From an uncultured Candidatus Saccharibacteria bacterium (lineage in GTDB: Bacteria > Patescibacteriota > Minisyncoccia > Phycocordibacterales > UBA918): a stretch of DNA of 64,000 bases. Position numbers and translations under genes: made by a program. Location: positions 1,521-65,520 of the forward strand of contig CAZYTF010000001.1 of assembly GCA_964649535.1 (NCBI GenBank), in the 5' to 3' direction. Shown here one piece after another: positions 1-64,000 of the stretch (positions are counted from its first letter, which is position 1; every line of letters begins with the position of its first letter). The notes under the pieces are model-generated. The model was given only the letters and a program-made list of their open reading frames with translations, made no database searches and was not told where the DNA came from.

Positions 1-352
1 AACACAAGTACTTTCAGCTATAAAGGGATTATCAAAGTCAAAAGTAAGTCAACTGATTATTGCATATGAGCCAATATGGGCGATTAGTAAGGGTGATGGA
101 AAGGGGAAGACGGCAACTCCTGAAGACGCCCATGAGATGAAGTTATTTATTCAAAAAATCCTCGCTGATTTTTTTGGAAGAAAAACAGTAGATAAAATTA
201 GGATTCTATATGGAGGTTCTGTTAATTCGCAAAATGCAGAAGAACTTTTTGCTGTAGGACAAGTGGATGGTTTTCTTGTGGGAGGTGCAAGTCTAAAACC
301 AAAAGAATTTATTTCAATTATAAATACTGTCGAAACGTATGCCAACACATAA
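1..352 (+). CDS. tpiA: Triosephosphate isomerase, C-terminal part (5' end lies outside the window)
   Basis: In-frame translation from position 2 gives ...IAYEPIWAI...ILYGGSVN...GFLVGGASLKP, which is the TIM signature region. The ORF runs to the stop at 350-352. Confidence 0.8.
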   Translation, partial: TQVLSAIKGLSKSKVSQLIIAYEPIWAISKGDGKGKTATPEDAHEMKLFIQKILADFFGRKTVDKIRILYGGSVNSQNAEELFAVGQVDGFLVGGASLKPKEFISIINTVETYANT

Positions 353-1478
353 ATTGCCTGCCGTTACTGAGTGTACAGATTTGAAAGGAAAATATGTGCT
401 ACTTCGCTCTTCACTCAATGTGCCTATTGCCGACAATCAAATAAAAAATCATTTTAGGATTACTCGAGCTATTCCAACGCTAGAGTACTTAGTTAAAGCT
501 GGAGCTCGCGTTATTCTGTGTGCGCATATTGGTAGAGAAAAAGAGAACACTCTTGAACCAATATTTACATATCTTCAAGATACATTCACCATTCACTTTT
601 CCGATGAGGTTGTTGGGCCACATACAAAAGAAATGCAGGAAGGCCTTAAAGATGGAGAGATTCTCATGCTCGAAAATCTTAGGCGTGACCCGCGTGAGCA
701 AAAAAATGATGCAGATTTTGCACGTTCACTCGCAGACTTGGCAGAGTTGTATGTAAACGATGCATTTGCAGCTTCACACAGAGAACACGCTTCACTTATT
801 GGCGTACCTGCATTTCTGCCTACGTATTTTGGAATCAATTTCCTACTTGAGTATGAAGAGCTACAAAAAGCAGAAAAGCCAGAGAGTCCTTCTTTGTTTA
901 TTCTAGGTGGTGCTAAGTTTGAAACAAAAATGCCACTAGTAGAAAAATTTTTGGATTTGTATGACCATGTATTTGTTGGGGGTGCACTTGCTAATGACTT
1001 TTTTAAAGCTAAAGGTATTGAAATTGGAAAGTCATTGATATCGGATGTAGATCTTACAGGGAGCCCTCTTTTGTCAAACGAAAAAATACTTCTACCGAAA
1101 GATCTCGTTGTTCGAGATGATTCTGGAGCTACTAGAGTTGTCATTGTTGAGGATGTACGACCAGATGAGACCATTGTAGACTCGGGGCCAGCAACAATTC
1201 AGATGCTGGAGTTGTTCATCAGAAATGCAAAAATTATTTTGTGGAATGGACCGCTTGGAAATTACGAAGCTGGTTTCAATACTGAAACACTAGCGCTGGC
1301 TACTTTGCTCGCCAATGCCCCAGGGCGTTCAATGGTGGGTGGTGGAGATACCGTCGCTGCGATTGAGTCACTTGGCTTCCAAGATAAATACACCTATCTT
1401 TCAGGTGCGGGTGGGGCAATGCTTACTTTCTTGGAAAAAGGTTCCTTGCCAGCAATTGATGTTGTTGTAAAAAAGTAA
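339..1478 (+). CDS. pgk: Phosphoglycerate kinase
   Basis: 379 aa. Contains PGK N-terminal motifs (KGKYVLLRSSLNVP, ARVILCAHIGRE), and PGK-like GGA..F. and GGGDT(V)AA motifs towards the C-terminus. The start overlaps the tpiA stop by 14 nt. Confidence 0.9.
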   Translation: MPTHKLPAVTECTDLKGKYVLLRSSLNVPIADNQIKNHFRITRAIPTLEYLVKAGARVILCAHIGREKENTLEPIFTYLQDTFTIHFSDEVVGPHTKEMQEGLKDGEILMLENLRRDPREQKNDADFARSLADLAELYVNDAFAASHREHASLIGVPAFLPTYFGINFLLEYEELQKAEKPESPSLFILGGAKFETKMPLVEKFLDLYDHVFVGGALANDFFKAKGIEIGKSLISDVDLTGSPLLSNEKILLPKDLVVRDDSGATRVVIVEDVRPDETIVDSGPATIQMLELFIRNAKIILWNGPLGNYEAGFNTETLALATLLANAPGRSMVGGGDTVAAIESLGFQDKYTYLSGAGGAMLTFLEKGSLPAIDVVVKK

Positions 1479-1487
1479 GTACCAAAT

Positions 1488-1520
1488 ACAAAAGGAGGTT
1501 TAAAAACCTCCTTTTGTTGT
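1488..1520. terminator. Bidirectional intrinsic terminator between convergent pgk and the HIT gene
   Basis: Hairpin aaaaggaggttt-aaaa-acctcctttt flanked by A/T runs on both strands. Confidence 0.5.
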
Positions 1521-1526
1521 AGTTAC

Positions 1527-1952
1527 TTAATCTAAATCACTTTCATCCGTGCCTTCCATTGCCGCCTGAATTTGAGTTGCGACGACAGCGAGTTCTTCGT
1601 CAGTAGCTTCCATGCCTTCAGACATTATCATACTTAGTGCCTTTTCAGTGTTTTGCATCGGGTAAATTTTTATATGCACGTGAGGAACCTCAAACCCTTC
1701 AACAACCAAGCATGTCCTTTCTGCATTCAGTGCTTTGTCAGAAGCTTTCCCAACCTTTTTGGCGACTTGAAAAAGGTGCAGATACGTATCATCGTCAAGA
1801 TCAAAGGCATAGTCAACATCTTTTTTTGGGATAATAACTGATTGACCTTTAACTGCAGGATTTTTGTCTAAAATGGCAATACAAAGATCGTCTTCATAAA
1901 TAAAATGAGCAGGAACCTCGCGCTTTATGATTTTTGTGAAAATAGAAGACAT
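1527..1952 (-). CDS. HIT-family (histidine triad) nucleotide hydrolase
   Basis: 141 aa with a histidine-triad motif VPHVHIKIYP and a HIT-like N-terminus (FTKIIKREVPAHFIYEDD). Confidence 0.85.
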   Translation of the reverse strand: MSSIFTKIIKREVPAHFIYEDDLCIAILDKNPAVKGQSVIIPKKDVDYAFDLDDDTYLHLFQVAKKVGKASDKALNAERTCLVVEGFEVPHVHIKIYPMQNTEKALSMIMSEGMEATDEELAVVATQIQAAMEGTDESDLD

Positions 1953-1963
1953 GACTGGATATT

Positions 1964-3724
1964 ATGAGATTATTGGAACATGGTACCATAGCTTTCATGG
2001 TTAACTACAGAGTGGCAGATGCTGCCCCCAAAGAGGTCAAAGAAATTCTGTTTGAGTATAGTCCTTTGGTGCAACAATTGCTCTATTCTCGGGGTATTGT
2101 AACGGTCAATGAGGCTCAATCTTTTTTAAATCCCTCATATGAAACTGATTTGCATGACCCGTTCCTTTTGCATGATATGGATATAGCAGTCACGCGAATT
2201 CTTGATGCAATGAAGAAAGATCAGAAGGTAGTTATTTATAGTGATTACGACTGTGATGGAATTCCGGGAGCTGTCATTCTCCATGATTTTTTTAAAATGG
2301 TTGGCTTTGGTAACTTCACTAACTATATCCCCCATAGACACTATGAAGGATTTGGCTTCAGTACCTACGCAGTGGGGAAGCTGTCTGAGGATGCTGTAGA
2401 GCTCATCATTACTATTGACTGTGGGACAACTGACGTTGAAGCTGCGGCACTTGCTAAAGAGAAGGGAATTGATGTCATTATTACTGACCATCATGAACCT
2501 AAACAATCTGAAAAAAAAGAACTAATGTTTCCTCAGGCGCATGCTATTGTGAATCCAAAGATTGGCGATACGTATCCGTTTGGAGGCTTGTGTGGAGCTG
2601 GCGTTGTTTTTAAGCTGGCTCAAGCGCTCATTGCTAAAGGTGTTCAAGAGCACATGTTTGAAATAAAACCAGGCTTGGAAAAGTGGTGGCTCGATATGGT
2701 GGGTATTGCAACTATCGCAGATATGGTGCCACTTACAGGTGAAAATCGTGCACTTGCGTATTATGGACTTCAGGTGCTGAGGAAGTCCCGACGTCCAGGG
2801 CTGCAGCAGCTTCTTCGCAAACAAGGGGTTCAACAAAGGTCACTGACCGAAGACGATATTGGATTTACTATTGGCCCTCGCATTAATGCGGCCTCAAGAA
2901 TGGATAATCCTGAAGATGCGTTTTGTCTGCTCACAACAACCGATGAAGGAGATGCAGGAGCCAGGGCAGCGCATTTGGAAAAATTGAATAATGAACGGCG
3001 AGGTCTCGTTGCTGCAATGACTAAAGAAGCGCATAAGCGACTTAAAGATATTGTTGAGGTACCTGATGTGCTGGTGATGGGAAATCCTGATTGGCGCCCT
3101 GCGTTGGTTGGACTTGTTGCGAATAAGCTGGCGGAAGAATATAAACGCCCGGCGTTCTTGTGGGGACGAGATGGAAATGGGGTAATAAAAGGTTCGTGTC
3201 GCTCAGACGGGCGGGTGAGCGTTGTGCGTCTTATGGAGGGTGTCACAGATCATTTTGATGAGCACGGTGGACACCATCAATCTGGTGGATTTAGTGTAGT
3301 AGAAGGTTCCATACATACCTTCTCGAAAGCACTTAATGACGCCTATGTTGCTTTGGGCGAAGGAGCTCTGATAGATGAAGAGTTACTCGTGGATCTTTCA
3401 TTGGAACTTCACGACATAGATACTGCCTTTTTGCGTGAACAAGTGAGTCTTTCGCCATTTGGTGTACATAACCCAAAGCCATTGTATGAGTTTAAAGATA
3501 TCGAGCCAACTTCGGTAGATATTTTCGGGAAAACAAAAGAACATACAAAACTTTTGTTCGAAACAGCAGGAATCGCTCGTGAAGCAATTGCCTTTTTTCG
3601 TTTGCCAGGACAGTTCTGTGCGGAACCAAAAGTGGGCCAAAAGCTAACGCTTTTGGCCCACTTAGAGCAGTCTTTTTTCATGGGGCGCCAACAAACTCGC
3701 TTACGCATCATAGATATTGTATAG
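1964..3724 (+). CDS. recJ: Single-stranded-DNA-specific exonuclease RecJ (DHH/DHHA1)
   Basis: 586 aa with DHH motifs (VVIYSDYDCDGIPG, ITDHHEP), GGH and a DHHA1-like C-terminus. The exact start is uncertain; the gene is divergent from the HIT gene with an 11-nt gap. Confidence 0.85.
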   Translation: MRLLEHGTIAFMVNYRVADAAPKEVKEILFEYSPLVQQLLYSRGIVTVNEAQSFLNPSYETDLHDPFLLHDMDIAVTRILDAMKKDQKVVIYSDYDCDGIPGAVILHDFFKMVGFGNFTNYIPHRHYEGFGFSTYAVGKLSEDAVELIITIDCGTTDVEAAALAKEKGIDVIITDHHEPKQSEKKELMFPQAHAIVNPKIGDTYPFGGLCGAGVVFKLAQALIAKGVQEHMFEIKPGLEKWWLDMVGIATIADMVPLTGENRALAYYGLQVLRKSRRPGLQQLLRKQGVQQRSLTEDDIGFTIGPRINAASRMDNPEDAFCLLTTTDEGDAGARAAHLEKLNNERRGLVAAMTKEAHKRLKDIVEVPDVLVMGNPDWRPALVGLVANKLAEEYKRPAFLWGRDGNGVIKGSCRSDGRVSVVRLMEGVTDHFDEHGGHHQSGGFSVVEGSIHTFSKALNDAYVALGEGALIDEELLVDLSLELHDIDTAFLREQVSLSPFGVHNPKPLYEFKDIEPTSVDIFGKTKEHTKLLFETAGIAREAIAFFRLPGQFCAEPKVGQKLTLLAHLEQSFFMGRQQTRLRIIDIV

Positions 3725-3731
3725 TCAGGAG

Positions 3732-4154
3732 ATGGAAAAAGTAATTGCGTATACAGATGGGGAAGCCCGAGGCAATCCAGGGCCTGCAGGAATCGGTGTG
3801 TACATACAGAATGAACAAGGAATGCTGTTGAAAGAAATGTCCGATTTTATTGGGAACAGTACTGATGATTTTGCTCAATATCAGGGCGTCATGACTGCAC
3901 TTCAAGCACTTGAAGATATGTACGGAAAGAAGTTGAAAGAAATGGAGTTTGAGATACGGATGGGTAGTGAACTCGTAAAGAAACAGCTAAATCATGAATG
4001 TCAGATAAAGGAACCAGGGATTGTCCCGATGTTTATTGAAATCCACAACATGCGCGTTTCAAGTTTTCCAAATCTTATCATCACACATGTTTCGAGCAAT
4101 AAAAATGCAGAAGCTAACCGTTTAGCTAACGAAGCAATAGAGACTAAAGGATAA
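3732..4154 (+). CDS. rnhA: Ribonuclease H (RNase HI-like)
   Basis: N-terminus IAYTDGEARGNPGPAGIGV is typical of the RNase H fold. The ATG at 3732 lies 8 nt after the recJ stop, which suggests translational coupling; the ORF track starts at a TTG at 3717. Confidence 0.7.
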   Translation: MEKVIAYTDGEARGNPGPAGIGVYIQNEQGMLLKEMSDFIGNSTDDFAQYQGVMTALQALEDMYGKKLKEMEFEIRMGSELVKKQLNHECQIKEPGIVPMFIEIHNMRVSSFPNLIITHVSSNKNAEANRLANEAIETKG

Positions 4155-4240
4155 TCTTCCTTGACCATGGTTTGATTCCATAGTATTTTCCTATTCACCA
4201 CTATTCAATTTCAGAAGTAGTGCGTTCTTTGGAGGAATGA

Positions 4241-4459
4241 ATGACTATTACAACAACAGTCACTAAAAATTCTGGTTTGTCAGCACGCTTGGAATCTTTG
4301 CGTGAAAAACATGAAAAACTTGATACAAAAATTTTGGCAGCTCAAAATTGTGTTTGTCCGGATTCACTCGAAATCACAGAGGATAAGCGCAGGAAGCTTA
4401 AATGCAAAGAAGAGATTTTGCGGATTGAAGAAAAGATTTCGAAGCTCCAGGAAGGGTGA
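4241..4459 (+). CDS. Small coiled-coil protein, DUF465/YdcH-like
   Basis: 72 aa. KRRKLKCKEEILRIEEKISKL resembles the conserved LKKrKLxLKDEI segment of the YdcH family. GGAGG ribosome-binding site 6 nt upstream. Confidence 0.4.
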   Translation: MTITTTVTKNSGLSARLESLREKHEKLDTKILAAQNCVCPDSLEITEDKRRKLKCKEEILRIEEKISKLQEG

Positions 4460-4554
4460 GTTAGTGTCGTTGTTATATTAGGTCGGTGCAGATTACATCG
4501 ACCTCATATGCGATTGTCGTAATAAGGTATATTGATATTTGATACACTACGTAT

Positions 4555-6162
4555 ATGCGTGGTGTATTTTTTTATGTTGCTGTCATAGGATTAGTGTTGG
4601 GTATTTTTGCACGTTCTCTGTATGAGTTTGGGGTAGAGAGTATTGCCTGGATATTGTTTCTAAGTTTCACTGCGGTAGTTATTTGGAAAAGAAGTACCTT
4701 AGTTGCCAGGGAGGAAATTAGTTTTGAAAACAAGTCTTCATGGAATCAGCACTCTTCATTGTCGTTCGTTTTGTTGTGTAGCATCTTCATGCTTTGCATG
4801 TCACTTGGGGCGTTGCGGATGGAAGTAGCCAATTGGAAAGATGGTCAGAGTCAGTTTCTGTCTTCAGTTGGAAAAGAAGTTGCTTTTAGAGGGGTTGTAC
4901 AAAGAGAGCCAGATATTAGGGAAAATGCGACACATCTCTATGTGCGTGTAGATACAGAAATTGTATTGGTGACTACGGACAGGTTTGCAAATATACGTTA
5001 TGGTGATGAGCTTTTTGTGACGGGGAAGCTCATGGAGCCCTCCTCATTTGAAACAGACTTAGGCCGCACTTTTAATTACCCAGGATATTTGAGGGCACGA
5101 GGTGTTGCGTACATGATGCAGTATGCAGACATCGAAAAAGTTTCTTCCGGAAAGGGAAATCGTGTTGTCTCGGCACTTTTGTCTTTTAAGATGCGTTTCA
5201 TGGAGAATATTGAAACGGTGCTACAGGAACCACATGCGGGGCTTTCAGAAGGATTGCTTCTCGGAGTGAAACGTGCACTTGGAGAAGATCTTGAAACTGT
5301 CTTTAGGAAAACTGGCATAATCCATATTGTTGTACTCTCTGGCTATAACATCATGCTTGTTGTAGCGTTTGTCATGTATGTGCTCGCATTTCTTTTGCCA
5401 ATGCGCGCACGTCTTGTGTTTGGAATTGTCGCAGTGTCTGCTTTTGCGCTTATGGTTGGACTGAGTGCAACGGTCGTTCGCGCCAGTATTATGGCGGCAC
5501 TCGTTTTGGTTGCACGTTCGTTTGGTCGAACCTATACCGTTATGCGTGCACTTATGCTTGCTGGCCTTGTGATGCTTTTCATTAATCCCTACTTACCTGT
5601 GTATGATACGGGTTTTCAGCTTTCATTTGTCGCGACGCTTGGACTGATACTGGTTGCTCCGGTTATAGAGGCACGACTTCATCTCGTGCCAACAGTAATT
5701 GGTCTACGTGAATTCCTTACCGCGACACTAGCTACACAACTTTTTGTGATGCCAATATTGCTATACCAAATCGGTGAGTTTTCTGTGGTCTCAGTGGTGG
5801 TGAATGTACTTGTCCTCCCAATGGTTCCTGTTGCGATGCTTTTAACTTTTGCAGCTGGCATGCTTGTGTTTGTTTCTCATACACTTGCATTGCCGATAGC
5901 GTTTGTGGCATACGGGTCACTGACATACATAATTTCTGTAGCAACATTCTTTGCTGCACTCCCGTTCGCATCATTTGTTGTTCCCACATTCCCTTTTGTG
6001 GGTGTGCTTGTTGCGTATGGTGTCCTTGGTTACGGACTTTATTATTTTTCTCATGTTAAAAAAGATACTAAAGATACTCAGACGTTCTCGGAGTGGACGA
6101 TAGAGGAGGCTGCAGATGTAGAAAGAGAAAAAGAAAAGCCTCTGCCTGTGTTCTTTCGGTAG
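4555..6162 (+). CDS. comEC: ComEC/Rec2 competence channel protein (DUF4131 plus Competence domain; no MBL domain)
   Basis: 535 aa polytopic membrane protein. Has an N-terminal OB-like region and the competence-domain motif (IIHIVVLSGYNIM, many TM helices). It ends before any beta-lactamase-fold domain. Confidence 0.75.
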   Translation: MRGVFFYVAVIGLVLGIFARSLYEFGVESIAWILFLSFTAVVIWKRSTLVAREEISFENKSSWNQHSSLSFVLLCSIFMLCMSLGALRMEVANWKDGQSQFLSSVGKEVAFRGVVQREPDIRENATHLYVRVDTEIVLVTTDRFANIRYGDELFVTGKLMEPSSFETDLGRTFNYPGYLRARGVAYMMQYADIEKVSSGKGNRVVSALLSFKMRFMENIETVLQEPHAGLSEGLLLGVKRALGEDLETVFRKTGIIHIVVLSGYNIMLVVAFVMYVLAFLLPMRARLVFGIVAVSAFALMVGLSATVVRASIMAALVLVARSFGRTYTVMRALMLAGLVMLFINPYLPVYDTGFQLSFVATLGLILVAPVIEARLHLVPTVIGLREFLTATLATQLFVMPILLYQIGEFSVVSVVVNVLVLPMVPVAMLLTFAAGMLVFVSHTLALPIAFVAYGSLTYIISVATFFAALPFASFVVPTFPFVGVLVAYGVLGYGLYYFSHVKKDTKDTQTFSEWTIEEAADVEREKEKPLPVFFR

Positions 6163-6253
6163 TCTTCACAAGATAGTATTGTGTTGCATATTAATAATTT
6201 CTTCTCAAAATGGGTATACTAAATTTATATACATCGAGATACAGGAGGTTGTT

Positions 6254-6340
6254 ATGATAATTTTTCATTATCCAGTAAGTTTCCTCATTGTGTGTGTTGT
6301 ACTTCTTTTTCTTAGCGCATTAGTTTTGGGACTTATTTAG
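6254..6340 (+). CDS. 28-aa hydrophobic small ORF (MIIFHYPVSFLIVCVVLLFLSALVLGLI)
   Basis: ACAGGAGG ribosome-binding site 5 nt upstream of the ATG, a single predicted TM helix, and a hairpin plus T-run immediately downstream. It is below the 60-aa cutoff of the ORF track. Confidence 0.3.
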   Translation: MIIFHYPVSFLIVCVVLLFLSALVLGLI

Positions 6341-6352
6341 TATAAGTTGATT

Positions 6353-6389
6353 CGCCTGACTAGGCATGCAGCCTGGTCAGGTGCTTTTT
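6353..6389 (+). terminator. Hairpin plus U-run after the small ORF
   Basis: cctgac...gtcagg stem followed by cttttta. Confidence 0.4.
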
Positions 6390-6437
6390 AATAAAATATA
6401 TTTACCAACGCTTCATTCTCCCTTATACTAAGAAGAT

Positions 6438-7043
6438 ATGAAAAAAGTTAACATTCGCGAATCCCTTGGAGTAGGATGGTCACAATTTAAAAAACGGCCA
6501 TGGTACCTCCTCGGGCTCACGCTTGCAGTTGCGGGATTATTTGTAGTAGCTGGCGTTAATGAAGTGGGGGTTACAGCACTTGCCTATATTGTGTACGGTG
6601 GTTTTATAGCGATACTCCTTAAACATTACGCGGGTCAGGTTGTGGAATTCGATGATTTATTTGATATCGATAAACGGTGGGTTTACTTTGCATTCCTTGG
6701 AATAATCAAAACTTTGTTGATAATGCTTGGTTTTCTCTGCTTCGTAATTCCAGGAATCTACCTTTCTGTACGATGGATGTTTGCTGAACTCTTTGTTATT
6801 GACCAAGGAATGCGACCTGTAGAGGCACTCAGAGCGAGCAGCAAGATTGTCGAAGGACACTGGTGGAAGTTATTTTTGTTCAGCATTGCGGGAGTGTTAT
6901 TGGTAGTAGTGAGTCTCTTTGCGTTTATTGTTGGTGCTGTCATTGCGTGGATTGTCATGCATTTTGCAGTAATCAAAATATATAAAAATTTACAACTCAC
7001 TGAAGTATTGGTTGAAACAGAGGCTCCGTATATTGAAAATTAG
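6438..7043 (+). CDS. Integral membrane protein (DUF975-like topology), function unknown
   Basis: 201 aa with 4-5 predicted TM helices and no catalytic motif recognised. Confidence 0.5.
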   Translation: MKKVNIRESLGVGWSQFKKRPWYLLGLTLAVAGLFVVAGVNEVGVTALAYIVYGGFIAILLKHYAGQVVEFDDLFDIDKRWVYFAFLGIIKTLLIMLGFLCFVIPGIYLSVRWMFAELFVIDQGMRPVEALRASSKIVEGHWWKLFLFSIAGVLLVVVSLFAFIVGAVIAWIVMHFAVIKIYKNLQLTEVLVETEAPYIEN

Positions 7044-7046
7044 AAA

Positions 7047-7091
7047 GCACATAAAAAAGCGGCACCTTTGGGCGCCGCTTTTTTATGTGCT
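7047..7091. terminator. Bidirectional intrinsic terminator (17-bp inverted repeat)
   Basis: gcacataaaaaagcggc ... gccgcttttttatgtgc, lying between convergent genes. Confidence 0.6.
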
Positions 7092-7664
7092 TTACACTCG
7101 ACCTGCGACAACTTCCCAGTTGAGGTTTTCAAAGAAAGCATCGATATACTTTTTCTTTTCACTTGGCGGGTAGTCAAGCATGTATGAATGTTCCCACATG
7201 TCGAGTCCGAATACGATGTGCACATCAGCAAGTTGTCCAATGTGTTGCTCGTCCACCCATGTGCAGACAAGTTTGTGTACTGAAGCATCGAAATATACGA
7301 GCACCCAGCCTACTCCTCTCGTCATTGCGGTGCCAGAAACATGGGCAACGAATCCCTCCCAAGAACCATACTGCTCTTCAGCAAGAGTTTTGAAAGTTCC
7401 TTCAGGGACTTCTTTTGCTCCACCTTCAAACTGCTCAAAATAGTATTCGTGGTTTTTCATCCCTCCGAACTCAAATCCAAGACGACGGTTCACTTCAGCG
7501 AGTGCATACGCATTTTTTTCTGAATCTTGCTTTAGTTCAGCAATTTTTTCATGGATAAGATTCACATGTTTTACGTATCCTGCGTAAAGGCCTAAGTGTT
7601 CTTTAATGGTATTCTCTGAAATTCCTTTAAGTTTGGGAATAGTAAATGTTTTTATTTCGTACAT
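7092..7664 (-). CDS. sodA: Fe/Mn superoxide dismutase
   Basis: 190 aa from MYEIKTFTIPKL. The C-terminus DMWEHSYMLDY and the NHxxYF motifs are diagnostic for Fe/Mn SOD. The annotated 302-aa ORF carries a non-coding 5' extension. Confidence 0.9.
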   Translation of the reverse strand: MYEIKTFTIPKLKGISENTIKEHLGLYAGYVKHVNLIHEKIAELKQDSEKNAYALAEVNRRLGFEFGGMKNHEYYFEQFEGGAKEVPEGTFKTLAEEQYGSWEGFVAHVSGTAMTRGVGWVLVYFDASVHKLVCTWVDEQHIGQLADVHIVFGLDMWEHSYMLDYPPSEKKKYIDAFFENLNWEVVAGRV

Positions 7665-7713
7665 AGTGGTGATTTTACAGACCGGTAATGGTGACCAGTG
7701 TATCATATTCATA

Positions 7714-8577
7714 ATGACAGACACTCTTGCGCGTATGCGTCTCATGATTTTAATTATGCTGCTTCTATCTATGGCAGGGGTGTGGATATTGCCGAAGATG
7801 GAGGAAGAAGAACGGAATCCTGAACTTTTTGTATCCTTCCTTAACATCGGGCAAGGGGACGCTGTGTTTATCGAAACTGCATCAGGGGTACAGATACTTA
7901 TAGACGGCGGTCCAACCTCAGCGATACTTCGCGAACTTGCAGAGGTAATGGATATATTCGATACACACATTGATATTGTCGTCGGGACACATCCTGACAA
8001 AGATCATATTGGGGGACTTGTCGATGTTCTGAATCGATATAACGTTGATACTATTATTACTACTGAGAATGAGTCTGAAAGTGCAGTTTTCCAAGCATTT
8101 AAAGATGCAGTCGCTGCTGAAGAAGCGGATGTTATTCTGGCGCGAAGAGGGCAGATTGTTACGCTCGATGCCAGCACAACTCTTGAGATTTTGTTTCCAG
8201 AAAATAATCCAAAAGACATGGAAAGTAATGCTTCATCGATTGTGCTTAGGCTGACGTACGGAGAAAGTTCTTTTTTATTTACAGGAGATTCACCAAAACG
8301 AATTGAGGAGTACTTAGTGTTGGCAGAAGGGGAGTATCTCAAAAGTGATGTACTTAAGATTGGGCATCATGGTTCACGTACCTCAACATCCGAGATTTTT
8401 CTTGATGAAGTGCACCCTACCTATGCAGTTATTTCAGCAGGCAGAGATAATAGTTATGGACATCCACATGTTGAAGTCACTGACACGCTTTTCAACGCAG
8501 GCGTTCGAATCCTCAATACAGCAGAGGTTGGAAGAATTACTTTTGTATCTGACGGGGAAGGTATACAAGTTAAATAA
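7714..8577 (+). CDS. MBL-fold metallo-hydrolase, ComEC C-terminal (Lactamase_B) domain-like, stand-alone
   Basis: Motifs FLNIGQGDAVFIE, VVGTHPDKDHIGG and KIGHHGSRTSTS match the ComEC-type beta-lactamase domain. The N-terminus has a signal/TM segment. The start at ATG 7714 avoids overlap with sodA. Confidence 0.75.
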   Translation: MTDTLARMRLMILIMLLLSMAGVWILPKMEEEERNPELFVSFLNIGQGDAVFIETASGVQILIDGGPTSAILRELAEVMDIFDTHIDIVVGTHPDKDHIGGLVDVLNRYNVDTIITTENESESAVFQAFKDAVAAEEADVILARRGQIVTLDASTTLEILFPENNPKDMESNASSIVLRLTYGESSFLFTGDSPKRIEEYLVLAEGEYLKSDVLKIGHHGSRTSTSEIFLDEVHPTYAVISAGRDNSYGHPHVEVTDTLFNAGVRILNTAEVGRITFVSDGEGIQVK

Positions 8578-8600
8578 AAAAAGCGGCATGCCCGCTTTTG
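8577..8600. terminator. Intrinsic terminator (aagcgg-catgcc-cgctt)
   Basis: Hairpin with flanking A/T runs between convergent genes. Confidence 0.5.
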
Positions 8601-8602
8601 GT

Positions 8603-9001
8603 CTACTCACTGACAGGCATTCGAGTCAATAACTTTTGGTAATCGGACTCGACGTGCGCTATCGTTCGTTGCGTATGTGCTAGAGCAAGAAGGTATGCAA
8701 TTTCTCTTTGCATACTCTCACTTTCGATTCTTGACTCTGGTGTTGTAAAAATGGTGCTGTAGTACAGTTCGTAACTTGTCAGAATCATGCCCAACACTTT
8801 GCTGACTTCATTCAATCCAAAGTGTTTTGACAGCAACCCAAGTATTTGTCGTTCAGTCCTGACTTGCGTGTGTGAACGAACTGCAAGTTCGGAATTGAAG
8901 TAAAGTTCTTGGCATGCTTTTATCAGCAGTTGCCATCGCTCTGGACTGAGTTTCGTTATACGACGTCGTGAAGATATGTGAATAATGTTTGATTTTCCCA
9001 T
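8603..9001 (-). CDS. Hypothetical protein (possible HTH-containing)
   Basis: 132 aa. AGGAGAAG ribosome-binding site and a TATACT -10 upstream. No confident family. Confidence 0.4.
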   Translation of the reverse strand: MGKSNIIHISSRRRITKLSPERWQLLIKACQELYFNSELAVRSHTQVRTERQILGLLSKHFGLNEVSKVLGMILTSYELYYSTIFTTPESRIESESMQREIAYLLALAHTQRTIAHVESDYQKLLTRMPVSE

Positions 9002-9069
9002 GTTCTTCTCCTAATGTTCTGTGTTCCTGTGCGAGTATAGCAAAAATATGTGCATTAGACAGAGAATAA

Positions 9070-9102
9070 GAAAAAGCCGAACGCTTTGCGTTCGGCTTTT
9101 TC
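9070..9102 (-). terminator. Intrinsic terminator downstream of rpmB
   Basis: aagccgaacgc-tttg-cgttcggctt followed by a T-run. Confidence 0.55.
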
Positions 9103-9118
9103 TTGTATCTTCACAAAT

Positions 9119-9361
9119 CTAAATAAGTTTTGCTTCCTTAAGTGTTTTGTATGCACCGTTCTTTGCGATAGTTCGAAGTGCTTTAGTAGAAACATTTATT
9201 GTTACGTACTTATCAATCTCTGCAACAAATATTCGCTTCTTTTGAAGGTTTGGAGCTCGTTTCGTTTTGCCGCTAGGGTTAAACTGCGTCGCACGAGTAC
9301 GGTTGCTGTATTTTCCTCCGATTTGGGTTTTCTTCCCTGTGATGTCGCATTGCTTTGCCAT
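9119..9361 (-). CDS. rpmB: 50S ribosomal protein L28
   Basis: 80 aa. MAKQCDITGKKTQIGGKYSNRTRATQFNP is a typical bL28 N-terminus. Confidence 0.85.
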   Translation of the reverse strand: MAKQCDITGKKTQIGGKYSNRTRATQFNPSGKTKRAPNLQKKRIFVAEIDKYVTINVSTKALRTIAKNGAYKTLKEAKLI

Positions 9362-9441
9362 ATAATTGGTTTCTTTAGTGGCGCTATCGTACCATAGTCC
9401 TTTGATTCTGCAAGCCTTTTGCAGTAGTATAGTGCTTACTT

Positions 9442-10080
9442 ATGGAAGAACAAATCGCAATCATCATCGCACTTATAATATCAATCGTGCTTCATGAAAT
9501 GGCACACGGCTATGCAGCCAATGCGCTAGGTGACCCAACTGCCCGACTGCAGGGCCGACTTTCACCTAATCCGCTTGTACACATTGATCCCCTTGGTTCA
9601 GTTATTATTCCTGGATTTCTTATACTTGCGGGATCAGGAATTTTGTTTGGTTGGGCAAAACCAGTTCCGTATAATCCGTATAACTTACGAAATAGGAAAT
9701 GGGGTGAAGCGCTTGTTGCAGCGGCAGGTCCAGCCACAAACTTCCTCCTCGCCTTTATTTTTGCAATGATTATTCGTTCTGCAGATATGCTAGGACTTTC
9801 GGCATCGTTTGTTGAGCTTGCAAAATATATCGTGTACATCAACATTCTTCTCGCTTGTTTTAACCTTATTCCATTTCCTCCACTTGATGGGTCAAAGATT
9901 TTTCCAGCTTTGTTACCCTTTAGTGCTCAAATGCAATACCAGCGCTTCGTGAAGACTATCGAGGGATATGGATTTCTAGTTACTTTTATATTTATATTTA
10001 TATTTATAAACCTACTTTGGGGACCATTTTCTTTAATCCTGGGGAATATTTTCGAACTATTCACAGGGATGCGATTTTAA
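9442..10080 (+). CDS. Peptidase M50 family (site-2 protease-like) membrane zinc metalloprotease
   Basis: HEMAHG (HExxH) inside a TM helix and a polytopic topology. A second zinc-ligand aspartate LDGS lies in the predicted last TM helix. Confidence 0.8.
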   Translation: MEEQIAIIIALIISIVLHEMAHGYAANALGDPTARLQGRLSPNPLVHIDPLGSVIIPGFLILAGSGILFGWAKPVPYNPYNLRNRKWGEALVAAAGPATNFLLAFIFAMIIRSADMLGLSASFVELAKYIVYINILLACFNLIPFPPLDGSKIFPALLPFSAQMQYQRFVKTIEGYGFLVTFIFIFIFINLLWGPFSLILGNIFELFTGMRF

Positions 10081-10279
10081 TTAGTTAAAAACGCTGCTGC
10101 AACGTATGTAATTCGGTCATATAAAATTAAGGCATCTTGCGTATCACTCGCAGAGGGTGTGCAGGCCCCTCCTTGTTTGGAGTCGCTTCTGGGCTACATG
10201 CCTATCTGTGATGCACGCCGGTCAACACTGGCTTTTTTTCTTGCAAAAATAACTATATATAGTATTGTAGGCGAGCTTT

Positions 10280-10690
10280 ATGGCAACAATAAATCAATTA
10301 ACAAAACGAAGTCGAAAAGACAAATCAACTAAGTCAAAGGTTGGTGCGCTTCAAGCGGGTTTTAACTCAATTAAAAACCGTACAAACGAATACAACTCTC
10401 CGTTCAAACGAGGAGTGTGTACTCGAGTGACTACAAAGACTCCACGTAAGCCGAACTCTGCGATTCGAAAGATTGCACGTGTTCGACTTTCAAACGGTCA
10501 GGAAATCACAGCGTACATCCCAGGTATCGGCCATACTCTACAGGAACACTCTGTTGTGCTTGTGCGAGGAGGACGCGTGAAGGACATTGGTGTGAACTAT
10601 ACTGTTGTACGCGGTAAATACGATGCGACTGGTGTTGATGCTCGACGACAGGGGCGCTCACGTTACGGCGCGAAAATGCCAAAGGAGTAA
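10280..10690 (+). CDS. rpsL: 30S ribosomal protein S12
   Basis: ATINQL...RGVCTRV...[17 protein letters not shown]...IPGIGH...VRGGRVKD. Confidence 0.95.
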
Positions 10691-11001
10691 TCCTTTAGAA
10701 AGCAGACCGCTTTCAAACAACATTACAAATAGTTTATATTCGCTACAGATAGTAGACGCGACTCAAGCTCCGGCTTCGGAGTCAAACTATGCGAAGAATG
10801 AAAATATGATTTTGTCATACTTCTCATTTCAATCGCTACTAGCTAGCAATTACAGCAGGGTGCAGCGACAGTCAAAGTTTGAGATTTTTTAATCTCTTAC
10901 AGAGACTGTATACCTTGTCGACATTTTTTAAAAAATATCAGGCAAGGTCTTGCGAAAGTCCCATGGACTTTCTCACGCTCCGCTTTTAACAAAAATAAGT
11001 C

Positions 11002-11475
11002 ATGCGACGACCAATTAAAAAACGAAACGTTGTACAGCCTGACATCAAGTTCGGTTCAGTAGACGTTGAACGACTCATCAACTACGTGATGCTTCGCGGA
11101 CAAAAGGAAACTGCACGAAAGATTGTGTATTCTGCGTTTGAAGAAATTAAAAATGCAAAGGAAGGCGGCGGCGACCCACTTGAAATCTTTGAGACAGCAC
11201 TTAAAAATGCTGGACCACAGATGGAGGTACGTTCACGACGTGTTGGTGGTGCAAACTACCAGGTTCCTCGTGAAGTTCGCCCAGAGCGACGTCATGCACT
11301 AGCGCTTCGATGGATTATCGCAGCAGCTCGTGGACACAAGGGAATCCCAATGCACAAAGCGCTTTCCAACGAACTTATGCTTGCAGCTAAGGAAGAAGGA
11401 AATGCAGTGAAGAAGAAGGAGGATACGCACAAGATGGCTGAAGCCAACCGTGCGTTCGCACACTTTGCCTGGTAA
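11002..11475 (+). CDS. rpsG: 30S ribosomal protein S7
   Basis: 157 aa. [15 protein letters not shown]...[14 protein letters not shown]. Confidence 0.95.
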
Positions 11476-11713
11476 CAGACATTTTCTTTGCGATACTGCG
11501 TTAAATGGCCCGAAAATTTGTTCACCGTACGTTACGTACGGCTCACAAATTTTCGGGCTTTTTGACTTGTGACCTAATTTTCAAAGAGCAAAGCGTTTAT
11601 GAAAATAGAAATGCCCTTGTGGTGCTGCCTTTGAAAAACTCAGTTACCATGTTTGCAATTTTTGCTTAAATTAGGCATGCTAGCAATAGTTTGGCATAAG
11701 GGAGAAGAGTATA

Positions 11714-12529
11714 ATGGATGATACCGAAGTCTTCAGATTATCTTTCTTGTTTCCTCATGAAACCAGAGAACAGTTCCCCACAATTACACTTACCTTCAAG
11801 GAGTCACTTTTAAAACCCTTGTTGGAATGGTTTGAAAAAAGAAACACGCATTCTGAATTTTTAGCAGCAACTAAAAAATACCTGGCTGATGATGCCGAAT
11901 TCCAAGAATTGGAAGCAGATTTGTTTGGCAATTCATCGTTTGGATATGGTCGTACTGTTTCTGTCATGATAAGTGGTGATCAGATCACTCTAGGAATCAT
12001 GATAATGAGTAGTAAATACAGTCAGCATTCGGGTCTCATGCTGCATTATATTCTGAACTTTCTCCAAGGCAACCATGAGCCAGCAATGTTTTTGAGTAAT
12101 AGAAAGCAACGCATAAGTCTCTACACCGCAGCTTCGCTAGGGGAAGTTCGGAAAGCTCATGCAGTCGCAGGTTTTATAGGTAAAGAGGTAATCAAGTGGC
12201 TTAGCACTTACACTGAGTCTAGTCCAGATGGAATGCCGTTGCCTGCAGTTGTACGAGATGCGATGCAGAATTCGTGGCACTTCTGTTCCATGAGCCATGA
12301 AGGTCAAGCTATGCCTGATGAATGTCGAGCTTTAGTGACTGGAGATGGACGGTTCTTTTTTGGTTGTTTTGGAGACGCTACGGACTTGGCTATCTATCCA
12401 GATTTAGATTACCAAAAAGGACGCGAGTTCGCAGAGTTTAGTTGTCATAATTTGGATGCCGCTGAACAACAATTGGCGCTCGTGTCTGGCTTAGCTATGT
12501 TGTATAGATTGGTAGAAGAAGATGCTTGA
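11714..12529 (+). CDS. Hypothetical protein
   Basis: 271 aa with no recognisable motif. It is the first gene of the block that separates rpsG from fusA. Confidence 0.45.
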   Translation: MDDTEVFRLSFLFPHETREQFPTITLTFKESLLKPLLEWFEKRNTHSEFLAATKKYLADDAEFQELEADLFGNSSFGYGRTVSVMISGDQITLGIMIMSSKYSQHSGLMLHYILNFLQGNHEPAMFLSNRKQRISLYTAASLGEVRKAHAVAGFIGKEVIKWLSTYTESSPDGMPLPAVVRDAMQNSWHFCSMSHEGQAMPDECRALVTGDGRFFFGCFGDATDLAIYPDLDYQKGREFAEFSCHNLDAAEQQLALVSGLAMLYRLVEEDA

Positions 12530-12585
12530 AGGCAGTCTCTCAAGACTGCCTTTTCTTTTTGCATTAATATCGTACTATTCAACCC

Positions 12586-13020
12586 ATGAACATCACTTTT
12601 ATCGGCATGAGTGGAGCAGGGAAGAGCTATACAGGGAAACGCTATGCGCGGGAGCATGAGATGGATTTTATTGATATCGACAAGGAGATGGAACAAGAGT
12701 ACGGGAAGCCACTGCAGGACATTCTCGATGAACTCGGCGATAAAGTTTTTTTACAAAAGCAGGAGGAACAAGTGCTCGCACTTGAAGGTCTCGATAACAC
12801 TGTCATCTCTCCCGGCGGAAGCGTCGTCTACACAGAACGAGCGATGGAGTTCCTGAAAGCAAACTCAAAAATCATCTACCTCGACGTACCACTTACCGTC
12901 ATCAAAAGTCGCATCAACACAACTAGTCGAGGAATTGTAGGGATTCAAGATAAGACGTTCAACGAACTTTACAAAGAACGTATAAAACTCTACAAAAAAT
13001 GGGCAGATGAGACAGGGTAG
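12586..13020 (+). CDS. aroK: Shikimate kinase-like P-loop kinase
   Basis: Walker A GMSGAGKS, DID, ISPGGSVV (matches ISTGGG of AroK) and a lid region. Confidence 0.65.
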   Translation: MNITFIGMSGAGKSYTGKRYAREHEMDFIDIDKEMEQEYGKPLQDILDELGDKVFLQKQEEQVLALEGLDNTVISPGGSVVYTERAMEFLKANSKIIYLDVPLTVIKSRINTTSRGIVGIQDKTFNELYKERIKLYKKWADETG

Positions 13021-13292
13021 AATTATTTTACTAAACAAAAGTCTACACGTGATATGCAGTACCACATTACTTTTTCCAGTACTACGAGCAGTTCGTTTGA
13101 ACTTCATGCAATAGTATTGCTCAGAAAGCAGCAGATTGAGAAGGGTGAAGGAACATATACGTAATCACTGAAATTATATTCTCGAATGACAAAATTTTTT
13201 CTAACTAAACGAAGGAATTTTGTACTCTGGCAACTACCGAGAATTCTTTAGAGGCTAGCCGAAGAAAATGATTAGTATTGTAAGATATAAAT

Positions 13293-13601
13293 ATGAAAAA
13301 AATTTCAATGCACCTACACGAAATACCATTTCGAGCTATCGAACGTGGTGAGAAAAAAATTGAAGTTCGGTTGTTTGATGAAAAACGGCAGGCTATTTCT
13401 GTAGGTGATGTTATTGAGTTTTTGTTGCGACCAGACAATACTAAGAAAATAGAAAAAAAGATTGTCGCACTACATCGATTCCCTACATTTGCTGATTTTT
13501 ATAATGTATACCCAGCAGAGTTAAGTATCTCAGATGCTCGCGATTACTATTCATCAGAAGATGAACAAAGGTATGGTGTGCTTGCTGTTGAACTTGGATA
13601 A
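13293..13601 (+). CDS. ASCH (PUA-like) domain protein
   Basis: 102 aa. IEVRLFDEKRQAISVGDVIEF fits the ASCH beta-barrel pattern. Confidence 0.5.
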   Translation: MKKISMHLHEIPFRAIERGEKKIEVRLFDEKRQAISVGDVIEFLLRPDNTKKIEKKIVALHRFPTFADFYNVYPAELSISDARDYYSSEDEQRYGVLAVELG

Positions 13602-13699
13602 AAAAACCTCGTTTGTGTAGCTGACAGGGGAGTCATTACTGGACAATAAAATTTGCTTGATTTAGTTTGAACTTTCAAAACATAAACATAAAAAGTTGG

Positions 13700-14737
13700 T
13701 TACTGGTATGTTGTGTTGAGTGATTCAATTCCTTTTACGAGTCCTAAAAATATTTGTTCTTTTGTTTCTTCTGACCATAAGTTGTCAGGTCCTCTTGGGT
13801 CGAGTTTGCGAGAATGTAGTCTTGTTCCGTCCGCTTCGTAGCGCCACCGCTCAAAGGCAGGTCTAATGTCGTTTATAGGCATAGTGATAAGTACCAATTC
13901 ATCAACGTGTGCTTCATGGAGTGCTGTGCTCCGGACACGGTTAAGCTGTCGTTCCTTACGTTCTGTTGCTCCGGTGTTCATTGTAAACTGGATGCCGATA
14001 TGACTTTGTTGTTTTGGCTCGTCAACCTTTACGCCACGTCGTGTATTTGCAACAGTAATAATGAAATCAATTTTGTGCTCGACATCTTCATATACATCGA
14101 CCTCCGCCACTGAAAAAGGCAGGTCCGCATCGAACATTTTCTTTGTTAAAAATGAAAGAAGCATTTTTTCAGCAAGTATGCCTGTTGGCATAGTTTCTAG
14201 ATTAAAATTTACTTCCTCGATGCGCTCATATGTATCACGCTTTCGGTCGTCTGACAGCCTGTTCACTTTTCCGAGCTGCACAAGTTGATTGTCATACTGT
14301 GCTGCCACTATTTTACGTACTTGATTTGACATAATTTTCTTTTGGAACTCTGCGGGGACGGATTGGTCAAATTTCCACCAAAAACCCCACGTATGAGCAG
14401 CTAGTATTTCTCCAATGCTAAGCGTGATTTTGTCACCACCCTTAGTGTGGGTGACAAAGGTGTTGTCGTCACGATATTGTAATTCCCATGCTCCAGGCTG
14501 CTCTTCAAATGCACGCTCTCGTTGGTCGCTTACAGCCTTTACCTCTTTTGACCAAAACTTTTTTCGCCATCTTTTAAGGTTTTTAACAAAATCTAGCTTC
14601 TGTACCTGTAATTCAAGAATGAGGTCGCGAGTGTCTTTATCTACAGTGCGTTCAATAAGTTCAAAAGCTTCTTGATCTCCTATAGTGCCTGCTGATTCCT
14701 GATCTTTCTTAAGATAAGTTTCAAACTTTTCTTTCAT
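13700..14737 (-). CDS. Hypothetical 345-aa protein with a possible PD-(D/E)xK-like segment
   Basis: No family recognised. The segment AEVDVYEDVEHKIDFIITV has a D..ExK arrangement followed by a hydrophobic strand. Confidence 0.45.
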   Translation of the reverse strand: MKEKFETYLKKDQESAGTIGDQEAFELIERTVDKDTRDLILELQVQKLDFVKNLKRWRKKFWSKEVKAVSDQRERAFEEQPGAWELQYRDDNTFVTHTKGGDKITLSIGEILAAHTWGFWWKFDQSVPAEFQKKIMSNQVRKIVAAQYDNQLVQLGKVNRLSDDRKRDTYERIEEVNFNLETMPTGILAEKMLLSFLTKKMFDADLPFSVAEVDVYEDVEHKIDFIITVANTRRGVKVDEPKQQSHIGIQFTMNTGATERKERQLNRVRSTALHEAHVDELVLITMPINDIRPAFERWRYEADGTRLHSRKLDPRGPDNLWSEETKEQIFLGLVKGIESLNTTYQ

Positions 14738-14935
14738 ATGAATAGTATACGTTATGGTGGAACGTCTTGATGTAAAAGGATTATTTGTGTTTACACTATA
14801 GTAAAATAAGCCCCATAAAAATAGTTGGGACTCTACTACTTTTGTCTGTTGTCGTGCAAAGAAGTTGCTATGTTCCAGACACGAGCTCTTGTATTGCCAA
14901 CTGGTTTTGCAAGTGTTGATTCGAGTACACTTGCT

Positions 14936-15118
14936 TTACGCAGTTTTTTTCAAAATCTGATTGAGGTTACTCGGGTGGATATCTTTATTGAAATATCCAA
15001 GCAACCAACTGCGTATTTGCAGTTCTCGCAGATTCGGTTGCCGATACAGGACAGTAATTATCATTGAGGTATTCTGCTTGTCATTTAAACCCAGTGCGTC
15101 AAATACAAGGTTGAGCAT
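14936..15118 (-). CDS. Small protein (60 aa), unknown function
   Basis: Very strong ribosome-binding site (TTAAGGAGGAGATATG). Confidence 0.4.
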   Translation of the reverse strand: MLNLVFDALGLNDKQNTSMIITVLYRQPNLRELQIRSWLLGYFNKDIHPSNLNQILKKTA

Positions 15119-15186
15119 ATCTCCTCCTTAAAGAGCTTTGGCATTTTCGTTCATAATACCTTTCTTGTCACTATAGCGAAAAATAC

Positions 15187-15762
15187 TTAAAGTGCAATTT
15201 TCTTAAGCATATTTTCTAAAAGTACTTTTGTTTCCTCAATGTTGTATGTATCAGTATCTATACAGACACCGTTGGTTTGTGAATATTTTCTTAAGACATC
15301 AACTTCGTCTTCTGCGGGATTTTGTTCGAGGACTGTGAACGCCTCGCGAGTGATTGGCGTCTTCCCTTGTCGTTCGAGGCGCCCGTTGTAACGAATGAAA
15401 CGTGTGTCGGGGGATGCGTCGATAAAAATAAACATGAGTTTTTCTCCTCGTGCATTAGCAACGTCAGTAAGTGTCTTGAGGTCTACTTTGCGACGATTTC
15501 CCTCGATGACGAGGTGTGGCGCAGCAAGAGCCTTGGCTCTTGCTGCGATTTCTTTTGCAAGCCAATCTTCGCCACGTTCTTCTCTGAGTGTTACAAAGAG
15601 ATTTTGCAGGGTTGTTTTATCAGTTGCGTCTAGTCTGTGTTTTGTAGCGATGTCTGCAAGTATCTCTGAATAGCGCATGTACGCTGCGCCGTATTCACCT
15701 GTAAGTACTTCGGTTACTGTTGTTTTGCCGCTGGCAGTCGGTCCAGCAATTCCAAATAACAT
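15187..15762 (-). CDS. P-loop nucleotide/nucleoside kinase-like protein
   Basis: Walker A GIAGPTASGKTT at the N-terminus and a Walker B-like IFIDAS. Size and layout are those of a small-molecule kinase. Confidence 0.55.
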   Translation of the reverse strand: MLFGIAGPTASGKTTVTEVLTGEYGAAYMRYSEILADIATKHRLDATDKTTLQNLFVTLREERGEDWLAKEIAARAKALAAPHLVIEGNRRKVDLKTLTDVANARGEKLMFIFIDASPDTRFIRYNGRLERQGKTPITREAFTVLEQNPAEDEVDVLRKYSQTNGVCIDTDTYNIEETKVLLENMLKKIAL

Positions 15763-15858
15763 AGTATATATATCATAATATAAAAAAATGTCAGAGACGA
15801 CTTTGAAAATATCTCCAAATTTTTATACTTAACACAATTTCTTTTACACTCCTTCTTT

Positions 15859-16869
15859 CTATGAGGGTCGCTTCCCAAACTTTCGTGCAAGTTTGTAGAG
15901 TGCAAAAAGGATTCCAAAAAGAATGGTGAGTTGCACAAAAATAGCATGACCTAAATAGAAAGATACGCTCGCAAGTGTTGCGGTACATAGTGCACTCCAA
16001 ATATTCTTACTTACTAAAATTATTGAATTAAGAAAACTTCCTTCCTTTATTTCCGGCATATCGGGAGTTTCAATTGCAATGCCGTTATTTGTAGTTCTTG
16101 TGATTTGTCCGAACCCATCTTCGTTAACAAAAATTTCTGGGGGAGTGGTTTTTTCGGTCTCTGCTTCCTGACGAACTTCGCGGTAGGTATCTATATTTTG
16201 TTTGGTGGTATTCAAGATGTCCGTAAAGTTTGAAAGTGCAGTATATGCGGGGCTTGGCGTAAGGTATTGTTCAAATCCACGATTTTCTTTAGTTCTGGTT
16301 GCATCGGCGATGCCACCATCGTCGGTGACGTCAGTGTTTGCTTGATTTATGTTGTCTTGTTTTTCATTAAATACGAGTGGATTTGTATTATTTTCTTCTT
16401 CAACAGTGTCACTTATGCCGTCCCCATCATCGTCAATGTCATCTACGTTCCCAACACCATCTTTGTCAGTATCGTAGTCGACAAAAATTATGTCTTCTGC
16501 CAGAGCAGACGTAACTTCCACAGCTTTTGTTGAGGAGCCAACTTTTGAAAGTTCTGTGCGGGAAAGTGAAGCGGAAAGTGTGTGTTCACCATGGTCTGGT
16601 ATCCAATCAGTCCAACTCTCGACAATTCTTCCGTCAAGCGCTGACACTTCCGCCCGCCCTATAACCTTATTATTGTCGTAGAATTCGACACGTCCTGTCA
16701 GGTCCTCTCCTGTGTTGTTGCGAATGGCAACATAAATACGCACTGGTTCATTTGTAAAGATTTTTTCCTGAGAATACCAAAGCCCGTTAATAAGTCCCGC
16801 ATTAAATTCTTGCGCGAACGTACATGGTGTCAGTAGTGTAATGAGTAAAAATAAAAGCACCCACTTCAT
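15859..16869 (-). CDS. Secreted/anchored protein with thrombospondin type-3-like Ca-binding repeats
   Basis: Signal peptide MKWVLLFLLITLLTPCTFA, D-rich repeats DTDKDGVGNVDDIDDDGDGISD, and a C-terminal TM helix plus basic tail. Confidence 0.55.
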   Translation of the reverse strand: MKWVLLFLLITLLTPCTFAQEFNAGLINGLWYSQEKIFTNEPVRIYVAIRNNTGEDLTGRVEFYDNNKVIGRAEVSALDGRIVESWTDWIPDHGEHTLSASLSRTELSKVGSSTKAVEVTSALAEDIIFVDYDTDKDGVGNVDDIDDDGDGISDTVEEENNTNPLVFNEKQDNINQANTDVTDDGGIADATRTKENRGFEQYLTPSPAYTALSNFTDILNTTKQNIDTYREVRQEAETEKTTPPEIFVNEDGFGQITRTTNNGIAIETPDMPEIKEGSFLNSIILVSKNIWSALCTATLASVSFYLGHAIFVQLTILFGILFALYKLARKFGKRPS

Positions 16870-16943
16870 AGATGCATTATATCTTATTGTATATATAAAG
16901 TTTGGTCCGGCGCACTATTCGCGCCGGACCGTGTCGGCCGATC

Positions 16944-17330
16944 CTAAACCAGATTAAGGATTCTTTGACTGGCCATGAGGGGACTGATGAATTCCCCGTG
17001 GCAGTCACACCCAATCTCGTGTGCCACATTCTTGGCTTCTTGCGATCCTCTCACATATCCGAGTGCCTCCATGACACCTCCGACAGTGCCGTCAGTGTAG
17101 ATCCCCATGATTTCGAGCTGTTGTGCCATTATCTCGAAAACTGTTTCCGCAACTGGGAGGTCGGCTACTTTTTCTTTTGTCCAGCCTTCAATTCTTTGGA
17201 TTCCTCCAAGATTCTTCATATGAAGTCGTCCGACCACATCGGCTAAATATCTGATCATATCATCCCGGCTTATGCCGGGTATTCCGCTTTCGGCCGCTAA
17301 TGATCCCGTTGGCATCATGTTCATCGACAT
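16944..17330 (-). CDS. Hypothetical protein
   Basis: 128 aa with a CDCHGE cluster. GC-rich 10-bp hairpin downstream (16903-16932). Confidence 0.4.
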   Translation of the reverse strand: MSMNMMPTGSLAAESGIPGISRDDMIRYLADVVGRLHMKNLGGIQRIEGWTKEKVADLPVAETVFEIMAQQLEIMGIYTDGTVGGVMEALGYVRGSQEAKNVAHEIGCDCHGEFISPLMASQRILNLV

Positions 17331-17489
17331 CTCCTCTTTCTAGGGCATCTGGCTTCCTCCAATGGGGCCAGTCCCAAGGAGGATAGTAGTGCTAGTTTGA
17401 TAAGCTGTCAAATAAATCTGACAAGCTTTTCACTACACAAGGAATGGCAGTTTGATTGCATCGCTCACGTAGTGTAAGCTACGAACCTT

Positions 17490-18968
17490 ATGTCTCAACA
17501 AGGACTTATCTCATTTCATGGTGTTTCGTATGAACACGATGCGACCAAGCCGATTCTCATCGATGCTAATTTTTCTATACGGCGTGGAGCAAAGTTTACA
17601 CTTATGGGCCAAAATGGTGCCGGCAAATCTACACTCTTCGCACTTATCACTGGCACATTAAAGCCAGATGAGGGAGATATTAATATTGCGCCACGCACGA
17701 GTATCGCGGTATCTCGACAAGTCATTCCACGCGATGAGCTCGAACTCACCATGCGAGCTTTTTTTGAAAAGTGTTTCACAGAGAAGATATACGACATTGA
17801 TCCTCGTATTGAGGCGGTGCTTAAGGTGGTAAACCTCTCGCCTGCTAATGCTGAAGTAGCTGCTACATTTAAAGACAGAATCATTGGAAGTTTTTCAGGC
17901 GGCCAACAAGCTCGTCTTTTGTTGGCAAGTGCACTCATTCAGAATCCTGACGTATTACTGCTTGATGAGCCGACAAATAACCTCGACACTGCAGGGATTG
18001 CCCACCTTACAGAATTTTTGAAAGAATATAGAAAGACAGTAATTGTTATTTCCCATGATGCGGATTTTCTCAATGCTTTTACTCATGGTGTGTTGTATCT
18101 CAATGTGCAGAACAGAATCGTAGAACAATATGAGGGTAACTATCACAGCGTATTGAAGGAAATTAAATTGCGTGTAGAAAAGGAGCAGCGAAAAAATGCT
18201 CAGCTTGAGAAGGAAATTCAAGCAAATAAAGATAAATCAAACTTTTTTGCAAATAAGGGAGGTAATATGCGACTCGTCGCTAAACGCATGCGTGAGAAAG
18301 TGGATGAGTATGAAGACAATAAAGTCGATGTGCGTAAGGAGGACAGAACTATTCGTCCCTTTACAATTCCTGTACAAAAAGGCACTCCGCTCAATGTCCT
18401 TCAGCTCAATTCATACAAAGTCATTCGCAATCATAGTCCAAAAGATGTGCCTTGTGATATTACGCTAAAACGCGGACAGCATATGCGAATCATTGGTCCT
18501 AATGGCATTGGGAAGACAACACTTTTAGAATCACTTGCGTCTGGACATGCTGATGGTGAGAAAGTTGCTGACGGGGTTGTGATTGGCTACTATCGACAAG
18601 ATTTTTCAAACCTTGATTTTAATCAAACTGTAGCAGAGTGCCTCATGTCAGTAATGGATAAAAAAATTGAACAAGATATGCGTTCAGCTGCGGCGGGGTT
18701 CCTAATAAATAGCGACATTATTAAAACAAAAATTGGTCTTCTTTCTGAAGGTCAGAAAGGGCTTGTTGCATTTGCGCGATTGGTACTTTTGAAGCCGGGT
18801 CTTTTAATTCTTGATGAGCCGACTAACCACATCAATTTCAGGCATATCCCAGTGATTGCTGAAGCACTCCATACGTTTGAAGGAACGATGATGCTCGTAA
18901 GTCATGTTCCAGAATTTGTCGAACAGGTCAGAATCGATGAGACACTTGATTTAGATAAAAAGAAATAA
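17490..18968 (+). CDS. ABC-F family ATPase (tandem ABC domains, no TM domain)
   Basis: Two Walker A (GQNGAGKST, GPNGIGKTT), two signature (LSGGQQ, LSEGQK) and two Walker B (LLLDEPTN, LILDEPTN) motifs, separated by a charged linker. Confidence 0.85.
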   Translation: MSQQGLISFHGVSYEHDATKPILIDANFSIRRGAKFTLMGQNGAGKSTLFALITGTLKPDEGDINIAPRTSIAVSRQVIPRDELELTMRAFFEKCFTEKIYDIDPRIEAVLKVVNLSPANAEVAATFKDRIIGSFSGGQQARLLLASALIQNPDVLLLDEPTNNLDTAGIAHLTEFLKEYRKTVIVISHDADFLNAFTHGVLYLNVQNRIVEQYEGNYHSVLKEIKLRVEKEQRKNAQLEKEIQANKDKSNFFANKGGNMRLVAKRMREKVDEYEDNKVDVRKEDRTIRPFTIPVQKGTPLNVLQLNSYKVIRNHSPKDVPCDITLKRGQHMRIIGPNGIGKTTLLESLASGHADGEKVADGVVIGYYRQDFSNLDFNQTVAECLMSVMDKKIEQDMRSAAAGFLINSDIIKTKIGLLSEGQKGLVAFARLVLLKPGLLILDEPTNHINFRHIPVIAEALHTFEGTMMLVSHVPEFVEQVRIDETLDLDKKK

Positions 18969-18976
18969 ATAAAAAT

Positions 18977-19008
18977 GCCTCGCCCAAAATTGGGCGAGGT
19001 CTTTTTTT
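18977..19008 (+). terminator. Intrinsic terminator
   Basis: cctcgccc-aaaatt-gggcgagg followed by a T-run. Confidence 0.6.
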
Positions 19009-19015
19009 GAATTGG

Positions 19016-19873
19016 TTACACGCGAGTAATGCTTTCGTAAAACGCACGTTTCGCAGTTTCGTCCCACTCCAACTTAAGAAGTGGATTGCGGGTGTTGTCT
19101 GCACCCATGAATGGGATACAAGAACCGGAGAATCGTACGAAGGTTCTGAAACAGTCCTTAGTTGCAAAGCCGGGTTCATGCGGACAAAATGCATTGAGCA
19201 AATGAAATCTATAGGGTTGTGGTTCGTGTCGTTCTAAACCTATACTCTGCTCATTCAGAGCTTTGAATAAACCCTTCTTGTCTGCAGGTAAAGCTTCGAC
19301 ATCAAACGAATGGCATACAAATCGCGTTGGTATGGCATTTGTGATAGCCAGCTGGTGTTGCGCAACTTGAGGAAAGATTGATGATTTTTGGAATCCGTCC
19401 AAATGAATTCCAGTCTTCCGCTGTGATGTATCTTTTTTAACGTATGACTGCTGAATGGTTAGGTACAAATATTGTCCTTGCAAGTATGGGTTAAATTTTT
19501 CTTCAATACTCAAAATTGAGTCAATGATGTTAGAAAAACAATTCAAGACAACATCTGGAATGTGCACAATTCCATGAGGTACTTTGATGGGCATATCTTC
19601 AATATAGAGACCAGTCTCACTAAAGTGTTTTCTGACAAACGTTTCAGTAGCTGGCCCTGCCCACACCTGACTGCTACTCTCTCTCTTGTGTGAAAAAAGC
19701 GGCAGCTGTGACTTCGGGCGAGCTGGGCTGGCGAGCGAGTTTTGAATTTCTGTATTCACACTTGGAAAAATGTAAGGAAGGTGGGGGATAGCAAGCTTTC
19801 GCTGATCCCAGATGACTCCTTTTTTAAAATCACTAAGTGTATGCTTCCGATATTTATCCATCTGTTTCTCCAT
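19016..19873 (-). CDS. Hypothetical protein
   Basis: 285 aa. Scattered His/Asp motifs (TGIHLDGF, HIPDV) but no confident family. Confidence 0.45.
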   Translation of the reverse strand: MEKQMDKYRKHTLSDFKKGVIWDQRKLAIPHLPYIFPSVNTEIQNSLASPARPKSQLPLFSHKRESSSQVWAGPATETFVRKHFSETGLYIEDMPIKVPHGIVHIPDVVLNCFSNIIDSILSIEEKFNPYLQGQYLYLTIQQSYVKKDTSQRKTGIHLDGFQKSSIFPQVAQHQLAITNAIPTRFVCHSFDVEALPADKKGLFKALNEQSIGLERHEPQPYRFHLLNAFCPHEPGFATKDCFRTFVRFSGSCIPFMGADNTRNPLLKLEWDETAKRAFYESITRV

Positions 19874-20225
19874 CTTTGTAAAAGATCTTTGTAGTGGATT
19901 ATGCAGGAATACGTATATTTATCAAGCTTTTTGAATATGGTCACTCATTTTGGAGGTTTTGTTGCTAACTATAATTTTACCTACTGGAAAGTTTTTTTGT
20001 ATATAGCTATTTGTTATGTACATAGGTATTGTATAATTAAAGGACTTATACATCTAAGTACATACCAATGCGAATTTAATTTTTTGGAGAAATATTTAGT
20101 AGCGTAATCCACAATGTATGGCTGAGCGAATTGCCCACAAAAAAGAAAAGAAGAAACCAAAGAAGGACAAGACAGTGAAGAAATAAATATAAAGGCAGCA
20201 CTTCGGTGCTGCTTTTATATTTACA

Positions 20226-21521
20226 ATGTGCTGTACATCTGCGACTATGTTCTCTATGTCTACAAAAAAACTATGTGTGGGTTTGATTATTTACATCCTT
20301 GTTTTTCCTGGGAATGTTGCGTTGGCAAAAAATGATTCAGATACATTAGAATTACTCACGCATCAAATCACGGCACTTGAGAAATATATTGCACGCACGA
20401 ACCTTCGCATGGGGCTTTCTGAAGCCGTAGCTCTTCCTCGTGAAGACATGCGAGATGTAATAAAAAATGGAGTTGCTTGGCTTGTGGAAGCACAAGAGGG
20501 GACTGGTCATTTTGCATATGAATATTTGCCGTACAGTGATGAGTATAAGTATGGCGACAATATCGTGCGGCAGGCAGGTGCGCTGTACGCACTTACCGAA
20601 GTTGCTCGACGAGATGCTGTGGGAGATATGCATCGGTCTGCTGCTATCGAGGAAGCAGTAGTTTTTTTTGAAAATGCATCACTTGCACACACTTATGAAG
20701 GGAAGGAGGTTCGATGTCTTGCGAGAAACAAGGACAGTAAAACGTGCATCCTTGGCGCAACTGCTCTTGCGCTTGCGGGAGTACTTGGCTATGTTGAATC
20801 TGACCCAGCAAAAGCTAGTACGTACGAACATCTGATAGAAGGGTACATTTCATTTATCATGGCTTCCAAAAAAGAAGCCGCCGGTTTCCGTGATCAGTAT
20901 CGCATAGGGACGGGTTTTGTAGGTGATAAGGAGTCTTCGTTCTCAAACGGCGAAGCCTTGTTGGCTCTTGTTCGTTACTATCAGTATAGTCCGGACCAAG
21001 AAGTAAAAAGAATTATTGATGAAACTTTCTCTTATCTTGAAGTAATACCGTTTGATACCCCGCTGTACCTTTGGGCAATGGCAGCATTGAAAGACATGCA
21101 TGCACTTTGGCCAAGTGAAAAGTACACAACATATGGTGAGAAATTCACCGCTTGGCGCATGGGGTCGCTTTATAGAAGTCATGGCACCACTAGAAATTAT
21201 TGTGCCTCAACGGAAGGTTTGGCAAGCGCCTATACCCTTATTGAAGACTCTGCTTCAAAGGAGGTTCTAGAGCGTCTGCGAACAGAAATTGATTTTTGGA
21301 ATTTAAAAAATGTTGACTTACAAATTACATCAAATGATCTATACCGATTGGCTACACGCGAAGACGGAACGATCTTTTTGGAATTTGTGCAAAATCTGAA
21401 CAAAAGTAGGGGAGGCTTCTTAACAGCTGAAAACGAACTGACACAAAGAATCGATTTTACGCAACATTGTGTCAGTACCTATGTGCAAACGCTGGTTGAT
21501 ATTGATGGGCAGTTATTATAG
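20226..21521 (+). CDS. Secreted protein, possible alpha/alpha-toroid (prenyltransferase/terpene-cyclase-like repeats)
   Basis: Signal peptide. KNGVAWLVEAQEGTGHF resembles the QW-type repeat motif. Family assignment is low confidence. Confidence 0.45.
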   Translation: MCCTSATMFSMSTKKLCVGLIIYILVFPGNVALAKNDSDTLELLTHQITALEKYIARTNLRMGLSEAVALPREDMRDVIKNGVAWLVEAQEGTGHFAYEYLPYSDEYKYGDNIVRQAGALYALTEVARRDAVGDMHRSAAIEEAVVFFENASLAHTYEGKEVRCLARNKDSKTCILGATALALAGVLGYVESDPAKASTYEHLIEGYISFIMASKKEAAGFRDQYRIGTGFVGDKESSFSNGEALLALVRYYQYSPDQEVKRIIDETFSYLEVIPFDTPLYLWAMAALKDMHALWPSEKYTTYGEKFTAWRMGSLYRSHGTTRNYCASTEGLASAYTLIEDSASKEVLERLRTEIDFWNLKNVDLQITSNDLYRLATREDGTIFLEFVQNLNKSRGGFLTAENELTQRIDFTQHCVSTYVQTLVDIDGQLL

Positions 21522-21676
21522 GGACTTACGTTTATAAAAAATTGTAGCTAAAGAATGTTGCCCATTTGTTATATAAATTATGGCAGGGTGTAGGTTTCAA
21601 GCATGCAAATGGCCTAAACAAAACTAGCAAAATCAAGTACCTTGCATTGCATAGTACCTTGTGATAATATTTTGCT

Positions 21677-22087
21677 ATGGCAGATTCGTCACAAGATAGG
21701 AATCCTGGCAGCAATAACGAGCCAGTAATAAAAGACGTTTTGAAATACAATGTCGAAAATGCGCAGTCACAAATGCGAAAGGGTTTTTTGGAATTCCCTG
21801 TTCTTTTGATAATCGGTGCAAAGCCGACATATGCTCCAGATATTCTGAAGCAGCTTAAAAAGGCAAATTTATTAGTAGTAGAGGGTACATTATATCCTCT
21901 CTTATCGAGACTTAAGCGGCATGGCCTTGTTGGGTATGAATGGGAAGAGAGTAAAAGTGGCCCACCACGAAAAATGTACACCGTAACAGTCGAAGGAAAA
22001 GAAGTATTGCAGCAACTAGATGCGTCATGGAAAACTCTAGACACATCAGTAAATACACTAATCAAGCATTATGAAAAAGGTAATTAA
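21677..22087 (+). CDS. PadR-family transcriptional regulator
   Basis: GTLYPLLSRLKRHGLV...PRKMYTVT matches the PadR winged-helix signature. Confidence 0.8.
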   Translation: MADSSQDRNPGSNNEPVIKDVLKYNVENAQSQMRKGFLEFPVLLIIGAKPTYAPDILKQLKKANLLVVEGTLYPLLSRLKRHGLVGYEWEESKSGPPRKMYTVTVEGKEVLQQLDASWKTLDTSVNTLIKHYEKGN

Positions 22088-23306
22088 CATAACACTCGGA
22101 GGAATAGTTTTTGCTATAGAGCAAGATGCGTACGATACACTCGCTTCCTACCTTGAAGATATTAAAAAGAATCTTACTCTGACTGATGACGCCCAGGAAA
22201 TTGTGGGGGACATTGAAAGTGCAATTGCTGAGAAGTTTTCTGTACGCAAGCGTAATGAAAGGGTGGCAGTTACTGATGGGGATGTTGCGGCTGTGGTTTC
22301 TGAAATGGGCAGCCCTGCTGACTTTCGTGAAAGCGAAGATGCTGACACCACAAGTTCAGTGCATGCACAGGTTTCGTCAGACGCGACTGTTAAAAAGCGA
22401 CTGTATCGTGATACTGACGACGCTATCGTTGCTGGTGTTGCTTCGGGGCTCGCCAAGTATTTCGACATCGACCCTGTAATTGTGAGACTTGCTTTTGTTA
22501 TCTCAATTTTCTTCAATGGACTGGGCATCCTTGCATACAGTATCTTGTGGTTAGTTATTCCGAAGGCAGAAACCACTGCACAAAAATACGCTATGCGAGG
22601 TGAGAAGGTGACACTTAAAGAAATCACTGAACAAGTAAAAAAAAATTTGAAAGGTCTTGATGAAGTGGATATGAGTAGTGCAAAAAGTGCATGGACTCCA
22701 ATTCGAAATTTTCTCAACAAAGTATTTATTGTGCTCGGAATTATTGTGCTGGCCTTTGTAAGGATGCTTCGATATCTGGGAGGCTTCTTGGTTCTGATGG
22801 TCGGTGCTTTTTCACTCGCAGCACTAGTCTCTGTATATAGTGTTGTGTTGTTATCTGATCAAATATTTATACCTACTGAAGCTCAGACTGCTGTTAGCAT
22901 TATGGTCAGCAGCGTTTCAGGTATTCTAGCCATCGCCTCTTCTTTTGTTGTTTCTGCTATTCCGTTACTCTTTTTGATTTTGATTGGTGGAAGTTTGCTT
23001 GTAAAACGAAACTTATGTACTGCTTCGAAAACTATTACACTTGTAGTGGTATGGATTATCGCTATCGTACTTGCGGTTACAGCTTCAGCTCTGCAGGTGG
23101 AAAAGGTTATGCATGCTTTGAGTACTGATAGTTTTAAACATGACGAGTACCAAGTCTACATTAATCTAGGAGAAAGTGATGAAAATGAAGACTCAGTTGA
23201 GTTGCGGTGGGGGGATGAAGAAATGTCTATTGTATCTACAGAGTCACAAGATTTGCCTGATGCTCTAGCTTCAGAAGAAAGTTCAATTGAGTTCGATGCG
23301 CAATAA
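22071..23306 (+). CDS. PspC-domain membrane protein (DUF1700-like N-terminus)
   Basis: LYRDTDDAIVAGVASGLAKYFDIDPVIVRLAFV is the PspC domain. Followed by multiple TM helices and an acidic C-terminus. Overlaps PadR, an operon-like layout. Confidence 0.7.
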   Translation: MKKVINITLGGIVFAIEQDAYDTLASYLEDIKKNLTLTDDAQEIVGDIESAIAEKFSVRKRNERVAVTDGDVAAVVSEMGSPADFRESEDADTTSSVHAQVSSDATVKKRLYRDTDDAIVAGVASGLAKYFDIDPVIVRLAFVISIFFNGLGILAYSILWLVIPKAETTAQKYAMRGEKVTLKEITEQVKKNLKGLDEVDMSSAKSAWTPIRNFLNKVFIVLGIIVLAFVRMLRYLGGFLVLMVGAFSLAALVSVYSVVLLSDQIFIPTEAQTAVSIMVSSVSGILAIASSFVVSAIPLLFLILIGGSLLVKRNLCTASKTITLVVVWIIAIVLAVTASALQVEKVMHALSTDSFKHDEYQVYINLGESDENEDSVELRWGDEEMSIVSTESQDLPDALASEESSIEFDAQ

Positions 23307-23391
23307 AATTACAGGATAAAAATGTGTAGATTAAATCTACACATTGACTTATTTAGGTTGCAATTTGGCCATAAAGGGGGATAATTTAGAC

Positions 23392-23871
23392 ATGAGGTTA
23401 TTATCAAACATTTTGTTTGTCGTGAGTGCTATATTTATTTTGGCTTGCGTTGGGTTGTATTTATTTAGTACTGCCCAAATTGCAGAAGCTCCAGTGATGG
23501 ATGTAGGTAGTGTAGACACAGCTGAGTCAGTAGTCATGGTTTCAGTCAATTCTTTTGAAGAGTGTGCAGCAGTTGGTAATCCTGTAATGATGTCTAGTCC
23601 AGCGCAGTGTCGCCACAATGGTGTGCTTTATACTGAGGAAGCTGTAGTTTCAGCTGAGCCGCAAGAAGGTGAAACTGTTTGTTCTCCTGAATCGAAGTTA
23701 GCCGAAGTTTGCACAATGGAATATGCGCCAGTGTGTGGTTTGGTGCAGGTACAGTGCGTGACTACACCGTGTAACCATGTTCCGGAAACTTTTTCAAACG
23801 ACTGCATGGCGTGTGCACAAGAAAATGTTATTTCGTATAAAGAAGGTGAGTGTTCACTAGAAGTTCAATAA
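23392..23871 (+). CDS. Secreted Cys-rich protein with a Kazal-like domain
   Basis: Signal/TM anchor. CTMEYAPVCG...TFSNDCMAC matches the Kazal Cys spacing and the Y-x-PVCG and N-x-C motifs. AAAGGGGG ribosome-binding site. Confidence 0.55.
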   Translation: MRLLSNILFVVSAIFILACVGLYLFSTAQIAEAPVMDVGSVDTAESVVMVSVNSFEECAAVGNPVMMSSPAQCRHNGVLYTEEAVVSAEPQEGETVCSPESKLAEVCTMEYAPVCGLVQVQCVTTPCNHVPETFSNDCMACAQENVISYKEGECSLEVQ

Positions 23872-24197
23872 TTATGTTTGCAATAATAAAAGGTTATATA
23901 GCGTATATAAAAGATAATCCTGAGGGCTTTTGGTTTAAACGAAAAGCATACGGCTATGGTTGGACGCCAGCAACAATAGAAGGTTGGCTTGTGACACTCG
24001 GTTCTTTTCTCTTTATACTCGGCATTGTGTTGCGAGCTGACCGTCTGGAAATTAAAGAAAGTGAAGCGCTTATACAAGTAGTTATCCCGATGTTTACGGT
24101 GATAGGGTTTCTTATTTTGATTTGTTTAAAGACAGGAGAGTCTCCAAAGTGGCAGTGGAAATTGCCAAAAAAATATTTCGAAGACACTAAAGATTAG
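23850..24197 (+). CDS. Small membrane protein, unknown function
   Basis: Two predicted TM helices. The start codon is ambiguous. Confidence 0.35.
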   Translation: MFTRSSIIMFAIIKGYIAYIKDNPEGFWFKRKAYGYGWTPATIEGWLVTLGSFLFILGIVLRADRLEIKESEALIQVVIPMFTVIGFLILICLKTGESPKWQWKLPKKYFEDTKD

Positions 24198-26275
24198 ACT
24201 GCTTGCCATTTTTTTAAAAATTTTGATAGTACAAGTGAGGCAACAAAGATGACTACCGAAAGACCAAGATATTTTGGGTCGAGGGTATTAAATGATATTC
24301 CATCCATTTTGAATGATTCAATATCAAGTGATGCGCCGATTGAAACAAAAGTTGCGGTGCCCAAAAGAATCCCCACAAAAGTCGCTGCAATAAATGGAAC
24401 AAATGCAGTCTTTAGTATCCCCGCAATATAACTCACACCATCAAATGGCAGGAAGATAAGTCGCATGGTTAGTATTGAAATGAATGTATTTTTTTGGAGA
24501 GAGGTAACCCAATTCCCAATGATTGAATCTTCTGGAGATAATCCCTTTCCAAAAAAACGCCCAACGGCATACGCAACACCTGAAGATAAAGTTGCTGCGA
24601 GTATGGTAAGTACAGTACCGCCCCAGAAGCCAAAAAATATACCCGAAAGTATCGTGAGTGCTGTGGCAGGGAAGAAGGTAAGTGGTCGTAGCGCATATAC
24701 CAGCACATAAAGCAGTGGTCCCCAGATGGTCATGGTGATGAAGTCAAAAATCATCAGCGCTGTTTCTGTCGTACCCATTCCATGTGCAGTTTTATAAATA
24801 TAAAGCTGCAAAAGACCCATAAGCCATAGAGCTCCTACAAGAATTTTAGGAGTGTGTTTTTTGAGTAGATATAAAATGTCTGATTTTAAATTTGAAATTT
24901 GCTGGGCAAAGAAATGATCACCTGCTTTCTTGACGACAAGTGAGTACGTTGGATATGCATACATAATGTTGCGCAAACTCCACATGGAAATCTTTTTATC
25001 TAGAGCAAGTGTAAAAATTGATATGAGTTCACCTGCGGATGGTCCGATTATGTTCGCTCCAAGCACGGCCCCATTAAGCCTCTTTGCATACACGACGAGA
25101 AGCCCATCTGTGTCGCTATCTGTTTGAGCTCTATCGTTTTCTAGGAAAGGAACCTCAATGCGCATGACTTCTTTTTCCGTATATTTTTGAAGTGCGTCTT
25201 GGTATGACATGCCGACTTGTGCGATTTCTGGTTCAGTATAGGTTACTTTTGGAACTGCTTTTTTATTGTCTGCACGTAGGAATCCCTTTGAGACAACATG
25301 TGTAACAACTTGCCGTGCGCTATCGTTTGCCGTGTGCGTAAATTTTAAACGTTGTGCAATATCACCAACAGCGTATACATGTTTATTTGAGGTGCGGTGC
25401 TGTTTGTCGACTTGGATGCCGTATGTATCTGCTGCAATTCCTGCGGTGTCTAATCCTTTTGGGAAATTGGGCAAACGACCAACTGCATAGAGGATTTTGT
25501 CATACGCGACACGTACTTCAGTGAGTGTCGATTCGTTACCGTTTTCCTTGATCTCAAATAGGGCTTGTTTGTTTTCGACTTCTTTTATAAACGCATTGAG
25601 GTGTATGGTTATTCCTAAATTGGTGAAAACTTTTTGGATAATAGGCGATACTGCTTCGTCTTCGAGTCGCGCAAAACGGTCGTTTACATCGGCAATGGTT
25701 ACGTTACTCCCAAGCATTGCAAACGCTTGTCCCATCTCCATGCCAATCGGTCCTGCACCTACGATGAGTAATCGTTCGGGAACGGTTTCTAAATCAAAGA
25801 TATTTTGATTTGTGAGAATGTCGTTCTGGCTAATTCCAGGGACGTTAATCATTCGTGGGCTTGAGCCGGTCGCAATGACGGCATGTTTGTAACCAAACTC
25901 TGATTCTTCAATTTTGATAGTGCATGGTGCAACAAATTCCGCTTCTCCAAATTCAACGTCAATACCTTGAGCACGAAACGCCTCAGGAGTTTCGTGCTCC
26001 AAAATACCTTCAACCTTACTTCGTACATATACAAAAGCATTCGTGCGGTATGCTTCATTTTTTTTGTTTTTACCAGAGATAGTGAGTGCACTATGGAATG
26101 ATTTTGCATGATGTAGTAATGCTTTAGACGGTATACACCCGGAGTTGGTGCATTCTCCTCCCATATGTTCTTGTTCTACAAGCAATGTTTTTCTTCCAAT
26201 TTTAGCGAAACCGGTAGCGGCAGTAAGTCCGCCTGAGCCTGCACCAATCACCACAACATCGTAGTCTTTTTTCAT
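24194..26275 (-). CDS. Fusion protein: N-terminal FAD/NAD(P) pyridine-nucleotide-disulfide oxidoreductase (lipoamide/mercuric-reductase-like) plus C-terminal DedA/TVP38 (SNARE-associated) membrane domain
   Basis: DYDVVVIGAGSGG and the redox-active GGECTNSGCIPSK disulfide motif at the N-terminus. The C-terminal roughly 230 aa are polytopic with the DedA-like segment FPATALTILSGIFFG. Confidence 0.8.
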   Translation of the reverse strand: MKKDYDVVVIGAGSGGLTAATGFAKIGRKTLLVEQEHMGGECTNSGCIPSKALLHHAKSFHSALTISGKNKKNEAYRTNAFVYVRSKVEGILEHETPEAFRAQGIDVEFGEAEFVAPCTIKIEESEFGYKHAVIATGSSPRMINVPGISQNDILTNQNIFDLETVPERLLIVGAGPIGMEMGQAFAMLGSNVTIADVNDRFARLEDEAVSPIIQKVFTNLGITIHLNAFIKEVENKQALFEIKENGNESTLTEVRVAYDKILYAVGRLPNFPKGLDTAGIAADTYGIQVDKQHRTSNKHVYAVGDIAQRLKFTHTANDSARQVVTHVVSKGFLRADNKKAVPKVTYTEPEIAQVGMSYQDALQKYTEKEVMRIEVPFLENDRAQTDSDTDGLLVVYAKRLNGAVLGANIIGPSAGELISIFTLALDKKISMWSLRNIMYAYPTYSLVVKKAGDHFFAQQISNLKSDILYLLKKHTPKILVGALWLMGLLQLYIYKTAHGMGTTETALMIFDFITMTIWGPLLYVLVYALRPLTFFPATALTILSGIFFGFWGGTVLTILAATLSSGVAYAVGRFFGKGLSPEDSIIGNWVTSLQKNTFISILTMRLIFLPFDGVSYIAGILKTAFVPFIAATFVGILLGTATFVSIGASLDIESFKMDGISFNTLDPKYLGLSVVIFVASLVLSKFLKKWQAV

Positions 26276-26291
26276 GCATATAGTATATCGT

Positions 26292-26370
26292 ACGTGCTTT
26301 ACTTTTGTTTTTTTAAAAAAGAAAATACCTCATGTGTATTCTCTTTGAGAAATGTACATGAGGTATTGGA
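26292..26370 (-). terminator. 12-bp inverted repeat plus U-run downstream of the gene at 26404..26871
   Basis: aatacctcatgt ... acatgaggtatt, with an A/T run beyond it on the minus strand. Confidence 0.4.
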
Positions 26371-26403
26371 CTGAAAGGCGTCCCCTGAAAGCCTCTCAAA
26401 TTT

Positions 26404-26871
26404 TCAACTACCCTCTGGTGATTTCACCAGCGTTCGGGGCGATGTCATTAACCCTGCTCTCAGGGTTTTATTGAAAGCATCTTGATCCGCTGCTCGACGC
26501 AAGCCATAATTAATGTAGAGTAGGTACTCTGTTTTTTCGGCAATATTTACGCTATTGAGGGTCAGTTTTCCCTCTTTCGCAACAAACGAGAACTCACAAA
26601 GTTTTTTTGGGCAAATCCCGGCAAAGTCAAACTGGACATCTTCGAAGAGGATGAATGGCAATTCAGCATCGTCTCCGATTGTTGCAATTGTTTGCATTTC
26701 GATTCGTTCGTCAGCCAAGGAGGTATTCCCTTGCGGGACTTGTTCTGCAAGGCTGATGTCAACAATTTTCCTGCTATCACCTCCCACGCTTCCTTGGTCA
26801 GCAAGGACCGGAGACAGATTTGCGAAAAAAATGACAGCAGCGAGGGCAGGTGTGATGAACTTACTACGCAT
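26404..26871 (-). CDS. Secreted hypothetical protein
   Basis: Signal peptide MRSKFITPALAAVIFFANLSPVLA. No family recognised. Confidence 0.45.
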   Translation of the reverse strand: MRSKFITPALAAVIFFANLSPVLADQGSVGGDSRKIVDISLAEQVPQGNTSLADERIEMQTIATIGDDAELPFILFEDVQFDFAGICPKKLCEFSFVAKEGKLTLNSVNIAEKTEYLLYINYGLRRAADQDAFNKTLRAGLMTSPRTLVKSPEGS

Positions 26872-27144
26872 TGGATTTTTCTCCGTGTAGCGCTGAGGGG
26901 GTTCGTAGGTACCCCTCAATATACCTGTAGCCCACCATAACATGTTTTATTTGAAAGTCATTAAATGTCCAAAATCACTAGATTTTGAGCTAAAGGCTGT
27001 TGCTAAAGGGTGTGTAATACCGTATAGTACTGGCCAACAAGCCTTACGGCTGTTTTCTATTTGCGTGAGTGGACAGCCTTGGCGTCAGCATTTGCACCAA
27101 TAGGGAGGTTATACATATATATTAGCTAAATATTATAAAAAATT

Positions 27145-29331
27145 ATGGCACGAGCATTTCCACTCGAAAAACTACGCAACTTCGGTATTGTTGCGCACGT
27201 TGACGCAGGTAAGACAACTACATCTGAACGAATTCTGTTCTACACAGGTATGAGTCACAAAATTGGTGAAGTGCACGATGGTGCAACGGTTACTGACTGG
27301 ATGGATCAAGAGCGAGAGCGGGGTATTACTATTACTGCGGCTGCAATTTCTTGTAACTGGTCTAAAACGCTTGAAGAAGATCGAAAGGACAAAAGCAAAA
27401 TGTTCACGTTTAACATTATTGATACTCCAGGTCACATCGACTTTACTGCGGAAGTAAAGCGTTCGATGCGTGTGCTTGACGGTGCTGTTGTTGTATTTGA
27501 CGGTGCCGCAGGTGTTGAGCCGCAAACAGAAACAAACTGGGGATACGCTGACGAAGCTGCAGTGCCTCGAATCTGTTTTGTAAACAAAATGGACAAACTC
27601 GGCGCTGACTTTGACGCTTCAGTAAAGTCTATTGAAGAACGACTTTCAAAGAAAGCATGCCGAATCCAGATTCCTATGGGAGCTGAAGACAACATGCGAG
27701 GCGTGGTTGATCTTATCGCGATGAAGTCATACACATTTGCTGGTGAAATGGGAATGGAAGTTACCGAAGCTGAAATTCCTGAAGAATTCCTTGCGGAAGC
27801 TACTGCTCGACGAGCTGAGCTTATTGAACGTGTTGTGGAACATGATGATGTGCTTATGGAAGCGTTTCTTGAAGGAAACGAGCCAACAAATGAAGATCTC
27901 AAAAAAACACTTCGGAAAGCAGTGCTCGCAAATGAGATTTTTCCAGTCATGACCGGAACGGCTCTAAAAAATATCGGTGTACAGCTCGTGCTCGATGCAG
28001 TGGTGGATTACCTCCCGTCACCACTAGACCTGCCTCCGACTCACGGAACAGATCCAAAAGACGAGGAAGTTGTTGTTGAACGCAACCCTTCTGACGAAGA
28101 GCCATTCTCTGCGCTTGTGTTTAAGCTCCAGGATGACAAATTCGTTGGACAGCTTGCATTCTTTCGTGTGTATTCTGGTGCTGTAAAAGCAGGAAGTTAC
28201 ATCCTCAACTCTTCAACAGGGGACAAAGAGCGAGTAGGACGAATCGTTCGACTTATGGCTGATAAACGAGAAGAAGTCGATGAAGTGTACGCAGGAGAAA
28301 TTGCTGCAGCAGTAGGTATCAAAGAAGTTAAGACTTCGCATACACTTTGTGACGTAAATGCTCCAATTCTTCTTGAAACAATCACGTTTCCAGAGCCAGT
28401 AGTTGCGGTGCGTGTTGAACCTAAGACAAAGCAAGACCAGGAAAAGATGGGTGTTGCACTTAAGCGTCTTTCAGACGAAGACCCAACATTCAAGGTTTCA
28501 ACAGACGATGAAACAATGGAAACGATTATTGCAGGTATGGGTGAACTCCACCTCGACATTATTGTCGACCGTATGAAGCGAGAATTTGGTGTTGAAGCAA
28601 ATATCGGCCAGCCACAAGTTGCGTACCGAGAAACAATTCAGCGCGAAGCTGAGGCAGAGCACAAATACATCAAACAGTCAGGTGGTCGTGGACAGTACGG
28701 TCACGTTAAGATTCGTATCAAGCCACTTGAGCCACTTGCTAAAGATGCAGACGGTGAAGACGAAAAAGTTGCCAAGAATGTGACCCGTGAAGATCACTTT
28801 GAATTTATCAACAGTATTAAGGGAGGTGTTATTCCGCAGGAATACATTTCTCCTGTTATGAAGGGATGTAAGGAAGCAATGGCGCGAGGTGCAGTTGCTG
28901 GATACAAGATGGAAGATGTGTCAGTAGAGCTCTACGATGGTTCATTCCATGACGTGGACTCGTCTGAAATTGCCTTTAAACTTGCCGGCATTAATGCCTT
29001 CAAGGAGGCTGCGCGAAGAGCTAACGCTGTTATTCTTGAGCCGATTATGAAGGTTGAGGTGCGTACTCCAGAAGAATATCTTGGAGATATCAATGGGAAT
29101 ATCTCTTCAAAGCGTGGACAAGTCGAAGCGTCTGAAGAACTTGGAGGTAAAACTATTGTGCACGCAAAAGTCCCTCTTTCAGAAATGTTTGGGTATACAA
29201 ACTCATTGCGTTCGATGACACAAGGACGTGCGTCCATGACAATGGAGTTTGATCACTACGAAGTGGTGCCTCCAAATGTTGCGGAAGAAATTAAGAAAGC
29301 CCGCGGAGTGAAGACTGAAGAGGAGGTGTAA
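27145..29331 (+). CDS. fusA: Elongation factor G
   Basis: 728 aa with the G domain AHVDAGKTT, DTPGHIDF, NKMD, and conserved domains II-V. Confidence 0.95.
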   Translation: MARAFPLEKLRNFGIVAHVDAGKTTTSERILFYTGMSHKIGEVHDGATVTDWMDQERERGITITAAAISCNWSKTLEEDRKDKSKMFTFNIIDTPGHIDFTAEVKRSMRVLDGAVVVFDGAAGVEPQTETNWGYADEAAVPRICFVNKMDKLGADFDASVKSIEERLSKKACRIQIPMGAEDNMRGVVDLIAMKSYTFAGEMGMEVTEAEIPEEFLAEATARRAELIERVVEHDDVLMEAFLEGNEPTNEDLKKTLRKAVLANEIFPVMTGTALKNIGVQLVLDAVVDYLPSPLDLPPTHGTDPKDEEVVVERNPSDEEPFSALVFKLQDDKFVGQLAFFRVYSGAVKAGSYILNSSTGDKERVGRIVRLMADKREEVDEVYAGEIAAAVGIKEVKTSHTLCDVNAPILLETITFPEPVVAVRVEPKTKQDQEKMGVALKRLSDEDPTFKVSTDDETMETIIAGMGELHLDIIVDRMKREFGVEANIGQPQVAYRETIQREAEAEHKYIKQSGGRGQYGHVKIRIKPLEPLAKDADGEDEKVAKNVTREDHFEFINSIKGGVIPQEYISPVMKGCKEAMARGAVAGYKMEDVSVELYDGSFHDVDSSEIAFKLAGINAFKEAARRANAVILEPIMKVEVRTPEEYLGDINGNISSKRGQVEASEELGGKTIVHAKVPLSEMFGYTNSLRSMTQGRASMTMEFDHYEVVPPNVAEEIKKARGVKTEEEV

Positions 29332-29350
29332 GGGTTGAAATATATAATGC

Positions 29351-29381
29351 AAAAAGTGCGAGGGCTAAGCCCTTGCACTTT
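29351..29381 (+). terminator. Intrinsic terminator after fusA
   Basis: 11-bp stem agtgcgagggc/gcccttgcact followed by a T-run. Confidence 0.6.
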
Positions 29382-29388
29382 TTACATA

Positions 29389-29428
29389 TAAAACCCGGTA
29401 GCTCACAAGCTTCCGGGTTGGGTGATTT
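29389..29428 (+). terminator. Second hairpin after fusA
   Basis: aacccgg-(14 nt)-ccgggtt. Confidence 0.4.
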
Positions 29429-29433
29429 TAGTT

Positions 29434-29619
29434 TCAACGCACCTGCTCAATGGTTGCAGATGCAAACTCAGTTTCAGAGTTGCGATATGAAACAATAGGT
29501 CTGCTTTTCTCGATGTGCATCGTGCTGGCAAGCCATATTAGGCATAGCGCAGGCAAGCCCATAACACAAAGTGCTGGCAAGCAGATGTAAAGAGTTCTCA
29601 AGAAACTTCTTTTCATCAT
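29434..29619 (-). CDS. Small membrane protein (61 aa)
   Basis: GGGAG ribosome-binding site and one TM helix. Confidence 0.35.
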   Translation of the reverse strand: MMKRSFLRTLYICLPALCVMGLPALCLIWLASTMHIEKSRPIVSYRNSETEFASATIEQVR

Positions 29620-29703
29620 TACTCCACTCCCTTTGTTGTAAGTACAGGATACTATTGTTCCTCACATTTGCCTAGTATATGATGCAAAAAATACTAAAAA
29701 ACC

Positions 29704-29731
29704 CTTGCAAAAACGCATTGCTCATGTACAA
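29704..29731 (+). promoter_or_regulatory. Sigma70-like promoter for tuf
   Basis: TTGCAA, a 16-nt spacer, then TACAAT, about 190 nt upstream of tuf. Confidence 0.4.
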
Positions 29732-29920
29732 TACCGCCACCGCTTCGGCTTTTTGCTGGAAGTGGAGTAATCATATGATGCTCCTTTACACTCTTGCTGA
29801 GTGAGCAGACGTAGTGCGATGTTCTCGCGGAACTACTTCTGAATGCTCAGACAAAGCTTTTTATTTTATTAAAAGCAGCCGTGTGCGGTAATTTATTAAA
29901 GGTAATTAATCTTACTATTT

Positions 29921-31114
29921 ATGGCAGATTTTGATCGGTCAAAAGCACACGTAAACGTTGGTACTATTGGTCACGTTGACCACGGAAAAACTACGCTTAC
30001 AGCTGCAATTTTGAACGTGCTACACGCACATGAGTCAGAAGGGTATTCAGCTAACCTTAAAGCTGTTGAAGATATTGACAAGGCACCTGAGGAAAAGGCT
30101 CGAGGAATTACTATTTCTCTTTCTCACTCAGAGTACGAAACTCCAACTCGACACTACGCACACATTGATGCGCCAGGTCACGCGGACTACATTAAGAACA
30201 TGATTACTGGTGCTGCTCAGATGGATGGTGCTGTGCTCGTTGTTGCTGCAACAGATGGGGCTATGCCACAAACACGTGAGCACGTTCTTCTCGCAAAGCA
30301 AGTTGGTGTACCAAACATTATCGTTTTCTTGAACAAGTGCGATATGGTTGATGATGAAGAAATGATTGAACTCGTTGAAGAAGAACTTCGTGAACTTTTG
30401 ACAAAGAATGGTTTTGACGGAGCGAATGCTCCAATCATCAAAGGTTCTGGTCTTAAAGCTCTTGAAGAACCAACAGGCGAATGGGGAGATAAGGTGCTTG
30501 AACTTGCGAAAGCGATGGATGAGTACTTCCCGCTTCCAGAACGTGAGCTTGATAAGCCATTTCTTATGCCAGTTGAAGACATTTTCTCAATCGAAGGACG
30601 CGGTACTGTAGTTACAGGACGTGTTGAGCGAGGAGCTGTAAAGGTGGGTGAAGAAATTGAAATCGTTGGTATCAAGGATACTGCTCTTACAACTGTTACA
30701 GGTGTTGAGATGTTCAACAAGCAATTGGATCGAGCTCAAGCTGGAGACAATGCTGGTATTCTTCTCCGAGGTATTAAAAAGGAAGACATTCACCGAGGAC
30801 AGGTACTTTCTGCTAAAGGTTCAGTAACTCCACATACAGAGTTTGAAGCTGAAGTATACGTACTTTCTAAGGAGGAAGGTGGTCGACACACGCCATTCTT
30901 TACAGGTTACAAACCACAGTTCTACATCCGTACAACAGACGTAACGGGAGACGTTACGCTTGCTGAAGGTACAGAAATGGTTATGCCAGGAGATACTGCA
31001 ACTTTCAAAGTGAAGCTTGTAGCTCCAGTAGCTCTTGAAGATCAGCAGAACTTTGCGATTCGAGAGGGTGGCAAGACCGTTGGTGCTGGTGTGGTAACTA
31101 AGATTGTTGCGTAA
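29921..31114 (+). CDS. tuf: Elongation factor Tu
   Basis: [21 protein letters not shown]. 397 aa. Confidence 0.97.
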
Positions 31115-31142
31115 TCAGTATTCGACTTAATCTACAAGAACT

Positions 31143-31496
31143 ATGGCAACATCAGAAAAAAAAGAATCAAAGAAAACAGCAGCATCTGAAATTCAGAAAC
31201 TGCGAATTCGAGTACGTGCATATGAGCACAAGATTCTTGATACAAGTGTAAAGCAGATTATAGATACTGCATTGCGTTTTGACGCAAAAGTTGTAGGTCC
31301 AATTCCGCTTCCGACTGAAATCAAGAAGTACACTGTGAACCGATCATCATTCGTGCACAAAGATGCGCGAGAACAATTCGAAATGCGAACTCATAAACGT
31401 GTTATCGATATCATGAATCCGAGTGCAAAGGTTGTTGAGGCGCTCACTAATCTTTCGCTTCCGTCTGGTGTCAACATCGACGTGAAGATGATGTAG
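31143..31496 (+). CDS. rpsJ: 30S ribosomal protein S10
   Basis: [12 protein letters not shown]...GPIPLPT...RTHKRVIDI. Confidence 0.95.
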
Positions 31497-31644
31497 TAAT
31501 TTCGCCAGAAATAGCGAGTTGCTGCGTTGAACATCGGTAATCAAACGCTCGCCGTACAATACGTACGTCTCGTGTTTGATTCCTCGTTCACCTTGCAGCC
31601 CATCAATTTCTGACAAAATTGTGATAGTTGCTATAGCCAAAAAC

Positions 31645-31679
31645 AAAAAAGTGCGGACCTATGGTCCGCGCTTTTTTGT
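31645..31679 (+). terminator. Intrinsic terminator after rpsJ
   Basis: gcggacc-tat-ggtccgc followed by TTTTTT. A second hairpin lies at about 31700-31735. Confidence 0.6.
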
Positions 31680-32433
31680 GTATACGCATGCAAAAGAAAA
31701 ATCAGCACTTGGGGCCGCTGATTTTTCAAAAAACACATTTCCTCGGCCTGTGGACTTCAGATAATGTATTTGATCGTGTGTGGTGGGAGACCTCTCACTC
31801 TTGCGATTATACCTCCAGCAAGAAGTCAGTGCCTTCCTACGATGCGCTCATAACACCTTTTACAGAGGCGGTAGACTTTAGCAATATTTTTTCAAAATAT
31901 CAGTTAAAGTTTTACAAAGTGCCACCCAGGCACTTTTCACACATCTTACCTTTTATGATGTGTAAAAAGTGCTTTTCTTTCAATAAAAAAGCTCGATGTT
32001 ACATTTTGTGAATGTATAAGCACCGAGCTTCGATTTTTCAGGGTATTGCATTTGGTAGCAAGCACTTTGCTTAACTTTCACCTTGTCAATCCGCCCTGAC
32101 GGGGTCGTGATGGATAGCTTCGTAGGCTACCCATCGGGATCACGGGTGGCGAGGTAATACTCGAAGAGAGAAAGTTCTCCTTTGAAGATGTTTACCACTG
32201 TCGCACGCATAGCCGTACCCCTTTTTTGCAGACAATCGGCACTCTAAAAAATAGAGTTTGGAATCGTGTCTACTATTACAAATTCCGTTACTTACGATAC
32301 TCCTATTCTTTTTGAGACGCAAGTTGTAATATGTAAGTAACCTATTGCAAATAATTGACATTATTCATATATATACTGTATTCTGCATTCTAGAAGTGTA
32401 TCGATTCGTACACAAGCATTGGAGGTATAGGAC

Positions 32434-33549
32434 ATGAAGACACGCTTAATTGAGTTTGGAGTGTTTGTTATTGCAATTGTGCTCATTTGGCATTGGTATG
32501 TTGGTTTGTTTTGGCAACCTTTGTTTTTTGCTGTGCTTCTGGCGGTAACCTTTCATGATTTTTTTGAACGGTTGTGTCGTCAAGTATGGATCAGTGATTC
32601 TATTGCTGCACTGATGGTTGCTATGATTGCGTTGCTGATCCCGGTCATTCCGGCAGTCTTCGCAGTCTACTATTCTATTGGTGTTGCTGATCGTCTGATT
32701 AGTGCACTACGCATACCGACATCGGATGAATATTTGTGGTTGTCAGAAATCGTAACAGAACTTAATGAAAGAGTTCCATTTCTGGCTGAATATCTCCAAC
32801 TTGATGGAGGAGGTATTGATTCGTTTACGAAACTGTTGACGAGTAACTGGAATGGAGTTGCGTCTGTCAGCCGATCAATTATTGGCACTGTATATACAAG
32901 CTTTGCGGGTATAATGTTTGGCATTGTTGTCGCACTCTTGGCTCTCTACTACTTTCTGAAAGATGGGAAGAAGTTGCTTGCTTTCGTAAAAAAGGCAGCG
33001 CCAGTGCGTGTCGAGTTCGTGACTCGCGCATTCGATGAGTTTGTGCAGATGACGCGTGCAATGGTTAAAGTGACCATCATCGTTGGGTTTGTGCAGGGTG
33101 CTATTGGTGGGGCAGCCCTTTGGTTTGTCGGCACGCCGTCTGCACTCATGTGGACATTTGCCATGATGCTGCTTTCCATGATGCCCATACTGGGTGCTGG
33201 TATAGTGCTTGTTCCGACATCAATCATCTACTTCTTCACAGGAGACATGGTGAGTGGCTCGGTTGTGTTGGGGACATTTGCGTTTGTGTCGGTGGTGGAT
33301 AATATCCTGAAGCCGAAAATCATTGGCGGTGATATGTCACTGAATGAAGGTTTGATTTTGCTTTCGGTTGTTGCTGGCTTGGCAACATTTGGAGCTATCG
33401 GCATGTTTGCTGGACCAATTTTGTTTGCATTGCTTACTGCAATGATTGATGTCTATCTGCGCATGGCTAGTAGTACGTTTGAATCTAAGCCGTGGCAGCC
33501 GTATACGCCACCGCCACCTGTTTTTCGTACACACAAACATCGTGTGTGA
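32434..33549 (+). CDS. AI-2E family transporter (PerM/YdiK-like) membrane protein
   Basis: 371 aa with about 8 TM helices and the length and Gly-rich helices typical of UPF0118/AI-2E. Family call from topology and composition. Confidence 0.55.
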   Translation: MKTRLIEFGVFVIAIVLIWHWYVGLFWQPLFFAVLLAVTFHDFFERLCRQVWISDSIAALMVAMIALLIPVIPAVFAVYYSIGVADRLISALRIPTSDEYLWLSEIVTELNERVPFLAEYLQLDGGGIDSFTKLLTSNWNGVASVSRSIIGTVYTSFAGIMFGIVVALLALYYFLKDGKKLLAFVKKAAPVRVEFVTRAFDEFVQMTRAMVKVTIIVGFVQGAIGGAALWFVGTPSALMWTFAMMLLSMMPILGAGIVLVPTSIIYFFTGDMVSGSVVLGTFAFVSVVDNILKPKIIGGDMSLNEGLILLSVVAGLATFGAIGMFAGPILFALLTAMIDVYLRMASSTFESKPWQPYTPPPPVFRTHKHRV

Positions 33550-33793
33550 AATGCAAAGCGTCTGGGATTTATCTCAGGCGCTTTTTACTTGCATATACTT
33601 TGAATATCAGTATACTAACGACCAGCTTTAGAAGACCTATGTTCGGTGATATGTGGCTTGCCACATTGAGAACCAATGGGCACAAAACCGCGTTTTTTTG
33701 CGGGACTTGTGTCCCGCCTAAAACGCGGTTTTGTTTATCCTCTCGAGGGTATCGGGTCTAATAAGGCAACTTTATTAGATAGTTCAAAAATAA

Positions 33794-34414
33794 ATGAAGT
33801 TTATTTTAGGGACAAAGGAAGGAATGACACAGGTGTTTGACGCAAACGGTGTCTGTCACCCTGCAACGATTCTTCGTGTTTCTCCAGCAACTATTACGCA
33901 AGTAAAAACTGCTGAGAAAGATGGATACACTGCAGTGCAGGTTGCATCAGGAGCACAAAAAGAACATCGTGTGAACAAAGCGCAGAAAGGACACCTTGGT
34001 GGCTCTTTTCAACACGTTAAAGAATTCCGACCTCGTACAAATTATGAAGAATCAGTTGATGGTCTTGAAAAAGGTCAAGTGATTGATGCTTCTGTATTTG
34101 AAGCTGGTGATACAGTGGTTGTCGCAGCGATTTCAAAAGGTAAAGGGTTTCAGGGTGTGGTGAAGCGATATAACTTCAAAGGAGGTCCTGCTTCACACGG
34201 CCAGAAGCACTCACATCGAGAACCAGGTTCTATTGGGGCTACAGGTCCAGCTCGTGTATTTAAAGGTATCCGAATGGCAGGACGCATGGGTACTGATAGA
34301 ATTACAGTAAAAAACTTGCAGGTATTGCAGGTTAATAAAGATGAAAATGTATTGCTCATTCGTGGCGCAGTACCTGGTCGAAAAGGAACATTAGTAGAGG
34401 TACGTAACGTGTAA
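33794..34414 (+). CDS. rplC: 50S ribosomal protein L3
   Basis: ILGTKEGMTQVFD...FKGIRMAGRMG. Confidence 0.95.
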   Translation: MKFILGTKEGMTQVFDANGVCHPATILRVSPATITQVKTAEKDGYTAVQVASGAQKEHRVNKAQKGHLGGSFQHVKEFRPRTNYEESVDGLEKGQVIDASVFEAGDTVVVAAISKGKGFQGVVKRYNFKGGPASHGQKHSHREPGSIGATGPARVFKGIRMAGRMGTDRITVKNLQVLQVNKDENVLLIRGAVPGRKGTLVEVRNV

Positions 34415-34418
34415 GTAT

Positions 34419-35111
34419 ATGCATATGGAAACAAAAGTATTCACACAAGAAGGAAAAGAGAGCGGAAAAGTCACACTCCCAGACGCTGTGTTTGGAGTTG
34501 CATGGAACGCTGACCTTATCCACGAGGTGGTTGTCTCTATGCAGAGCAATGCACGGCAAAGTACTGCACACACAAAAGATCGAAGTGAAGTCGCCGGTGG
34601 CGGTAGAAAGCCATGGAAGCAAAAGGGGACTGGTCGCGCGCGACATGGTTCACGACGTTCACCGATGTGGGCTGGTGGTGGTATAGCACACGGACCTCGA
34701 AACGAAAAAGATTACTCCAAGAAGATCAATAAGAAGGTAAAAGCTAAAGCACTTGCCGTAACGCTTTCAAAGAAGTTTACTGACGGAGAAGTTATCTTCG
34801 TAGATGCACTGAGCTTTGAAGCGCCAAAGGCTGCTGATGCAAAAAAGGTTGTTGCAGCACTCGCGAAAGGTTCAGGCAATGAAATGCTTGTATCAAAGCG
34901 AACAAATGCAGCGCTCATTGTGCTTTCAGATCGGGATGAAAACGCTGAGAAGAGTTTTCGTAACTTTGGGAACATGGAAGTCATGCAAGCAAAGGATATA
35001 AATCCAGTCGACCTTCTTACCTATAAGTATGTTGTTGTAGCAAATCCAGCAAAGGCTCTTGAGATGCTTGAGTCACGTATTGGTTCTACACAATTAAGTA
35101 AGTCAAATTAA
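34419..35111 (+). CDS. rplD: 50S ribosomal protein L4
   Basis: [15 protein letters not shown]. Confidence 0.9.
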
Positions 35112-35112
35112 T

Positions 35113-35496
35113 ATGGCACTCTTTAGTCGAAACAAAGAAAAAAACACTGGAGAGAAAAACGCGGCAGCGAACGTGACGAAGAAGCCTGTGGCTTCGAGTG
35201 CACTTCCAACAGATCGCAACCTTTCTGCGGTAATTATTAAGCCTCGTATTACTGAAAAAGCAGCAACGCAAGGCGAACGCAATGTATATACGTTCATCGT
35301 CCGTCGAGATGCAACAAAGTACGATGTGCGGGATGCAGTAAAGGAACTCTTTAATGTGACGCCGGTAAAAGTGAATATCGTCAATAAATCACACAGACAA
35401 TTTATGTCACGAAGTAAGAGTCGAAAAATAACAGAAAAAGGAATGAAAAAGGCATATGTGTACCTTAAGCAAGGTGACCATATTGACCTCGCATAA
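35113..35496 (+). CDS. rplW: 50S ribosomal protein L23 (with N-terminal extension)
   Basis: [10 protein letters not shown]...YTFIV...A.K.DV..AVKELF.V. Confidence 0.9.
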
Positions 35497-35513
35497 CCTG
35501 TAAGAATTATATT

Positions 35514-36365
35514 ATGATAAAAAAATATAAACCAACATCTGCAGGTCGTCGTGACGGTTCTGTTATTGACTATAAAAAAATACTTACGACGACAAGAAGT
35601 AAGCCACTTAAGTCGCTTACAAAAGGGAAGCGCTCAACTGGTGGACGCAATAGTCAGGGACGTACCACAACATGGTACCGTGGGGCTGGAAATAAGCGAA
35701 AGTATCGAGCTGTTGACTTCAAGTTTGAAAAGAAAGATATTGAAGCAAAGATTGAGACAATCGAGTATGATCCATACCGATCAGGATTCATCGCACTTGT
35801 CTTGTACAAGGATGGTGAACGACGATATGTACTTGTGCCACAAGGCATGAAGGCTGGAGACACATTTATTGTGTCAGAAACAGCAAAGGCAAAAACTGGA
35901 AATCGTTTGCCGCTTGCAAACATTCCTGTAGGTACTTACGTGTACAGCATTGAGATGAAGCCGGAAGCTGGTGCTCGTATCGCACGTTCAGCAGGTAACT
36001 ATGCAGAAGTAGTTGCTCATGATGCGGGATACACACAGTTGAAGATGCCGTCTACTGAAATTCGAAAGATTCTTTCTACATGTTGGGCTTCTATCGGTGA
36101 GGTTTCAAACGAAGAACATCGTTTAGTATCTATTGGTAAGGCTGGTCGTGCACGACACATGGGACTTCGACCAAAGACTCGTGGTACTGCAAAAAACGCT
36201 GTGGACCACCCACATGGAGGTGGTGAAGGTAAGTCTCCTCGAGGTCATAAACGATCTCGTACAAAACAAGGTCGTCCAACCGGAAAAGGACAAAAGACAC
36301 GTTCACCGAAGAAACATTCAAACAAACTTATTGTTTCACGACGTAAAGTTGGGAAGCGGCGATAA
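35514..36365 (+). CDS. rplB: 50S ribosomal protein L2
   Basis: IKKYKPTSAGRR...GGEGKSP. Confidence 0.95.
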   Translation: MIKKYKPTSAGRRDGSVIDYKKILTTTRSKPLKSLTKGKRSTGGRNSQGRTTTWYRGAGNKRKYRAVDFKFEKKDIEAKIETIEYDPYRSGFIALVLYKDGERRYVLVPQGMKAGDTFIVSETAKAKTGNRLPLANIPVGTYVYSIEMKPEAGARIARSAGNYAEVVAHDAGYTQLKMPSTEIRKILSTCWASIGEVSNEEHRLVSIGKAGRARHMGLRPKTRGTAKNAVDHPHGGGEGKSPRGHKRSRTKQGRPTGKGQKTRSPKKHSNKLIVSRRKVGKRR

Positions 36366-36383
36366 GAGTAGTGTGTTACACAA

Positions 36384-36411
36384 AAAGCCGGCGCTTTGCG
36401 CCGGCTTTTTG
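36384..36411 (+). terminator. Intrinsic terminator immediately after rplB
   Basis: aagccggcgc-tttg-cgccggctt followed by TTTTT. Confidence 0.6.
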
Positions 36412-36499
36412 TGTATAAAGTGTTGCTACTTTTTTACTAGTTTGACGCAGGATTTTTTCTATATATATTAAAAATACTTGGCAATTGTTCTGCCAAGTA

Positions 36500-36754
36500 T
36501 CACTTCTTCTCCTTCACGCAGAGGAGGGGGCCTTTATGAGCTCTGAGGTATTTTTTATTTTCTGAACACTTTGCCCATGCGCGCATTGATCGCCTTCCGC
36601 GCAGCCAAGCTTCTTTTTCGCTTAGTGCGTTAGTGACGAGGACAACTTCATTGCTCTTGTCGCTGTCAGGAACACGGTCGCCGCTCAAAAGGTCCTGTTT
36701 TATGACCACGGCAACAAAACGTTTTGGTTGTTTGAACGCAATAACATTTTTCAT
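36500..36754 (-). CDS. Small protein (84 aa), possibly toxin-like (weak BrnT-like C-terminal pattern)
   Basis: AGGAG ribosome-binding site. EVVLVTNALSEKEAWL loosely resembles the RIISAR-AT..E..Y motif of DUF497. Confidence 0.35.
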   Translation of the reverse strand: MKNVIAFKQPKRFVAVVIKQDLLSGDRVPDSDKSNEVVLVTNALSEKEAWLRGRRSMRAWAKCSENKKYLRAHKGPLLCVKEKK

Positions 36755-36842
36755 GAGGTTCTCCTAAGAACTTTTTAAATATTCAAACACGTCTATCTAA
36801 ATTTGACAATAGCTGTTGCAAAGTATAAGAGAATCTTCTTCC

Positions 36843-37160
36843 CTATACCCCTGGCTTCCGTTCTCTTTCCTTGAAACTGAAGTTCTGCAGTTTCTTGCTG
36901 TTTTGAAGCGCATGAAACACTTCCCTTGGTTTGTCTGCGTGTACCGCAATTTTTTGGACACTCTGACCTGTGATGATGAGTTCTATGCCGGCTGTTGTGT
37001 ACGCAGCTGTTACAAAGCGAGAGCTTGATCCTTTTCGACTTTGTGTTTTTATCATGCCAGGAGCAATCATTTTGACGCCATTAAGCCGTTTTAGTACAGA
37101 TACAACTAACGCAGCGGTTTCAGTCAGTGTTGTATGTTCTTTTCCACGGGGTTTTGCCAT
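36843..37160 (-). CDS. Hypothetical small protein (105 aa)
   Basis: Basic N-terminus MAKPRGKEH. No Shine-Dalgarno sequence. Weak HU/IHF-like pattern only. Confidence 0.3.
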   Translation of the reverse strand: MAKPRGKEHTTLTETAALVVSVLKRLNGVKMIAPGMIKTQSRKGSSSRFVTAAYTTAGIELIITGQSVQKIAVHADKPREVFHALQNSKKLQNFSFKERERKPGV

Positions 37161-37186
37161 AGGGGGAGCATAGCATAAAAAATGTA

Positions 37187-37222
37187 AAAAAAGCCGCGAA
37201 TTTTCGCGGCTTCACTCTTTTT
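37187..37222 (-). terminator. Terminator downstream of the membrane-protein gene
   Basis: aagccgcgaa-tttt-cgcggctt followed by a U-run on the minus strand. Confidence 0.5.
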
Positions 37223-37227
37223 GTGCA

Positions 37228-37557
37228 TTATCGTTTAAATGCCGGCCACTTTGTGAACAGCGCTTTGAAACTTGTTGAAAAAGCGGTTTCAGATTCGTCT
37301 GATAGTTTCCTCTTATGAAACCATATAATCCAAGCTATTATGGCAAAAATAGAAGATATGAACCAGTATGAAACAAAAACCAAAAATAGTCCTCCGTAAA
37401 GCAGTACGGTACTCGGCCTACGTAACACTTCATTTGTATTTATGTCGTGTAACACTTGGGTAGTCATTGACGCTGCTAACACTAGCAAAAACACCCAGTT
37501 TATAATCAGCCTGACCACATGGTTTTGAGGCATTGCGGAACTTTTTCTCGGTTTCAT
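37228..37557 (-). CDS. Small membrane protein (109 aa)
   Basis: Three predicted TM helices. Confidence 0.4.
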   Translation of the reverse strand: MKPRKSSAMPQNHVVRLIINWVFLLVLAASMTTQVLHDINTNEVLRRPSTVLLYGGLFLVFVSYWFISSIFAIIAWIIWFHKRKLSDESETAFSTSFKALFTKWPAFKR

Positions 37558-37628
37558 GTAAGAACTCCTTTCAATAGTTAGTTAACTCTTTTTCCAGTAT
37601 CGAGTCAAGCCTCTTGTGCTTCAATTTT

Positions 37629-37657
37629 ATTGACTTTTGCCCTTATTTCCCGTACTA
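37629..37657 (+). promoter_or_regulatory. Sigma70-like promoter for rpsS and downstream genes
   Basis: TTGACT, a 17-nt spacer, then TACTAT. About 160-nt leader before rpsS. Confidence 0.4.
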
Positions 37658-37816
37658 TAGCGCACGTTCTAACCTCGTTTTGGATTCGCTCCTGGTAGGG
37701 CAATCCCTAACAAAAACCGTTACACTTTGAGCGTTTTACGCTCGAGGGCAGAATAAAATTATTAGTTTGTGGCTACTGTAAGACCACTGGTTTTTATGTA
37801 GTCGTATTTCATTCTT

Positions 37817-38146
37817 ATGTCACGATCTCTTTATAAAGGGCCGTATGTTGAAGAGAAGCTCCTAAAGAAAATTGCAGGCAAAAAGCCTAGCGATACAGGA
37901 TCTATCAAGACATGGGCCCGTGATTCGGTGATTGCTCCGGAAATGGTTGGCTTCACATTTGGAGTTCATAACGGAAAAGACCATATTGACGTACTTGTTA
38001 CGGAAGATATGGTGGGTCATCGTCTCGGTGAATTTTCACCAACGAAGAAATTTTATCGCCATGGCGGTAAAATGCAGAAAGAGCTTGATATCAAGAAGAA
38101 GGAGTCTGAAATTGCTGCTGCTAAAGCAGCAAAAGCAGCCTCATAA
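37817..38146 (+). CDS. rpsS: 30S ribosomal protein S19
   Basis: [10 protein letters not shown]...HNGKDHI...[10 protein letters not shown]. Confidence 0.95.
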
Positions 38147-38160
38147 CCTAACCTGGATAT

Positions 38161-38484
38161 ATGAAAGCAGTTTTGAAAAACTACCGACAGTCTCCACGTA
38201 AGGTTCGCCTTCTTGCAGATCTCGTTCGAGGAAAAAAAGTAAAGGAAGCTCTTGCATTACTACAGTTTGCTGATAAAAAAGCAGCTGAGCCCTTTGCAAA
38301 AGTTGTACGTTCAGCAGAAGCAAATGCCACTCAGGCTGGAGCAGACGTGAGCAAGTTGATTATCAGCAAAGTGACTGTCGACAAGGGTACGATCATTAAG
38401 CGTTTTATGCCACGAGCACGTGGAAGCGCTTCACGTATCAACAAACGAAACAGTCACATTACCGTTGAACTCGGTACTAAGTAA
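38161..38484 (+). CDS. rplV: 50S ribosomal protein L22
   Basis: YRQSPRKVRLLADLVRGK. Confidence 0.95.
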   Translation: MKAVLKNYRQSPRKVRLLADLVRGKKVKEALALLQFADKKAAEPFAKVVRSAEANATQAGADVSKLIISKVTVDKGTIIKRFMPRARGSASRINKRNSHITVELGTK

Positions 38485-38496
38485 TAAGGAAATTCT

Positions 38497-39216
38497 ATGA
38501 CACACATAGCACATCCGTACGTACAACGACTGGGTATCAACCGTGACTGGAAAAGTCGTTGGTTTACAGCTGACCCAAAGAAGTACCGCGAATATATCCG
38601 CACAGACGCTGCTATCCGAAAGCTCCTTGCAAAGAAGCTCAAGGGTATGTCGATTGATGTGGTAGAAATCGAGCGTGACGAAAAGACACTCCGTGTCCTC
38701 ATTAAAACTGCACGACCAGGACTTGTCATTGGCCGCAGTGGTGAAGGAGCTATTAAGCTTAAAAAGGACGTTGATATGCTTTTGCGTACGCTCAAGCTTT
38801 CAGAAAAACCGGATATTAAAATTGATATTGAAGAAGTTCGTTCTATTGAAACGAGCTCTGCGATTGTTGCCCAAATGATTGTTGAAGGACTTGAGAAACG
38901 AATGCCGTTTCGTCGTGTTTTGAAGCAAACAGTTGAGAAGGCAATGGCAAACCGTGATGTTCAAGGTGTTCGTATTATTGTTGCAGGTCGCCTCGGTGGC
39001 GCTGACATGGCACGACGCGAAGAACTTAAAAAAGGTCGAATCCCCCTACAAACCCTTCGTGCTGACATCGACTTTGCTCGAGAGCGCGCTAATCTTCCGT
39101 ATGGTGTGATTGGTGTGAAGGTTTGGATTTATCGAGGTGATGTGTTTGGCGATCGAAAAGCAGGTCAACAAGAAGAGAAGCGACCAGCTCCACGTCGACA
39201 ACCGCGCAACGTGTAA
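38497..39216 (+). CDS. rpsC: 30S ribosomal protein S3
   Basis: KH domain plus S3 C-terminus (GVRIIVAGRLGGADMARRE). Confidence 0.95.
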   Translation: MTHIAHPYVQRLGINRDWKSRWFTADPKKYREYIRTDAAIRKLLAKKLKGMSIDVVEIERDEKTLRVLIKTARPGLVIGRSGEGAIKLKKDVDMLLRTLKLSEKPDIKIDIEEVRSIETSSAIVAQMIVEGLEKRMPFRRVLKQTVEKAMANRDVQGVRIIVAGRLGGADMARREELKKGRIPLQTLRADIDFARERANLPYGVIGVKVWIYRGDVFGDRKAGQQEEKRPAPRRQPRNV

Positions 39217-39226
39217 CTAACTACGT

Positions 39227-39661
39227 ATGTTATTTCCTAAAAAAGTGAAACACCGAAAGTGGCAAGTGATGCGACAGAGTGAAGAAAAGCGAAACTCGCC
39301 AGAAACACGCGGTGTAACTGTAGCTTTTGGATCATATGGTCTCAAGGCAACTACAGCATCGAGAGTGAAATCAAATCAAATTGAAGCAGCTCGTCGTGTT
39401 ATCTCACGAACACTCGGTAAAACAGGTAAGATTTGGATTCGAATTTTTCCAGACCGCCCGGCAACAAAAAAAGCTGCTGAAGTAGGTATGGGTAAGGGTA
39501 AGGGTGATCCAGAATACTTCATGTTTGAAGTAAGCCCAGGTCGTATTTTATTCGAAGTAGACGGTGTCTCTGAAGACATTGCGAAAGAAGCAATGCGAAA
39601 GGCGGCTGCAAAGCTCCCGCTGAAAGCAAAGTTTGTACATCGTAATGAGACACGTGTGTAA
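39227..39661 (+). CDS. rplP: 50S ribosomal protein L16
   Basis: LFPKKVKHRKWQ...GMGKGKG. Confidence 0.95.
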   Translation: MLFPKKVKHRKWQVMRQSEEKRNSPETRGVTVAFGSYGLKATTASRVKSNQIEAARRVISRTLGKTGKIWIRIFPDRPATKKAAEVGMGKGKGDPEYFMFEVSPGRILFEVDGVSEDIAKEAMRKAAAKLPLKAKFVHRNETRV

Positions 39662-39670
39662 AGTAAACAT

Positions 39671-39889
39671 ATGAGTAACTACAAAGAAATCCAAAAGAAG
39701 AGCGACAAGGACTTGGTAGCACATGTTGCTGAAAAGCGTGAAGAGGCACGAAAGTTCCGGTTTAATGTTGCGGGAGCAGGTACACGAAATGTGCGTGCAG
39801 TCCGAAATGCTAAGAAGGAAATTGCTCGTTCTCTTACAGAACTGAACACACGTTCAAAAAAGACTGAGTCTAACGAGAACTCTAAATAA
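39671..39889 (+). CDS. rpmC: 50S ribosomal protein L29
   Basis: 72 aa helical protein with an L29 pattern. Confidence 0.9.
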   Translation: MSNYKEIQKKSDKDLVAHVAEKREEARKFRFNVAGAGTRNVRAVRNAKKEIARSLTELNTRSKKTESNENSK

Positions 39890-40164
39890 TGCGTATGAGT
39901 AACACAGAACAAGGAGAGGCAACAACTCCAAAAGGTCGCGTATTTCGCGGCACAGTTGTCAAATCTGCGATGCAAGATACTTGCACAGTGGCTGTTGAAC
40001 GATATGTAAAACATCCAAAGTACAAGAAGTATCAGCGACGCACACAGAAATTCCTCGTACATGATGCGGGTAATACTGCAGCAGTAGGGCAAAAGGTCGA
40101 AATTAGAGAGACACGTCCTGTTTCGAAGCGAAAAAGTTTTGAGCTAGTTCAAAACTCCAAATAG
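39889..40164 (+). CDS. rpsQ: 30S ribosomal protein S17
   Basis: RVFRGTVVKSAMQDTCTVAVERYVKHPKYKKY. Confidence 0.9.
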   Translation: MRMSNTEQGEATTPKGRVFRGTVVKSAMQDTCTVAVERYVKHPKYKKYQRRTQKFLVHDAGNTAAVGQKVEIRETRPVSKRKSFELVQNSK

Positions 40165-40167
40165 CCT

Positions 40168-40539
40168 ATGATTCAACCACAATCACTAGTAAAAATCACC
40201 GACAACTCTGGCGGTAAGATTGGCCGAGTATTCAAAGTACTTGGAGGCTCAAAGAAACGATATGCCGAACTCGGTGAGTTGGTAATTCTTTCTGTACAAA
40301 CAGCAGAACCACGAAAGCAAACCAAGAAGAAGGATATCGTGTGTGGCGTTGTTGTACGGCAGAAGAAGCCGTTTCGACGAAAAGATGGTTCATATGTTTC
40401 ATTTGACGATAATGCTGTAGTGCTTATCGACAAAGAGAAAAAAGAACCAAAAGCAAACCGTGTGTTTGGTCCTATTCCTCGAGAACTTTCTGAGGCAGGT
40501 TTTCAAAAAATTGTTTCATTAGCACCTGAAGTTGTTTAG
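40168..40539 (+). CDS. rplN: 50S ribosomal protein L14
   Basis: MIQPQSLVKITDNSGGK. Confidence 0.95.
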   Translation: MIQPQSLVKITDNSGGKIGRVFKVLGGSKKRYAELGELVILSVQTAEPRKQTKKKDIVCGVVVRQKKPFRRKDGSYVSFDDNAVVLIDKEKKEPKANRVFGPIPRELSEAGFQKIVSLAPEVV

Positions 40540-40694
40540 CAAAATAATAATTATAAAATAATTATATATTTTGCTTATGCAGACGTTCAGTAGTTTCGAC
40601 CTTCATAGGGAGAAAATACGTTTACGTCTTGCGTAGCAGTCCAACTTTTAAGAGAAAATGAGATTGTTAAGCAAAATAAGGATATAAAACTATT

Positions 40695-41006
40695 ATGAAA
40701 ATAAAAAAAGGAGACAGCGTAATTGTCATCGCCGGCAAGGATAAAGGTAAGAAGGGGAAAGTACTTCTGACACTTCCTAAAACTGAACAGGTTGTTATTG
40801 AGGGAATCAATGTAGCAACAAAGCACTTGAAAAACCGACGGGTACGCTCACAAGGACAGATTATCGAAAAAAGTATGCCACTGCATGTTTCAAACGTCGC
40901 ACTTGCGATTGATGGAAAAGGCGTGCGTGTGGGGTACACGGTCGAACAAGATGGTGACAAGTCTAAGAAGGTCCGTGTTGCACGTCCTTCAGGTAAGAAA
41001 ATATAA
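40695..41006 (+). CDS. rplX: 50S ribosomal protein L24
   Basis: KIKKGDSVIVIAGKDKGKKGKV. Confidence 0.9.
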   Translation: MKIKKGDSVIVIAGKDKGKKGKVLLTLPKTEQVVIEGINVATKHLKNRRVRSQGQIIEKSMPLHVSNVALAIDGKGVRVGYTVEQDGDKSKKVRVARPSGKKI

Positions 41007-41008
41007 GT

Positions 41009-41563
41009 ATGACTACAACTACAACAGCGACAATGAAAGCCAAGTTGGCAGATACATTTGAGTCACTCAAGAGTGTATTTGGGTACAAGAATGTCATGGA
41101 GGCACCAAAGATTGAGAAAGTAGTTATTTCAACTGGTGTTGGAAAGATTGATGATAAGCACAAACTTGCGCTTATTGAAGATAGGCTTGCAAAAATTACT
41201 GGTCAGAAACCATCGCCACGACCAGCAAAACAATCTATTGCATCGTTTAAGCTTCGTGAGGGAGATATTATTGGGTACCAAGTAACACTACGGGGTGCGC
41301 AAATGAATAGTTTCCTCGACAAGCTTATCCATGTTGCATTGCCACAAACACGCGATTTTCGCGGACTTAACGCATCTGCAATTGATGAAATGGGAAATAT
41401 GACACTCGGTATCAAGGAACATACAATCTTCCCTGAGACTACAAATGACGAACTAAAAGACGTCTTTGGACTTGCGATCACTATCGTAACGACAACAAAT
41501 GATATAAAAGAATCCGAAGCACTCCTTCGATACATCGGCTTACCGCTGAAAAAAGCTGAATAG
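41009..41563 (+). CDS. rplE: 50S ribosomal protein L5
   Basis: NVMEAPKIEKVVIS...REGDIIGYQVTLRG. A Thr-rich N-terminus; an alternative start lies at 41033. Confidence 0.9.
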   Translation: MTTTTTATMKAKLADTFESLKSVFGYKNVMEAPKIEKVVISTGVGKIDDKHKLALIEDRLAKITGQKPSPRPAKQSIASFKLREGDIIGYQVTLRGAQMNSFLDKLIHVALPQTRDFRGLNASAIDEMGNMTLGIKEHTIFPETTNDELKDVFGLAITIVTTTNDIKESEALLRYIGLPLKKAE

Positions 41564-41570
41564 CTTTTTA

Positions 41571-41592
41571 GAAAGCAAACTGCTTTGCTTTC
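41571..41592 (+). terminator. Hairpin after rplE
   Basis: gaaagcaaa-ctg-ctttgctttc. Confidence 0.45.
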
Positions 41593-41798
41593 GACAGGGG
41601 TAAGAGTCAAAGGCATGTTTCCTTCTCCTTGCGTAGAGAAGAAAACAGTCGAGACCGGGGAGGAAGTTCTTATGAGCGTAAGCGAATTAGAAACTTGACC
41701 CTTCCTTTGAAAAAAGAAGAAGTTGAGGAGGCTGCGTAAACACTTTTCACGCAGCACAAACGTAACGGTTTGGGTTAATTCTCAAAGTATAGAATAAC

Positions 41799-41830
41799 AA
41801 AAAGGCAGCACCCAGGTGCTGCCTTTTTGT
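41799..41830 (+). terminator. Intrinsic terminator
   Basis: ggcagcacc-cag-gtgctgcc followed by TTTTT. Confidence 0.55.
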
Positions 41831-41836
41831 GTGATA

Positions 41837-41864
41837 TTGACAAAAAAGCTTTATTATGTATAAT
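41837..41864 (+). promoter_or_regulatory. Consensus sigma70 promoter for hflK
   Basis: TTGACA, a 16-nt spacer, then TATAAT. Confidence 0.5.
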
Positions 41865-41928
41865 AATGACAGAATTCTGTGCAATAGTGGCGCAGTTTTT
41901 TGTTTTTTAGAACAGAAAGGGTACTACC

Positions 41929-42933
41929 ATGACATTTCGTGATAATCACACTAAGCCAGATGAAGGTTTTGAGGGGATTGAACAAAAAATTCTTTCCGAA
42001 TGGCCAAAATATCTTCTGCGTGCAGTACTCGCACTCGGCTTGATTTTTGCAGTTCTCAACAGCTGGTATACCGTCGATAAGGACGAGGAAGCGACAGTCC
42101 GCCGTTTCGGCGCACACATCGCAACCACTGGTCCTGGTCTGCACTTCATGATTCCCTTCGTGGATAAGGTGCAAAACACATCAGTGACAACTGTGCACCG
42201 GATTGAGATTGGTTTCCGCACAACGTCTGTTGAGGACAACACCCCTCAGTATGCAGCGTCTTCTGAAGAAGCTGAGATGCTGACTGCCGACGACAACATT
42301 GCGAACATTGATTTTGTCGTTCAGTACCGCAGCAGCGATGCTGCCAAGTGGCAGTTCAGTGTCATGGATCCAGAAAAGACACTGAATCTCATGGCTCAGG
42401 CTGCAATGCGATTGATTATTGGCCGGTCTGACTTTGACCGGGCAGCAACAATCGGTAAAGCTGAAATTCAAGACGAAGTCCGTGATGTGCTGCAAGCCTA
42501 TTCCGACTCTGTTGAAACGGGCGCGCAGATTGTTTCGGTTCAGCTTCAAGATGTGCAGCCGCCGGCACCTGTTATTGAAGCATTTAAGGACGTGGTGACC
42601 GCTCGTGAAGAGCGTGAGACTCTCGTCCAGGTCGCGAATCGACATGCAAACAGGGTATTGCCGCAGGCACGTGGTGAAGCTGCGCAGATTACAAACTCTG
42701 CAAATGCATACTCAAGCGAGCGTGTTGCAGAAGCTATGGGTGATGTTGCTCGGTTCAATGAAGTTTTGGTTAAGTACCAGGCTTCGCCGGAAGTTACTGC
42801 TCAACGACTGATTTTTGAAACGCAGGAAAAGGTCCTGCGTGGTCAGACAATCGTGGTGGACCCCAGTGAAGGTGGTCTTCTGAAATTCTTCAACATTGAT
42901 GGTTCGGGCATTCCGACCGCAACACAGAAGTAA
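41929..42933 (+). CDS. hflK: SPFH/band-7 protein HflK
   Basis: N-terminal TM helix and an SPFH core (VRRFGAHIATTGPGLHFMIPFVD...). About 52% GC, against about 42% in the flanks. Confidence 0.8.
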   Translation: MTFRDNHTKPDEGFEGIEQKILSEWPKYLLRAVLALGLIFAVLNSWYTVDKDEEATVRRFGAHIATTGPGLHFMIPFVDKVQNTSVTTVHRIEIGFRTTSVEDNTPQYAASSEEAEMLTADDNIANIDFVVQYRSSDAAKWQFSVMDPEKTLNLMAQAAMRLIIGRSDFDRAATIGKAEIQDEVRDVLQAYSDSVETGAQIVSVQLQDVQPPAPVIEAFKDVVTAREERETLVQVANRHANRVLPQARGEAAQITNSANAYSSERVAEAMGDVARFNEVLVKYQASPEVTAQRLIFETQEKVLRGQTIVVDPSEGGLLKFFNIDGSGIPTATQK

Positions 42934-42943
42934 GGGAAACGTT

Positions 42944-43690
42944 ATGACTCATGCTGATACAGCTACTCCTCGACCGCGCCGCCGGATGCGGAACAGAATC
43001 CTTTTGGGGATTCTCCTCGTCGCCATGGTTGGGCTGAAGACTAACCTGACTGTTGTCGATGAGACAGAACGGGCCGCCGTCTTCTTCTTCGGTGACCCTG
43101 TCCGTAATCTTGACGAGCCAGGTGTATACCTGACTCCGTTTTGGCAAACGGTCACCGTCATGGACAACCGCTATCGGTTGTACGATAGCAATCCAAGTGA
43201 AATCATCACTGCAGACAAAAAGACTGTGGTGACTGATGACTTCACGCTCTGGCGTATTGGGGACCCAACTAAGTTTATCCAAGCTGTTGGAACTCCAGCC
43301 TCGGCGCTGAAGCGCATCGATGACGACGTGTTCTCGCAACTCCGTCGCTCTTTTGGGGCACGGAACTATGAAGACATCGTGGTTAACGACCGAGAAGCTA
43401 TCATTGCGACAGTAACTGATCGTGCAGGCCGTACGTTGGCGACAATCTCGATTGATGTCGCCATGGTGCTCACAAACCGTGTTGAGCTGCCGCCTGAAAA
43501 CAAGCAGGCAGTCTACACACGGATGAGTGCTGAACGCCTGCAACAGGCGCAACAGTACCGTTCTGAAGGGGAAGCGGCTCGCTGCACAGAAAGCAGCGTA
43601 ACGTTCTTTAACGCAATACCCGGCGGGAATTTATTCCGCCGGTTTTTTTATACAAAACCATTGACTTTAGGCGTATTTTTGGTACTCTAG
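42944..43690 (+). CDS. hflC: SPFH protein HflC, apparently truncated at the C-terminus (possible pseudogene)
   Basis: TM plus SPFH core (ERAAVFFFGDPVRNLDEPGVYLTPFWQTV). The HflC-like sequence stops near 43590 (..QQYRSEGEAAR); the remaining reading frame runs through an intrinsic terminator hairpin. Confidence 0.6.
   Translation: MTHADTATPRPRRRMRNRILLGILLVAMVGLKTNLTVVDETERAAVFFFGDPVRNLDEPGVYLTPFWQTVTVMDNRYRLYDSNPSEIITADKKTVVTDDFTLWRIGDPTKFIQAVGTPASALKRIDDDVFSQLRRSFGARNYEDIVVNDREAIIATVTDRAGRTLATISIDVAMVLTNRVELPPENKQAVYTRMSAERLQQAQQYRSEGEAARCTESSVTFFNAIPGGNLFRRFFYTKPLTLGVFLVL
43619..43649 (+). terminator. Intrinsic terminator at the island's right edge
   Basis: cccggcgggaat-tt-attccgccgg followed by TTTTTTT. 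Confidence 0.6.
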
Positions 43691-43928
43691 TCCTCGACAT
43701 GAGATGTTGCTTCCTTCAGGAAAATACAGCTCGTGAAGGCGAGTTTTATTTGAAAACGAGCCGGATTATTAGGGAGTAAGTTGTGACATCTTCACAATAC
43801 TGCTCTAAAACTAAGTACGAGAAGTGGAGTAACTTCGAGTTCCGACGTCCAGCAATTTGCTCTAGGAAAGGAGCAAATTGGGACGTAAATTCAACATAGT
43901 CGCTTCGCTCCTTGTTTCATTTAATTTA

Positions 43929-44114
43929 ATGGCACGAAAGTCAATCATTATTCGGTCCCTACGGGTTCCGAAATTCAAGTCTCGTGTTGTCCGACGTTGC
44001 AACCAGTGTGGTCGTAAACGAGGATACATGCGCGATTTTGACCTTTGTCGTATTTGCTTTAGAGAGCAAGCGAACGAAGGACATATACCAGGTATAAAGA
44101 AATCATCATGGTAA
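43929..44114 (+). CDS. rpsN: 30S ribosomal protein S14, type Z (61 aa, zinc-binding)
   Basis: MARKSIIIRSL...CNQCGRKRGYMRDFDLCRICFRE. Confidence 0.9.
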   Translation: MARKSIIIRSLRVPKFKSRVVRRCNQCGRKRGYMRDFDLCRICFREQANEGHIPGIKKSSW

Positions 44115-44503
44115 GCGATACAGTAGGGGATTTCATCATTCAGCTTAAGAACGCTGGTATGGTAGGAAAAGAAAATGTATCACTTCCATACTCGAAGCTT
44201 AAGCATTCAATTGCAACTAAGCTTGCAGAAAAGGGGTACATTGCATCTGCAGGTATGCAGGGCAAAGCAGTTACGAAAACACTCGAAGTTGCACTCAAAT
44301 ACGACGCATCAGGTAATCATCAGATTCGTGGAGTGAAACGCGTTAGTAAACCAGGTCGACGGCTCTACGCAAAAGCAACTGAAATTTATCCAGTTAAGTT
44401 CGGGAAGGGCAATATGTTCATCTCAACACCTGCAGGTATCCTCACCGATGACGAGGCTCGCAAGCAGAATGTTGGTGGAGAGCAGCTCTTCATGATTTGG
44501 TAA
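44108..44503 (+). CDS. rpsH: 30S ribosomal protein S8
   Basis: DTVGDFIIQLKNAG...ISTPAGILTDDEAR. Confidence 0.95.
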   Translation: MVSDTVGDFIIQLKNAGMVGKENVSLPYSKLKHSIATKLAEKGYIASAGMQGKAVTKTLEVALKYDASGNHQIRGVKRVSKPGRRLYAKATEIYPVKFGKGNMFISTPAGILTDDEARKQNVGGEQLFMIW

Positions 44504-45042
44504 TTATGAGTCGTCTAGGAAAATTACCACTTGAGCTACCAACAGGTGTCACTGTGACACTCGTTGACCATGTAGTAACAGTGAAGGGCCCAAAAGGTGA
44601 ACTCACCTTGCCAGTTAAAGATGATGTTGTTGAAATTAAGATTGAAAACAACGTTGTAACAATGTTGCCAGGCGTAGATAAGCCAGAAGCGAAAGCGCTC
44701 TGGGGAACGTACGCTTCAATCGTGCGAAGTATGGTCGCTGGTGTTACAGAAGGTTTCGAGAAGAAGCTTGAAATTGAAGGGGTAGGATACCGTGCTGAAG
44801 CACAAGGACAAAAACTTACAGTGAGCGTTGGATTTTCACATCCTGTGATCATTGAAGTTCCTGAAGGCATTACAGCAATTGTAGAGAAAAACGTTATCAC
44901 TATTAGTGGTATTGATAAGCATGCTGTTGGACAGTTTGCAGCTAACGTTCGAAGAGTAAAGGAGCCTGAGCCGTACAAAGGTAAGGGAATTCGGTACCAA
45001 GGTGAATACATTATTCGTAAGCAAGGTAAGAAGGCTGTTTAG
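44497..45042 (+). CDS. rplF: 50S ribosomal protein L6
   Basis: SRLGKLPLELPTGV...KGKGIRYQGE. Confidence 0.95.
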   Translation: MVIMSRLGKLPLELPTGVTVTLVDHVVTVKGPKGELTLPVKDDVVEIKIENNVVTMLPGVDKPEAKALWGTYASIVRSMVAGVTEGFEKKLEIEGVGYRAEAQGQKLTVSVGFSHPVIIEVPEGITAIVEKNVITISGIDKHAVGQFAANVRRVKEPEPYKGKGIRYQGEYIIRKQGKKAV

Positions 45043-45055
45043 TCTCATAGAGCGT

Positions 45056-45406
45056 ATGAATAAATCAACTAAGAAAATTCAAAATCGGACTCGTCGACAT
45101 GCACGAATTCGGTCACGTGTATCTGGGACAGCAACAAAGCCACGTCTTGCCGTTTTCCGGAGTAATCGCTTTGTGTACGCACAATTGATTAACGATGAAG
45201 AAGCAAAGACACTTGCGTCGGCTGATTCACGAAAAGAAAAGGGTGCAAATATGACTGAGAAAGCTACAGCTGTCGGACAGTCAATTGCAACACAGGCTAA
45301 AAAAGCAGGAATTGAAAAGGTAGTCTTTGACCGAGGAGGGTTCCAGTACTTAGGTGTCGTTGCGGCACTTGCAGATGGAGCACGAGCAGGTGGACTCCAG
45401 TTTTAA
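45056..45406 (+). CDS. rplR: 50S ribosomal protein L18
   Basis: PRLAVFRSNRFVYAQLIND...VVFDRGGFQYLGVVAALADGAR. Confidence 0.9.
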   Translation: MNKSTKKIQNRTRRHARIRSRVSGTATKPRLAVFRSNRFVYAQLINDEEAKTLASADSRKEKGANMTEKATAVGQSIATQAKKAGIEKVVFDRGGFQYLGVVAALADGARAGGLQF

Positions 45407-45426
45407 CTAATTAACACATTTATAAA

Positions 45427-46104
45427 ATGAGCGAAGAAAAAAAGCAGGAAGCTACAACGCCGGAAGTCGCAGTCGCGACACCAGCACCAGAAGCCACAAA
45501 GGCTTCTACCGATGCACCCGCTACTGTTTCTTCTGCAACGCCAGCAACTGGTGAAGCAGGACAGCCAGCAACAGGGAATCGACCAGCTCGAGGACCACGA
45601 GGTGCGCGAGGAGGTGATAGAGCGCGTAATCCACGTCGACCACGACGTGGTGGACGACGAGACGACCGCGCACGTCAGGAGTATGAGCAAAAAATCATCA
45701 GTATCCGTCGAGTTACTCGTGTGATGGCTGGAGGACGACGATTCTCATTCTCAGTTGCAATGGTTATAGGTGATAAAAAAGGCAAGGTTGGTGTAGGAAT
45801 CGGCAAGGCTGGTGATACGCAGCTTGCAATTGAGAAAGCGATGCGAGATGCAAAGAAATGTCTCATTACTGTCCCCATGAACAAGGACGGACACCTTCCA
45901 CATGACGTGCATACTAAGTATGCATCAAGTGAAGTAATGATTATGCCAGCACCAGGTCGAGGACTTGTTGCCGGTTCATCAGTACGAACCGTACTTGAAC
46001 TTGCGGGAGTAAAAGATGTGACCGCAAAGATTTTCTCACGAAGCAAGAACAAACTAAATAATGCTCGAGCAGCTATTGAGGCACTTAAGCAGTTGAAAGC
46101 CTAA
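45427..46104 (+). CDS. rpsE: 30S ribosomal protein S5 with a roughly 60-aa low-complexity A/T/P/R-rich N-terminal extension
   Basis: IRRVTRVMAGGRRFSF...GIGKAGD core. N-terminal MSEEKKQEATTPEVAVATPAPEA...RGARGGDRARNPRRPRRGG. Confidence 0.9.
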   Translation: MSEEKKQEATTPEVAVATPAPEATKASTDAPATVSSATPATGEAGQPATGNRPARGPRGARGGDRARNPRRPRRGGRRDDRARQEYEQKIISIRRVTRVMAGGRRFSFSVAMVIGDKKGKVGVGIGKAGDTQLAIEKAMRDAKKCLITVPMNKDGHLPHDVHTKYASSEVMIMPAPGRGLVAGSSVRTVLELAGVKDVTAKIFSRSKNKLNNARAAIEALKQLKA

Positions 46105-46115
46105 ATTATACGAAT

Positions 46116-46565
46116 ATGCAATTACACGAACTAAAACCAACAACTCCTCGAAAGACTGAAAAGCGAATCGGTCGTGGGGGAAAGCGTGGTAAAACTTCAG
46201 GAAAGGGTCATAAAGGTCAAAAGGCACGAGCAGGAAATAGTACTCGACCTGAGATGCGGGAAATCATCAAGAAGATTCCAAAACTTCGTGGTCACGGTGT
46301 AAACCGCGCGAAGACTGTAAATAATGAACGGATACTTCCTACTATTGTGAATGTTGCTGCACTAGAAACAGCTTTCGAGGCTGGAGCAGCAGTAAACCCA
46401 AATGCACTTGTTGCAGCTGGTGTTATCGGAAATCGTCGAAAGAAAGCCCCAACGGTAAAGATTCTTGGAAATGGTGAGCTTACTAAGAAATTAACAGTAA
46501 CTGGATGTATTGTTTCTGCTTCAGCTAAAGAAAAGATTGAAAAAGCTGGAGGGAGCATCGCATAA
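46116..46565 (+). CDS. rplO: 50S ribosomal protein L15
   Basis: RIGRGGKRGKTSGKGHKGQKAR. Follows rpsE directly, so there is no L30 gene. Confidence 0.9.
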   Translation: MQLHELKPTTPRKTEKRIGRGGKRGKTSGKGHKGQKARAGNSTRPEMREIIKKIPKLRGHGVNRAKTVNNERILPTIVNVAALETAFEAGAAVNPNALVAAGVIGNRRKKAPTVKILGNGELTKKLTVTGCIVSASAKEKIEKAGGSIA

Positions 46566-46580
46566 GGTATACTGAATTCT

Positions 46581-47855
46581 ATGGAAAAATTCATACAAAA
46601 GCTCAAGATTATGGTGACCGACAAGTCAATTCGGAATCGGATTCTTTTTGTACTCGGTGCACTTGCAGTCTTTCGAGCACTTGCAACAATCCCCGTGCCC
46701 GGTGTTGATCACACTGTGTTGGAGCAGTTTTTCTCAAACAACCAGTTCCTGGGCCTTCTAAATATTTTCTCAGGAGGGGGCCTTGCTAATCTCTCGATCG
46801 TTATGCTCGGTGTAGGTCCGTATATTACGGCTTCTATTATCATGCAACTTATGACCGTGATGTCTCCAAAAATGAAGGCAATGCAGTCTGAAGACGGAGA
46901 GGCGGGGAGAGCTAAGTTTATGCAGTACAGTCGTATGCTCACTCTTCCACTGGCGATCCTGCAAGCATTTGGTTTCTTGACTCTTTTGCAAAGTCAGGGA
47001 GTTATTGCAGGCCTTTCACCATTTGGATTTGTGGTGAACGTTGTATTGGTGGTTGCTGGCTCGATACTCCTTATGTGGGTTGGTGAGTTGGTGACTGAGT
47101 TTGGTATTGGGAACGGTGTTTCCATCATCATTTTTGCTGGTATTGTTGCGGGTATCCCGCAAACAGTGAGCCAGCTTGGGTATGCATTTGCTGATCCATC
47201 TCAACTCCCGCTCTATGTTGGCTTTATCTTCATTGCACTCGCAATCATTTATGCAGTTGTGGTGATGACAGAAGCAGAGCGACCCGTGCCGATAACTTAT
47301 GCAAAGCAAAGTCGAGGGACAAAGACATATGGTGGCTCAAGTTCGTACCTGCCACTTCGTCTTAATCAGGCTGGAGTAATTCCAATTATCTTCGCACTTT
47401 CGATTATGCTATTTCCGCAGATGATCTTGAACATTCTTTCTGCGTTTAGTCTTCCGTGGGTGCCCGGTGCGATTGATACTATGAATCGACTGTTGAGTAA
47501 TCAGATTCTTTATGGAGTAGTTTACTTTGCGCTCGTCTTCCTCTTCACCTTCTTCTACACTGCGGTGACGTTTGATCCTGATTCAATTGCAAAGAACTTG
47601 CAGCGAAATGGAGCGTTCATTCCGGGCATTCGGCCAGGCGGACATACTTCAGAGTATTTAGGAAACCTCATTACGCGACTTACGCTCGTTGGTGCTGGAT
47701 TCCTTGGATTTGTAGCTGTTTTTCCAGTTGGTATGCAGGTAGTTACCGGAGTAACTTCTCTTGCGATTGGAGGTACCGCACTTCTTATTGTGGTTTCAGT
47801 GGTCCTTGACTTGATTCGTCGGGTTGACGCACAAGTCAGTCTTAGAGAGTACTAA
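46581..47855 (+). CDS. secY: Preprotein translocase SecY
   Basis: 424 aa with 10 TM helices and SecY motifs (GVGPYITASIIMQL). Confidence 0.95.
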   Translation: MEKFIQKLKIMVTDKSIRNRILFVLGALAVFRALATIPVPGVDHTVLEQFFSNNQFLGLLNIFSGGGLANLSIVMLGVGPYITASIIMQLMTVMSPKMKAMQSEDGEAGRAKFMQYSRMLTLPLAILQAFGFLTLLQSQGVIAGLSPFGFVVNVVLVVAGSILLMWVGELVTEFGIGNGVSIIIFAGIVAGIPQTVSQLGYAFADPSQLPLYVGFIFIALAIIYAVVVMTEAERPVPITYAKQSRGTKTYGGSSSYLPLRLNQAGVIPIIFALSIMLFPQMILNILSAFSLPWVPGAIDTMNRLLSNQILYGVVYFALVFLFTFFYTAVTFDPDSIAKNLQRNGAFIPGIRPGGHTSEYLGNLITRLTLVGAGFLGFVAVFPVGMQVVTGVTSLAIGGTALLIVVSVVLDLIRRVDAQVSLREY

Positions 47856-47869
47856 AAATTTTACAATTA

Positions 47870-47905
47870 AAAAGTGCCGCACCTGAAAGGTGCGGCACTT
47901 TTTAA
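47870..47905. terminator. Bidirectional intrinsic terminator
   Basis: agtgccgcacc-tgaaa-ggtgcggcact, flanked by A/T runs. Confidence 0.6.
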
Positions 47906-47960
47906 TATTTTTGTTTAGCAATCACGGTTATCCTAGAGGATAGCTGTGTACTCGCATAGT

Positions 47961-48530
47961 TTAATTAGTAAGCCACGCATTGTATGCATTGATAATTGCT
48001 TCCTTTGCTTCCTCTGGAGTGTTTGTCTTTGTGTCAATAACTAAATCGTAATTCTGGATATCATAGGGGTTGGCATGATATAGGCTTGCATAGCGCTTTA
48101 TTTCGCTAGTGAGACGTTTTTCGAGAACGGTCGCATATTCAGTTGGGTTATGCGGGATGTCTTCAGCCTGCATCCGTTCCTCACTCATATTTGTAAGTAT
48201 TCGAGTAGCTGCTACAGATAGCTCAAGGTCTAGATATACTTTAAATGAATATGGCATCCAATGCCAAGCCATCCGTGAGTCAATAACTAACTCATCATTT
48301 TTTCTGCCCATATCTTGCAGTTTTTTATCAACAAGATGATCAATCTTTTTCTCAGTTTCAGCCAGGACATTTACTTCATATATGTCTATCCCTCGTTCTT
48401 TTGCAATAGTGCGGAAAAGATCTCCTGAAGAAAAATGAGTATATCCAAGTTCAGATGCGATTAGTTTTGATGTTGTTGATTTGCCACTCCCCGGTTTGCC
48501 TGCCAGTGTGATAATGTGTTTCTTTTCCAT
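47961..48530 (-). CDS. Cytidylate kinase-like (CMP kinase family 2 / AAA) nucleotide kinase
   Basis: LAGKPGSGKSTTSKLIASELGYTHFSSGDLFR. Confidence 0.6.
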   Translation of the reverse strand: MEKKHIITLAGKPGSGKSTTSKLIASELGYTHFSSGDLFRTIAKERGIDIYEVNVLAETEKKIDHLVDKKLQDMGRKNDELVIDSRMAWHWMPYSFKVYLDLELSVAATRILTNMSEERMQAEDIPHNPTEYATVLEKRLTSEIKRYASLYHANPYDIQNYDLVIDTKTNTPEEAKEAIINAYNAWLTN

Positions 48531-48590
48531 AATCGCATTACCATACCATCATCTTGTAATTTTGTGTAACTCACGTAAACTGCTTTAGTT

Positions 48591-49190
48591 ATGGATACAA
48601 AAACAGTTATTTTTATAGGTCCACAAGGAAGTGGAAAGGGTACGCAAATTGCCAAATTAGATGCGGTGTTGCGAGTAGTCGATCCAACACAACGTATCGT
48701 TGACATTCAAACAGGTCGTCGTTTTCGTGCACTTGCTGCAAAAAGTGAAGGGTATACTGAAACACACGTTTCAGAGACACTTAATAGTGGGGTGCTACAG
48801 CCTCTTTTTCTGTCTATTAATCTATGGGGTGACGCTATGCGTGAACATGTGGATGACACATGTCATCTATTGATCGATGGTTTTCCGAGGATTGTTGATG
48901 AAGCTCGTGTGCTTGAAAGTGCGCTAGCATTCTATAAGCGAAATGATATAGATATCATCAATCTCGATACTCCTGAAGATGTAGTTCGTGCACGCATGGA
49001 GGGACGCGGACGTACTGATGATACTGCAGATTCGATTGAAGCTCGGCTACGTTGGTATCGTGAAGAAGTGGTGAGTGTGATTGCATATTACAAAACGCGT
49101 GAAGGTGCGACGGTGCACAACATTGATGGGACACTTTCTATTGATGGAGTTCATGAAGCAATTGTTTCAGCGCTTGGCGTCAAAAAATAG
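48591..49190 (+). CDS. adk: Adenylate kinase
   Basis: IGPQGSGKGTQ and an AK fold. Short LID without a Cys4 zinc site. Confidence 0.9.
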   Translation: MDTKTVIFIGPQGSGKGTQIAKLDAVLRVVDPTQRIVDIQTGRRFRALAAKSEGYTETHVSETLNSGVLQPLFLSINLWGDAMREHVDDTCHLLIDGFPRIVDEARVLESALAFYKRNDIDIINLDTPEDVVRARMEGRGRTDDTADSIEARLRWYREEVVSVIAYYKTREGATVHNIDGTLSIDGVHEAIVSALGVKK

Positions 49191-49205
49191 CACTGTTACC
49201 TATAT

Positions 49206-49982
49206 ATGGCAATAACAATCAAAACAGCTGAAGATATCGAGTTAATGCGCACGGGAGGAAAAATCCTTGCGACTATTCTTGATGAACTTGAGAAAGAGGC
49301 GAAAATTGGAAATACAACACTTGATATAGACGATCGCGCAATGGAGCTTATGGAGCAGTACGATGTTGAGCCGATGACGCTTGGGTATCATGCACATTTT
49401 GCACCACGGCCATATCCAGCTGCGACGTGTATCTCAATTAATGATGTGTTGGTTCACGGCATTCCAAATGAGAGTCCTGTCGAAATTTTAGATGGTGACG
49501 TTGTCAGTATAGATGTCGTTATTGCATATAAAGGTATGGTTGTTGATTCTGCTCGAACGGTTGGTGTGGGAGCGATATCTGAGGAAGCACGTCAGTTAAT
49601 TCATATTACTCAAAAGGCACTCGATGCCGGCATTGCGGCTGCTAAAGCTGGTGGCAAGGTAAGTGATATTGGTGCAGCAATTGAAAAAATTGTTCCGAAA
49701 CAGTTTGGTCTCGTCGATGCATTTTGTGGTCACGGTGTTGGGTATAGTCTTCATGAAGAGCCTGAGGTGCCAAACTTTAAAACCTATGGTGACAGTCCAG
49801 TACTTAAGCCAGGTATGGTACTCGCTATTGAGCCGATGATTACACTCGGAAGTAAGGATGTCGAGATCCTTGAGGACGGCTACACTGCAGTCACCGTTGA
49901 TGGCTCTCTTTCTGCCCACATGGAACACACGGTGCTGATTACAGAAGCTGGCCCTGAGAAATTAACGAAAAGTAGTAAGTAA
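49206..49982 (+). CDS. map: Methionine aminopeptidase type I
   Basis: Pita-bread fold with metal-ligand residues (D, D, H, E, E) in conserved positions: HGIPNE, VDSARTV, FCGHGVG. Confidence 0.95.
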   Translation: MAITIKTAEDIELMRTGGKILATILDELEKEAKIGNTTLDIDDRAMELMEQYDVEPMTLGYHAHFAPRPYPAATCISINDVLVHGIPNESPVEILDGDVVSIDVVIAYKGMVVDSARTVGVGAISEEARQLIHITQKALDAGIAAAKAGGKVSDIGAAIEKIVPKQFGLVDAFCGHGVGYSLHEEPEVPNFKTYGDSPVLKPGMVLAIEPMITLGSKDVEILEDGYTAVTVDGSLSAHMEHTVLITEAGPEKLTKSSK

Positions 49983-50073
49983 AAATTGGGAGAGGTACCT
50001 CGCTTGCTCTTGAAAAACATCCAAATTACTGTATACTGCTGCGGTAATTTAAACCTTATTTTTAAACATATTT

Positions 50074-50679
50074 ATGTCACGAAAACCACATCAAGAACGA
50101 TCGCTGATCATTCTTAAGCCAGATGCAGTACAGCGATCACTTATGGGTGAGATTATTGGTCGTTTTGAGCGAAAAGGACTTAAGTTCGTTGCATTTAAAT
50201 TTGTCACTCCTGATGCAGATCATCTTTTTGCACATTATAATAAAGATGACGCGTGGTTTGAAAAGAAGGGTGCAAATATGATTCAAAACCTTAAGGATCA
50301 AGGGAAAAAAGAGGAAAAAAGTGCACTTGAGTACGGTAAGGATATTATCCGAGCAGTAATTAAAGAAATGCAACAATCACCAGTTCTTGCTATCGTGGTT
50401 GAGGGAAATGGTGCGATTGATCAGGTTACAAAACTAGTAGGGACAACAGAGCCTGCAACTGCTGACATTGGAACTATCCGTGGTGACTTCACTATTGATA
50501 CCTACTCACATTCAACCTATGAAGATCGCTCAATTCGAAATCTTATCCACTGCTCAGACGTACCCGAAGAGGCAGAGCGTGAGATTGCACTCTGGTTCGA
50601 TGAGTCAGAAATTATGGACTACACGACTGCACAGGAGCGTATTATGTACAATACACATTTTGATGGAGAGAAGGCATAA
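50074..50679 (+). CDS. ndk: Nucleoside diphosphate kinase with a roughly 40-aa insertion
   Basis: LIILKPDAVQR, GTIRGDF and an NxxH..D active site. Insert NKDDAWFEKKGANMIQNL...EMQ between the Kpn loop-like regions. Confidence 0.85.
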   Translation: MSRKPHQERSLIILKPDAVQRSLMGEIIGRFERKGLKFVAFKFVTPDADHLFAHYNKDDAWFEKKGANMIQNLKDQGKKEEKSALEYGKDIIRAVIKEMQQSPVLAIVVEGNGAIDQVTKLVGTTEPATADIGTIRGDFTIDTYSHSTYEDRSIRNLIHCSDVPEEAEREIALWFDESEIMDYTTAQERIMYNTHFDGEKA

Positions 50680-50685
50680 AGTCTA

Positions 50686-50722
50686 AAAACGCTGTGGTCT
50701 TTAGACCACAGCGTTTTTTTTT
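50686..50722 (+). terminator. Intrinsic terminator after ndk
   Basis: aaaaacgctgtggtc-ttta-gaccacagcgttttttttt. Confidence 0.65.
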
Positions 50723-50961
50723 GTTTTTCTTTGAGTCTCAAAACACTCAATGATATACTATACATGGGACCACTTTACGTATGTTCCGATTAAATATTTT
50801 TGCAGGGCTGCCTGAACTCGCGGGAAATAATGAGAACCGTGCAGTATATGTACAGATTTCAGACATGACTCGGATAGGGTGCCCACCTGGAATTCCCAGG
50901 AGCATACGTCGTGGTTCCCACGATAAAACCCCACAGCGTGGGGTTTTATCGTGTTAATATA

Positions 50962-51351
50962 ATGACACAGTTTATGTTGCAACTTACTACCATCTTTTTT
51001 CTCATTTCATTTTCCATGCTTGCGGGTATTCACTATATTGCAGGGCATCTCTTTTTATATTGGAGGTTGCCGTGGTTTGATATTCCGATGCATCTTTTTG
51101 GAGGGATGGTTGTAGCGCTGGGTTTTTTCGCACTTCGAGATTTGCGTTTGTTCCGAGATTCGTTTCTTCGACCGGTAGTGGTTGTAGCGTTGGTGCTCGG
51201 GGTAGCTCTGATCTGGGAATTATTTGAAGTAGTTATAGGGATGCCAATTGACGCAGGTTATGTACTCGATACAGGAACTGATATTTGCATGGGTCTCCTG
51301 GGAGGATATTTGGGATATTTTGTTGGAAATAGTTTAAGAAGTTTACATTGA
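50962..51351 (+). CDS. Small membrane protein
   Basis: Four predicted TM helices. The 5' part of the listed ORF overlaps a palindromic terminator, so the start is set at ATG 50962. Confidence 0.4.
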   Translation: MTQFMLQLTTIFFLISFSMLAGIHYIAGHLFLYWRLPWFDIPMHLFGGMVVALGFFALRDLRLFRDSFLRPVVVVALVLGVALIWELFEVVIGMPIDAGYVLDTGTDICMGLLGGYLGYFVGNSLRSLH

Positions 51352-51352
51352 T

Positions 51353-52714
51353 ATGTCTTCAGTTTTAGGTTTTTATGGAGGAGTTGGAAGCGTCACTGGG
51401 GCTAATTTTATGCTCGATACTGGGGATGTTTCACTTTTGGTTGATTGTGGACTTGTACAAGGTGATCGCTTTGCTCAACAAGTGAATGCTGATCCTTTCG
51501 TATATAATCCAGCAGATATTGATGTGTTGCTTGTGACACACGCGCATGCCGACCATATAGGACGCATTCCAAAGCTTGTGAAAGATGGTTTTAAAGGCAT
51601 TATTTATTCTACTGAACCAACTCGCGATTTTTCAAGTATTATGTTGCGCGATGCACTTAAGGTTATGCAATACGAAAAAGAGCGGTATGGAAATGAGGTG
51701 CTGTACGGTGGAAGTGACATAGATGCCGCACTATCGCTATGGAAATCCGTTCCTTATAATGAAGCTATTCAGCTTGGAGAAGGGCTCACCGCCTACTACA
51801 CAGACGTTGGTCATATTCTTGGTTCAGGTCTTGTACATATTGAGCGTAATGGGAAGAAGATAATTTTCACAGGAGACATCGGCAATAAACCGCAACCGCT
51901 CCTTGCTCCTCCAGTTATACCAAAAGATTACGACTATATCGTGATGGAAAGTGTCTATGGGGACCGTCAGCATGAACAAGTTGAGGAGCGCACTGAGCTT
52001 TTAAAGGGATATATCGAGGAGGCTCGTCGCAAGAAGGGCACGCTAATCATTCCCGCATTCTCACTTGAGCGGACGCAAGGAATGCTACTTGAGATAAACA
52101 ATCTTGTCGAAAGTGGGGAGATAGAGCCCTTGCCAGTTTTTCTTGATTCGCCATTGGCGATTTCAGTTACTGAAATGTATCGCAAATATCCTCAGTATTT
52201 AAAGCCTGAAGTGCAGGAGCAAATTAAAAATGGAGATGACATTTTTGATTTTGAAGGGCTCTCGTTCACACGAACAGTTAAGGATTCACAAGACATTGGA
52301 AAAGAGAAAGGAGCAAAAATTATTATTGCGGGGAGTGGCATGAGTCATGGAGGTCGTATCCGTGGGCACGAGAAGCGTTATCTTGATGATCCGAGCACGA
52401 TATTGTTGCTTGTGGGGTATCAGTCAGTCGGAAGTCTCGGTCGCCTGCTCCAGGATGGTGCACAAAAAGTGCGTATTGATGAAGATTTCGTGAAAGTAAA
52501 AGCTCGCGTTGCACAAATTCGTGGGTATTCAGGACATGCTGATCGAGATCAATTACTTGAGTTTATTGCCGAAGGTGGTGAAAAGGCTAAGCAAGTGTTC
52601 GTCACAATGGGAGAGGAACATGCCTCATTATTTTTAGTACAACGACTCCGTGATTATCTAGGACTGAATGCTACAGCTCCATCATTAAATGATGAAGTTG
52701 AAATTGATTTTTAA
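51353..52714 (+). CDS. Beta-CASP family MBL-fold ribonuclease (CPSF/RNase J-like)
   Basis: MBL motifs (HAHADHIG, D, H) followed by beta-CASP and an RNA-specificity C-terminal region. 453 aa. Confidence 0.7.
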   Translation: MSSVLGFYGGVGSVTGANFMLDTGDVSLLVDCGLVQGDRFAQQVNADPFVYNPADIDVLLVTHAHADHIGRIPKLVKDGFKGIIYSTEPTRDFSSIMLRDALKVMQYEKERYGNEVLYGGSDIDAALSLWKSVPYNEAIQLGEGLTAYYTDVGHILGSGLVHIERNGKKIIFTGDIGNKPQPLLAPPVIPKDYDYIVMESVYGDRQHEQVEERTELLKGYIEEARRKKGTLIIPAFSLERTQGMLLEINNLVESGEIEPLPVFLDSPLAISVTEMYRKYPQYLKPEVQEQIKNGDDIFDFEGLSFTRTVKDSQDIGKEKGAKIIIAGSGMSHGGRIRGHEKRYLDDPSTILLLVGYQSVGSLGRLLQDGAQKVRIDEDFVKVKARVAQIRGYSGHADRDQLLEFIAEGGEKAKQVFVTMGEEHASLFLVQRLRDYLGLNATAPSLNDEVEIDF

Positions 52715-52849
52715 AAATGAACAAAGGAGTGTGACTATTATTGTAAATTTTGTTCCGAACTCGCCGCTGCCGTAGGGCAAATTCCTGGAGTACTCAAATT
52801 TACTTATTTTTTAAAATATTCTTTTATGTAAAGTATTGGTCATGCAACA

Positions 52850-52883
52850 AAAAGAGCGGCGCCTTTGGCGCCGCTCTTTTTGT
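52850..52883. terminator. Bidirectional terminator between the beta-CASP gene and rplT
   Basis: agagcggcgcc-tttg-gcgccgctct, flanked by A/T runs. Confidence 0.6.
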
Positions 52884-52890
52884 ATCTCTG

Positions 52891-53235
52891 CTACTTAGTC
52901 TGTTCAATAACTCGTGCAAATGATTCAGGGTTTTCTTTTGCGAGAGTCGCAAGTACCTTTCGGTTCAGTCCAATTTCTTTGTCAGAAAGTGCCTTGATAA
53001 AGCGACTGTACTTCATGTCATAATTTTGAAGTGCAGCATTGATTCGCGTTGTCCAAAGACGACGGAAGTCACCTTTCTTATCTTTACGGTGATCAAAGGC
53101 GTGAAGTTGTGCATGGTATATCGCCTCACGTGCCTCACGTTTCTTGGTGCTGCGACCAAATCTGTAGCCTTTAACTTGTTCGAGAATATTTCGACGACGC
53201 TTTTGCGCCATGATTCCTCCTTTTACTCGTGACAT
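52891..53235 (-). CDS. rplT: 50S ribosomal protein L20
   Basis: RVKGG..AQKRRRNILEQVKGYRF...RRLWTTRINAA. Confidence 0.95.
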   Translation of the reverse strand: MSRVKGGIMAQKRRRNILEQVKGYRFGRSTKKREAREAIYHAQLHAFDHRKDKKGDFRRLWTTRINAALQNYDMKYSRFIKALSDKEIGLNRKVLATLAKENPESFARVIEQTK

Positions 53236-53261
53236 AATTGTGTAATTAGCTAATAAAATAC

Positions 53262-53453
53262 TTACGCACCTGTACCTGGCAGAAAACGACGTGTAATCCG
53301 CTTTGAAAGTGTCAGTAATTGTGTACGCTTTCGACGTAATCGTTGCTGACCTGTTTGTCGAGCATTAAAGTGATTTTGGCCTGGCTTTCGAGCAACAAGC
53401 TTCCCATTTTTGGTCACTTTAATCCGTTTTGTGTATGACTTGTTTGTTTTCAT
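53262..53453 (-). CDS. rpmI: 50S ribosomal protein L35
   Basis: 63-aa basic protein, KTNKSYTKRIKVTKNGKL. Confidence 0.9.
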   Translation of the reverse strand: MKTNKSYTKRIKVTKNGKLVARKPGQNHFNARQTGQQRLRRKRTQLLTLSKRITRRFLPGTGA

Positions 53454-53572
53454 AATATTCGCTTTATAGGCAAAAAGTGGTGCAAATATAACCTATTTTG
53501 GTTTGTTTGTCCACTCTTTTTAGATTCCAAAAGAGTAATTATTGGAATTGATATATGCAAGGGTCGAAATGA

Positions 53573-54244
53573 TTAGACCATTCCGTCCTCAAGAAGTTCG
53601 TCGAGAGACTTTTTCTTTGACTTCGTGCCCCCTGAAGCTTCATTTACTTTCTCAACATCTTTCGGCTTTTCGTCATCTTTAATAATCTTAGGTCCTTTTA
53701 CGCTTTTCCCTAGTCGCTCAAGTGTGCACGTAAATCCTTTAGGGCTTTTTTTAATCTCGTCTGCAAGTTTATATTCTGCTGGAATAATCTTAAGAAACCG
53801 TTCGAGTCGTTCTTTGAGGAACGCTGGCTCCATGTATTTGTATCTGCCCCAGAGGAATAGGTCTACTTTTACGCGGTGACCATCGTTCAGCCATTCGGAA
53901 GCGCGCTTTGCTTTGAGTGCCTGGTCGTGCTCTCCAGTTCCTATCTTCACTTGCACGCTCTTTGTTTCAGTGACATGAGACTTTGCTTTCACCTCACTTG
54001 CTTTACGCTTTGTTTCGTACCGGTATTGGCCGAAATCCATTATCTTTGCTACTGGAGGATTTGCTTTTGGGGAAATTTCAATAAGATCAAGGTTTGCTTC
54101 GTCAGCTGCTTTGAGCGCTTCTTCACGTGTGATAACGCCAAGATTTTCGCCAGACCCACCAATAACACGCATTTCTTTTGCGCGAATAGCGTCATTAATA
54201 CGTGTCCTGTTATCTGGTCTGAATGGTCTCTGTGGTTTGCTCAA
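53573..54244 (-). CDS. infC: Translation initiation factor IF-3 with a Lys-rich C-terminal extension
   Basis: RINDAIRAKEMRVIG...EEALKAADEANLDLIEISP. Non-ATG (TTG) start, as is common for infC. Confidence 0.9.
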   Translation of the reverse strand: MSKPQRPFRPDNRTRINDAIRAKEMRVIGGSGENLGVITREEALKAADEANLDLIEISPKANPPVAKIMDFGQYRYETKRKASEVKAKSHVTETKSVQVKIGTGEHDQALKAKRASEWLNDGHRVKVDLFLWGRYKYMEPAFLKERLERFLKIIPAEYKLADEIKKSPKGFTCTLERLGKSVKGPKIIKDDEKPKDVEKVNEASGGTKSKKKSLDELLEDGMV

Positions 54245-54385
54245 GTTTGTTTGATCTTATGTAGTAAATTGCAGTGGGGACTGCGTATGCAAAAAACGGC
54301 CCTAACCGCTTTTCCCAATACACTAACTATTGGTGCATGAAATGTACCACATATATGTATAAAAATGAAGGTGGGGACGATTTAA

Positions 54386-54820
54386 TTAGCCTAAAAATTT
54401 TGCTGCTGTGTAGGCACCTATCCAGCCTGTTGTCGAAATAATTCCGCTCACAATAAGAATTAGTTTTTCGTTTTTTGACAGAGATGAAAATGGTTGTTCT
54501 TGTGCCAAACGCATATGCTTCCCAATAAAAATAGCATTAACCACCAGCATCACAATAAAGAGTATTTTTAATCTAAAAGCAGTGAGAGACAGGAGATACG
54601 CTGGATATGTCGAGAACATTAAAGCTCCAGCTATGATTGTAATAATTAATCCAATCCATATAGCTGTGTGTAGATAGGACATGCGCTTTTGGGGAAGTGT
54701 GTGCATTTTTCCAAAAAGCCACAACGCACCATGTGCATCAGCAATGATGACTAGTAAAAGGGTGAGTGTTACAGAGAACACGTGGATAGGGAGAAGTGGT
54801 AGTGAAAATATAAAATCCAT
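54386..54820 (-). CDS. Membrane protein, unknown function
   Basis: 144 aa with four TM helices. Confidence 0.45.
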   Translation of the reverse strand: MDFIFSLPLLPIHVFSVTLTLLLVIIADAHGALWLFGKMHTLPQKRMSYLHTAIWIGLIITIIAGALMFSTYPAYLLSLTAFRLKILFIVMLVVNAIFIGKHMRLAQEQPFSSLSKNEKLILIVSGIISTTGWIGAYTAAKFLG

Positions 54821-54919
54821 TCCGTATAGTATATCGTATAGTTTTATGTACGCTAATTAATCAATGTACTTGTGAGAGAAAGTGGAAAGCATGTGCATCT
54901 TAGGTGTGGTTAATGGAGT

Positions 54920-55363
54920 TTAAGATAATTTCTTTTGATGACAGGTGGTACATTTACAACCCCCAGGACCAATAATGTCTCTCATGTAGTCTTTCCCGTA
55001 ATTGTAAGTAAACTCCTCCCCAGCTTTAATATTTTTGCAAGCCCGAATATAAATTCGGTCGTCATCTTCATCATGCTCGGCTTCGCAATTTGGCTTGCAT
55101 GCATGATTTATATAGCGTGCTGTGTTTTTTCTGTTTTTGCCATCAATTACGAGCGTGTCAGTAACTTCGAAAAGATATCTCCCCCCTCGTCGGTTTGCTT
55201 CATCTTCACTAATTCTGTCCCCTGTATACTCAATAATGAGTTGTTCTTTTTGTATAGCTTCCCCGGCAAAAAGACCCAAGCCAGCACTCGATCGTTTTAC
55301 GCTAACCTTCGGTCGGTATAAATCGTCAAACATAATGCGGTTGAGTATAGCAAACAAAAACAT
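54920..55363 (-). CDS. SET-domain protein (putative lysine methyltransferase) with a post-SET Cys cluster
   Basis: GLGLFAGEAIQKEQLIIEYTG, RYINHACKPNC and EEFTYNYG are the SET signatures. C-terminus CKCTTC. Confidence 0.75.
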   Translation of the reverse strand: MFLFAILNRIMFDDLYRPKVSVKRSSAGLGLFAGEAIQKEQLIIEYTGDRISEDEANRRGGRYLFEVTDTLVIDGKNRKNTARYINHACKPNCEAEHDEDDDRIYIRACKNIKAGEEFTYNYGKDYMRDIIGPGGCKCTTCHQKKLS

Positions 55364-55374
55364 CTCTCACAGGG

Positions 55375-55402
55375 TTGACTGTAAAATTGTGTATTGTACA
55401 CT
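55375..55402 (+). promoter_or_regulatory. Sigma70-like promoter for the NrtR-like gene (near-leaderless)
   Basis: TTGACT, a 16-nt spacer, then TACACT, with the ATG 8 nt downstream. Confidence 0.35.
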
Positions 55403-55409
55403 AAGATAC

Positions 55410-56081
55410 ATGCATAAAGCCCCAGAAGAATTCAGATTTGCTGCAATAGCGGTAGATATTGTTGTTTTTGGTATTAAAGATAATACGCTTTGTTTGTTGC
55501 TTGACGAAGTCAACAGACCTCCTCATTATCAAAATATAGACGCTTTTATTGGTGGTCTTATTGGTGTTGATGAAACTGCAGACGATGCAGTTGTTCGTCA
55601 TTTGCGCGACAAGGCTGGTATTAAAAATGTGTATACAGAACAGCTCTATACATTTAGTAACATTAACCGTGACAAACGGAACCGAGTTATTTCAGTGAGC
55701 TATATGGCAATTGTCCGGCCAGATGTTGTTGAGCGTTATGTGCACTCGAGTGCTCACTGGACTCCTGTAGCTCCTTTATTAAAACTTGCGTATGACCATG
55801 ATGAAATGCTGAAAGTCGGCTTAGCTCGTTTGCAAGGTAAGTTGGGGTACACAACAATCGTGCAGTATCTTTTGCCTACAGAGTTTACGCTTACAGAAAT
55901 GCAACAAGTATACGAGCTTGTTACTAAAAAAGAATTTGATAAACGGAACTTCAGAAAGAAAGTGCTGGCACTAGACATTATTAAAGAGACAGGGAATGTG
56001 CAAGAGGGAGTTAAAAATAGACCTGCAGCACTCTATGTTTTCAGAAATAAAAACGTTCAAGAACTTCAATTATTTGTATAA
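55410..56081 (+). CDS. Nudix-related transcriptional regulator (NrtR-like: Nudix domain plus C-terminal winged helix)
   Basis: N-terminal Nudix fold with a degenerate box (IGGLIGVDETADDAVVRHLRDKAGI). The C-terminal roughly 90 aa resemble the NrtR wHTH. NAD-salvage genes lie nearby. Confidence 0.6.
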   Translation: MHKAPEEFRFAAIAVDIVVFGIKDNTLCLLLDEVNRPPHYQNIDAFIGGLIGVDETADDAVVRHLRDKAGIKNVYTEQLYTFSNINRDKRNRVISVSYMAIVRPDVVERYVHSSAHWTPVAPLLKLAYDHDEMLKVGLARLQGKLGYTTIVQYLLPTEFTLTEMQQVYELVTKKEFDKRNFRKKVLALDIIKETGNVQEGVKNRPAALYVFRNKNVQELQLFV

Positions 56082-56083
56082 AA

Positions 56084-56120
56084 AGAGTGCCGTCACCCAT
56101 TTATGGGTAACGGCACTTTT
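56084..56120. terminator. Bidirectional terminator
   Basis: agtgccgtcaccca-ttta-tgggtaacggcact. Confidence 0.55.
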
Positions 56121-56123
56121 GTT

Positions 56124-57113
56124 TCATGCTGCTTTAGAAGCTTTTCTAAGTACATATTTGTCAAGTACCTTTCGAGCATCAAATACAAATTGATCGGGAG
56201 GTATTTTCTCCCAGTCAGCAGCGGATGCTGTACAAGGTTCAGTTTTTCCTGGCTCGCCACTGTTCATCGTTCCAAATACTCTGGAGCGATAGAGAAGGGA
56301 GACTTTGTCACCCCGAGGGTCACGTCCGTCATTGCAAAGTGTCGTGATGAACTCGGATTCGTGTATAGACAAGCCTGTCTCTTCAAGTTGTTCCCACATC
56401 ACTGTGTTTTGAGCTGACACATGAGGGTCGATATGTCCGCCAGTGAAGGCGAAGCCGGGAGGGTTGTTCAGTCGCTTGACCATAACAAATTCACCCGACT
56501 CTGTTTCTGCAATGTTGTCTACGCAGTATGAGACATCAGCGCGCAGTGTGTTGCCGATTGTTGACAGCACACTGTACACAGGATAGTTGCCGAGCTTTGC
56601 TCCTCGTCCATTCAGGAAGGGGAGTTCGATGACGGTCATAAACGCTGCGACAGTGCCACCGAGCTTTTCAATCAAACGACATCCGGCTTCTGCAGTGCCA
56701 CCGGTCGCCAGTAAGTCATCAATGAGGACGACAGCTTTTCCGGCAAGATCCATCTCATTGAGATAAAGCTCATCGAGACCGTACTCTTTTTGATACGTGA
56801 CGAACACAGTGGGTGGTGGCAACTTCCCCTTCTTCCGAAGCTGCAAGAAGCCAATACCGAGACGTTCTGCAACTGCAGCGCCGAAGATAAAGCCACGAGC
56901 GTCAAAACCTCCGATGTAATCAATCGTACGACCGTGTTTCTTTGACCAGCTTGCGCACCGTTCTGCGAAGAGATCGGTGACAAGTGTCAAAGCACCTGGA
57001 ACTCCCGTCAGGTCTTGTGAATTCCAATAGAGTATCCCTGGCTTTGGAAAGTCGGGAATTGGAGTAAACAAATGTGGCAAGTCTTGCACAGTGAGTTTTG
57101 TCATGTTCTTCAT
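56124..57113 (-). CDS. apt: Fusion: adenine phosphoribosyltransferase (N-terminal) plus Nudix hydrolase (C-terminal)
   Basis: APRT motifs DFPKPGILYWN, ARGFIFGAAVA, VVLIDDLLATGGT. The C-terminal roughly 150 aa carry a Nudix box-like GGHIDPHVSAQNTVMWEQLEETGL. Confidence 0.75.
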   Translation of the reverse strand: MKNMTKLTVQDLPHLFTPIPDFPKPGILYWNSQDLTGVPGALTLVTDLFAERCASWSKKHGRTIDYIGGFDARGFIFGAAVAERLGIGFLQLRKKGKLPPPTVFVTYQKEYGLDELYLNEMDLAGKAVVLIDDLLATGGTAEAGCRLIEKLGGTVAAFMTVIELPFLNGRGAKLGNYPVYSVLSTIGNTLRADVSYCVDNIAETESGEFVMVKRLNNPPGFAFTGGHIDPHVSAQNTVMWEQLEETGLSIHESEFITTLCNDGRDPRGDKVSLLYRSRVFGTMNSGEPGKTEPCTASAADWEKIPPDQFVFDARKVLDKYVLRKASKAA

Positions 57114-57209
57114 CCTTTCAATGAACCATTCCGTAGCTACTGTACCTTAAGTTTTTAAAAGATAAAGCAATAGAGTACAAATCGTAACAAAAAAGATACA
57201 CTACATGAA

Positions 57210-57240
57210 ATAAAAAAAGCGGCACTGTATGTGCCGCTAC
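57210..57240 (-). terminator. Intrinsic terminator downstream of prs
   Basis: agcggcac-tgtat-gtgccgct followed by a U-run on the minus strand. Confidence 0.55.
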
Positions 57241-57271
57241 AGGCCTTCTTCTGTAAGCGTTTGAGTCTTTA

Positions 57272-58354
57272 TCAGTCAGTTGCTGCCCACTCGTCTTTAA
57301 CTCCTCCGATGCTCCCATCAACAGTGATTAGTTTTAGAACCAACTCTGCCATGAATTTTGCATAGGTGACTCGCACAATGAGTGGGTTATCCTTGTAGTA
57401 TTTTTTTTCACGCGGCAAGGTGTCCAGCGTAAAGATTTTAAATTTTGCTGCTGCTATCTTTGCTTCAGCAGAAGTCAATTTCCCCTTTTTGTCACCATCA
57501 ACGCGTTTCGGACTCATGACATTGTGTGCAACAGCACCGTAGCCTTTCTTTGCTCCCATTTTTAAGGCAAGCATGAGTGAATCTAGTAACGTTCCCATCG
57601 TACCGCCAATATCATCGTAGCCAATCATCGTGTGACTTGTATCACCTACAATTTTGATTGCCTTGCTTCCGCTTTTGTCACGACGCTTGTCAACAATGGC
57701 GATATCGAGACCGGGGTCTGTTTTTTCTGCACAATCACGTCCACGCTTTGACCCTCCAACATCCGTAGCGAGTATGCGCAAAATTCCTTCCTGAATCTCT
57801 TTTGCGAAATACTTCCTGAAAAATGGAGCAAAAATGACATGTGCAGGAATATTAAGTACTTCAATTGTGTCATAGAAGCCCGCAATTTGTGGTGCGTGCA
57901 AGTCAAAGGTGACGAGGTATTTTATGATCCCAAACCCTTCGAGTTTGCGTGCCAAGTCTTTTGCAGTAAGTGGCTGACGGTACATCGGGCGTTCTTGGCG
58001 TGAGTAGGGGAGATAGGGCGCGACGAGAAAAACCCTACCAACCCCCGATGCTTTCAGTGCCCCAAGAGCTATCTCAAGTTCTTGAATGCGGACGTTGATG
58101 TCGCCAGTAAAGTTCCTCGGAGTAAAGTCCCAAAAAAGAATTATTAGCTTGTTGCGAACATTTGGTTTGATGGTTGTGCAGAGTTCCCCGTCACTAAAGA
58201 CGTCAATGTCAATAACGCAGTCACGCGTGTATTCAATCGGGACACCTCTGTGTTGGAGCTGCCGAGCAATTTTTTTTGTGACAGGGTCCATGTTTCTGGA
58301 CGTCATTATCACAATGCCGTCTTTGCACCAGGAAAGTAGTTGGGGGATAGCCAT
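57272..58354 (-). CDS. prs: Ribose-phosphate pyrophosphokinase (PRPP synthetase) with a C-terminal extension
   Basis: VIMTSRNMDPVTKKIA, DGE, a PRPP-binding loop DKRR..SG, and DDIGGTMGT. Start at ATG 58354 with a GGAG ribosome-binding site. Confidence 0.85.
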   Translation of the reverse strand: MAIPQLLSWCKDGIVIMTSRNMDPVTKKIARQLQHRGVPIEYTRDCVIDIDVFSDGELCTTIKPNVRNKLIILFWDFTPRNFTGDINVRIQELEIALGALKASGVGRVFLVAPYLPYSRQERPMYRQPLTAKDLARKLEGFGIIKYLVTFDLHAPQIAGFYDTIEVLNIPAHVIFAPFFRKYFAKEIQEGILRILATDVGGSKRGRDCAEKTDPGLDIAIVDKRRDKSGSKAIKIVGDTSHTMIGYDDIGGTMGTLLDSLMLALKMGAKKGYGAVAHNVMSPKRVDGDKKGKLTSAEAKIAAAKFKIFTLDTLPREKKYYKDNPLIVRVTYAKFMAELVLKLITVDGSIGGVKDEWAATD

Positions 58355-58459
58355 ATCATTCTCCTTTTCAATGAACTCGTTTCTCCAATACTCTACACAA
58401 CCATGCCTAAAAGTACAGGAGTGATTGATAATTTGTAACAAAAAGAATACACTTGAATA

Positions 58460-59194
58460 ATGCAATTAAAAGACATATTTAAACGACTTGGGTACCCTAA
58501 ACATTCCGACACAATCTACGAGGTCCTTACACAAAGCAAGGAGACACTTTCGGTGTCTGCACTTGCAGAACAGTGTGGTGTTTCTCGAGTCGTTGTATAT
58601 CGCTGTGTTGAAAAACTTGAAGAGGATGATTTGATAGTGAGAGACATAGTCGGCCGCCGAACGTACTATAAAACTTCAAGTCCTCATAAACTTACGGAGG
58701 CAATGCGGTGTGTAGAAGATGAGTCAGCACAAGTGGTGAAACAACATATACAAACACGCGAAAAAGATGTGCCACACAATGTGCGATTCCTTCATGGTGC
58801 TCGTGGCATTCGCGAAGCATTTGATGATGTCATTACGCATACTAGGAAAGGGGATACATTCTTCCGATATACGTCTGAGCGAGATCTTGAAAAGGTTAAT
58901 GCCTACCTATCGAAGGAATATCGACTACAACGTGACCAGAAGAAGTTAGAGCGACTGGTAATCAGTAATCCAGTTTCTGGTACACAAAAGAAATCGAGAC
59001 TTGAACGTTTTATTAAATATATTCCTACCGACGCAGATCAGTTTGAGCACAATATTGTTGAACTAATTTACGGCAGTCGCGTCTGTATCATTGACCTCAA
59101 CCTTGAAGAAGTGATGATTATTGATAATCAGCAACTAGCAGACTTTCAAAAGGTGATATTCAAACTACTCTACAAACGCCTCTCAAACGAGTAG
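58460..59194 (+). CDS. TrmB-family transcriptional regulator
   Basis: N-terminal HTH (LSVSALAEQCGVSRVVVYRCVEKLEEDDLI) plus a TrmB-like C-terminal domain. Confidence 0.55.
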   Translation: MQLKDIFKRLGYPKHSDTIYEVLTQSKETLSVSALAEQCGVSRVVVYRCVEKLEEDDLIVRDIVGRRTYYKTSSPHKLTEAMRCVEDESAQVVKQHIQTREKDVPHNVRFLHGARGIREAFDDVITHTRKGDTFFRYTSERDLEKVNAYLSKEYRLQRDQKKLERLVISNPVSGTQKKSRLERFIKYIPTDADQFEHNIVELIYGSRVCIIDLNLEEVMIIDNQQLADFQKVIFKLLYKRLSNE

Positions 59195-59264
59195 ATATTG
59201 ACAGAAAACAAAATAATGGTATTTTACAAACAAAGAGTTTTTTGAAATTAGAAGGGAAAACACC

Positions 59265-60653
59265 ATGGAAAACGTTGTTACGCTGCCAGTATTAAAAGGG
59301 CAAGGGTTTATCCTGCGCCATTTTGAATCAAACGACGCTGCTTCGCTGCAGCATCACCTCAACGATGAACGAGTGGCTCGCAAAGTGAGTCATATACCGT
59401 TTCCGTATACCATCGACCATGCACGAGATTGGATTTCTCGTACTGAAAGTTCAGTGTGCCTTAATTCCAATCGTATCGATTTTGTAATCGACATTGGCGG
59501 CGAAGCCGTGGGCTCAGTTGCCTTCATCAATATCGAAGGACATAAAGCTCAGTTGAGTTACTGGCTTAGTCCTGACTACTGGGGCAAGGGTATTGTCTCT
59601 GAGGCAGTGAAATTACTGCTCAGCTTTGGCTTTGTGATGCTGCCGCTTGAACGTGCCTATGGGTACGTATATAGCGAAAATACTGCTTCCGCCCGTGTGC
59701 TCCAAAAGTGTGGCTTTCGTTTTGAAGGTACACATAATCGAGAGTGGCGTAAGGTGATTGACGAAGAAGTGAAATTCTTCGATTCAAACTTTTATGCCGT
59801 ACTCCGGTCTGACGTGTTTCGGGAAGTTCGTGATGTGGTTGTATTCAAGTCTGACACTGAGGAGTCCGATCTCGCAAGTAAGGGGTTGGCACGTCAGCTC
59901 AGTGAGGTTGGTGTTAAGGTTCAGATAGCACATCGTGCCGATGAACTCACCGCTCCATTCAGTCTTGCCATTTCTGTGGGTGGTGATGGACAAATGATGA
60001 GAACTGTCCACACCATGTCGCCACTTTCTGTGCCAACTCTGGGCCTTAACGCCGGTAATGTTGGGTTTTTGACGAGTGCGAGAGTTAATCCCCTTGGGGT
60101 GAACCAGTCAGTGTTTCAGCGGATAGTTCAGGGAAACTTTCAGGTCGAACAGCGTCTGGGCATTCAATTTGAATTTGAAGGGCAGTCCTATGGCCCATTT
60201 TCTAATGAGGTTTTACTCAAAGTACCCAAGGGTATGGCGAGTTATGTCCTTAGCGTAAACCAAGAACAAGTATATGCGGACATGGCAGCTGACGGTATTC
60301 TTTTGGCAACAGCAACTGGTTCAACTGGATATAACACCGCTGCTGGAGGACCGATTATTTGGCCTGATTCTCGCAGTGTGGTTGCAACCGCTCTGAATCC
60401 GACAACGTTCAATGTGCGTCCGATTGTGTTTGGTCAACTTGCACAAGGAGGGGAAATATCACTTGGCGTAGCGAAACTGCACCATGATATTGAACCAGTT
60501 GTGTCCGCAGATGGAAAAGATCAGCTTGAAGGAAAAGGGTTGCGCTCGGGCGATGGGGTGGTGATACGTAGGTACCCTCGTCCAATGCTCTTTGCAACGT
60601 TTGGAAGTAGTTCATACCTCCATGCATTAAAAGAAAAAAAGGGATTTATGTAA
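59265..60653 (+). CDS. nadK: Fusion: GNAT (RimL-like) N-acetyltransferase plus NAD kinase
   Basis: GNAT motif A (GYWLSPDYWGKGIVSEA) at the N-terminus. NAD kinase motifs GGDGQMM, NAGNVGFL and ATATGSTGYNTAAGGPI at the C-terminus. Confidence 0.75.
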   Translation: MENVVTLPVLKGQGFILRHFESNDAASLQHHLNDERVARKVSHIPFPYTIDHARDWISRTESSVCLNSNRIDFVIDIGGEAVGSVAFINIEGHKAQLSYWLSPDYWGKGIVSEAVKLLLSFGFVMLPLERAYGYVYSENTASARVLQKCGFRFEGTHNREWRKVIDEEVKFFDSNFYAVLRSDVFREVRDVVVFKSDTEESDLASKGLARQLSEVGVKVQIAHRADELTAPFSLAISVGGDGQMMRTVHTMSPLSVPTLGLNAGNVGFLTSARVNPLGVNQSVFQRIVQGNFQVEQRLGIQFEFEGQSYGPFSNEVLLKVPKGMASYVLSVNQEQVYADMAADGILLATATGSTGYNTAAGGPIIWPDSRSVVATALNPTTFNVRPIVFGQLAQGGEISLGVAKLHHDIEPVVSADGKDQLEGKGLRSGDGVVIRRYPRPMLFATFGSSSYLHALKEKKGFM

Positions 60654-60665
60654 ACTTAAGAAGAT

Positions 60666-60693
60666 GGGCGGCGAGTAACACACGCCGCCCTTT
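60666..60693 (+). terminator. Intrinsic terminator
   Basis: gggcggcg-(10 nt)-cgccgccc followed by TTTT. Confidence 0.5.
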
Positions 60694-60877
60694 TATATAC
60701 ACCATACATAGTGTCGGCTTGAAATTAAGAATTAATAGTATAAGATAGTGTCAGATATACACAAAGTAACGTATGGTAGTTCATTGAAACCTGAGCGGGA
60801 ACATAGACAAAACGCCATTTTAATGGTACTTTTCGACGAAATTGTACATCGCTCTTATAGAAAAACAGGAGAAAGAC

Positions 60878-61501
60878 ATGGCTAAAGTTAACAACTCATT
60901 GAACCACCAAATGTTCAAGCTTGCAGCTCCCGGCGCAGGTGCGATGGTCTTCCAGGAGTTGGATTCGAATACGTTTCGCGTTCTCCTCGCTATGAGGACA
61001 GCGCTTGTCGGACTGGGGCTTGGTATTACAGGCGGTGGGTTCATCGAATGTGGCGCTATCGACGCTCTGCAAGTGGACACCATCATTCAGACAGCTGATG
61101 AGGCCTATCGTGAGTTGTGTCAAGAGAATCTCGGCTTTGAAAATGTTGTTGATATTGATACATTCCTGCTTCACGCGCAGCCTATTGCACTCGTACATGC
61201 TCGTACAAATGACGTTAACCGCGTCCATTCTGTCAACATGTATGGCTTTCGTGCAAACGATAGCCAGTGGAACAGGATTGCTGCGCTTGAACCGGGTCTC
61301 GACAAAGAACGTACCGGACCGCTGCTTGAACACATTGTGCGATGGAAAGGGAAAATCGACCGTCGCGAGCCAGAGCGGTTTGTAACGATTGAGGATGCGC
61401 GTGGCAGATTCCTTGAACGCCATGACTTTCACCACAAGCATGAAATGCACACTGTTGCCTCAATTGCGTGGCATGCTCAAAATGGACGGCTGTTGCCCTA
61501 G
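60878..61501 (+). CDS. Hypothetical protein inside the NAD-salvage cluster
   Basis: GGAG ribosome-binding site 6 nt upstream of ATG 60878. 207 aa with no family recognised. A long antisense ORF is rejected. Confidence 0.45.
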   Translation: MAKVNNSLNHQMFKLAAPGAGAMVFQELDSNTFRVLLAMRTALVGLGLGITGGGFIECGAIDALQVDTIIQTADEAYRELCQENLGFENVVDIDTFLLHAQPIALVHARTNDVNRVHSVNMYGFRANDSQWNRIAALEPGLDKERTGPLLEHIVRWKGKIDRREPERFVTIEDARGRFLERHDFHHKHEMHTVASIAWHAQNGRLLP

Positions 61502-61510
61502 GAGTAAACC

Positions 61511-62170
61511 ATGTTGAAAAAAAGAGTAGGGATTCTCGGAACCTCCGCGAATCCCTTGCATGAGGGTCATGTCGCCCTCGCGCTTGAAGCACTTGCTGTT
61601 GCGCAGCTTGATGAAGTCCTTTTTATGGTCAACCAAAATCCATTTAAGGAGGTCAACGGCTTTGCACCAGTTGCGCATCGTTTGCACCTTGCTCATCTTG
61701 GGGTGCGCGCAAGTGGTCATCTCGGTAATGGTTTGAAAGTAAGTGAGTTCGAAGTGGTACTTCGTCAACTGGGCACTGAGAATGCAACAGCAGTAATGCT
61801 CGCACATTTTTCAAAGGCATATCCTGAACTCCAGCCAGTCTGGATGATGGGCACTGATAACTTTGTGTCTCTGCATACGTGGGGCGGTTGGCGCGACATC
61901 ATGGAGAAATACCCCGTTGTTGTGTTTGGACGCGATCAGAGCAGAGACGTTGCTCAGTATTCGATTGCTGCTACACAGTATCAGACACATGAGCGTGACG
62001 TCGTAAATTTTGATTGCGAACCTGGCACCTGGTGTTTTGTCGATGGAGTTTCTCACCTCGCATCGTCGACCTTGATTCGGGAGGCGTTGCTTCGGAAGGA
62101 GAAGCCCGAGTTCATTTGTGATGAGGCTGTTGCGTATATTCGAAAGTATCAACTATTCGGATGTGTGTGA
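61511..62170 (+). CDS. nadD: Nicotinate-nucleotide adenylyltransferase (NadD-like cytidylyltransferase fold)
   Basis: GILGTSANPLHEGH, a (H/T)xGH motif variant. About 220 aa. Confidence 0.7.
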   Translation: MLKKRVGILGTSANPLHEGHVALALEALAVAQLDEVLFMVNQNPFKEVNGFAPVAHRLHLAHLGVRASGHLGNGLKVSEFEVVLRQLGTENATAVMLAHFSKAYPELQPVWMMGTDNFVSLHTWGGWRDIMEKYPVVVFGRDQSRDVAQYSIAATQYQTHERDVVNFDCEPGTWCFVDGVSHLASSTLIREALLRKEKPEFICDEAVAYIRKYQLFGCV

Positions 62171-62176
62171 TGAGAT

Positions 62177-62267
62177 TCAGAAATTCTCATACCTGTCCGA
62201 CGACGCGAACCTCGCGCCGTCGGACACTATTGAGAGTTCCAGAGTTGGAATTCGTGGACGTTCTTTA
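62177..62267 (+). repeat. Copy 1 of a 91-nt structured element (GC-rich hairpin core gtccgacgacgcgaacctcgcgccgtcggac)
   Basis: Identical at 90 of 91 positions to 63139..63229. Starts right after the nadD stop and ends about 25 nt before the pncA-like start. Confidence 0.5.
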
Positions 62268-62292
62268 CAAGAGAAAAAAGGAGTAAGTCAAA

Positions 62293-63123
62293 ATGATACG
62301 TCGTCTTGCATTTATTATAGACCCACAAAATATGTTCATGACGTTGCCAGGAATGCCGTTGCCGGTGTTTGGTGCTGACCAGGACATGCTGCGTGTTGCA
62401 GTACGTCTGTTGCTCTATCCATTCTATTATGACGAAATCGTGGTTACGCTCGATACACACACTGAAGATCATATCGGGCACCCCGGACGGTGGTTGAATG
62501 ACCAGGGTCAGCAACCTCTGCCATTTACCGTTATTACTTCGGCTGAATACGAGGCAGGGAAGTGGTGTGCGGCCGATCCAGCGGACCAGGTATGGCAAGG
62601 TGACTACCTGCGACTGCTTGAAGCAACTGGTCGTGTGCATACTGTCTGGCCAGTGCATGGTCGGAAAGGTCATTTCGAACATAAGGTGTACAAGCCTCTG
62701 AAAGCCGCACTCGATACGTGGGAGCGCATTACTGGCAAGAAGGTGCGGTACATCGAAAAAGGTATGCATCGTGACACTGAGCAGTTTGGCGTGTTTGGTG
62801 CAAATGTCCCAATCACTGGAGCATCTGAGACAGAAATCAACATGGAACTGCTTGGCGAAGTAAACAGCTTCGATGCAACCCACTACTTTGGTGAAGCTTC
62901 CAGTCATTGTGCAAAGGACTCTGTTACACAGAACCTTGCGCATATACCTGAAGTTGATTTCTCCAAGTACACAGTCTTCCGTGACTGTATGTCGCCTGTT
63001 GCTGCAGTGGTTGATGAAAAAACTGGTGACGTGATTGTTGACTTTCCTGCACAAGCTGAAGCATGGTTTCATGAGCTGCAGGCAAAAGGAGTCAATGTCG
63101 TTAAGGCCGAAGATTACTTTTGA
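62293..63123 (+). CDS. pncA: Isochorismatase-family nicotinamidase-like protein
   Basis: LAFIIDPQNMF (compare IVDVQNDF), TLDTHTEDH, VWPVH, and catalytic-Cys context GEASSHCAKDSV (compare ATDHCV). Confidence 0.6.
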   Translation: MIRRLAFIIDPQNMFMTLPGMPLPVFGADQDMLRVAVRLLLYPFYYDEIVVTLDTHTEDHIGHPGRWLNDQGQQPLPFTVITSAEYEAGKWCAADPADQVWQGDYLRLLEATGRVHTVWPVHGRKGHFEHKVYKPLKAALDTWERITGKKVRYIEKGMHRDTEQFGVFGANVPITGASETEINMELLGEVNSFDATHYFGEASSHCAKDSVTQNLAHIPEVDFSKYTVFRDCMSPVAAVVDEKTGDVIVDFPAQAEAWFHELQAKGVNVVKAEDYF

Positions 63124-63138
63124 CACCTGAGCAATTTC

Positions 63139-63229
63139 TCAGAAATTCTCATGCCTGTCCGACGACGCGAACCTCGCGCCGTCGGACACTATTGAGAGTT
63201 CCAGAGTTGGAATTCGTGGACGTTCTTTA
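63139..63229 (+). repeat. Copy 2 of the 91-nt structured element
   Basis: Same sequence as copy 1. Starts 15 nt after the pncA-like stop and ends about 32 nt before the pncB start. Confidence 0.5.
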
Positions 63230-63261
63230 ACAATTGAATAGAGAGAAACAGGAGTGAAACG

Positions 63262-64000
63262 ATGATTAAGAATCTGCTCTGGAATCCTGACGTGCCGATT
63301 GTCCGCCGTGCGGATGAAAACGACGTATACAAGATTCTGATGATGTATCTCATTTGGAAGTACTATCCGAATCTTCGTGTGAAGTTTGGTTTCAAAAATC
63401 GCACAAAGACAGTTGTATTGTCAGAGTATGTTGATCTGCTTGAACTGCAGGAACAGCTTCGCGAAACTGCAAAACTTCAGTTCACTGAAGAGATTATCGC
63501 AGTGTATCGTACCTGGGATATGTTCCCTGAAGATTTTCTTCAGGCACTTGCAGACATCAAGCTTTCTGCACCAACGGTGTACAAGGAAGATGGACAGCTG
63601 AAGATTGATATCGAAGGTCTTTGGTTTGAAGTGACCCTCTGGGAGATTTATATTCTATGTACGGTTTCTGAGTTGTATGGTCGAGCACGTGCGCGTGCCG
63701 AAAGTATAACTGAGGCAGCACTGTGGAAACAGGGCAATATCCTGCTGAGTGAAAAGATTAAGCTTTTCAAGGCAAATCCTGATTTGCGTATTGCGCAGTT
63801 TGGTCTGCGCCGTCGCTTCAGTGTGCTTTGGGAAGACCACATTACTGAGCGTCTATTGACCGAATGTCCTGGTGTCATCACTGGGGTATCCAACATGTAT
63901 ATTGCGGACAAGTTCGGAATGCCTGCACAGGGTACCAATGCTCACGAATTGCCTATGGCTCTTACGGCGCTTGCGCGTCATGAAGGTCCAGAAGCAATGC
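63262..64000 (+). CDS. pncB: Nicotinate phosphoribosyltransferase (N-terminal part; runs off the window)
   Basis: DVYKILMMY... and GTNAHE near the window end. Open reading frame to position 64000. Confidence 0.8.
   Translation, partial: MIKNLLWNPDVPIVRRADENDVYKILMMYLIWKYYPNLRVKFGFKNRTKTVVLSEYVDLLELQEQLRETAKLQFTEEIIAVYRTWDMFPEDFLQALADIKLSAPTVYKEDGQLKIDIEGLWFEVTLWEIYILCTVSELYGRARARAESITEAALWKQGNILLSEKIKLFKANPDLRIAQFGLRRRFSVLWEDHITERLLTECPGVITGVSNMYIADKFGMPAQGTNAHELPMALTALARHEGPEAM

Follow-up and report, generated by a model that had tools for sequence, protein, structure and literature searches.

A ComEC DNA-import protein encoded as separate channel and nuclease genes in a Patescibacteria bacterium

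ComEC is the universal DNA-import channel in natural transformation. In the 64,000-nucleotide stretch of DNA analysed here (the window), a gene encoding this channel stops before the C-terminal MBL nuclease domain that completes the canonical 'DCL' architecture on the same polypeptide. The host is a small-genome Patescibacteria/CPR bacterium. The first-pass annotation had described a ComEC encoded as two genes, with a superoxide dismutase (SOD) gene on the opposite strand between them, and the four open reading frames involved were all found where it had placed them.

The channel gene, comEC-N, lies on the plus strand (4555-6162) and encodes a protein of 535 aa that matches the Pfam Competence profile PF03772 at 172.5 bits (cut-off 23, residues 234-498), the NCBIfam profile TIGR00360 at 83.3 bits (cut-off 36.5) and the Pfam DUF4131/OB-fold profile PF13567 at 48.5 bits (cut-off 31.6, residues 33-195). 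Its parts are ordered as three N-terminal TM helices, the OB fold, the competence domain up to TM10 and a short cytoplasmic tail with a CH1-like helix; in an AF2 model the N-terminus is predicted to form three helices and a beta-rich domain at residues 108-197. The earlier reading that this ComEC ends after the competence domain holds, as the Pfam profile search found no MBL domain in the 535-aa product and the open reading frame stops at 6162. The best 120 homologues of comEC-N have 440-581 aa, all of split length, and PF00753 was found in none of them.

The nuclease gene, comEC-C, is located further downstream on the same strand (7714-8577) and encodes 287 aa, comprising an N-terminal signal-anchor helix equivalent to TM11 and a ComEC-type MBL domain. 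Its start was taken as the ATG at 7714, as in the independent gene calls and in every homologue, the mechanical open reading frame (7606-8577) corresponding to 323 aa. The gene had been announced as lying 1.5 kb downstream, 288 aa long and with a signal/TM segment of its own; the distance is confirmed (1,551 nt from the comEC-N stop to the MBL start), the length must be corrected by one residue, and a single hydrophobic segment is indeed present at residues 4-30. With R7 and R9 before this helix and the acidic stretch KMEEEER after it, an N-in/C-out orientation is expected from the positive-inside rule. All split MBL proteins have a short K/R-rich start followed by about 20 hydrophobic residues.

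Profile searches assign the comEC-C product to the ComEC family and not to another MBL family, the best NCBIfam match being TIGR00361 ComEC_Rec2 (profile positions 438-663 of 663, E 1.2e-37). The cut-off of 190 bits for this profile is reached by neither half, the two scoring 89.2 and 129.4 bits. The best solved-structure matches are the ComEC beta-lactamase-like domain 9ic4 (E 5.9e-34) and the full-length ComEC 30bt_A, and the modelled domain is predicted to superpose on 9ic4 with a Foldseek TM-score of 0.82 (normalised to the target) at 32% identity. The ComEC-type MBL signature consists of H-x-D-x-D-H in motif II, an Asn replacing His in motif III, Asp in motif IV and His in motif V (PMC8579336, PMC12455585). 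The protein contains the stretches FLNIGQGDA, HPDKDH and KIGHHGS, and thus carries the motif II HxDxDH, which together with its motif III Asn makes up the ComEC-specific variants described by Silale et al. 2021 (PMC8579336). Residues H93-P-D95-K-D97-H98, N172, D192, H218/H219 and H250 all align to 9ic4 and 30bt, and G46-Q-G-D49, H93-x-D95-x-D97-H98, N172, D192, H218-H219 and H250 are invariant across 22 homologues with 56-64% identity. More than 100 homologues have 269-324 aa, and the best 120 are all of split length.

The two window proteins tile the solved full-length ComEC, the N half aligning to residues 113-470 of 30bt_A (envelope up to 493) and the C half to residues 511-793, where its N-terminal helix corresponds to TM11. 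The polypeptide is interrupted on the cytoplasmic side, in the loop that connects TM10 to TM11, after CH1 and before TM11. The cryo-EM structure has 11 TM helices with the cytoplasmic helix CH1 between TM10 and TM11; one protomer is without TM11, and the MBL domain, which is flexibly linked, is kept in place by a small, conserved contact with the OB beta-IV/beta-V loop (PMC13539106). By analogy, a contact of this type could outlast a break. An AF2 model of both halves artificially re-joined in a single chain (mean pLDDT 83.5, pTM 0.65) has TM10 at 481-500, the CH1-like helix at 517-527 and TM11 at 538-566, with low confidence mainly at the junction (502-541); the MBL stretch 733-737 is also below 50.

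Downstream of comEC-N, a consensus scan found a terminator-like hairpin followed by a T-run on the plus strand (6353-6383; 13 pairs, 8 of them G-C, tail CTTTTTAATA), a pattern match. It is followed on the same strand by a gene for a multi-pass membrane protein of 201 aa (6438-7043), DUF975/YciC/GPDPase_memb-like, with about four hydrophobic segments and sub-threshold matches only in Pfam and NCBIfam. This protein is missing from the slot in two relatives (loci L003 and L005) and in all other SOD-containing loci, with a homologue elsewhere in locus L021; it is a lineage-specific insertion and no part of ComEC. Between this gene and the convergent SOD gene lies a bidirectional, intrinsic-terminator-like hairpin (7045-7092; up to 20 pairs, flanked by an A-run and a T-run), which probably divides comEC-N transcription from the MBL gene.

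The SOD gene (7092-7664, minus strand, 190 aa) runs antisense to the two ComEC halves; it converges with the genes upstream of it and diverges from the MBL gene. Its product matches Sod_Fe_C at 68.9 bits (cut-off 20.9) and Sod_Fe_N at 22.6 bits, below the cut-off of 27, and stays below the NCBIfam equivalog cut-offs. The best PDB match is the Aquifex Fe-SOD 1coj, aligned over the full length (E 7.3e-21) and with the His, His, Asp and His ligand positions all aligning. A membrane protein and an opposite-strand SOD thus do separate the halves, as first annotated, but from its sequence the latter is a divergent member of the Fe/Mn family for which the name 'sodA' is too specific. The two terminators and the antisense SOD gene suggest that the halves are separate transcription units in the window. 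The 49 bp between the SOD and MBL start codons (7665-7713) must contain, or be flanked by, both promoters, and a consensus scan of this spacer found no Shine-Dalgarno motif and no sigma-70 consensus match; the equivalent spacers have 47 bp in L003 and 14 bp in L005. A palindromic terminator-like hairpin after comEC-C (8579-8599; 8 pairs, flanked by an A-run and a T-run; placed on the minus strand by the scan, again a pattern only) is common to the MBL gene and a convergent 132-aa gene, and its palindrome and flanking runs suggest that it serves both strands.

The fused-versus-split comparison of relatives proposed with the first-pass annotation was made over 80 species-representative loci from GTDB. 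A fused comEC occurs in 14 of the 80, all from Chloroflexota, and in none of the Patescibacteria loci. The order channel gene, SOD on the minus strand, MBL gene is present in 18 of the 80, as well as in L003 and L005 at about 60% protein identity, and a DedA/VTT gene occupies the SOD slot in four loci. About 39 CPR loci have the channel and MBL genes on the same strand and within 6 kb of each other; in 12 of these the genes abut or overlap in an operon-like manner (TAGATG, TAAATG or a 23-nt overlap); an ATGA start-stop overlap joins the halves in the Dehalococcoidia locus L083. The gene pair is thus kept in cis over many Patescibacteria lineages in several layouts, and the split is conserved in a large clade of Patescibacteria rather than peculiar to the window locus.

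According to these data, the locus probably encodes a two-subunit ComEC, in which the first gene provides the channel and the second provides TM11 and an MBL nuclease acting in trans. The channel subunit (4555-6162) would contribute TM1-TM10 and the external OB-fold DNA-binding domain, and the second subunit (7714-8577) would contribute the last helix and the extracytoplasmic Mn-type MBL nuclease domain of fused ComEC. Inserted N-in/C-out by its signal-anchor helix, the nuclease subunit would dock on the channel through TM11 packing and the small OB-loop/MBL interface known from the cryo-EM structure, and at the mouth of the channel it would digest the strand that is not taken up as the other one enters, like fused ComEC. 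As for its origin, a break in the TM10-TM11 loop may have produced a translationally coupled two-gene operon, which persists in Moranbacteria, Magasanikbacteria and others; the ancestor of a single Paceibacteria clade may then have acquired the SOD gene by insertion in antisense orientation, and the membrane-protein gene may have been inserted later in the lineage of the window. The neighbour-joining tree, unrooted and without support values, does not settle the direction of fission versus fusion. The relevance of a split uptake machine to nucleotide scavenging in reduced genomes, put forward in the first-pass annotation, is conjectural; in the one genetically tractable CPR bacterium, the Saccharibacterium Southlakia epibionticum, comEC is needed for transformation and not for growth (PMC10633639).

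A possible, if unlikely, alternative is that the MBL protein with its TM anchor, though derived from the nuclease domain of ComEC, is now a solo surface nuclease or phosphodiesterase, which digests environmental or host nucleic acid for salvage and does not dock on the channel. The separate transcription units of the window are compatible with this, and the MBL domain of ComEC on its own has endonuclease and 5'-3' exonuclease activity in vitro (PMC12455585). Moreover, in 12 CPR loci the MBL gene lies upstream of a conserved L28/M50/S12 block with no channel gene in at least 3.5 kb upstream (3.5-6 kb searched), so linkage of channel and MBL genes is dispensable. In Southlakia epibionticum, a 482-aa ComEC without the MBL domain supports transformation (PMC10633639). 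The Tn-seq gene table of this bacterium (supplementary file 1) lists a single gene as 'MBL fold', and its 211-aa product belongs to another subfamily, PF13483; not every CPR bacterium, therefore, needs a ComEC-type nuclease supplied in trans. However, the TM11-equivalent helix is kept in every split form, and the frequent placement of both genes on one strand, including the 12 abutting or overlapping pairs, argues for the two-subunit ComEC.

A farther-reaching proposal, which we regard as doubtful, is that TM11-MBL is a dissociable and separately regulated ComEC subunit. The divergent control region of 14-49 bp shared with the SOD gene across the Paceibacteria clade would co-regulate nuclease supply with the oxidative-stress response, and hence uptake, or import versus mere digestion; many 'CTD-less' ComECs, which are about half of the bacterial ones, would likewise use a ComEC-type nuclease in trans.

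It is improbable that the MBL protein cleaves a phosphodiester other than DNA, for example an envelope phosphorylcholine or teichoic-acid-like ester. S. pneumoniae Pce/CbpE (2bib, 1wra), which acts in this way, is the closest non-ComEC structure, coming next after 9ic4 among the Foldseek matches (E 1.6e-09 to 3e-08), and the ComEC CTD has general phosphodiesterase activity in vitro (PMC8579336). Nevertheless, the match to the ComEC CTD is far stronger than the 16-17% identity to Pce, the protein has the Asp in motif II and the Asn in motif III that are specific to ComEC, and the MBL gene is syntenic with the channel gene.

More improbable still is an anti-phage effector like the ComEC-like MBL nucleases of Lamassu, Avs1, DRT and trypsin-MBL modules, which are stand-alone proteins with the same MBL subfamily fold. 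PADLOC reported LmuA (97.5 bits), RT-associated MBL (83.7 bits) and Avs1a (65.9 bits), and NCBIfam matched Avs1a and 6A-MBL, but these matches are partial or far under the cut-offs (72.1 vs 420 bits for Avs1a, 40.6 vs 220 for 6A-MBL) and weaker than those to ComEC. There is no SMC/LmuB, RT, STAND NTPase or trypsin-like protease gene nearby, the gene belongs to a housekeeping synteny block conserved across a phylum, and the predicted TM anchor would put the MBL domain outside the cell.

Finally, it is scarcely credible that a frameshift, misassembly or nonsense mutation in a once-fused comEC explains the split, as an artefact or as a pseudogene in decay: two Chloroflexota loci (L073 and L083) have halves out of frame beside fused relatives and could be errors, but the window halves are 1.55 kb apart with two other genes and terminators in between, the same 12.9-kb region with the same gene calls is present in independent assemblies (ENA ERZ27315625 and Logan SRR7528855; five contigs in total), and more than 100 homologues per half, at 49-65% identity, keep the lengths of the window proteins with invariant catalytic residues. 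The check for read errors was therefore negative, the layout being inherited over a large group of relatives, and sequencing or assembly error was rejected on the agreement of the assemblies and on the split length of the best homologues of each half.

Compared with fused ComEC/Rec2 (B. subtilis ComEC; Neomoorella carbonis ComEC, PDB 30bt; TIGR00361), the window proteins have the same three modules in identical order, the same metal-ligand motifs (HxDxDH, motif III Asn, D, HH and H) and an end-to-end alignment with 30bt_A, differing in the broken polypeptide and the distance between the genes. CTD-less ComECs with the 'DC' profile (Pimentel and Zhang 2018), as in H. pylori, Deinococcus and Saccharibacteria, correspond exactly to comEC-N alone, DUF4131 plus Competence, whereas the window genome encodes the 'missing' domain as a TM-anchored gene, which is usually adjacent to the channel gene. 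ComEC without an MBL fusion was previously reported in CPR (PMC6744442), and our literature search found no description of a separate MBL partner gene for it. S. pneumoniae offers a precedent in EndA, a membrane-bound nuclease with a gene of its own, which works next to the ComEC channel and breaks down the strand that is not imported (PMC8579336, PMC12455585); its nuclease fold is unrelated, whereas in the window it is ComEC's own domain, separated along with its TM helix, that would act in trans.

A split MBL domain would be counted as lost in surveys restricted to the domains of Competence-domain proteins (PMC6299819), and such domain-based surveys, as well as 'ComEC present/absent' calls in CPR metabolic reconstructions, mis-score split-ComEC genomes. 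About half of ComECs have no nuclease domain, and how these dispose of the non-transported strand was left as an open question (Silale et al. 2021, PMC8579336). For a large part of Patescibacteria, we suggest that the nuclease domain was not lost and has its own membrane-anchored gene, cut at the TM10-TM11 loop. Split ComEC is thus a natural 'split-protein' experiment, in which TM11 and the nuclease behave as a separable module, and this fits with the mobile TM11 and the flexible linker of the cryo-EM structure.

ComEC is encoded by two genes at this locus. The upstream one (comEC-N, 4555-6162, plus strand) encodes a channel protein of 535 aa, in which Pfam places DUF4131/OB fold at residues 33-195 (48.5 bits) and Competence at residues 234-498 (172.5 bits) and finds no metallo-beta-lactamase (MBL) domain. 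The MBL half (comEC-C, 7714-8577, plus strand) encodes 287 aa; its mechanical reading frame opens at 7606, upstream of the ATG adopted here at 7714, which is the start given by independent gene callers and by all homologues. Genes for a 201-aa membrane protein (6438-7043, plus strand) and an Fe/Mn-family superoxide dismutase (SOD; 7092-7664, minus strand) lie between the halves. Reading frames and Pfam evidence thus agree with the first-pass annotation, which had described ComEC in two genes separated by a membrane protein and a minus-strand SOD. It had also given the MBL gene a transmembrane (TM) segment; the protein has a single hydrophobic segment (residues 4-30), flanked by Arg residues on its N-terminal side and by KMEEEER on its C-terminal side. 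These flanks predict a signal anchor in N-in/C-out orientation, which would put the nuclease on the outside, where fused ComEC also has it.

In NCBIfam the MBL protein scored best against TIGR00361 (ComEC_Rec2; E 1.2e-37), covering positions 438-663 of that 663-position profile; PRK11539, the ComEC model of the E. coli type, came next (positions 485-735). Among solved structures it matched 9ic4, a ComEC beta-lactamase-like domain (E 5.9e-34), and it aligned to residues 511-793 of 30bt, the full-length ComEC of Neomoorella carbonis, including the TM helix that precedes the MBL domain. The channel protein aligned to residues 113-470 of 30bt (envelope to 493). Therefore, the two window proteins jointly tile ComEC over its full length, and the polypeptide is broken between approximately residues 493 and 511 of 30bt. 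The residues G46-Q-G-D49, H93-P-D95-K-D97-H98, N172, D192, H218-H219 and H250 of the MBL protein are invariant in 22 homologues of 56-64% identity, and the conserved residues line up with the 9ic4 and 30bt ligands. Both HxDxDH and the Asn of motif III are variants specific to ComEC (PMC8579336; PMC12455585). The window also carries an unrelated second MBL-fold gene (51353-52714, plus strand), encoding a 453-aa beta-CASP/RMMBL protein (RNase J/CPSF-like) whose N-terminus has no TM segment.

[quoted passage not shown] The two window proteins were joined head to tail and modelled with AF2 on a 46-row alignment with homologues of each half, giving a mean pLDDT of 83.5 and a pTM of 0.65, with low confidence mostly at the junction. 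The model recovered TM10 (481-500), a CH1-like helix (517-527) and TM11 (538-566, corresponding to MBL residues 3-31). Structure alignments, the topology of 30bt and the modelled helices indicate that the polypeptide is cut between CH1 and TM11. In Foldseek, the modelled MBL domain matched 9ic4 with a target-normalised TM-score of 0.82; only this domain of the re-joined model was matched, since the PDB set (to April 2026) contains no full-length ComEC entries.

To compare layouts, one genome per GTDB species was searched with the MBL alignment, and the best 80 loci were classified by phmmer against six-frame segments. No fused ComEC was found in Patescibacteria (CPR) among these loci, and all 14 fused genes (about 800-855 aa where complete) belong to Chloroflexota. 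The order channel, minus-strand SOD, MBL was found in 18 of the 80 loci, all from Paceibacteria-type lineages of Patescibacteria; in 12 other patescibacterial loci the two halves abut or overlap, and in one they are 189 nt apart with no intervening gene. Four loci have a minus-strand VTT/DedA gene in the slot and four have other inserts between the halves (L033, L051, L056 and L078), two of the latter having non-CPR bin labels yet falling with CPR in the MBL tree. In 12 patescibacterial loci and in one outside CPR (Lysinibacillus, L084), the sequence upstream of the MBL gene extends for 3.5 kb or more and holds no channel gene, and 11 loci from mixed taxa have too short an upstream sequence to judge. 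In Chloroflexota, adjacent halves are out of frame in two loci (L073 and L083, possibly errors), and in the Anaerolineae locus L058 channel and MBL genes are about 1 kb apart.

Where the halves are adjacent, a separate ATG opens the MBL gene right after the channel stop or overlapping it, with junctions such as TAGATG (L039), TAAATG (L044) and a 23-nt overlap (L019, L074); in the Dehalococcoidia locus L083, start and stop overlap as ATGA. All MBL proteins of the adjacent forms have a short K/R-rich N-terminus and continue with about 20 hydrophobic residues; as this start occurs in every form, the same loop is cut everywhere. In three patescibacterial loci (L039 5577-5582, L044 5908-5913, L059 5917-5919) the halves are in frame and separated by one stop codon (TAG, TAA and TGA, respectively), with ATG next in two of the three. 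Such junctions may be relics of the original fission, or read-through may now and then yield a fused protein. The channel and MBL frames of L073 and L083 overlap by 598 nt and 43 nt, with fused relatives alongside; either ComEC was split there recently and independently, at the same loop, or these are frameshift errors.

Two metagenomic relatives (L003 and L005, approximately 60% identity) share the order HIT, RecJ, RNase H, ComEC-N (plus), SOD (minus), MBL (plus), L28 (minus), M50, S12, S7, and both are missing the 201-aa membrane protein. The succession MBL, (L28), M50, S12 is kept even in loci without a channel gene. In the Yonathbacteria-type loci, VTT/DedA replaces SOD in the antisense slot (L006 5212-5802, L007 1070-1660, L008 5396-6028, L061 5203-5862, all minus strand; Pfam PF09335 was run on L006 and L061), and the slot between the ComEC halves seems to take single antisense genes repeatedly. 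A 132-aa ORF between the MBL gene and L28 (8603-9001, minus strand), with no Pfam or PADLOC match, is confined to the window's own lineage (L001, L002) and is missing in L003 and L005. Homologue labels alone point to Parcubacteria/Paceibacterota as the taxon of the window, the closest labelled relatives being Yonath-, Kaiser-, Taylor- and Nomurabacteria; NCBI bin labels ("uncultured Candidatus Saccharibacteria", "Gammaproteobacteria") are often placeholder-like and are not to be taken as taxonomy. In a rough NJ tree of MBL domains, midpoint-rooted and with no support values, the window and all SOD-containing loci form one group, which is indicative only, and the tree was for these reasons not used to decide between fission and fusion.

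A pattern scan placed a hairpin with a T-run after comEC-N (6353-6383). Further hairpins lie where the membrane-protein and SOD genes converge (7045-7092, up to 20 pairs, flanked by an A-run and a T-run) and after the MBL gene (8579-8599). Together with the SOD layout, these hairpins suggest that the ComEC halves are separate transcription units in the window. A spacer of 49 bp (7665-7713) separates the divergent SOD and MBL start codons, and its equivalents measure 47 bp in L003 (7954-8000) and 14 bp in L005 (7987-8000). Neither a Shine-Dalgarno sequence nor a consensus promoter was found. The sigma-70 consensus scan gave no promoter upstream of the MBL gene, its hits overall (13 versus 10.5 in shuffled sequence) being in no excess. 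Leaderless transcripts or promoters within the neighbouring gene are possibilities for its expression; with divergent spacers this short, promoters would have to reach into coding sequence unless the transcripts lack leaders. In the spacer that separates comEC-N from the membrane-protein gene lies a 28-codon ORF (6255-6341, plus strand) for a wholly hydrophobic peptide (MIIFHYPVSFLIVCVVLLFLSALVLGLI), with a strong AGGAGG 7 nt before its ATG and the 6353-6383 hairpin after it; L003 and L005 have no such spacer. Rfam gave no family at gathering threshold over the whole 64 kb, that is, no tRNA, ribosomal-protein leader or riboswitch, although the S10/spc/str ribosomal-protein clusters lie in the window.

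The best-supported reading is a two-subunit ComEC, in which the channel subunit would take DNA via its OB fold and pass one strand, while the TM11-MBL subunit beside it would degrade the other. Homology, tiling, motif conservation and linkage conservation of the halves are shown by the sequence comparisons; the membrane topology, docking and activity of such a complex we infer. In the main rival reading, the detached nuclease would act alone as a surface DNase. Against two subunits count the lack of co-transcription of the window genes, the missing linkage in the 12 CPR loci and the ComEC of Southlakia epibionticum, a non-essential protein of 482 aa that supports transformation with PF03772 and PF13567 as its only domains (PMC10633639). 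In the Tn-seq gene table of that organism the sole "MBL fold" gene is SEML1_0132, a 211-aa PF13483 protein that occupies the slot of the window MBL gene, with L28 (minus strand) and a site-2 protease immediately downstream; the ComEC of this organism (SEML1_0777) is encoded elsewhere, without an MBL domain (PMC10633639). SEML1_0132 may be a degenerate C-terminal ComEC domain (CTD) or an unrelated MBL protein. A sequencing error or frameshift as the origin of the split was rejected: independent assemblies carry an identical locus, and homologues keep the split lengths (269-324 aa, almost all about 287 aa, for the best 120 of the MBL half; 440-581 aa, none with PF00753, for the best 120 of the channel half). 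A defence-system effector was also rejected, the PADLOC and NCBIfam matches being partial or sub-threshold and partner genes absent.

Upstream of comEC-N, positions 1527-4459 encode an HIT hydrolase (minus strand), RecJ and an RNase H-like protein, joined in the window by DUF465. The HIT/RecJ/RNase H-like order ahead of comEC-N is kept in most Paceibacteria loci, including L003 and L005, and a gene for a 5'-3' ssDNA exonuclease near a DNA-import channel could bear on the fate of imported DNA.

According to Meheust et al. (2019), CPR essentially lack the ComEC-MBL fusion, which was found in six genomes only (PMC6744442). Pimentel and Zhang (2018) scored domains solely in proteins with a Competence domain and deduced that Lactamase_B had been gained and lost (PMC6299819), and Silale et al. 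(2021) left strand removal by CTD-less ComECs as an open question (PMC8579336). Annotation pipelines already label the stand-alone MBL "competence protein ComEC". Our literature search found no split ComEC in CPR, separate linked TM11-MBL gene or SOD-interrupted layout, which is not proof of absence; the sole match for "split comEC" was a pneumococcus preprint whose title has no CPR link. The split ComEC is real, conserved and mechanistically suggestive, and is composed wholly of known parts. Stand-alone ComEC-type MBL genes also occur in Firmicutes, with reading frames of 366-533 aa, in Lysinibacillus sphaericus (L084, no channel gene within 6 kb) and in Sporanaerobacter (L065) and Clostridia (L067), both with too short an upstream sequence to judge. 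Planococcaceae and Clostridiaceae are listed by Pimentel and Zhang as having "lost" the ComEC MBL domain (PMC6299819). Judging from these sequences and listed losses, trans-encoded CTDs may exist outside CPR.

Follow-up and report, generated by a model that had tools for sequence, protein, structure and literature searches.

Probable lineage-specific break-up of the str operon by a 15.7 kb block of genes between rpsG and fusA in a clade of Patescibacteria

Break-up of the ribosomal supercluster has been described as a process of invasion and separation, in which long-distance transfer has little role (PMC8046335, PMC6735719). In the invasion-separation model (2019, PMC6735719; Brandis 2021, PMC8046335), a small multigene insertion at a boundary between a terminator and a promoter leads to enlargement or to full separation. 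Within the str operon, E. coli has an S7 autoregulatory RNA, located in the spacer between rpsL and rpsG (Fu et al. 2013, PMC3616713). A literature search returned no direct report of interrupted ribosomal operons in Patescibacteria or CPR, nor of an RNA motif matching those described below.

The window, i.e., the whole 64 kb stretch of DNA that was analysed, carries rpsL (10280..10690; ribosomal protein S12, Pfam PF00164, 106 bits), rpsG (11002..11475; ribosomal protein S7, PF00177, 189 bits), fusA (27145..29331; EF-G, with all five EF-G domains recognized by Pfam) and tuf (29921..31114; EF-Tu, Pfam) in the canonical order, all on the plus strand. The 15.7 kb distance between rpsG and fusA noted in the initial annotation was reproduced exactly: with gene identities confirmed by Pfam, the gap spans 15,669 bp (11476-27144). 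The intervening block contains approximately 17 genes distributed on both strands and includes several terminator-like hairpins. Since seven block genes lie on the opposite strand, co-transcription of rpsG with fusA appears very unlikely. Elsewhere, the gap is short, having a median of 137 bp, an interquartile range of 84-555 bp and a maximum of 7.4 kb in the 109 loci that include both genes. Three other ribosomal-cluster junctions also bear inserts, and several units of the cluster have their own promoter-like sites.

Distant Patescibacteria have gaps of 9-200 bp, and the basal relatives L107 and L098 have gaps of 268-422 bp. Larger gaps occur in L005-L007 and L104 (2.2-7.4 kb), L092 (3.3 kb), L093 and L105 (10 kb or more) and L172 (18.5 kb or more); several of these sizes are lower bounds, because many relatives are represented by short metagenome contigs. 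In a tree obtained from two short proteins (S12 and S7) by neighbour-joining only, all loci with a measurable gap (2.2 kb or more) fall within one clade, and the gap enlarges along the tree from 268-422 bp to 2-7 kb, and then to 15.7 kb in the window and no less than 18.5 kb in L172. A backbone made up of a P-loop kinase, a surface protein, an ABC-F ATPase, the hypothetical protein g285, a small membrane protein and an oxidoreductase-DedA fusion is maintained in order and strand, and its order is conserved in L092, L093, L105, L108, L172 and L005-L007. Identities are 72-80% for ABC-F, 55-61% for the oxidoreductase-DedA fusion and 37-50% for the others; core genes used as a yardstick show 76-89% (S7) and 58-61% (a core M50 protease). 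The backbone has diverged in the manner of core genes. The other genes differ one by one, and the block was not gained or lost as a single unit. Gap gene content varies in every pair of relatives examined, in line with the earlier description of the region as a hypervariable locus at a conserved junction. In our view, the block is likely to represent a break of the str operon that is specific to its lineage, a Paceibacteria-type clade of Patescibacteria, that has been inherited vertically and that is still changing.

The borders of the block are well defined, as it sits exactly between a hairpin that follows rpsG and a promoter-like site that precedes fusA. The left border is an extended hairpin of about 110 nt followed by a U-run, called R2 (copy 1, 11476..11585, plus strand), which starts at the rpsG stop codon and is terminator-like. 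Its predicted folding energy is -38.6 kcal/mol (z = -6.5). In 15 orthologues, 33 pairs are 91.5% paired, 29 of them feature compensatory changes, and none of 500 shuffles attained the observed score; when 32 copies are considered, 33/33 pairs covary. R2 is found at the rpsG stop codon in about 20 loci. The right border (27000..27057, plus strand) is composed of a promoter-like site, TTGCTA-17-TATAGT (27000-27028), and a leader containing a small GC hairpin and a U-run. This promoter motif is kept 120-160 nt upstream of fusA in L003, L005-L007, L092 and L104, regardless of the upstream gene. L107 and L098, in which the gap is short, already carry both the R2 hairpin and the equivalent of the fusA promoter. 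As judged from these sequence features, the R2 hairpin probably terminates transcription and the fusA promoter is probably active.

Additional signals occur in the flanking operon genes. The spacer between rpsL and rpsG contains a conserved motif, R1 (10729..10834, plus strand), a candidate rpsG promoter and leader RNA. Its flanks, ATAGTTTATATTCGCTACAGAT and TATGCGAAGAATGA, are invariant, while the middle hairpin is 98.8% paired and shows compensatory changes in 4 of 9 pairs. With the R1 covariance model, each locus gave a single copy, which invariably lay in the rpsL-rpsG spacer, and matches were restricted to this clade; no second R1 sequence occurs elsewhere in the window. A promoter-like sequence (TTGCAA...TATAGT) lies 39 nt upstream of rpsL; a bidirectional terminator-like hairpin (29351..29383) follows fusA, and a promoter-like site (TTGCAA-16-TACAAT; 29705..29732, plus strand) followed by a hairpin and a U-run precedes tuf. 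Because a generic scan for promoters and terminators gave counts not enriched over shuffles, only sites supported by conservation were used. Rfam searches of the whole window at the gathering threshold returned no family, including for R1 and R2, and an E-value scan of the borders gave generic hairpin matches far below threshold.

A broader hypothesis, which we put forward tentatively and regard as rather doubtful, assigns a general role to these elements. The clade may have split the ribosomal supercluster into units of one or a few genes by means of a dedicated R2 family, each R2 coming with a new promoter and leader, such as R1 upstream of rpsG or the leader of fusA. R2 elements, found at the stop codons of rpsL, rpsG, rpsJ, nusG, nrdA and other genes, would terminate, process or stabilise the upstream mRNA and, as a side effect, create “safe-harbour” sites in which native gene modules gather. 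If true, such sites would account for the hypervariable gaps.

The first gene of the block, the near-orphan g271 (11714..12529, plus strand), has no family match and only 4 homologues, all distant (33-36% identity), one of which adjoins ftsA/ftsZ in a Paceibacterota genome. It is followed by a shikimate-kinase-like P-loop protein (12586..13020, plus strand; Pfam SKI, 94 bits), an ASCH-domain protein (13293..13601, plus strand; Pfam ASCH, 22.7 bits against a cut-off of 21.2) and the hypothetical protein g345 (13700..14737, minus strand), which has no family match but a homologue (32% identity) within the L172 gap. Two backbone genes on the minus strand come next. The P-loop nucleotide-kinase-like protein (15187..15762; AAA_17 and Cytidylate_kin matches) has a homologue (49% identity) directly after rpsG in L092. 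The surface protein (15859..16869) features a signal peptide, Ig-like and TSP3-like regions matched by Pfam below threshold, and a C-terminal anchor, with hydrophobic segments at both ends; homologues (37-48% identity) reside in the gap of L005-L007, L096, L104 and L108. The hypothetical g128 (16944..17330, minus strand) has no family match and is called as a gene in independent assemblies.

In the right part of the block, the backbone gene g285 (19016..19873, minus strand), a hypothetical with only 4 homologues, adjoins ABC-F in the window as its homologue (50% identity) does in L172. Downstream is a three-gene module (20226..23306, plus strand) encoding the secreted protein g431, a PadR regulator and a PspC-domain membrane protein, the last two identified by Pfam. 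The structure model of g431 is an (alpha/alpha)6 toroid (pLDDT 91), for which Foldseek matched GH76 and AGE enzymes (TM 0.59-0.69). A Cys-rich, membrane-anchored, Kazal-like protein and the small backbone protein g115, which has two transmembrane segments, follow (23344..24197, plus strand); g115 homologues (41-45% identity) are found in the gap of L088, L093 and L103. The FAD/NAD disulfide oxidoreductase fused to a DedA/VTT membrane domain (24194..26275, minus strand; Pyr_redox_2 and VTT/DedA in Pfam and NCBIfam) has homologues (55-61% identity) that occupy the gap of L093, L105, L108 and L172 in the same orientation. The last gene, encoding the hypothetical g179 (26404..26943, minus strand), is divergent from fusA. 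N-terminal hydrophobic segments are present in g179 as well as in g431 and the surface protein. PDB sequence searches with g345, g285 and g431 gave nothing useful. Profile matches thus bear out the shikimate-kinase-like, ASCH, ABC-F, PadR, PspC and oxidoreductase-DedA assignments of the initial annotation, and the structure model and Foldseek bear out its alpha-toroid-like protein; the proposed TSP3 and Kazal matches are present but fall under the Pfam cut-offs (22.9 bits for a cut-off of 25, and 18.7 bits for one of 21, respectively).

The ABC-F ATPase (17490..18968, plus strand) belongs to a ribosome-associated translation-factor family. It contains two ABC_tran domains and no membrane domain according to Pfam, scores 311 bits against NCBIfam NF000355, under the cut-off of 380 for that model, and has PoxtA, YbiT and EttA as nearest solved chains. 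As it binds the ribosome as a family, is the most conserved gap gene (72-80% identity in L088, L092, L093, L105, L108 and L172), always lies on the str strand and, in L092, is preceded by a kinase gene alone and located 465 bp upstream of fusA, ABC-F and perhaps its neighbours could have been favoured by selection as companions of fusA-tuf; under this reading, an extended translation-factor locus, rather than neutral cargo, would form the core of the block. We consider such functional recruitment unlikely, since 8 kb and opposite-strand genes part ABC-F from fusA in both the window and L172, ABC-F has its own terminator-like element (a bidirectional hairpin at 18964..19013, between ABC-F and g285), and the sister subclade (L005-L007 and L104) features an open gap devoid of ABC-F.

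R2 might itself be a recombination or mobile element, similar to REPINs or MITEs, that actively drives insertions at its junctions. A second copy (31502..31611, plus strand; cmsearch 62.2 bits, E = 6e-19) is located 5 nt past the stop codon of rpsJ and borders the insertion between rpsJ and rplC on its upstream side, so that two insert-bearing junctions of the window are marked by R2, and several copies per locus occur in L168, L089 and L108. However, copies of the same genome differ in their stems and keep their loops, as copy 2 does relative to copy 1, and orthologous copies covary, a signature of functional RNA and not of recent transposition. Moreover, every copy has the orientation of the gene upstream and begins at its stop codon, no partner recombinase was seen, and the R2 core motif was not found in the viral contigs searched. 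A role of R2 as a REPIN- or MITE-like driver of insertions is accordingly very unlikely.

The initial annotation also suggested a genomic island, taken here to mean horizontally acquired DNA. The accessory gene content that differs among relatives, several near-orphan genes, and the weak PHROG matches of g285 (PHROG 1843) and of the ASCH protein (PHROG 19935, E = 2e-17, graded as a weak phage-family match) would agree with this view. Yet no integrase, transposase, recombinase, phage or defence gene was detected among the block proteins with Pfam, NCBIfam, PHROGs or PADLOC, no tRNA was found in the whole 64 kb window, and searches within the window for direct or inverted repeats bracketing 11476-27144 retrieved only chance-level pairs. 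The deviation in composition and codon usage expected of an island was not seen either: GC (0.422 in the block vs 0.441 in the core) and GC3 (0.368 vs 0.354) are similar, codon usage correlates with that of non-ribosomal core genes (0.946), and the tetranucleotide profile is inside the range of the window. It had been proposed that conservation across the lineage, along with core-like composition, would denote an ancient rearrangement instead; the preserved backbone order, identities and composition largely correspond to that description. Horizontal acquisition of the block as an island is thus largely refuted, and we regard it as hardly tenable. The block resembles a classical island in being a large, partly surface-exposed accessory region at a conserved locus, with contents that vary among relatives, but differs from it in that integrase, tRNA target, direct repeats and compositional deviation are lacking and the syntenic backbone appears to be vertically inherited. 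An integron cassette array was rejected, as the interior of the block lacks repeated attC-like sites; there is no integrase, and the block has one R2 at its edge and none inside.

Several inserted genes are native to the lineage. For instance, L166/L167 carry the g431, PadR and PspC genes (58, 80 and 60% identity, respectively) in unchanged order but elsewhere on the chromosome, and the named proteins among more than 290 g431 homologues are from Pacebacteria, Kaiserbacteria or Parcubacteria. Similarly, the NAD-salvage genes located at 55-64 kb in the window fill the rpsG-fusA gap in L099 and L003. The backbone genes are also native. For g271, the shikimate-kinase-like protein, the ASCH protein, g128 and g179, native origin is less certain; as these have no homologue in the gap of any relative, they may have been acquired recently. 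With regard to rearrangement by transposons or duplication, an IS3-like transposase gene adjoins the g431 module in L166/L167, an observation that is only suggestive, and the leader contains a stretch that represents a relic or a duplicate of the 5' end of rpsG.

A chimera of two unrelated regions, which DNA from a metagenome assembly might contain, is a negligible prospect, because the genes of the block, its interior and both junctions are repeated in contigs from three independent samples or assemblers (ENA ERZ27315625, ENA ERZ27315639 and Logan SRR7528855), the g179-fusA junction is seen again in the independent contig L002, and relatives share the architecture; the gap is not an assembly artefact.

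A stepwise break-up of the str operon in a vertical line of descent remains the preferred interpretation, and the order of events may be outlined as follows. In an ancestor, rpsL-rpsG and fusA-tuf would have become separate transcription units, with R2 starting at the stop codon of rpsG and fusA having a promoter and leader of its own. The few dozen bases between terminator and promoter would have served as a neutral landing site, into which native genes were presumably brought stepwise by intragenomic rearrangement. Some of them (P-loop kinase, surface protein, ABC-F, g285, small membrane protein and oxidoreductase-DedA) would have been retained as the backbone, while others would come and go; examples are the g431-PadR-PspC module of the window and, in L099/L003, the NAD-salvage cluster.

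A gene string that ranks among the most conserved in bacteria can open and become a long-lived landing site for genes of the organism itself. The lineage concerned has small genomes and presumably grows slowly, and the case extends the invasion-separation model past Proteobacteria and Bacilli. In practical terms, large inserts in the ribosomal protein block affect contig-level checks of marker-gene synteny for these MAGs. Gene regulation is almost unknown in this phylum, and the two structured elements at the borders, both unannotated, are candidates for new RNAs with a cis-regulatory or terminator function.

Both RNA elements can be compared with known ones. R1 is situated in the same rpsL-rpsG spacer as the E. 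coli S7 autoregulatory RNA, and its 3' arm holds the rpsG start codon in L005 and L104, but it has no similarity to that RNA in sequence or in Rfam, and in the window about 170 nt separate it from the rpsG start codon downstream (10729-10834 vs 11002). As an extended hairpin with an A-tract and a U-tract placed right after the stop codons of highly expressed genes, R2 recalls intrinsic (bidirectional) terminators, RNase III processing hairpins of the phage T7 type and REP/BIME/REPIN sequences. It differs from them in its length of about 110 nt, its four helices, the loop sequences common to copies located behind different genes, and stems that covary rather than being identical in sequence.

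At the level of the whole locus, the insert lies between a predicted terminator and the next promoter, includes native genes and is progressively enlarged in descendants, and the break fits the invasion-separation pattern of the ribosomal supercluster (PMC6735719, PMC8046335). As in the cases described, the inserted genes are not mobility genes and do not appear to be long-distance transfers, and several junctions of one cluster are affected. In contrast to those cases, which were found in Proteobacteria or Bacilli and in which the breaks occur between operons, the break in this patescibacterial window is inside the classical str operon, between rpsG and fusA. Structured elements specific to the clade (R2 and the fusA leader) mark its borders, and the content of the gap is unusually fluid.

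The str operon genes rpsL (10280-10690), rpsG (11002-11475), fusA (27145-29331) and tuf (29921-31114), all identified by Pfam and located on the plus strand, are divided by a block of 15,669 bp (11476-27144) between rpsG and fusA, which bears out the 15.7-kb separation reported in the initial annotation. The block contains about 17 called genes, 7 of which lie on the minus strand. Its content had been described essentially correctly: the shikimate-kinase-like, ASCH, ABC-F, PadR-PspC and FAD oxidoreductase-DedA assignments hold, while TSP3 and Kazal fall below the Pfam cut-offs. The protein previously termed "alpha-toroid-like", g431, yields a confident structure model (pLDDT 91) that does match GH76- and AGE-family (alpha/alpha)6 enzymes. 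The rpmB (L28) gene is found on the minus strand (9119-9361), just upstream of the M50 protease gene and rpsL; the overlapping plus-strand ORF (9086-9397) is probably spurious.

Window proteins were mapped onto 80 EF-G loci from genomes and 80 S7 loci from metagenomes, many of which are incomplete contigs. Both genes occur in 109 loci, where rpsG and fusA are separated by a median of 137 bp (interquartile range 84-555 bp) and by at most 7.4 kb. Another four loci lack fusA within 10 kb, and in L172, a locus added later, the gap is at least 18.5 kb. The gap in the window is therefore real and extreme, yet other genomes have such gaps too. The window is part of a Patescibacteria contig assembled from a metagenome, and a chimeric assembly is rejected, since the same arrangement, including both junctions, recurs in contigs of three independent samples or assemblies.

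In a tree of S12 and S7, which are short markers, all loci with a measured gap of at least 2.2 kb fall within one clade. The basal branches of this clade, L107 and L098, have gaps of 268 and 422 bp, respectively, and gaps in more distant Patescibacteria are mostly 9-200 bp. Backbone genes (P-loop kinase, surface protein, ABC-F, g285, small membrane protein and oxidoreductase-DedA fusion) are repeated in order and orientation within the clade. For instance, the 3.3-kb gap of L092 reads rpsG, kinase (minus), ABC-F (plus), fusA; L108 has rpsG, surface protein (minus), ABC-F and oxidoreductase-DedA (minus); L093 and L105 have ABC-F, small membrane protein and oxidoreductase-DedA (minus); and L172, the EF-G of which is 85% identical, has a g345-like gene, ABC-F, g285, oxidoreductase-DedA and fusA. 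In the sister subclade (L005-L007, L096 and L104), the surface-protein gene is the sole gene in common. Backbone identities (ABC-F 72-80%, oxidoreductase 55-61%, others 37-50%), set against those of core proteins at the same loci (S7 76-89%, M50 protease 58-61%), are consistent with vertical co-divergence. We regard it as likely that the str operon was broken long ago at a predicted terminator/promoter boundary and that this break is clade-wide, vertically inherited and still fluid.

This reading replaces that of a genomic island, which was not borne out. No tRNA gene was found in the window, a repeat search revealed no repeats bracketing the block, and no block protein matches integrase, transposase, phage-structural or defence families. 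The block resembles the core in GC content (0.422 vs 0.441), GC3 (0.368 vs 0.354) and tetranucleotide profile, and its codon usage correlates with that of non-ribosomal core genes at r = 0.946; its backbone genes are syntenic in relatives. The junction is hypervariable, as initially proposed: no two of the relatives compared share the same gap content.

The variable cargo appears to be native to the lineage. More than 290 homologues of g431 were retrieved, and those bearing names belong to Pacebacteria, Kaiserbacteria or Parcubacteria. In L166 and L167, the g431-PadR-PspC trio (58/80/60% identity) is located between ribonucleotide reductase genes and SPFH/M10/SIMPL genes, directly downstream of an IS3-like transposase gene (HTH_Tnp_2 plus rve; L166 7664-8994, L167 5764-7094), which may serve to move this module. 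In L168, g431 is found near secE-nusG-rplK. The near-orphan g271 has a distant homologue beside ftsA/ftsZ. The rpsG-fusA gaps of L099 (S7 81% identical) and L003 (EF-G 88% identical) carry homologues of the NAD-salvage cluster of the window (55236-64000), which encodes an NrtR-like Nudix regulator, a PRTase-Nudix, a PRPP-synthetase-like protein, a GNAT-NAD kinase fusion, an NMNAT-like protein and an NAPRTase. Because cargo homologues sit at other loci in relatives, genes would move between this junction and other sites in genomes of this kind. The NAD-salvage cluster itself has a raised GC content (0.46-0.50) and the lowest tetranucleotide correlation in the window (0.71).

The block lies exactly between a predicted terminator and a predicted fusA promoter. 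The rpsG stop codon is directly followed by a hairpin some 110 nt long (MFE -38.6 kcal/mol, z = -6.5) and then a U-run. Some 120-160 nt upstream of fusA, a sigma-70-like motif (TTGCCG or TTGCTA, N17, TATAGT) precedes a small GC hairpin; this arrangement is kept in the window, L003, L092, L005-L007 and L104 irrespective of the upstream gene. Both signals are already present in the short spacers of L107 and L098, so the operon was probably split transcriptionally before the gap enlarged. The fusA and tuf leaders (27000-27057 and 29705-29760) share a promoter-like site and, within some 10-15 nt of it, a short GC hairpin with a U-run, which may form an attenuator; relatives retain the fusA version. 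The fusA-tuf spacer also includes a 61-residue hydrophobic ORF (29434-29619, minus strand). Across the loci compared, fusA and tuf lie 0.05 to 6.7 kb apart, and the distance is several kb in some Patescibacteria relatives.

The type of locus is already known, and its most novel part is two border RNA elements, R1 and R2, which merit separate study; neither matches an Rfam family. R2 is the hairpin that starts at the rpsG stop codon (11476-11585). An alignment of the 15 orthologous copies following rpsG has 33 base pairs and is 91.5% paired, compared with 37-51% in slid controls; compensatory changes occur at 29 pairs, and none of 500 shuffles reached the observed score. A covariance model located a second copy in the window (31502-31611), 5 nt past the rpsJ stop codon, at the upstream edge of the rpsJ-rplC insert. 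It also placed copies in relatives (L005-L007, L015, L017, L088-L108, L115 and L168), starting -7 to +6 nt from the stop codons of rpsL, rpsG, nusG, nrdA and probable rpmB. All 33 pairs covary among 32 copies, a count that leans towards structure because this alignment was fitted to the model. Since copies of one genome keep the loops (UUCAC or CUCAC, CGUAC-loop-GUACG), differ in the stems and score far lower on the reverse strand, the data point away from a young mobile repeat and towards a strand-specific RNA function, for example termination, protection of the 3' end or processing. R2 is a candidate for a specialised terminator, a processing site or a stabiliser of 3' ends.

R1 (10729-10834) lies within the enlarged 311-bp rpsL-rpsG spacer and combines invariant flanks with a covarying bulged hairpin (compensatory changes at 4 of 9 pairs; observed score not reached in any of 500 shuffles). 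Each locus has a single copy, always located between rpsL and rpsG, and R1 is confined to the opened-junction clade. The similarity of the 3' part of R1 to the start of rpsG (ATGCGA...) suggests an origin by duplication. In L005 and L104, the rpsG start codon is inside the 3' arm, and in the window a relic-like ATGCGAAGAATGA precedes the true start by about 200 nt. In L007 (7242-7330), a tandem duplicate of the first 20 nt or so of rpsG (ATGCGACGACCAATAAAAA) lies just ahead of the gene, possibly a snapshot of how the leader arose. R1 is a candidate rpsG promoter plus S7-responsive leader, and its position is that of the S7 operator in E. coli (PMC3616713).

Three other ribosomal-cluster junctions carry inserts in the window genome: rpsJ-rplC (31497-33793; a 116-residue ORF and an AI-2E family transporter), rplB-rpsS (36366-37816, minus strand; DUF2103 and a 2-TM protein) and rplE-rpsN (41564-43930; two SPFH/Band 7 genes). 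The inserts differ in relatives. Promoter-like sites with long leaders precede rpsL, tuf, rplC and rpsS, and a predicted terminator follows fusA. In a survey of 305 genomes, fusA lies outside the str operon in only two genomes with a single EF-G. Ribosomal superclusters are known to be broken up by invasion-separation, a route whose inserts do not encode mobility functions and do not stem from long-distance transfer (PMC8046335, PMC6735719). The window resembles this process in that the insert is located at a predicted terminator/promoter boundary, several junctions are hit and the inserts are not mobility genes.

What the first reader, a model, noticed from the sequence alone, without database searches (positions are those of the whole stretch)
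23392..23871. Kazal-like protease-inhibitor domain in a secreted bacterial protein
The C-terminal 60 aa have the Kazal Cys framework and the hallmark Y-x-PVCG and N-x-C motifs (CTMEYAPVCG...ETFSNDCMAC). Kazal domains are rare in bacteria. In an epibiotic or parasitic CPR cell, a secreted serine-protease inhibitor could protect surface proteins from host proteases.
Basis: partly seen in the sequence, partly recalled or inferred. Interest (0 to 1): 0.5.

Follow-up and report, generated by a model that had tools for sequence, protein, structure and literature searches.

The report
Membrane-anchored eight-cysteine Kazal-type protease inhibitor
This gene of an ultra-small (Patescibacteria/CPR) bacterium encodes a membrane-tethered protein whose C-terminal domain is a true Kazal-type protease-inhibitor domain. 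The domain carries an extra 12-residue, disulfide-stapled insertion, and in related genomes it sits next to, or is fused to, a PspC envelope-stress sensor.

Summary
Window 23392-23871 (+) is a real 159-aa gene, found identically in three independent assemblies.

- **Kazal homology.** Residues 94-154 are a Kazal homologue. The native Pfam hit is below threshold (19.1 bits against a cut-off of 21) only because 12 residues (119-130, QVQCVTTPCNHV, with two extra Cys) are inserted in the beta-hairpin.
  - Removing those residues in silico gives Kazal_1 33 bits and 42 PDB Kazal chains.
  - hhalign against canonical bacterial Kazal domains gives 99.4 % probability with one clean 12-residue gap.
- **Reactive loop.** The loop CTMEY (P1 = Met109) is identical to that of silver-pheasant ovomucoid. 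The loop-supporting Asn is kept. P1, P1' and P18' are among the most variable columns.
- **Distribution.** The family is large (1131 clusters at E <= 1e-10), is unannotated in the sources searched, and lies mostly in Patescibacteria and DPANN archaea.
- **Anchoring.** The protein is anchored by an N-terminal TM helix rather than freely secreted.
- **Context.** The gene follows a PadR + HAAS-PspC-LiaI-LiaF-TM stress-sensor pair. In five relatives the Kazal domain is fused to the C-terminus of that sensor or of its multi-TM region.

Inhibitory activity, the target protease and the sensor link are inferred, not shown. Verdict: a new variant of a known kind, of moderate interest.

The parts
23392..23871 (+). 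Gene for the 159-aa membrane-anchored Kazal-type protein (P0001)
   Evidence: ORF and sequence. The identical gene call is found on ENA, Logan and JGI contigs. There are 41 homologues at E <= 0.01.
23395..23472 (+). N-terminal hydrophobic helix, residues 2-27 (signal anchor or TM tether)
   Evidence: AF2 predicts helix 2-27 with pLDDT 87-98. An equivalent hydrophobic N-terminus is present in the homologues shown in the alignment. That it is not cleaved is an inference.
23542..23637 (+). Module A, residues 51-82 (SFEECAAVGNPVMMSSPAQCRHNGVLY; C58/C73), a small two-Cys domain of unknown function
   Evidence: pLDDT 91-95. It is conserved in relatives. It also exists as a stand-alone mini-protein family of 141 hits with no Pfam match and has no PDB relative.
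23671..23853 (+). Kazal-type domain, residues 94-154 (CysI C97 to CysVI C154)
23710..23727 (+). Predicted reactive-site loop P3-P3' (C107 T108 M109 E110 Y111 A112), with P1 = Met109
   Evidence: It aligns residue for residue with CTMEY of OMSVP3 and CTLEY of OMTKY3. P1 and P1' are among the most variable columns, at 2.56 and 2.24 bits.
23746..23781 (+). 12-residue insertion, residues 119-130 (QVQCVTTPCNHV), with the extra Cys pair C122/C127
   Evidence: It is the single clean gap in the hhalign alignment. AF2 shows it extending the beta-hairpin. The two Cys are both present in 250 and both absent in 78 of 370 domains.
21677..22087 (+). PadR-family winged-helix regulator, upstream in the same orientation
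   Evidence: Pfam PadR, E 2.5e-18. It lies next to Kazal genes in L004, L008, L011 and L015.
22071..23306 (+). HAAS-PspC-LiaI-LiaF-TM membrane stress-sensor protein (411 aa), overlapping PadR by 17 nt
   Evidence: Pfam PspC 1.8e-24, LiaI-LiaF-TM_PspC 2.1e-10, HAAS 5.5e-5. Orthologues in L011, L015 and P0091 carry the Kazal domain fused at their C-terminus.
21636..21657 (+). Conserved box AGTACCTTG-N8-AGTAC upstream of PadR (candidate PadR operator)
   Evidence: It occurs once in the window. The same box lies upstream of PadR in L004, L008 and L011. Its function is inferred.
23321..23345 (.). Perfect 11-bp inverted repeat with a 3-nt loop, between the PspC stop and the Kazal start
   Evidence: It is unique in the window. 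The scan calls it terminator-like. It forms a hairpin in the MFE and centroid folds. Its role is undecided.
23874..24197 (+). 107-aa small membrane protein, starting 2 nt after the Kazal stop
   Evidence: Gene call. Homologues lie next to Kazal genes in L011, L013, L014, L015, L018 and L020. It has no Pfam family.

Best explanation
The gene encodes a cell-surface protein held in the membrane by an N-terminal helix. It displays a C-terminal Kazal-type domain on the outside.

The domain is a canonical (Laskowski standard-mechanism) inhibitor. A rigid, disulfide-braced loop, C107-T-M109-E-Y, would dock like a substrate into the active site of a serine protease of the chymotrypsin (S1) or subtilisin (S8) type and block it. 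P1 = Met predicts specificity for chymotrypsin-, streptogrisin-, elastase- or subtilisin-like enzymes.

Compared with classical Kazal domains, the beta-hairpin is lengthened by 12 residues. Its tip is stapled by a fourth disulfide (C122-C127).

The inhibitor is part of, or works with, a PadR/HAAS-PspC-LiaI-LiaF-TM envelope-stress module. It is encoded directly downstream of that module here and is fused to the extracytoplasmic C-terminus of the PspC sensor in relatives. The likely role is therefore defence or surveillance of the cell envelope against extracellular proteases from hosts, competitors or the cell itself.

Shown: homology, predicted fold, loop conservation, anchoring helix, gene linkage and fusion.

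Inferred: disulfide pairing, inhibitory activity, specificity, topology and physiological role.
For: **Homology.**
- hhalign of the family profile against 12 canonical Kazal domains from the same kind of bacterial proteins gives 99.4 %, E 3.7e-21, with one 12-residue gap.
- Those 12 domains pass the Pfam gathering score for Kazal_1, and their first member also for Kazal_2.
- The insertion-excised window domain scores 33.0 bits on Kazal_1 and matches 42 PDB Kazal chains.
- Nine of the 185 retrieved relatives, most with lipoprotein-like signal peptides (for example P0053 and P0102), mix canonical and insertion-type domains in tandem.

**Fold.**
- AF2 pLDDT is 86 for the domain alone and 92-97 for the domain within the full-length model.

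**Inhibitor features.**
- P3-P2' (CTMEY) is identical to OMSVP3.
- The Asn that braces the loop (N136, equivalent to Asn33) is conserved in 119 of 124 domains.
- Y111, P113, V114 and the Cys are invariant or nearly so.
- P1 (M41, E37, K11, R9, Q8, A7, D7), P1' and the P18' equivalent (3.18 bits, the maximum) are among the most variable columns. This is the pattern known for Kazal contact residues.
- Pacifastin-like inhibitor domains follow the Kazal-like domain in P0040, P0069 and three others.

**Disulfides.**
- CysI and CysV are lost together in at least 57 domains.
- The extra pair is present or absent together in 328 of 370 domains.

**Context.**
- PadR-PspC-Kazal gene order is found in the window and in L004, and the genes are adjacent in L008.
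- The domain is fused to full-length PspC proteins in L011, L015 and P0091, and to LiaI-LiaF-TM fragments in L017 and P0148.
- The HAAS-PadR dyad is described as a membrane-stress signalling pair in PMC11237479.
Against: - No biochemical data exist for any member.
- The native sequence fails the Pfam gathering score, and Foldseek against the PDB found nothing.
- Disulfide pairing could not be read from model coordinates.
- No serine protease gene was found among the ~40 window ORFs scanned.
- Many family members have P1 Glu, Asp or Ala, which are poor P1 residues for most well-studied proteases.
- Several non-contact surface columns are as variable as P1, so the hypervariability argument is only suggestive.
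- The PspC linkage is seen in only 5 of 38 GTDB loci plus the window, and several of those loci are syntenic relatives rather than independent cases.
- The candidate PadR box is absent upstream of the Kazal gene, and a terminator-like hairpin separates the gene from PspC.
Confidence: 0.6

Rival explanations
1. The Kazal-type domain is mainly a sensor head, or bait, of the HAAS-PadR/PspC signalling module. An extracellular serine protease binds or clips the exposed reactive loop. The event is relayed through the PspC/LiaI-LiaF-TM membrane domains to HAAS, which releases or reconfigures PadR and switches on an envelope-defence programme. In the window the head is a separate TM-anchored subunit; in L011, L015 and P0091 it is covalently fused.
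For: - There are recurrent C-terminal fusions to the sensor protein.
- The same extracytoplasmic tail carries another protein-binding module (LRR) in L004, and LRR + module B + Kazal architectures occur in P0028 and P0082.
- PspC is proposed to act as a sensor domain, and HAAS-PadR as an alternative to two-component systems (PMC11237479).
Against: - Most family members are stand-alone or multi-headed proteins with no PspC nearby (33 of 38 GTDB loci).
- No signalling by a Kazal domain is known.
- The hairpin and the lack of a PadR box upstream of the gene argue neither for nor against this reading.
- The topology (C-terminus outside) is only inferred.
Confidence: 0.15
2. It is a Kazal-fold module that no longer inhibits proteases, as with the follistatin, SPARC, agrin and HtrA1 Kazal-like domains. 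It would serve as a stable disulfide-rich binding or adhesion module on the surface of an epibiotic cell, for example for host attachment.
For: - The domain is combined with LRR, PKD, peptidoglycan-binding and other surface modules in relatives.
- P1 is often acidic.
- No protease partner lies in the neighbourhood.
Against: - The loop-defining residues that non-inhibitory Kazal-like domains usually lose are kept here and are nearly invariant across the family: Thr at P2, Glu at P1', Tyr at P2' and the Asn33 equivalent.
- The best sequence matches are true inhibitors such as ovomucoid, PSTI and the elastase inhibitor.
- The domain co-occurs with pacifastin-like inhibitor domains.
Confidence: 0.2
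3. The resemblance is a chance match of a Cys-rich low-complexity peptide, and the ORF is not a Kazal relative.
For: The native Pfam score is below the gathering threshold, and Foldseek against the PDB gave no hit.
Against: - hhalign gives 99.4 %, E 3.7e-21.
- The score is 33 bits after excising the insertion.
- The domain occurs in tandem with bona fide Kazal domains.
- 1131 clusters match at E <= 1e-10.
Confidence: 0.02

Closest known systems
Avian ovomucoid third domains (OMSVP3, OMTKY3); Kazal family, Pfam PF00050, MEROPS I1
   Different: There is a 12-residue insertion with a fourth predicted disulfide in the hairpin. The CysV-CysVI segment is shorter, at 12 residues. The protein is prokaryotic and membrane-anchored, with an extra N-terminal module. 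No activity has been measured.
Canonical six-Cys Kazal domains of uncharacterised bacterial proteins, mostly lipoprotein-like (for example P0053, P0102, P0072)
   Same: The scaffold is nearly identical outside the insertion: CTMEYAPVCG...TYSNSCMAC...SYVEGEC in P0102. Both types occur in tandem in the same proteins, with hhalign 99.4 % between them.
   Different: Those domains lack residues 119-130 and the extra Cys pair, and they pass the Pfam thresholds. They are lipid-anchored and multi-headed, whereas the window protein is single-headed and helix-anchored.
Oomycete and apicomplexan secreted Kazal inhibitors (Phytophthora EPI1/EPI10; Tian et al. 2004, cited in PMC5014320)
   Same: The concept is the same: a symbiont or parasite puts Kazal domains on its outside to neutralise proteases of the organism it lives on. 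Some of those domains are also atypical and have lost Cys pairs.
   Different: Those proteins are eukaryotic, soluble effectors with demonstrated targets (P69B). Here the target and activity are unknown, and the variant gains rather than loses a disulfide.
HAAS-PadR / PspC / LiaI-LiaF-TM envelope-stress signalling systems (PMC11237479)
   Same: The two upstream genes have exactly this architecture. The Kazal domain is fused to the sensor in relatives.
   Different: No Kazal or protease-inhibitor partner is mentioned in that survey: the words 'Kazal' and 'protease inhibitor' do not occur in it. The Toastrack domain typical of many such systems is absent here.
Pacifastin-like domains reported in CPR MAGs (PMC13388995)
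   Same: This is another animal-type, disulfide-rich serine-protease-inhibitor fold found in CPR genomes. It occurs in the same polypeptides as the Kazal-like domain in P0040 and P0069.
   Different: It is a different fold and family, and it is not present in the window protein.

Membership tests
Kazal-type inhibitor domain (Pfam PF00050/PF07648; MEROPS I1) | Match to the family HMM at or above the curated gathering score | tested here: inconclusive
   The native sequence scores 19.1 bits, below 21. 25 of 41 homologues also hit only weakly. With the 12-residue insertion excised the score is 33.0 bits, E 6e-8. Transitive link: hhalign gives 99.4 % to domains that pass the threshold.
Kazal-type inhibitor domain (Pfam PF00050/PF07648; MEROPS I1) | Six-Cys framework with CysII-x7-CysIII, [YF]-x-N-x-CysIV-x2-CysV and a C-terminal CysVI | tested here: met
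   C97, C107-x7-C115, T-F-S-N-D-C138-x2-C141 and C154 are read directly from the sequence. They are invariant or nearly invariant in 41 homologues. Two additional Cys (C122, C127) lie in the insertion.
Kazal-type inhibitor domain (Pfam PF00050/PF07648; MEROPS I1) | Fold: short alpha-helix packed on a small three-stranded antiparallel sheet | tested here: met
Kazal-type inhibitor domain (Pfam PF00050/PF07648; MEROPS I1) | Disulfide topology I-V, II-IV, III-VI | tested here: inconclusive
Indirect support: CysI and CysV are lost together in at least 57 of 370 domains, and the extra pair is present or absent together in 328 of 370.
Kazal-type inhibitor domain (Pfam PF00050/PF07648; MEROPS I1) | Canonical reactive-site loop (P3 Cys, P2 Thr, P1, P1' Glu, P2' Tyr) braced by the conserved Asn | tested here: met
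   CTMEY aligns with CTMEY of OMSVP3 and CTLEY of OMTKY3. N136 is conserved in 119 of 124 domains and Y111 in 122 of 124, while P1 is variable.
Kazal-type inhibitor domain (Pfam PF00050/PF07648; MEROPS I1) | Tight, substrate-like inhibition of serine proteases | not testable with these tools
   This needs enzymology.
HAAS-PadR / PspC envelope-stress module (as an accessory component) | Encoded in the same gene neighbourhood as a PadR wHTH and a HAAS-PspC membrane protein | tested here: met
   The window has PadR at 21677-22087, HAAS-PspC-LiaI-LiaF-TM at 22071-23306, and the Kazal gene 85 nt downstream. The same neighbourhood is seen in L004 and L008.
HAAS-PadR / PspC envelope-stress module (as an accessory component) | Domain fusion with the sensor in other genomes (Rosetta-stone link) | tested here: met
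   L011, L015 and P0091 are full PspC proteins carrying module B and the Kazal domain. L017 and P0148 are LiaI-LiaF-TM fragments carrying the Kazal domain.
HAAS-PadR / PspC envelope-stress module (as an accessory component) | Co-transcription with, or regulation by, PadR | tested here: inconclusive
   The candidate PadR box occurs only upstream of PadR. A terminator-like hairpin lies between PspC and the Kazal gene. There are no expression data.

The most novel reading that the evidence does not exclude
The Kazal-type domain is the extracellular input module of a protease-sensing signalling pathway. Docking or cleavage by an exogenous serine protease at the reactive loop is transmitted through PspC/LiaI-LiaF-TM to the cytoplasmic HAAS domain, which controls the PadR repressor. 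An ultra-small epibiont would thereby detect proteolytic attack, or contact with a host, and switch on envelope defence. This would be the first case of a canonical protease-inhibitor fold used as a receptor in prokaryotic signal transduction.
Probability: 0.12. Interest if true: 0.8.

Novelty: new variant of a known kind. Interest (0 to 1): 0.5.

Why it matters
Kazal inhibitors are a textbook animal and protist family, and no prokaryotic member has been characterised to my knowledge.

- **A hidden family.** A large family (over 1000 sequence clusters) sits in Patescibacteria and DPANN archaea. Standard HMMs miss it because of one stereotyped insertion with an extra disulfide.
- **An ecological role.** These organisms live attached to other cells and have very few genes, so keeping surface-tethered, often multi-headed inhibitors with variable P1 residues suggests that extracellular proteolysis is a major selective pressure in episymbiosis.
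- **A testable link.** The recurrent fusion to a PspC/HAAS-PadR sensor gives a concrete, testable connection between protease exposure and envelope-stress signalling. It also supplies a candidate input or output for a signalling system whose signals are unknown.
- **A protein scaffold.** The eight-Cys scaffold is a compact, probably very stable inhibitor framework of possible interest for protein engineering.

Tried and rejected
- **The afdb50 library was unavailable**, so I could not see how UniProt names relatives.
- **NCBIfam** gave no hit.
- **Cognate protease.** I found none among the ~40 window ORFs scanned with Pfam, only an M50 site-2 protease and an M24 methionine aminopeptidase.
- **PadR operator in front of the Kazal gene.** The conserved box upstream of PadR does not recur there. 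The palindrome at 23321-23345 is unique. It scores as terminator-like, but its overall folding z-score is unremarkable at -1.2, so its role is left open.
- **Lipoprotein reading of I-L-A-C19.** Rejected, because the Cys is not conserved in homologues.
- **Frameshifted remnant of a PspC::Kazal fusion.** Rejected. The gene has its own TM helix and module A, stand-alone homologues exist, and the sequence is identical in three assemblies.
- **Module A** gave no PDB relative. A first 37-aa query was too short for the homology search.
- **Rfam** found nothing in the window.
- **The Kantyka/Rawlings/Potempa review** on prokaryotic inhibitors could not be read. Statements on earlier knowledge of bacterial Kazal homologues therefore rest on my memory.

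Full report
**1. The observation**

Window 23392-23871 (+) is an ORF of 159 codons, with ATG at 23392 and a TAA stop ending at 23871. The same 159-aa product is called on independent ENA, Logan and JGI contigs, the longest read being 165 kb. The database lists one of 260 kb. The gene is therefore real and not an assembly artefact. Its G+C content (42.5 %) equals that of the window (43 %), and it is the only copy in the window.

The C-terminal domain has eight cysteines, not six: 97, 107, 115, 122, 127, 138, 141 and 154.

**2. Is it a Kazal domain?**

The raw tests are weak.
- Pfam Kazal_1 gives E 0.0014 and 19.1 bits, below the gathering score of 21.
- NCBIfam gives nothing.
- phmmer against PDB sequences gives one Kazal chain at E 0.09.
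- 25 of 41 homologues give similar sub-threshold Kazal_1 hits.
- A profile of the domain (A2, 31 sequences) retrieves mostly Kazal inhibitors from the PDB (frizzled CRD chains are the main exception) at E 0.003-1. The match always comes in two pieces that flank an unmatched stretch.

The reason for the weakness became clear from an exhaustive profile search of 1.84 billion cluster representatives. It found 2839 hits at E <= 1e-3 and 1131 at E <= 1e-10. Among the 185 proteins retrieved in all, nine, most with lipoprotein-like signal peptides, carry both ordinary short Kazal domains and the long type in tandem. P0053, for example, scores 101 bits on Kazal_1 for its three short domains.

Outside one segment the two types are nearly identical:
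- P0102: CTMEYAPVCGNNGKTYSNSCMACGDGVSSYVEGEC
- window: CTMEYAPVCGLVQVQCVTTPCNHVPETFSNDCMACAQENVISYKEGEC

Three tests then confirm homology.
- hhalign of the long-type profile against 12 such short domains gives probability 99.4 %, E 3.7e-21, with 47 aligned columns and a single clean 12-residue gap that corresponds to window residues 119-130.
- All 12 short domains pass the Pfam gathering score for Kazal_1, and their first member also for Kazal_2.
- Excising residues 119-130 from the window sequence in silico raises Kazal_1 to 33.0 bits, E 6e-8. It also yields 42 PDB Kazal chains at E <= 0.01, with ovomucoid at 1.8e-11.

**3. Fold**

AlphaFold2 models are confident.
- The domain alone has mean pLDDT 86.
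- In the full-length model the domain has pLDDT 92-97.
- The secondary structure is strand 114-118, strand 130-134, helix 137-142 and strand 146-151. Bridge residues at 121 and 126 show the insertion prolonging the first hairpin.

I could not read model coordinates, so the disulfide pairing is inferred. Support comes from 370 domain instances.
- CysI and CysV, which pair in Kazal domains, are missing together in at least 57 domains.
- C122 and C127 are both present in 250 domains and both absent in 78, with 42 mixed cases.

This is what is expected if the three canonical bridges are kept and the two extra Cys bond to each other across the four-residue V-T-T-P turn.

**4. Inhibitor features**

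The alignment to solved inhibitors places C107-T108-M109-E110-Y111 on P3-P2' of the reactive loop. The five residues are identical to silver-pheasant ovomucoid third domain (CTMEY) and one residue away from turkey OMTKY3 (CTLEY). P1 is therefore Met109.

I compared 124 unique domains with the same Cys spacing.

| Position | Conservation or variability |
|---|---|
| All Cys, P113, V114 | invariant |
| Y111 | 122 of 124 |
| N136 (equivalent to loop-bracing Asn33) | 119 of 124 |
| P1 (residue 109) | 2.56 bits: M41, E37, K11, R9, Q8, A7, D7 |
| P1' (residue 110) | 2.24 bits |
| Residue 139 (equivalent to contact residue P18') | 3.18 bits, the highest |

Hypervariable contact residues on a rigid scaffold are a known hallmark of Kazal inhibitors (Laskowski and co-workers; from my own knowledge). 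A few non-contact surface columns are equally variable, so this argument is only suggestive.

From published P1-variant series of OMTKY3 (from memory), Met at P1 binds well to chymotrypsin, streptogrisins, elastases and subtilisin.

Further circumstantial support is that pacifastin-like inhibitor domains follow the Kazal-like domain in P0040, P0069 and three others. A 2026 paper independently reports pacifastin-like domains in CPR MAGs (PMC13388995).

**5. The rest of the protein**

- Residues 2-27 form a hydrophobic helix. It is followed by a conserved A-E-A-P motif.
- The ~20-residue hydrophobic stretch, and Pro at +1 of the only AxA site, argue for an uncleaved signal anchor. This is an inference.
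- Cys19 is not conserved, so a lipobox is unlikely.
- Relatives are tethered by a helix, by a lipobox, or by fusion to a membrane protein. Surface display, not release, is the common theme.
- Residues 51-82 form a small, confidently modelled two-Cys module (A). It has no Pfam or PDB relative. It also exists as a widespread stand-alone mini-protein.
- Relatives shuffle this module with a four-Cys module B, a ~100-aa module D and LRRs. The Kazal-type domain is last in most of them, though pacifastin-like or other segments follow it in some.

**6. Genomic context**

The genes run as follows.

| Coordinates | Strand | Feature |
|---|---|---|
| 21677-22087 | + | PadR regulator |
| 22071-23306 | + | HAAS-PspC-LiaI-LiaF-TM membrane protein, overlapping PadR by 17 nt |
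| 23307-23391 | | 85-nt spacer with a perfect 11-bp hairpin |
| 23392-23871 | + | Kazal gene |
| 23874-24197 | + | 107-aa membrane protein, starting 2 nt after the Kazal stop |
| 24194-26275 | - | Convergent pyridine-nucleotide-disulfide oxidoreductase::DedA fusion |

The HAAS-PadR dyad with PspC/LiaI-LiaF-TM has been proposed as an envelope-stress signalling pair that replaces a two-component system (PMC11237479). That survey does not mention Kazal domains or protease inhibitors.

Among 38 GTDB loci carrying the domain, the linkage is as follows.
- The same PadR-PspC-Kazal order occurs in L004, and the genes are adjacent in L008.
- In L011 and L015 the locus is syntenic with the window (ABC-F 80 % and PadR 86 % identical in L011; PadR 83 % in L015). 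There the Kazal-type domain is fused, after module B, to the C-terminus of the PspC protein itself.
- P0091 is a third such full-length fusion.
- L017 and P0148 fuse the domain to a LiaI-LiaF-TM fragment.
- In L004 the PspC tail carries LRRs instead.

Because the fused modules are disulfide-rich, the tail of the sensor must be extracytoplasmic. That fits five TM segments and the charge distribution, but it remains an inference.

A conserved box, AGTACCTTG-N8-AGTAC, lies upstream of PadR in the window, L004, L008 and L011. It does not lie upstream of the Kazal gene, and the spacer hairpin scores as terminator-like. Whether the inhibitor is co-regulated with the sensor is therefore open. No serine protease is encoded among the ~40 window ORFs scanned.

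**7. Organism and distribution**

S5 (45427-46104) is followed after 11 nt by L15, with no L30 gene between them. From my knowledge, this is a trait of the candidate phyla radiation. The nearest loci are Patescibacteria MAGs.

The 38 GTDB hits are nearly all Patescibacteria: Saccharibacteria, Kaiser-, Pacei-, Nomura-, Gracili-, Peri- and Magasanikiibacteria. There are also two DPANN archaea and three others, one of which (L015, labelled Patiriisocius) is probably mis-binned.

No source names these proteins as anything but 'hypothetical', and none carries a precomputed Pfam domain. Full-text searches found no paper linking Kazal domains to Patescibacteria or CPR beyond the pacifastin study.

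**8. Verdict**

The feature is best described as a membrane-anchored, eight-cysteine variant of the Kazal inhibitor domain with P1 Met. It belongs to a large, unannotated CPR/DPANN family and is genetically coupled to a PspC/HAAS-PadR envelope-stress sensor. Inhibitory activity is likely (about 0.6) but unproven.

The main rivals are a non-inhibitory binding module and a protease-sensing input domain for the PspC pathway. The sensor reading is the most novel one not excluded.

Novelty: a new variant of a known kind. Interest: moderate (0.5).

Noticed in passing
window 23542-23637 (residues 51-82); P0186-P0305: Module A (F-E-E-C-x-A-G-N-P-V-M-E-S-Y-P-R-Q-C-R...F-V-E) is strikingly conserved. 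It also exists as a stand-alone 55-80 aa lipoprotein or anchored mini-protein in Patescibacteria, Woesearchaeota, Euryarchaeota, Electrothrix and Limnocylindria. There are 141 hits, no Pfam family and no PDB relative. Its function is unknown.
   Followed up: partly
relatives only (for example L011 ORF 4711-6195, P0003-P0017): A four-Cys module B (A-C-T-x-D-A-K-x-C-P-D-G-S-x-V-G-R-x-G-P-x-C-x-F-x-x-C-P) precedes the Kazal-type domain in about 70 of 185 relatives. A ~100-aa module D (G-x-P-I-E-G-F-x-P...D-F-x-G-V-E-A) occurs in others. Neither has a Pfam match, and both are absent from the window protein.
   Followed up: partly
P0040, P0069, P0064, P0078, P0149: Pacifastin-like inhibitor domains (sub-threshold Pfam hits, E 1e-3 to 1e-4) sit next to Kazal-type domains in the same proteins. 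This matches a 2026 report of pacifastin-like domains in CPR MAGs.
   Followed up: partly
window 21636-21657: A conserved box, AGTACCTTG-N8-AGTAC, lies about 20 nt upstream of the PadR start. It is shared with L004, L008 and L011 and is a candidate PadR autoregulatory operator. It occurs only once in the window.
   Followed up: partly
window 23321-23345: A perfect 11-bp inverted repeat (AATGTGTAGAT-TAA-ATCTACACATT) lies between the PspC stop and the Kazal start. It is unique in the window and terminator-like on both strands. A TTGCAA-16-GATAAT promoter-like site follows at 23358-23385.
   Followed up: partly
window 10280-11475 and 27145-31114: The str operon is split. S12-S7 are separated from EF-G and EF-Tu by about 15.7 kb. 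That stretch holds the Kazal locus, an ABC-F protein, kinases and several secreted proteins without a Pfam family.
   Followed up: no
window 45427-46565: Ribosomal protein S5 is followed after 11 nt by L15, with no L30 gene between them. This is consistent with a CPR genome.
   Followed up: partly
window 24194-26275 (-): A 693-aa fusion joins a class-I pyridine-nucleotide-disulfide oxidoreductase (GGECTNSGC redox motif) to a DedA/VTT membrane domain. It is convergent with the Kazal operon and syntenic in L011, L014 and L015 (57-60 % identity). A role in envelope redox chemistry is conceivable but untested.
   Followed up: no
L015 (JBLHQB010000009.1): This contig is labelled Patiriisocius sp. 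(Flavobacteriaceae). Its locus is syntenic with, and 52-83 % identical in protein sequence to, Patescibacteria loci and the window. It is probably a mis-binned contig.
   Followed up: no
window 54920-55363 (-): A 147-aa SET-domain protein (Pfam SET, E 2e-25) is encoded in a bacterial genome.
   Followed up: no
window 59265-60653 (+): A GNAT acetyltransferase is fused to an NAD kinase in one 462-aa protein.
   Followed up: no
window 20226-21521 (+) and 15859-16869 (-): Two large predicted secreted proteins lie upstream of the locus. The 431-aa one has no Pfam family and a homologue in L009. The 336-aa one has weak Big_3_5 and bacterial TSP3 repeat hits. Both are likely surface proteins.
   Followed up: no
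P0042, P0044: The best-scoring hits of the domain profile are 500-800 aa proteins with 6-10 tandem insertion-type domains and Pro-rich linkers. Their signal peptides look eukaryote-like. The eight-Cys variant may therefore not be confined to prokaryotes.
   Followed up: no
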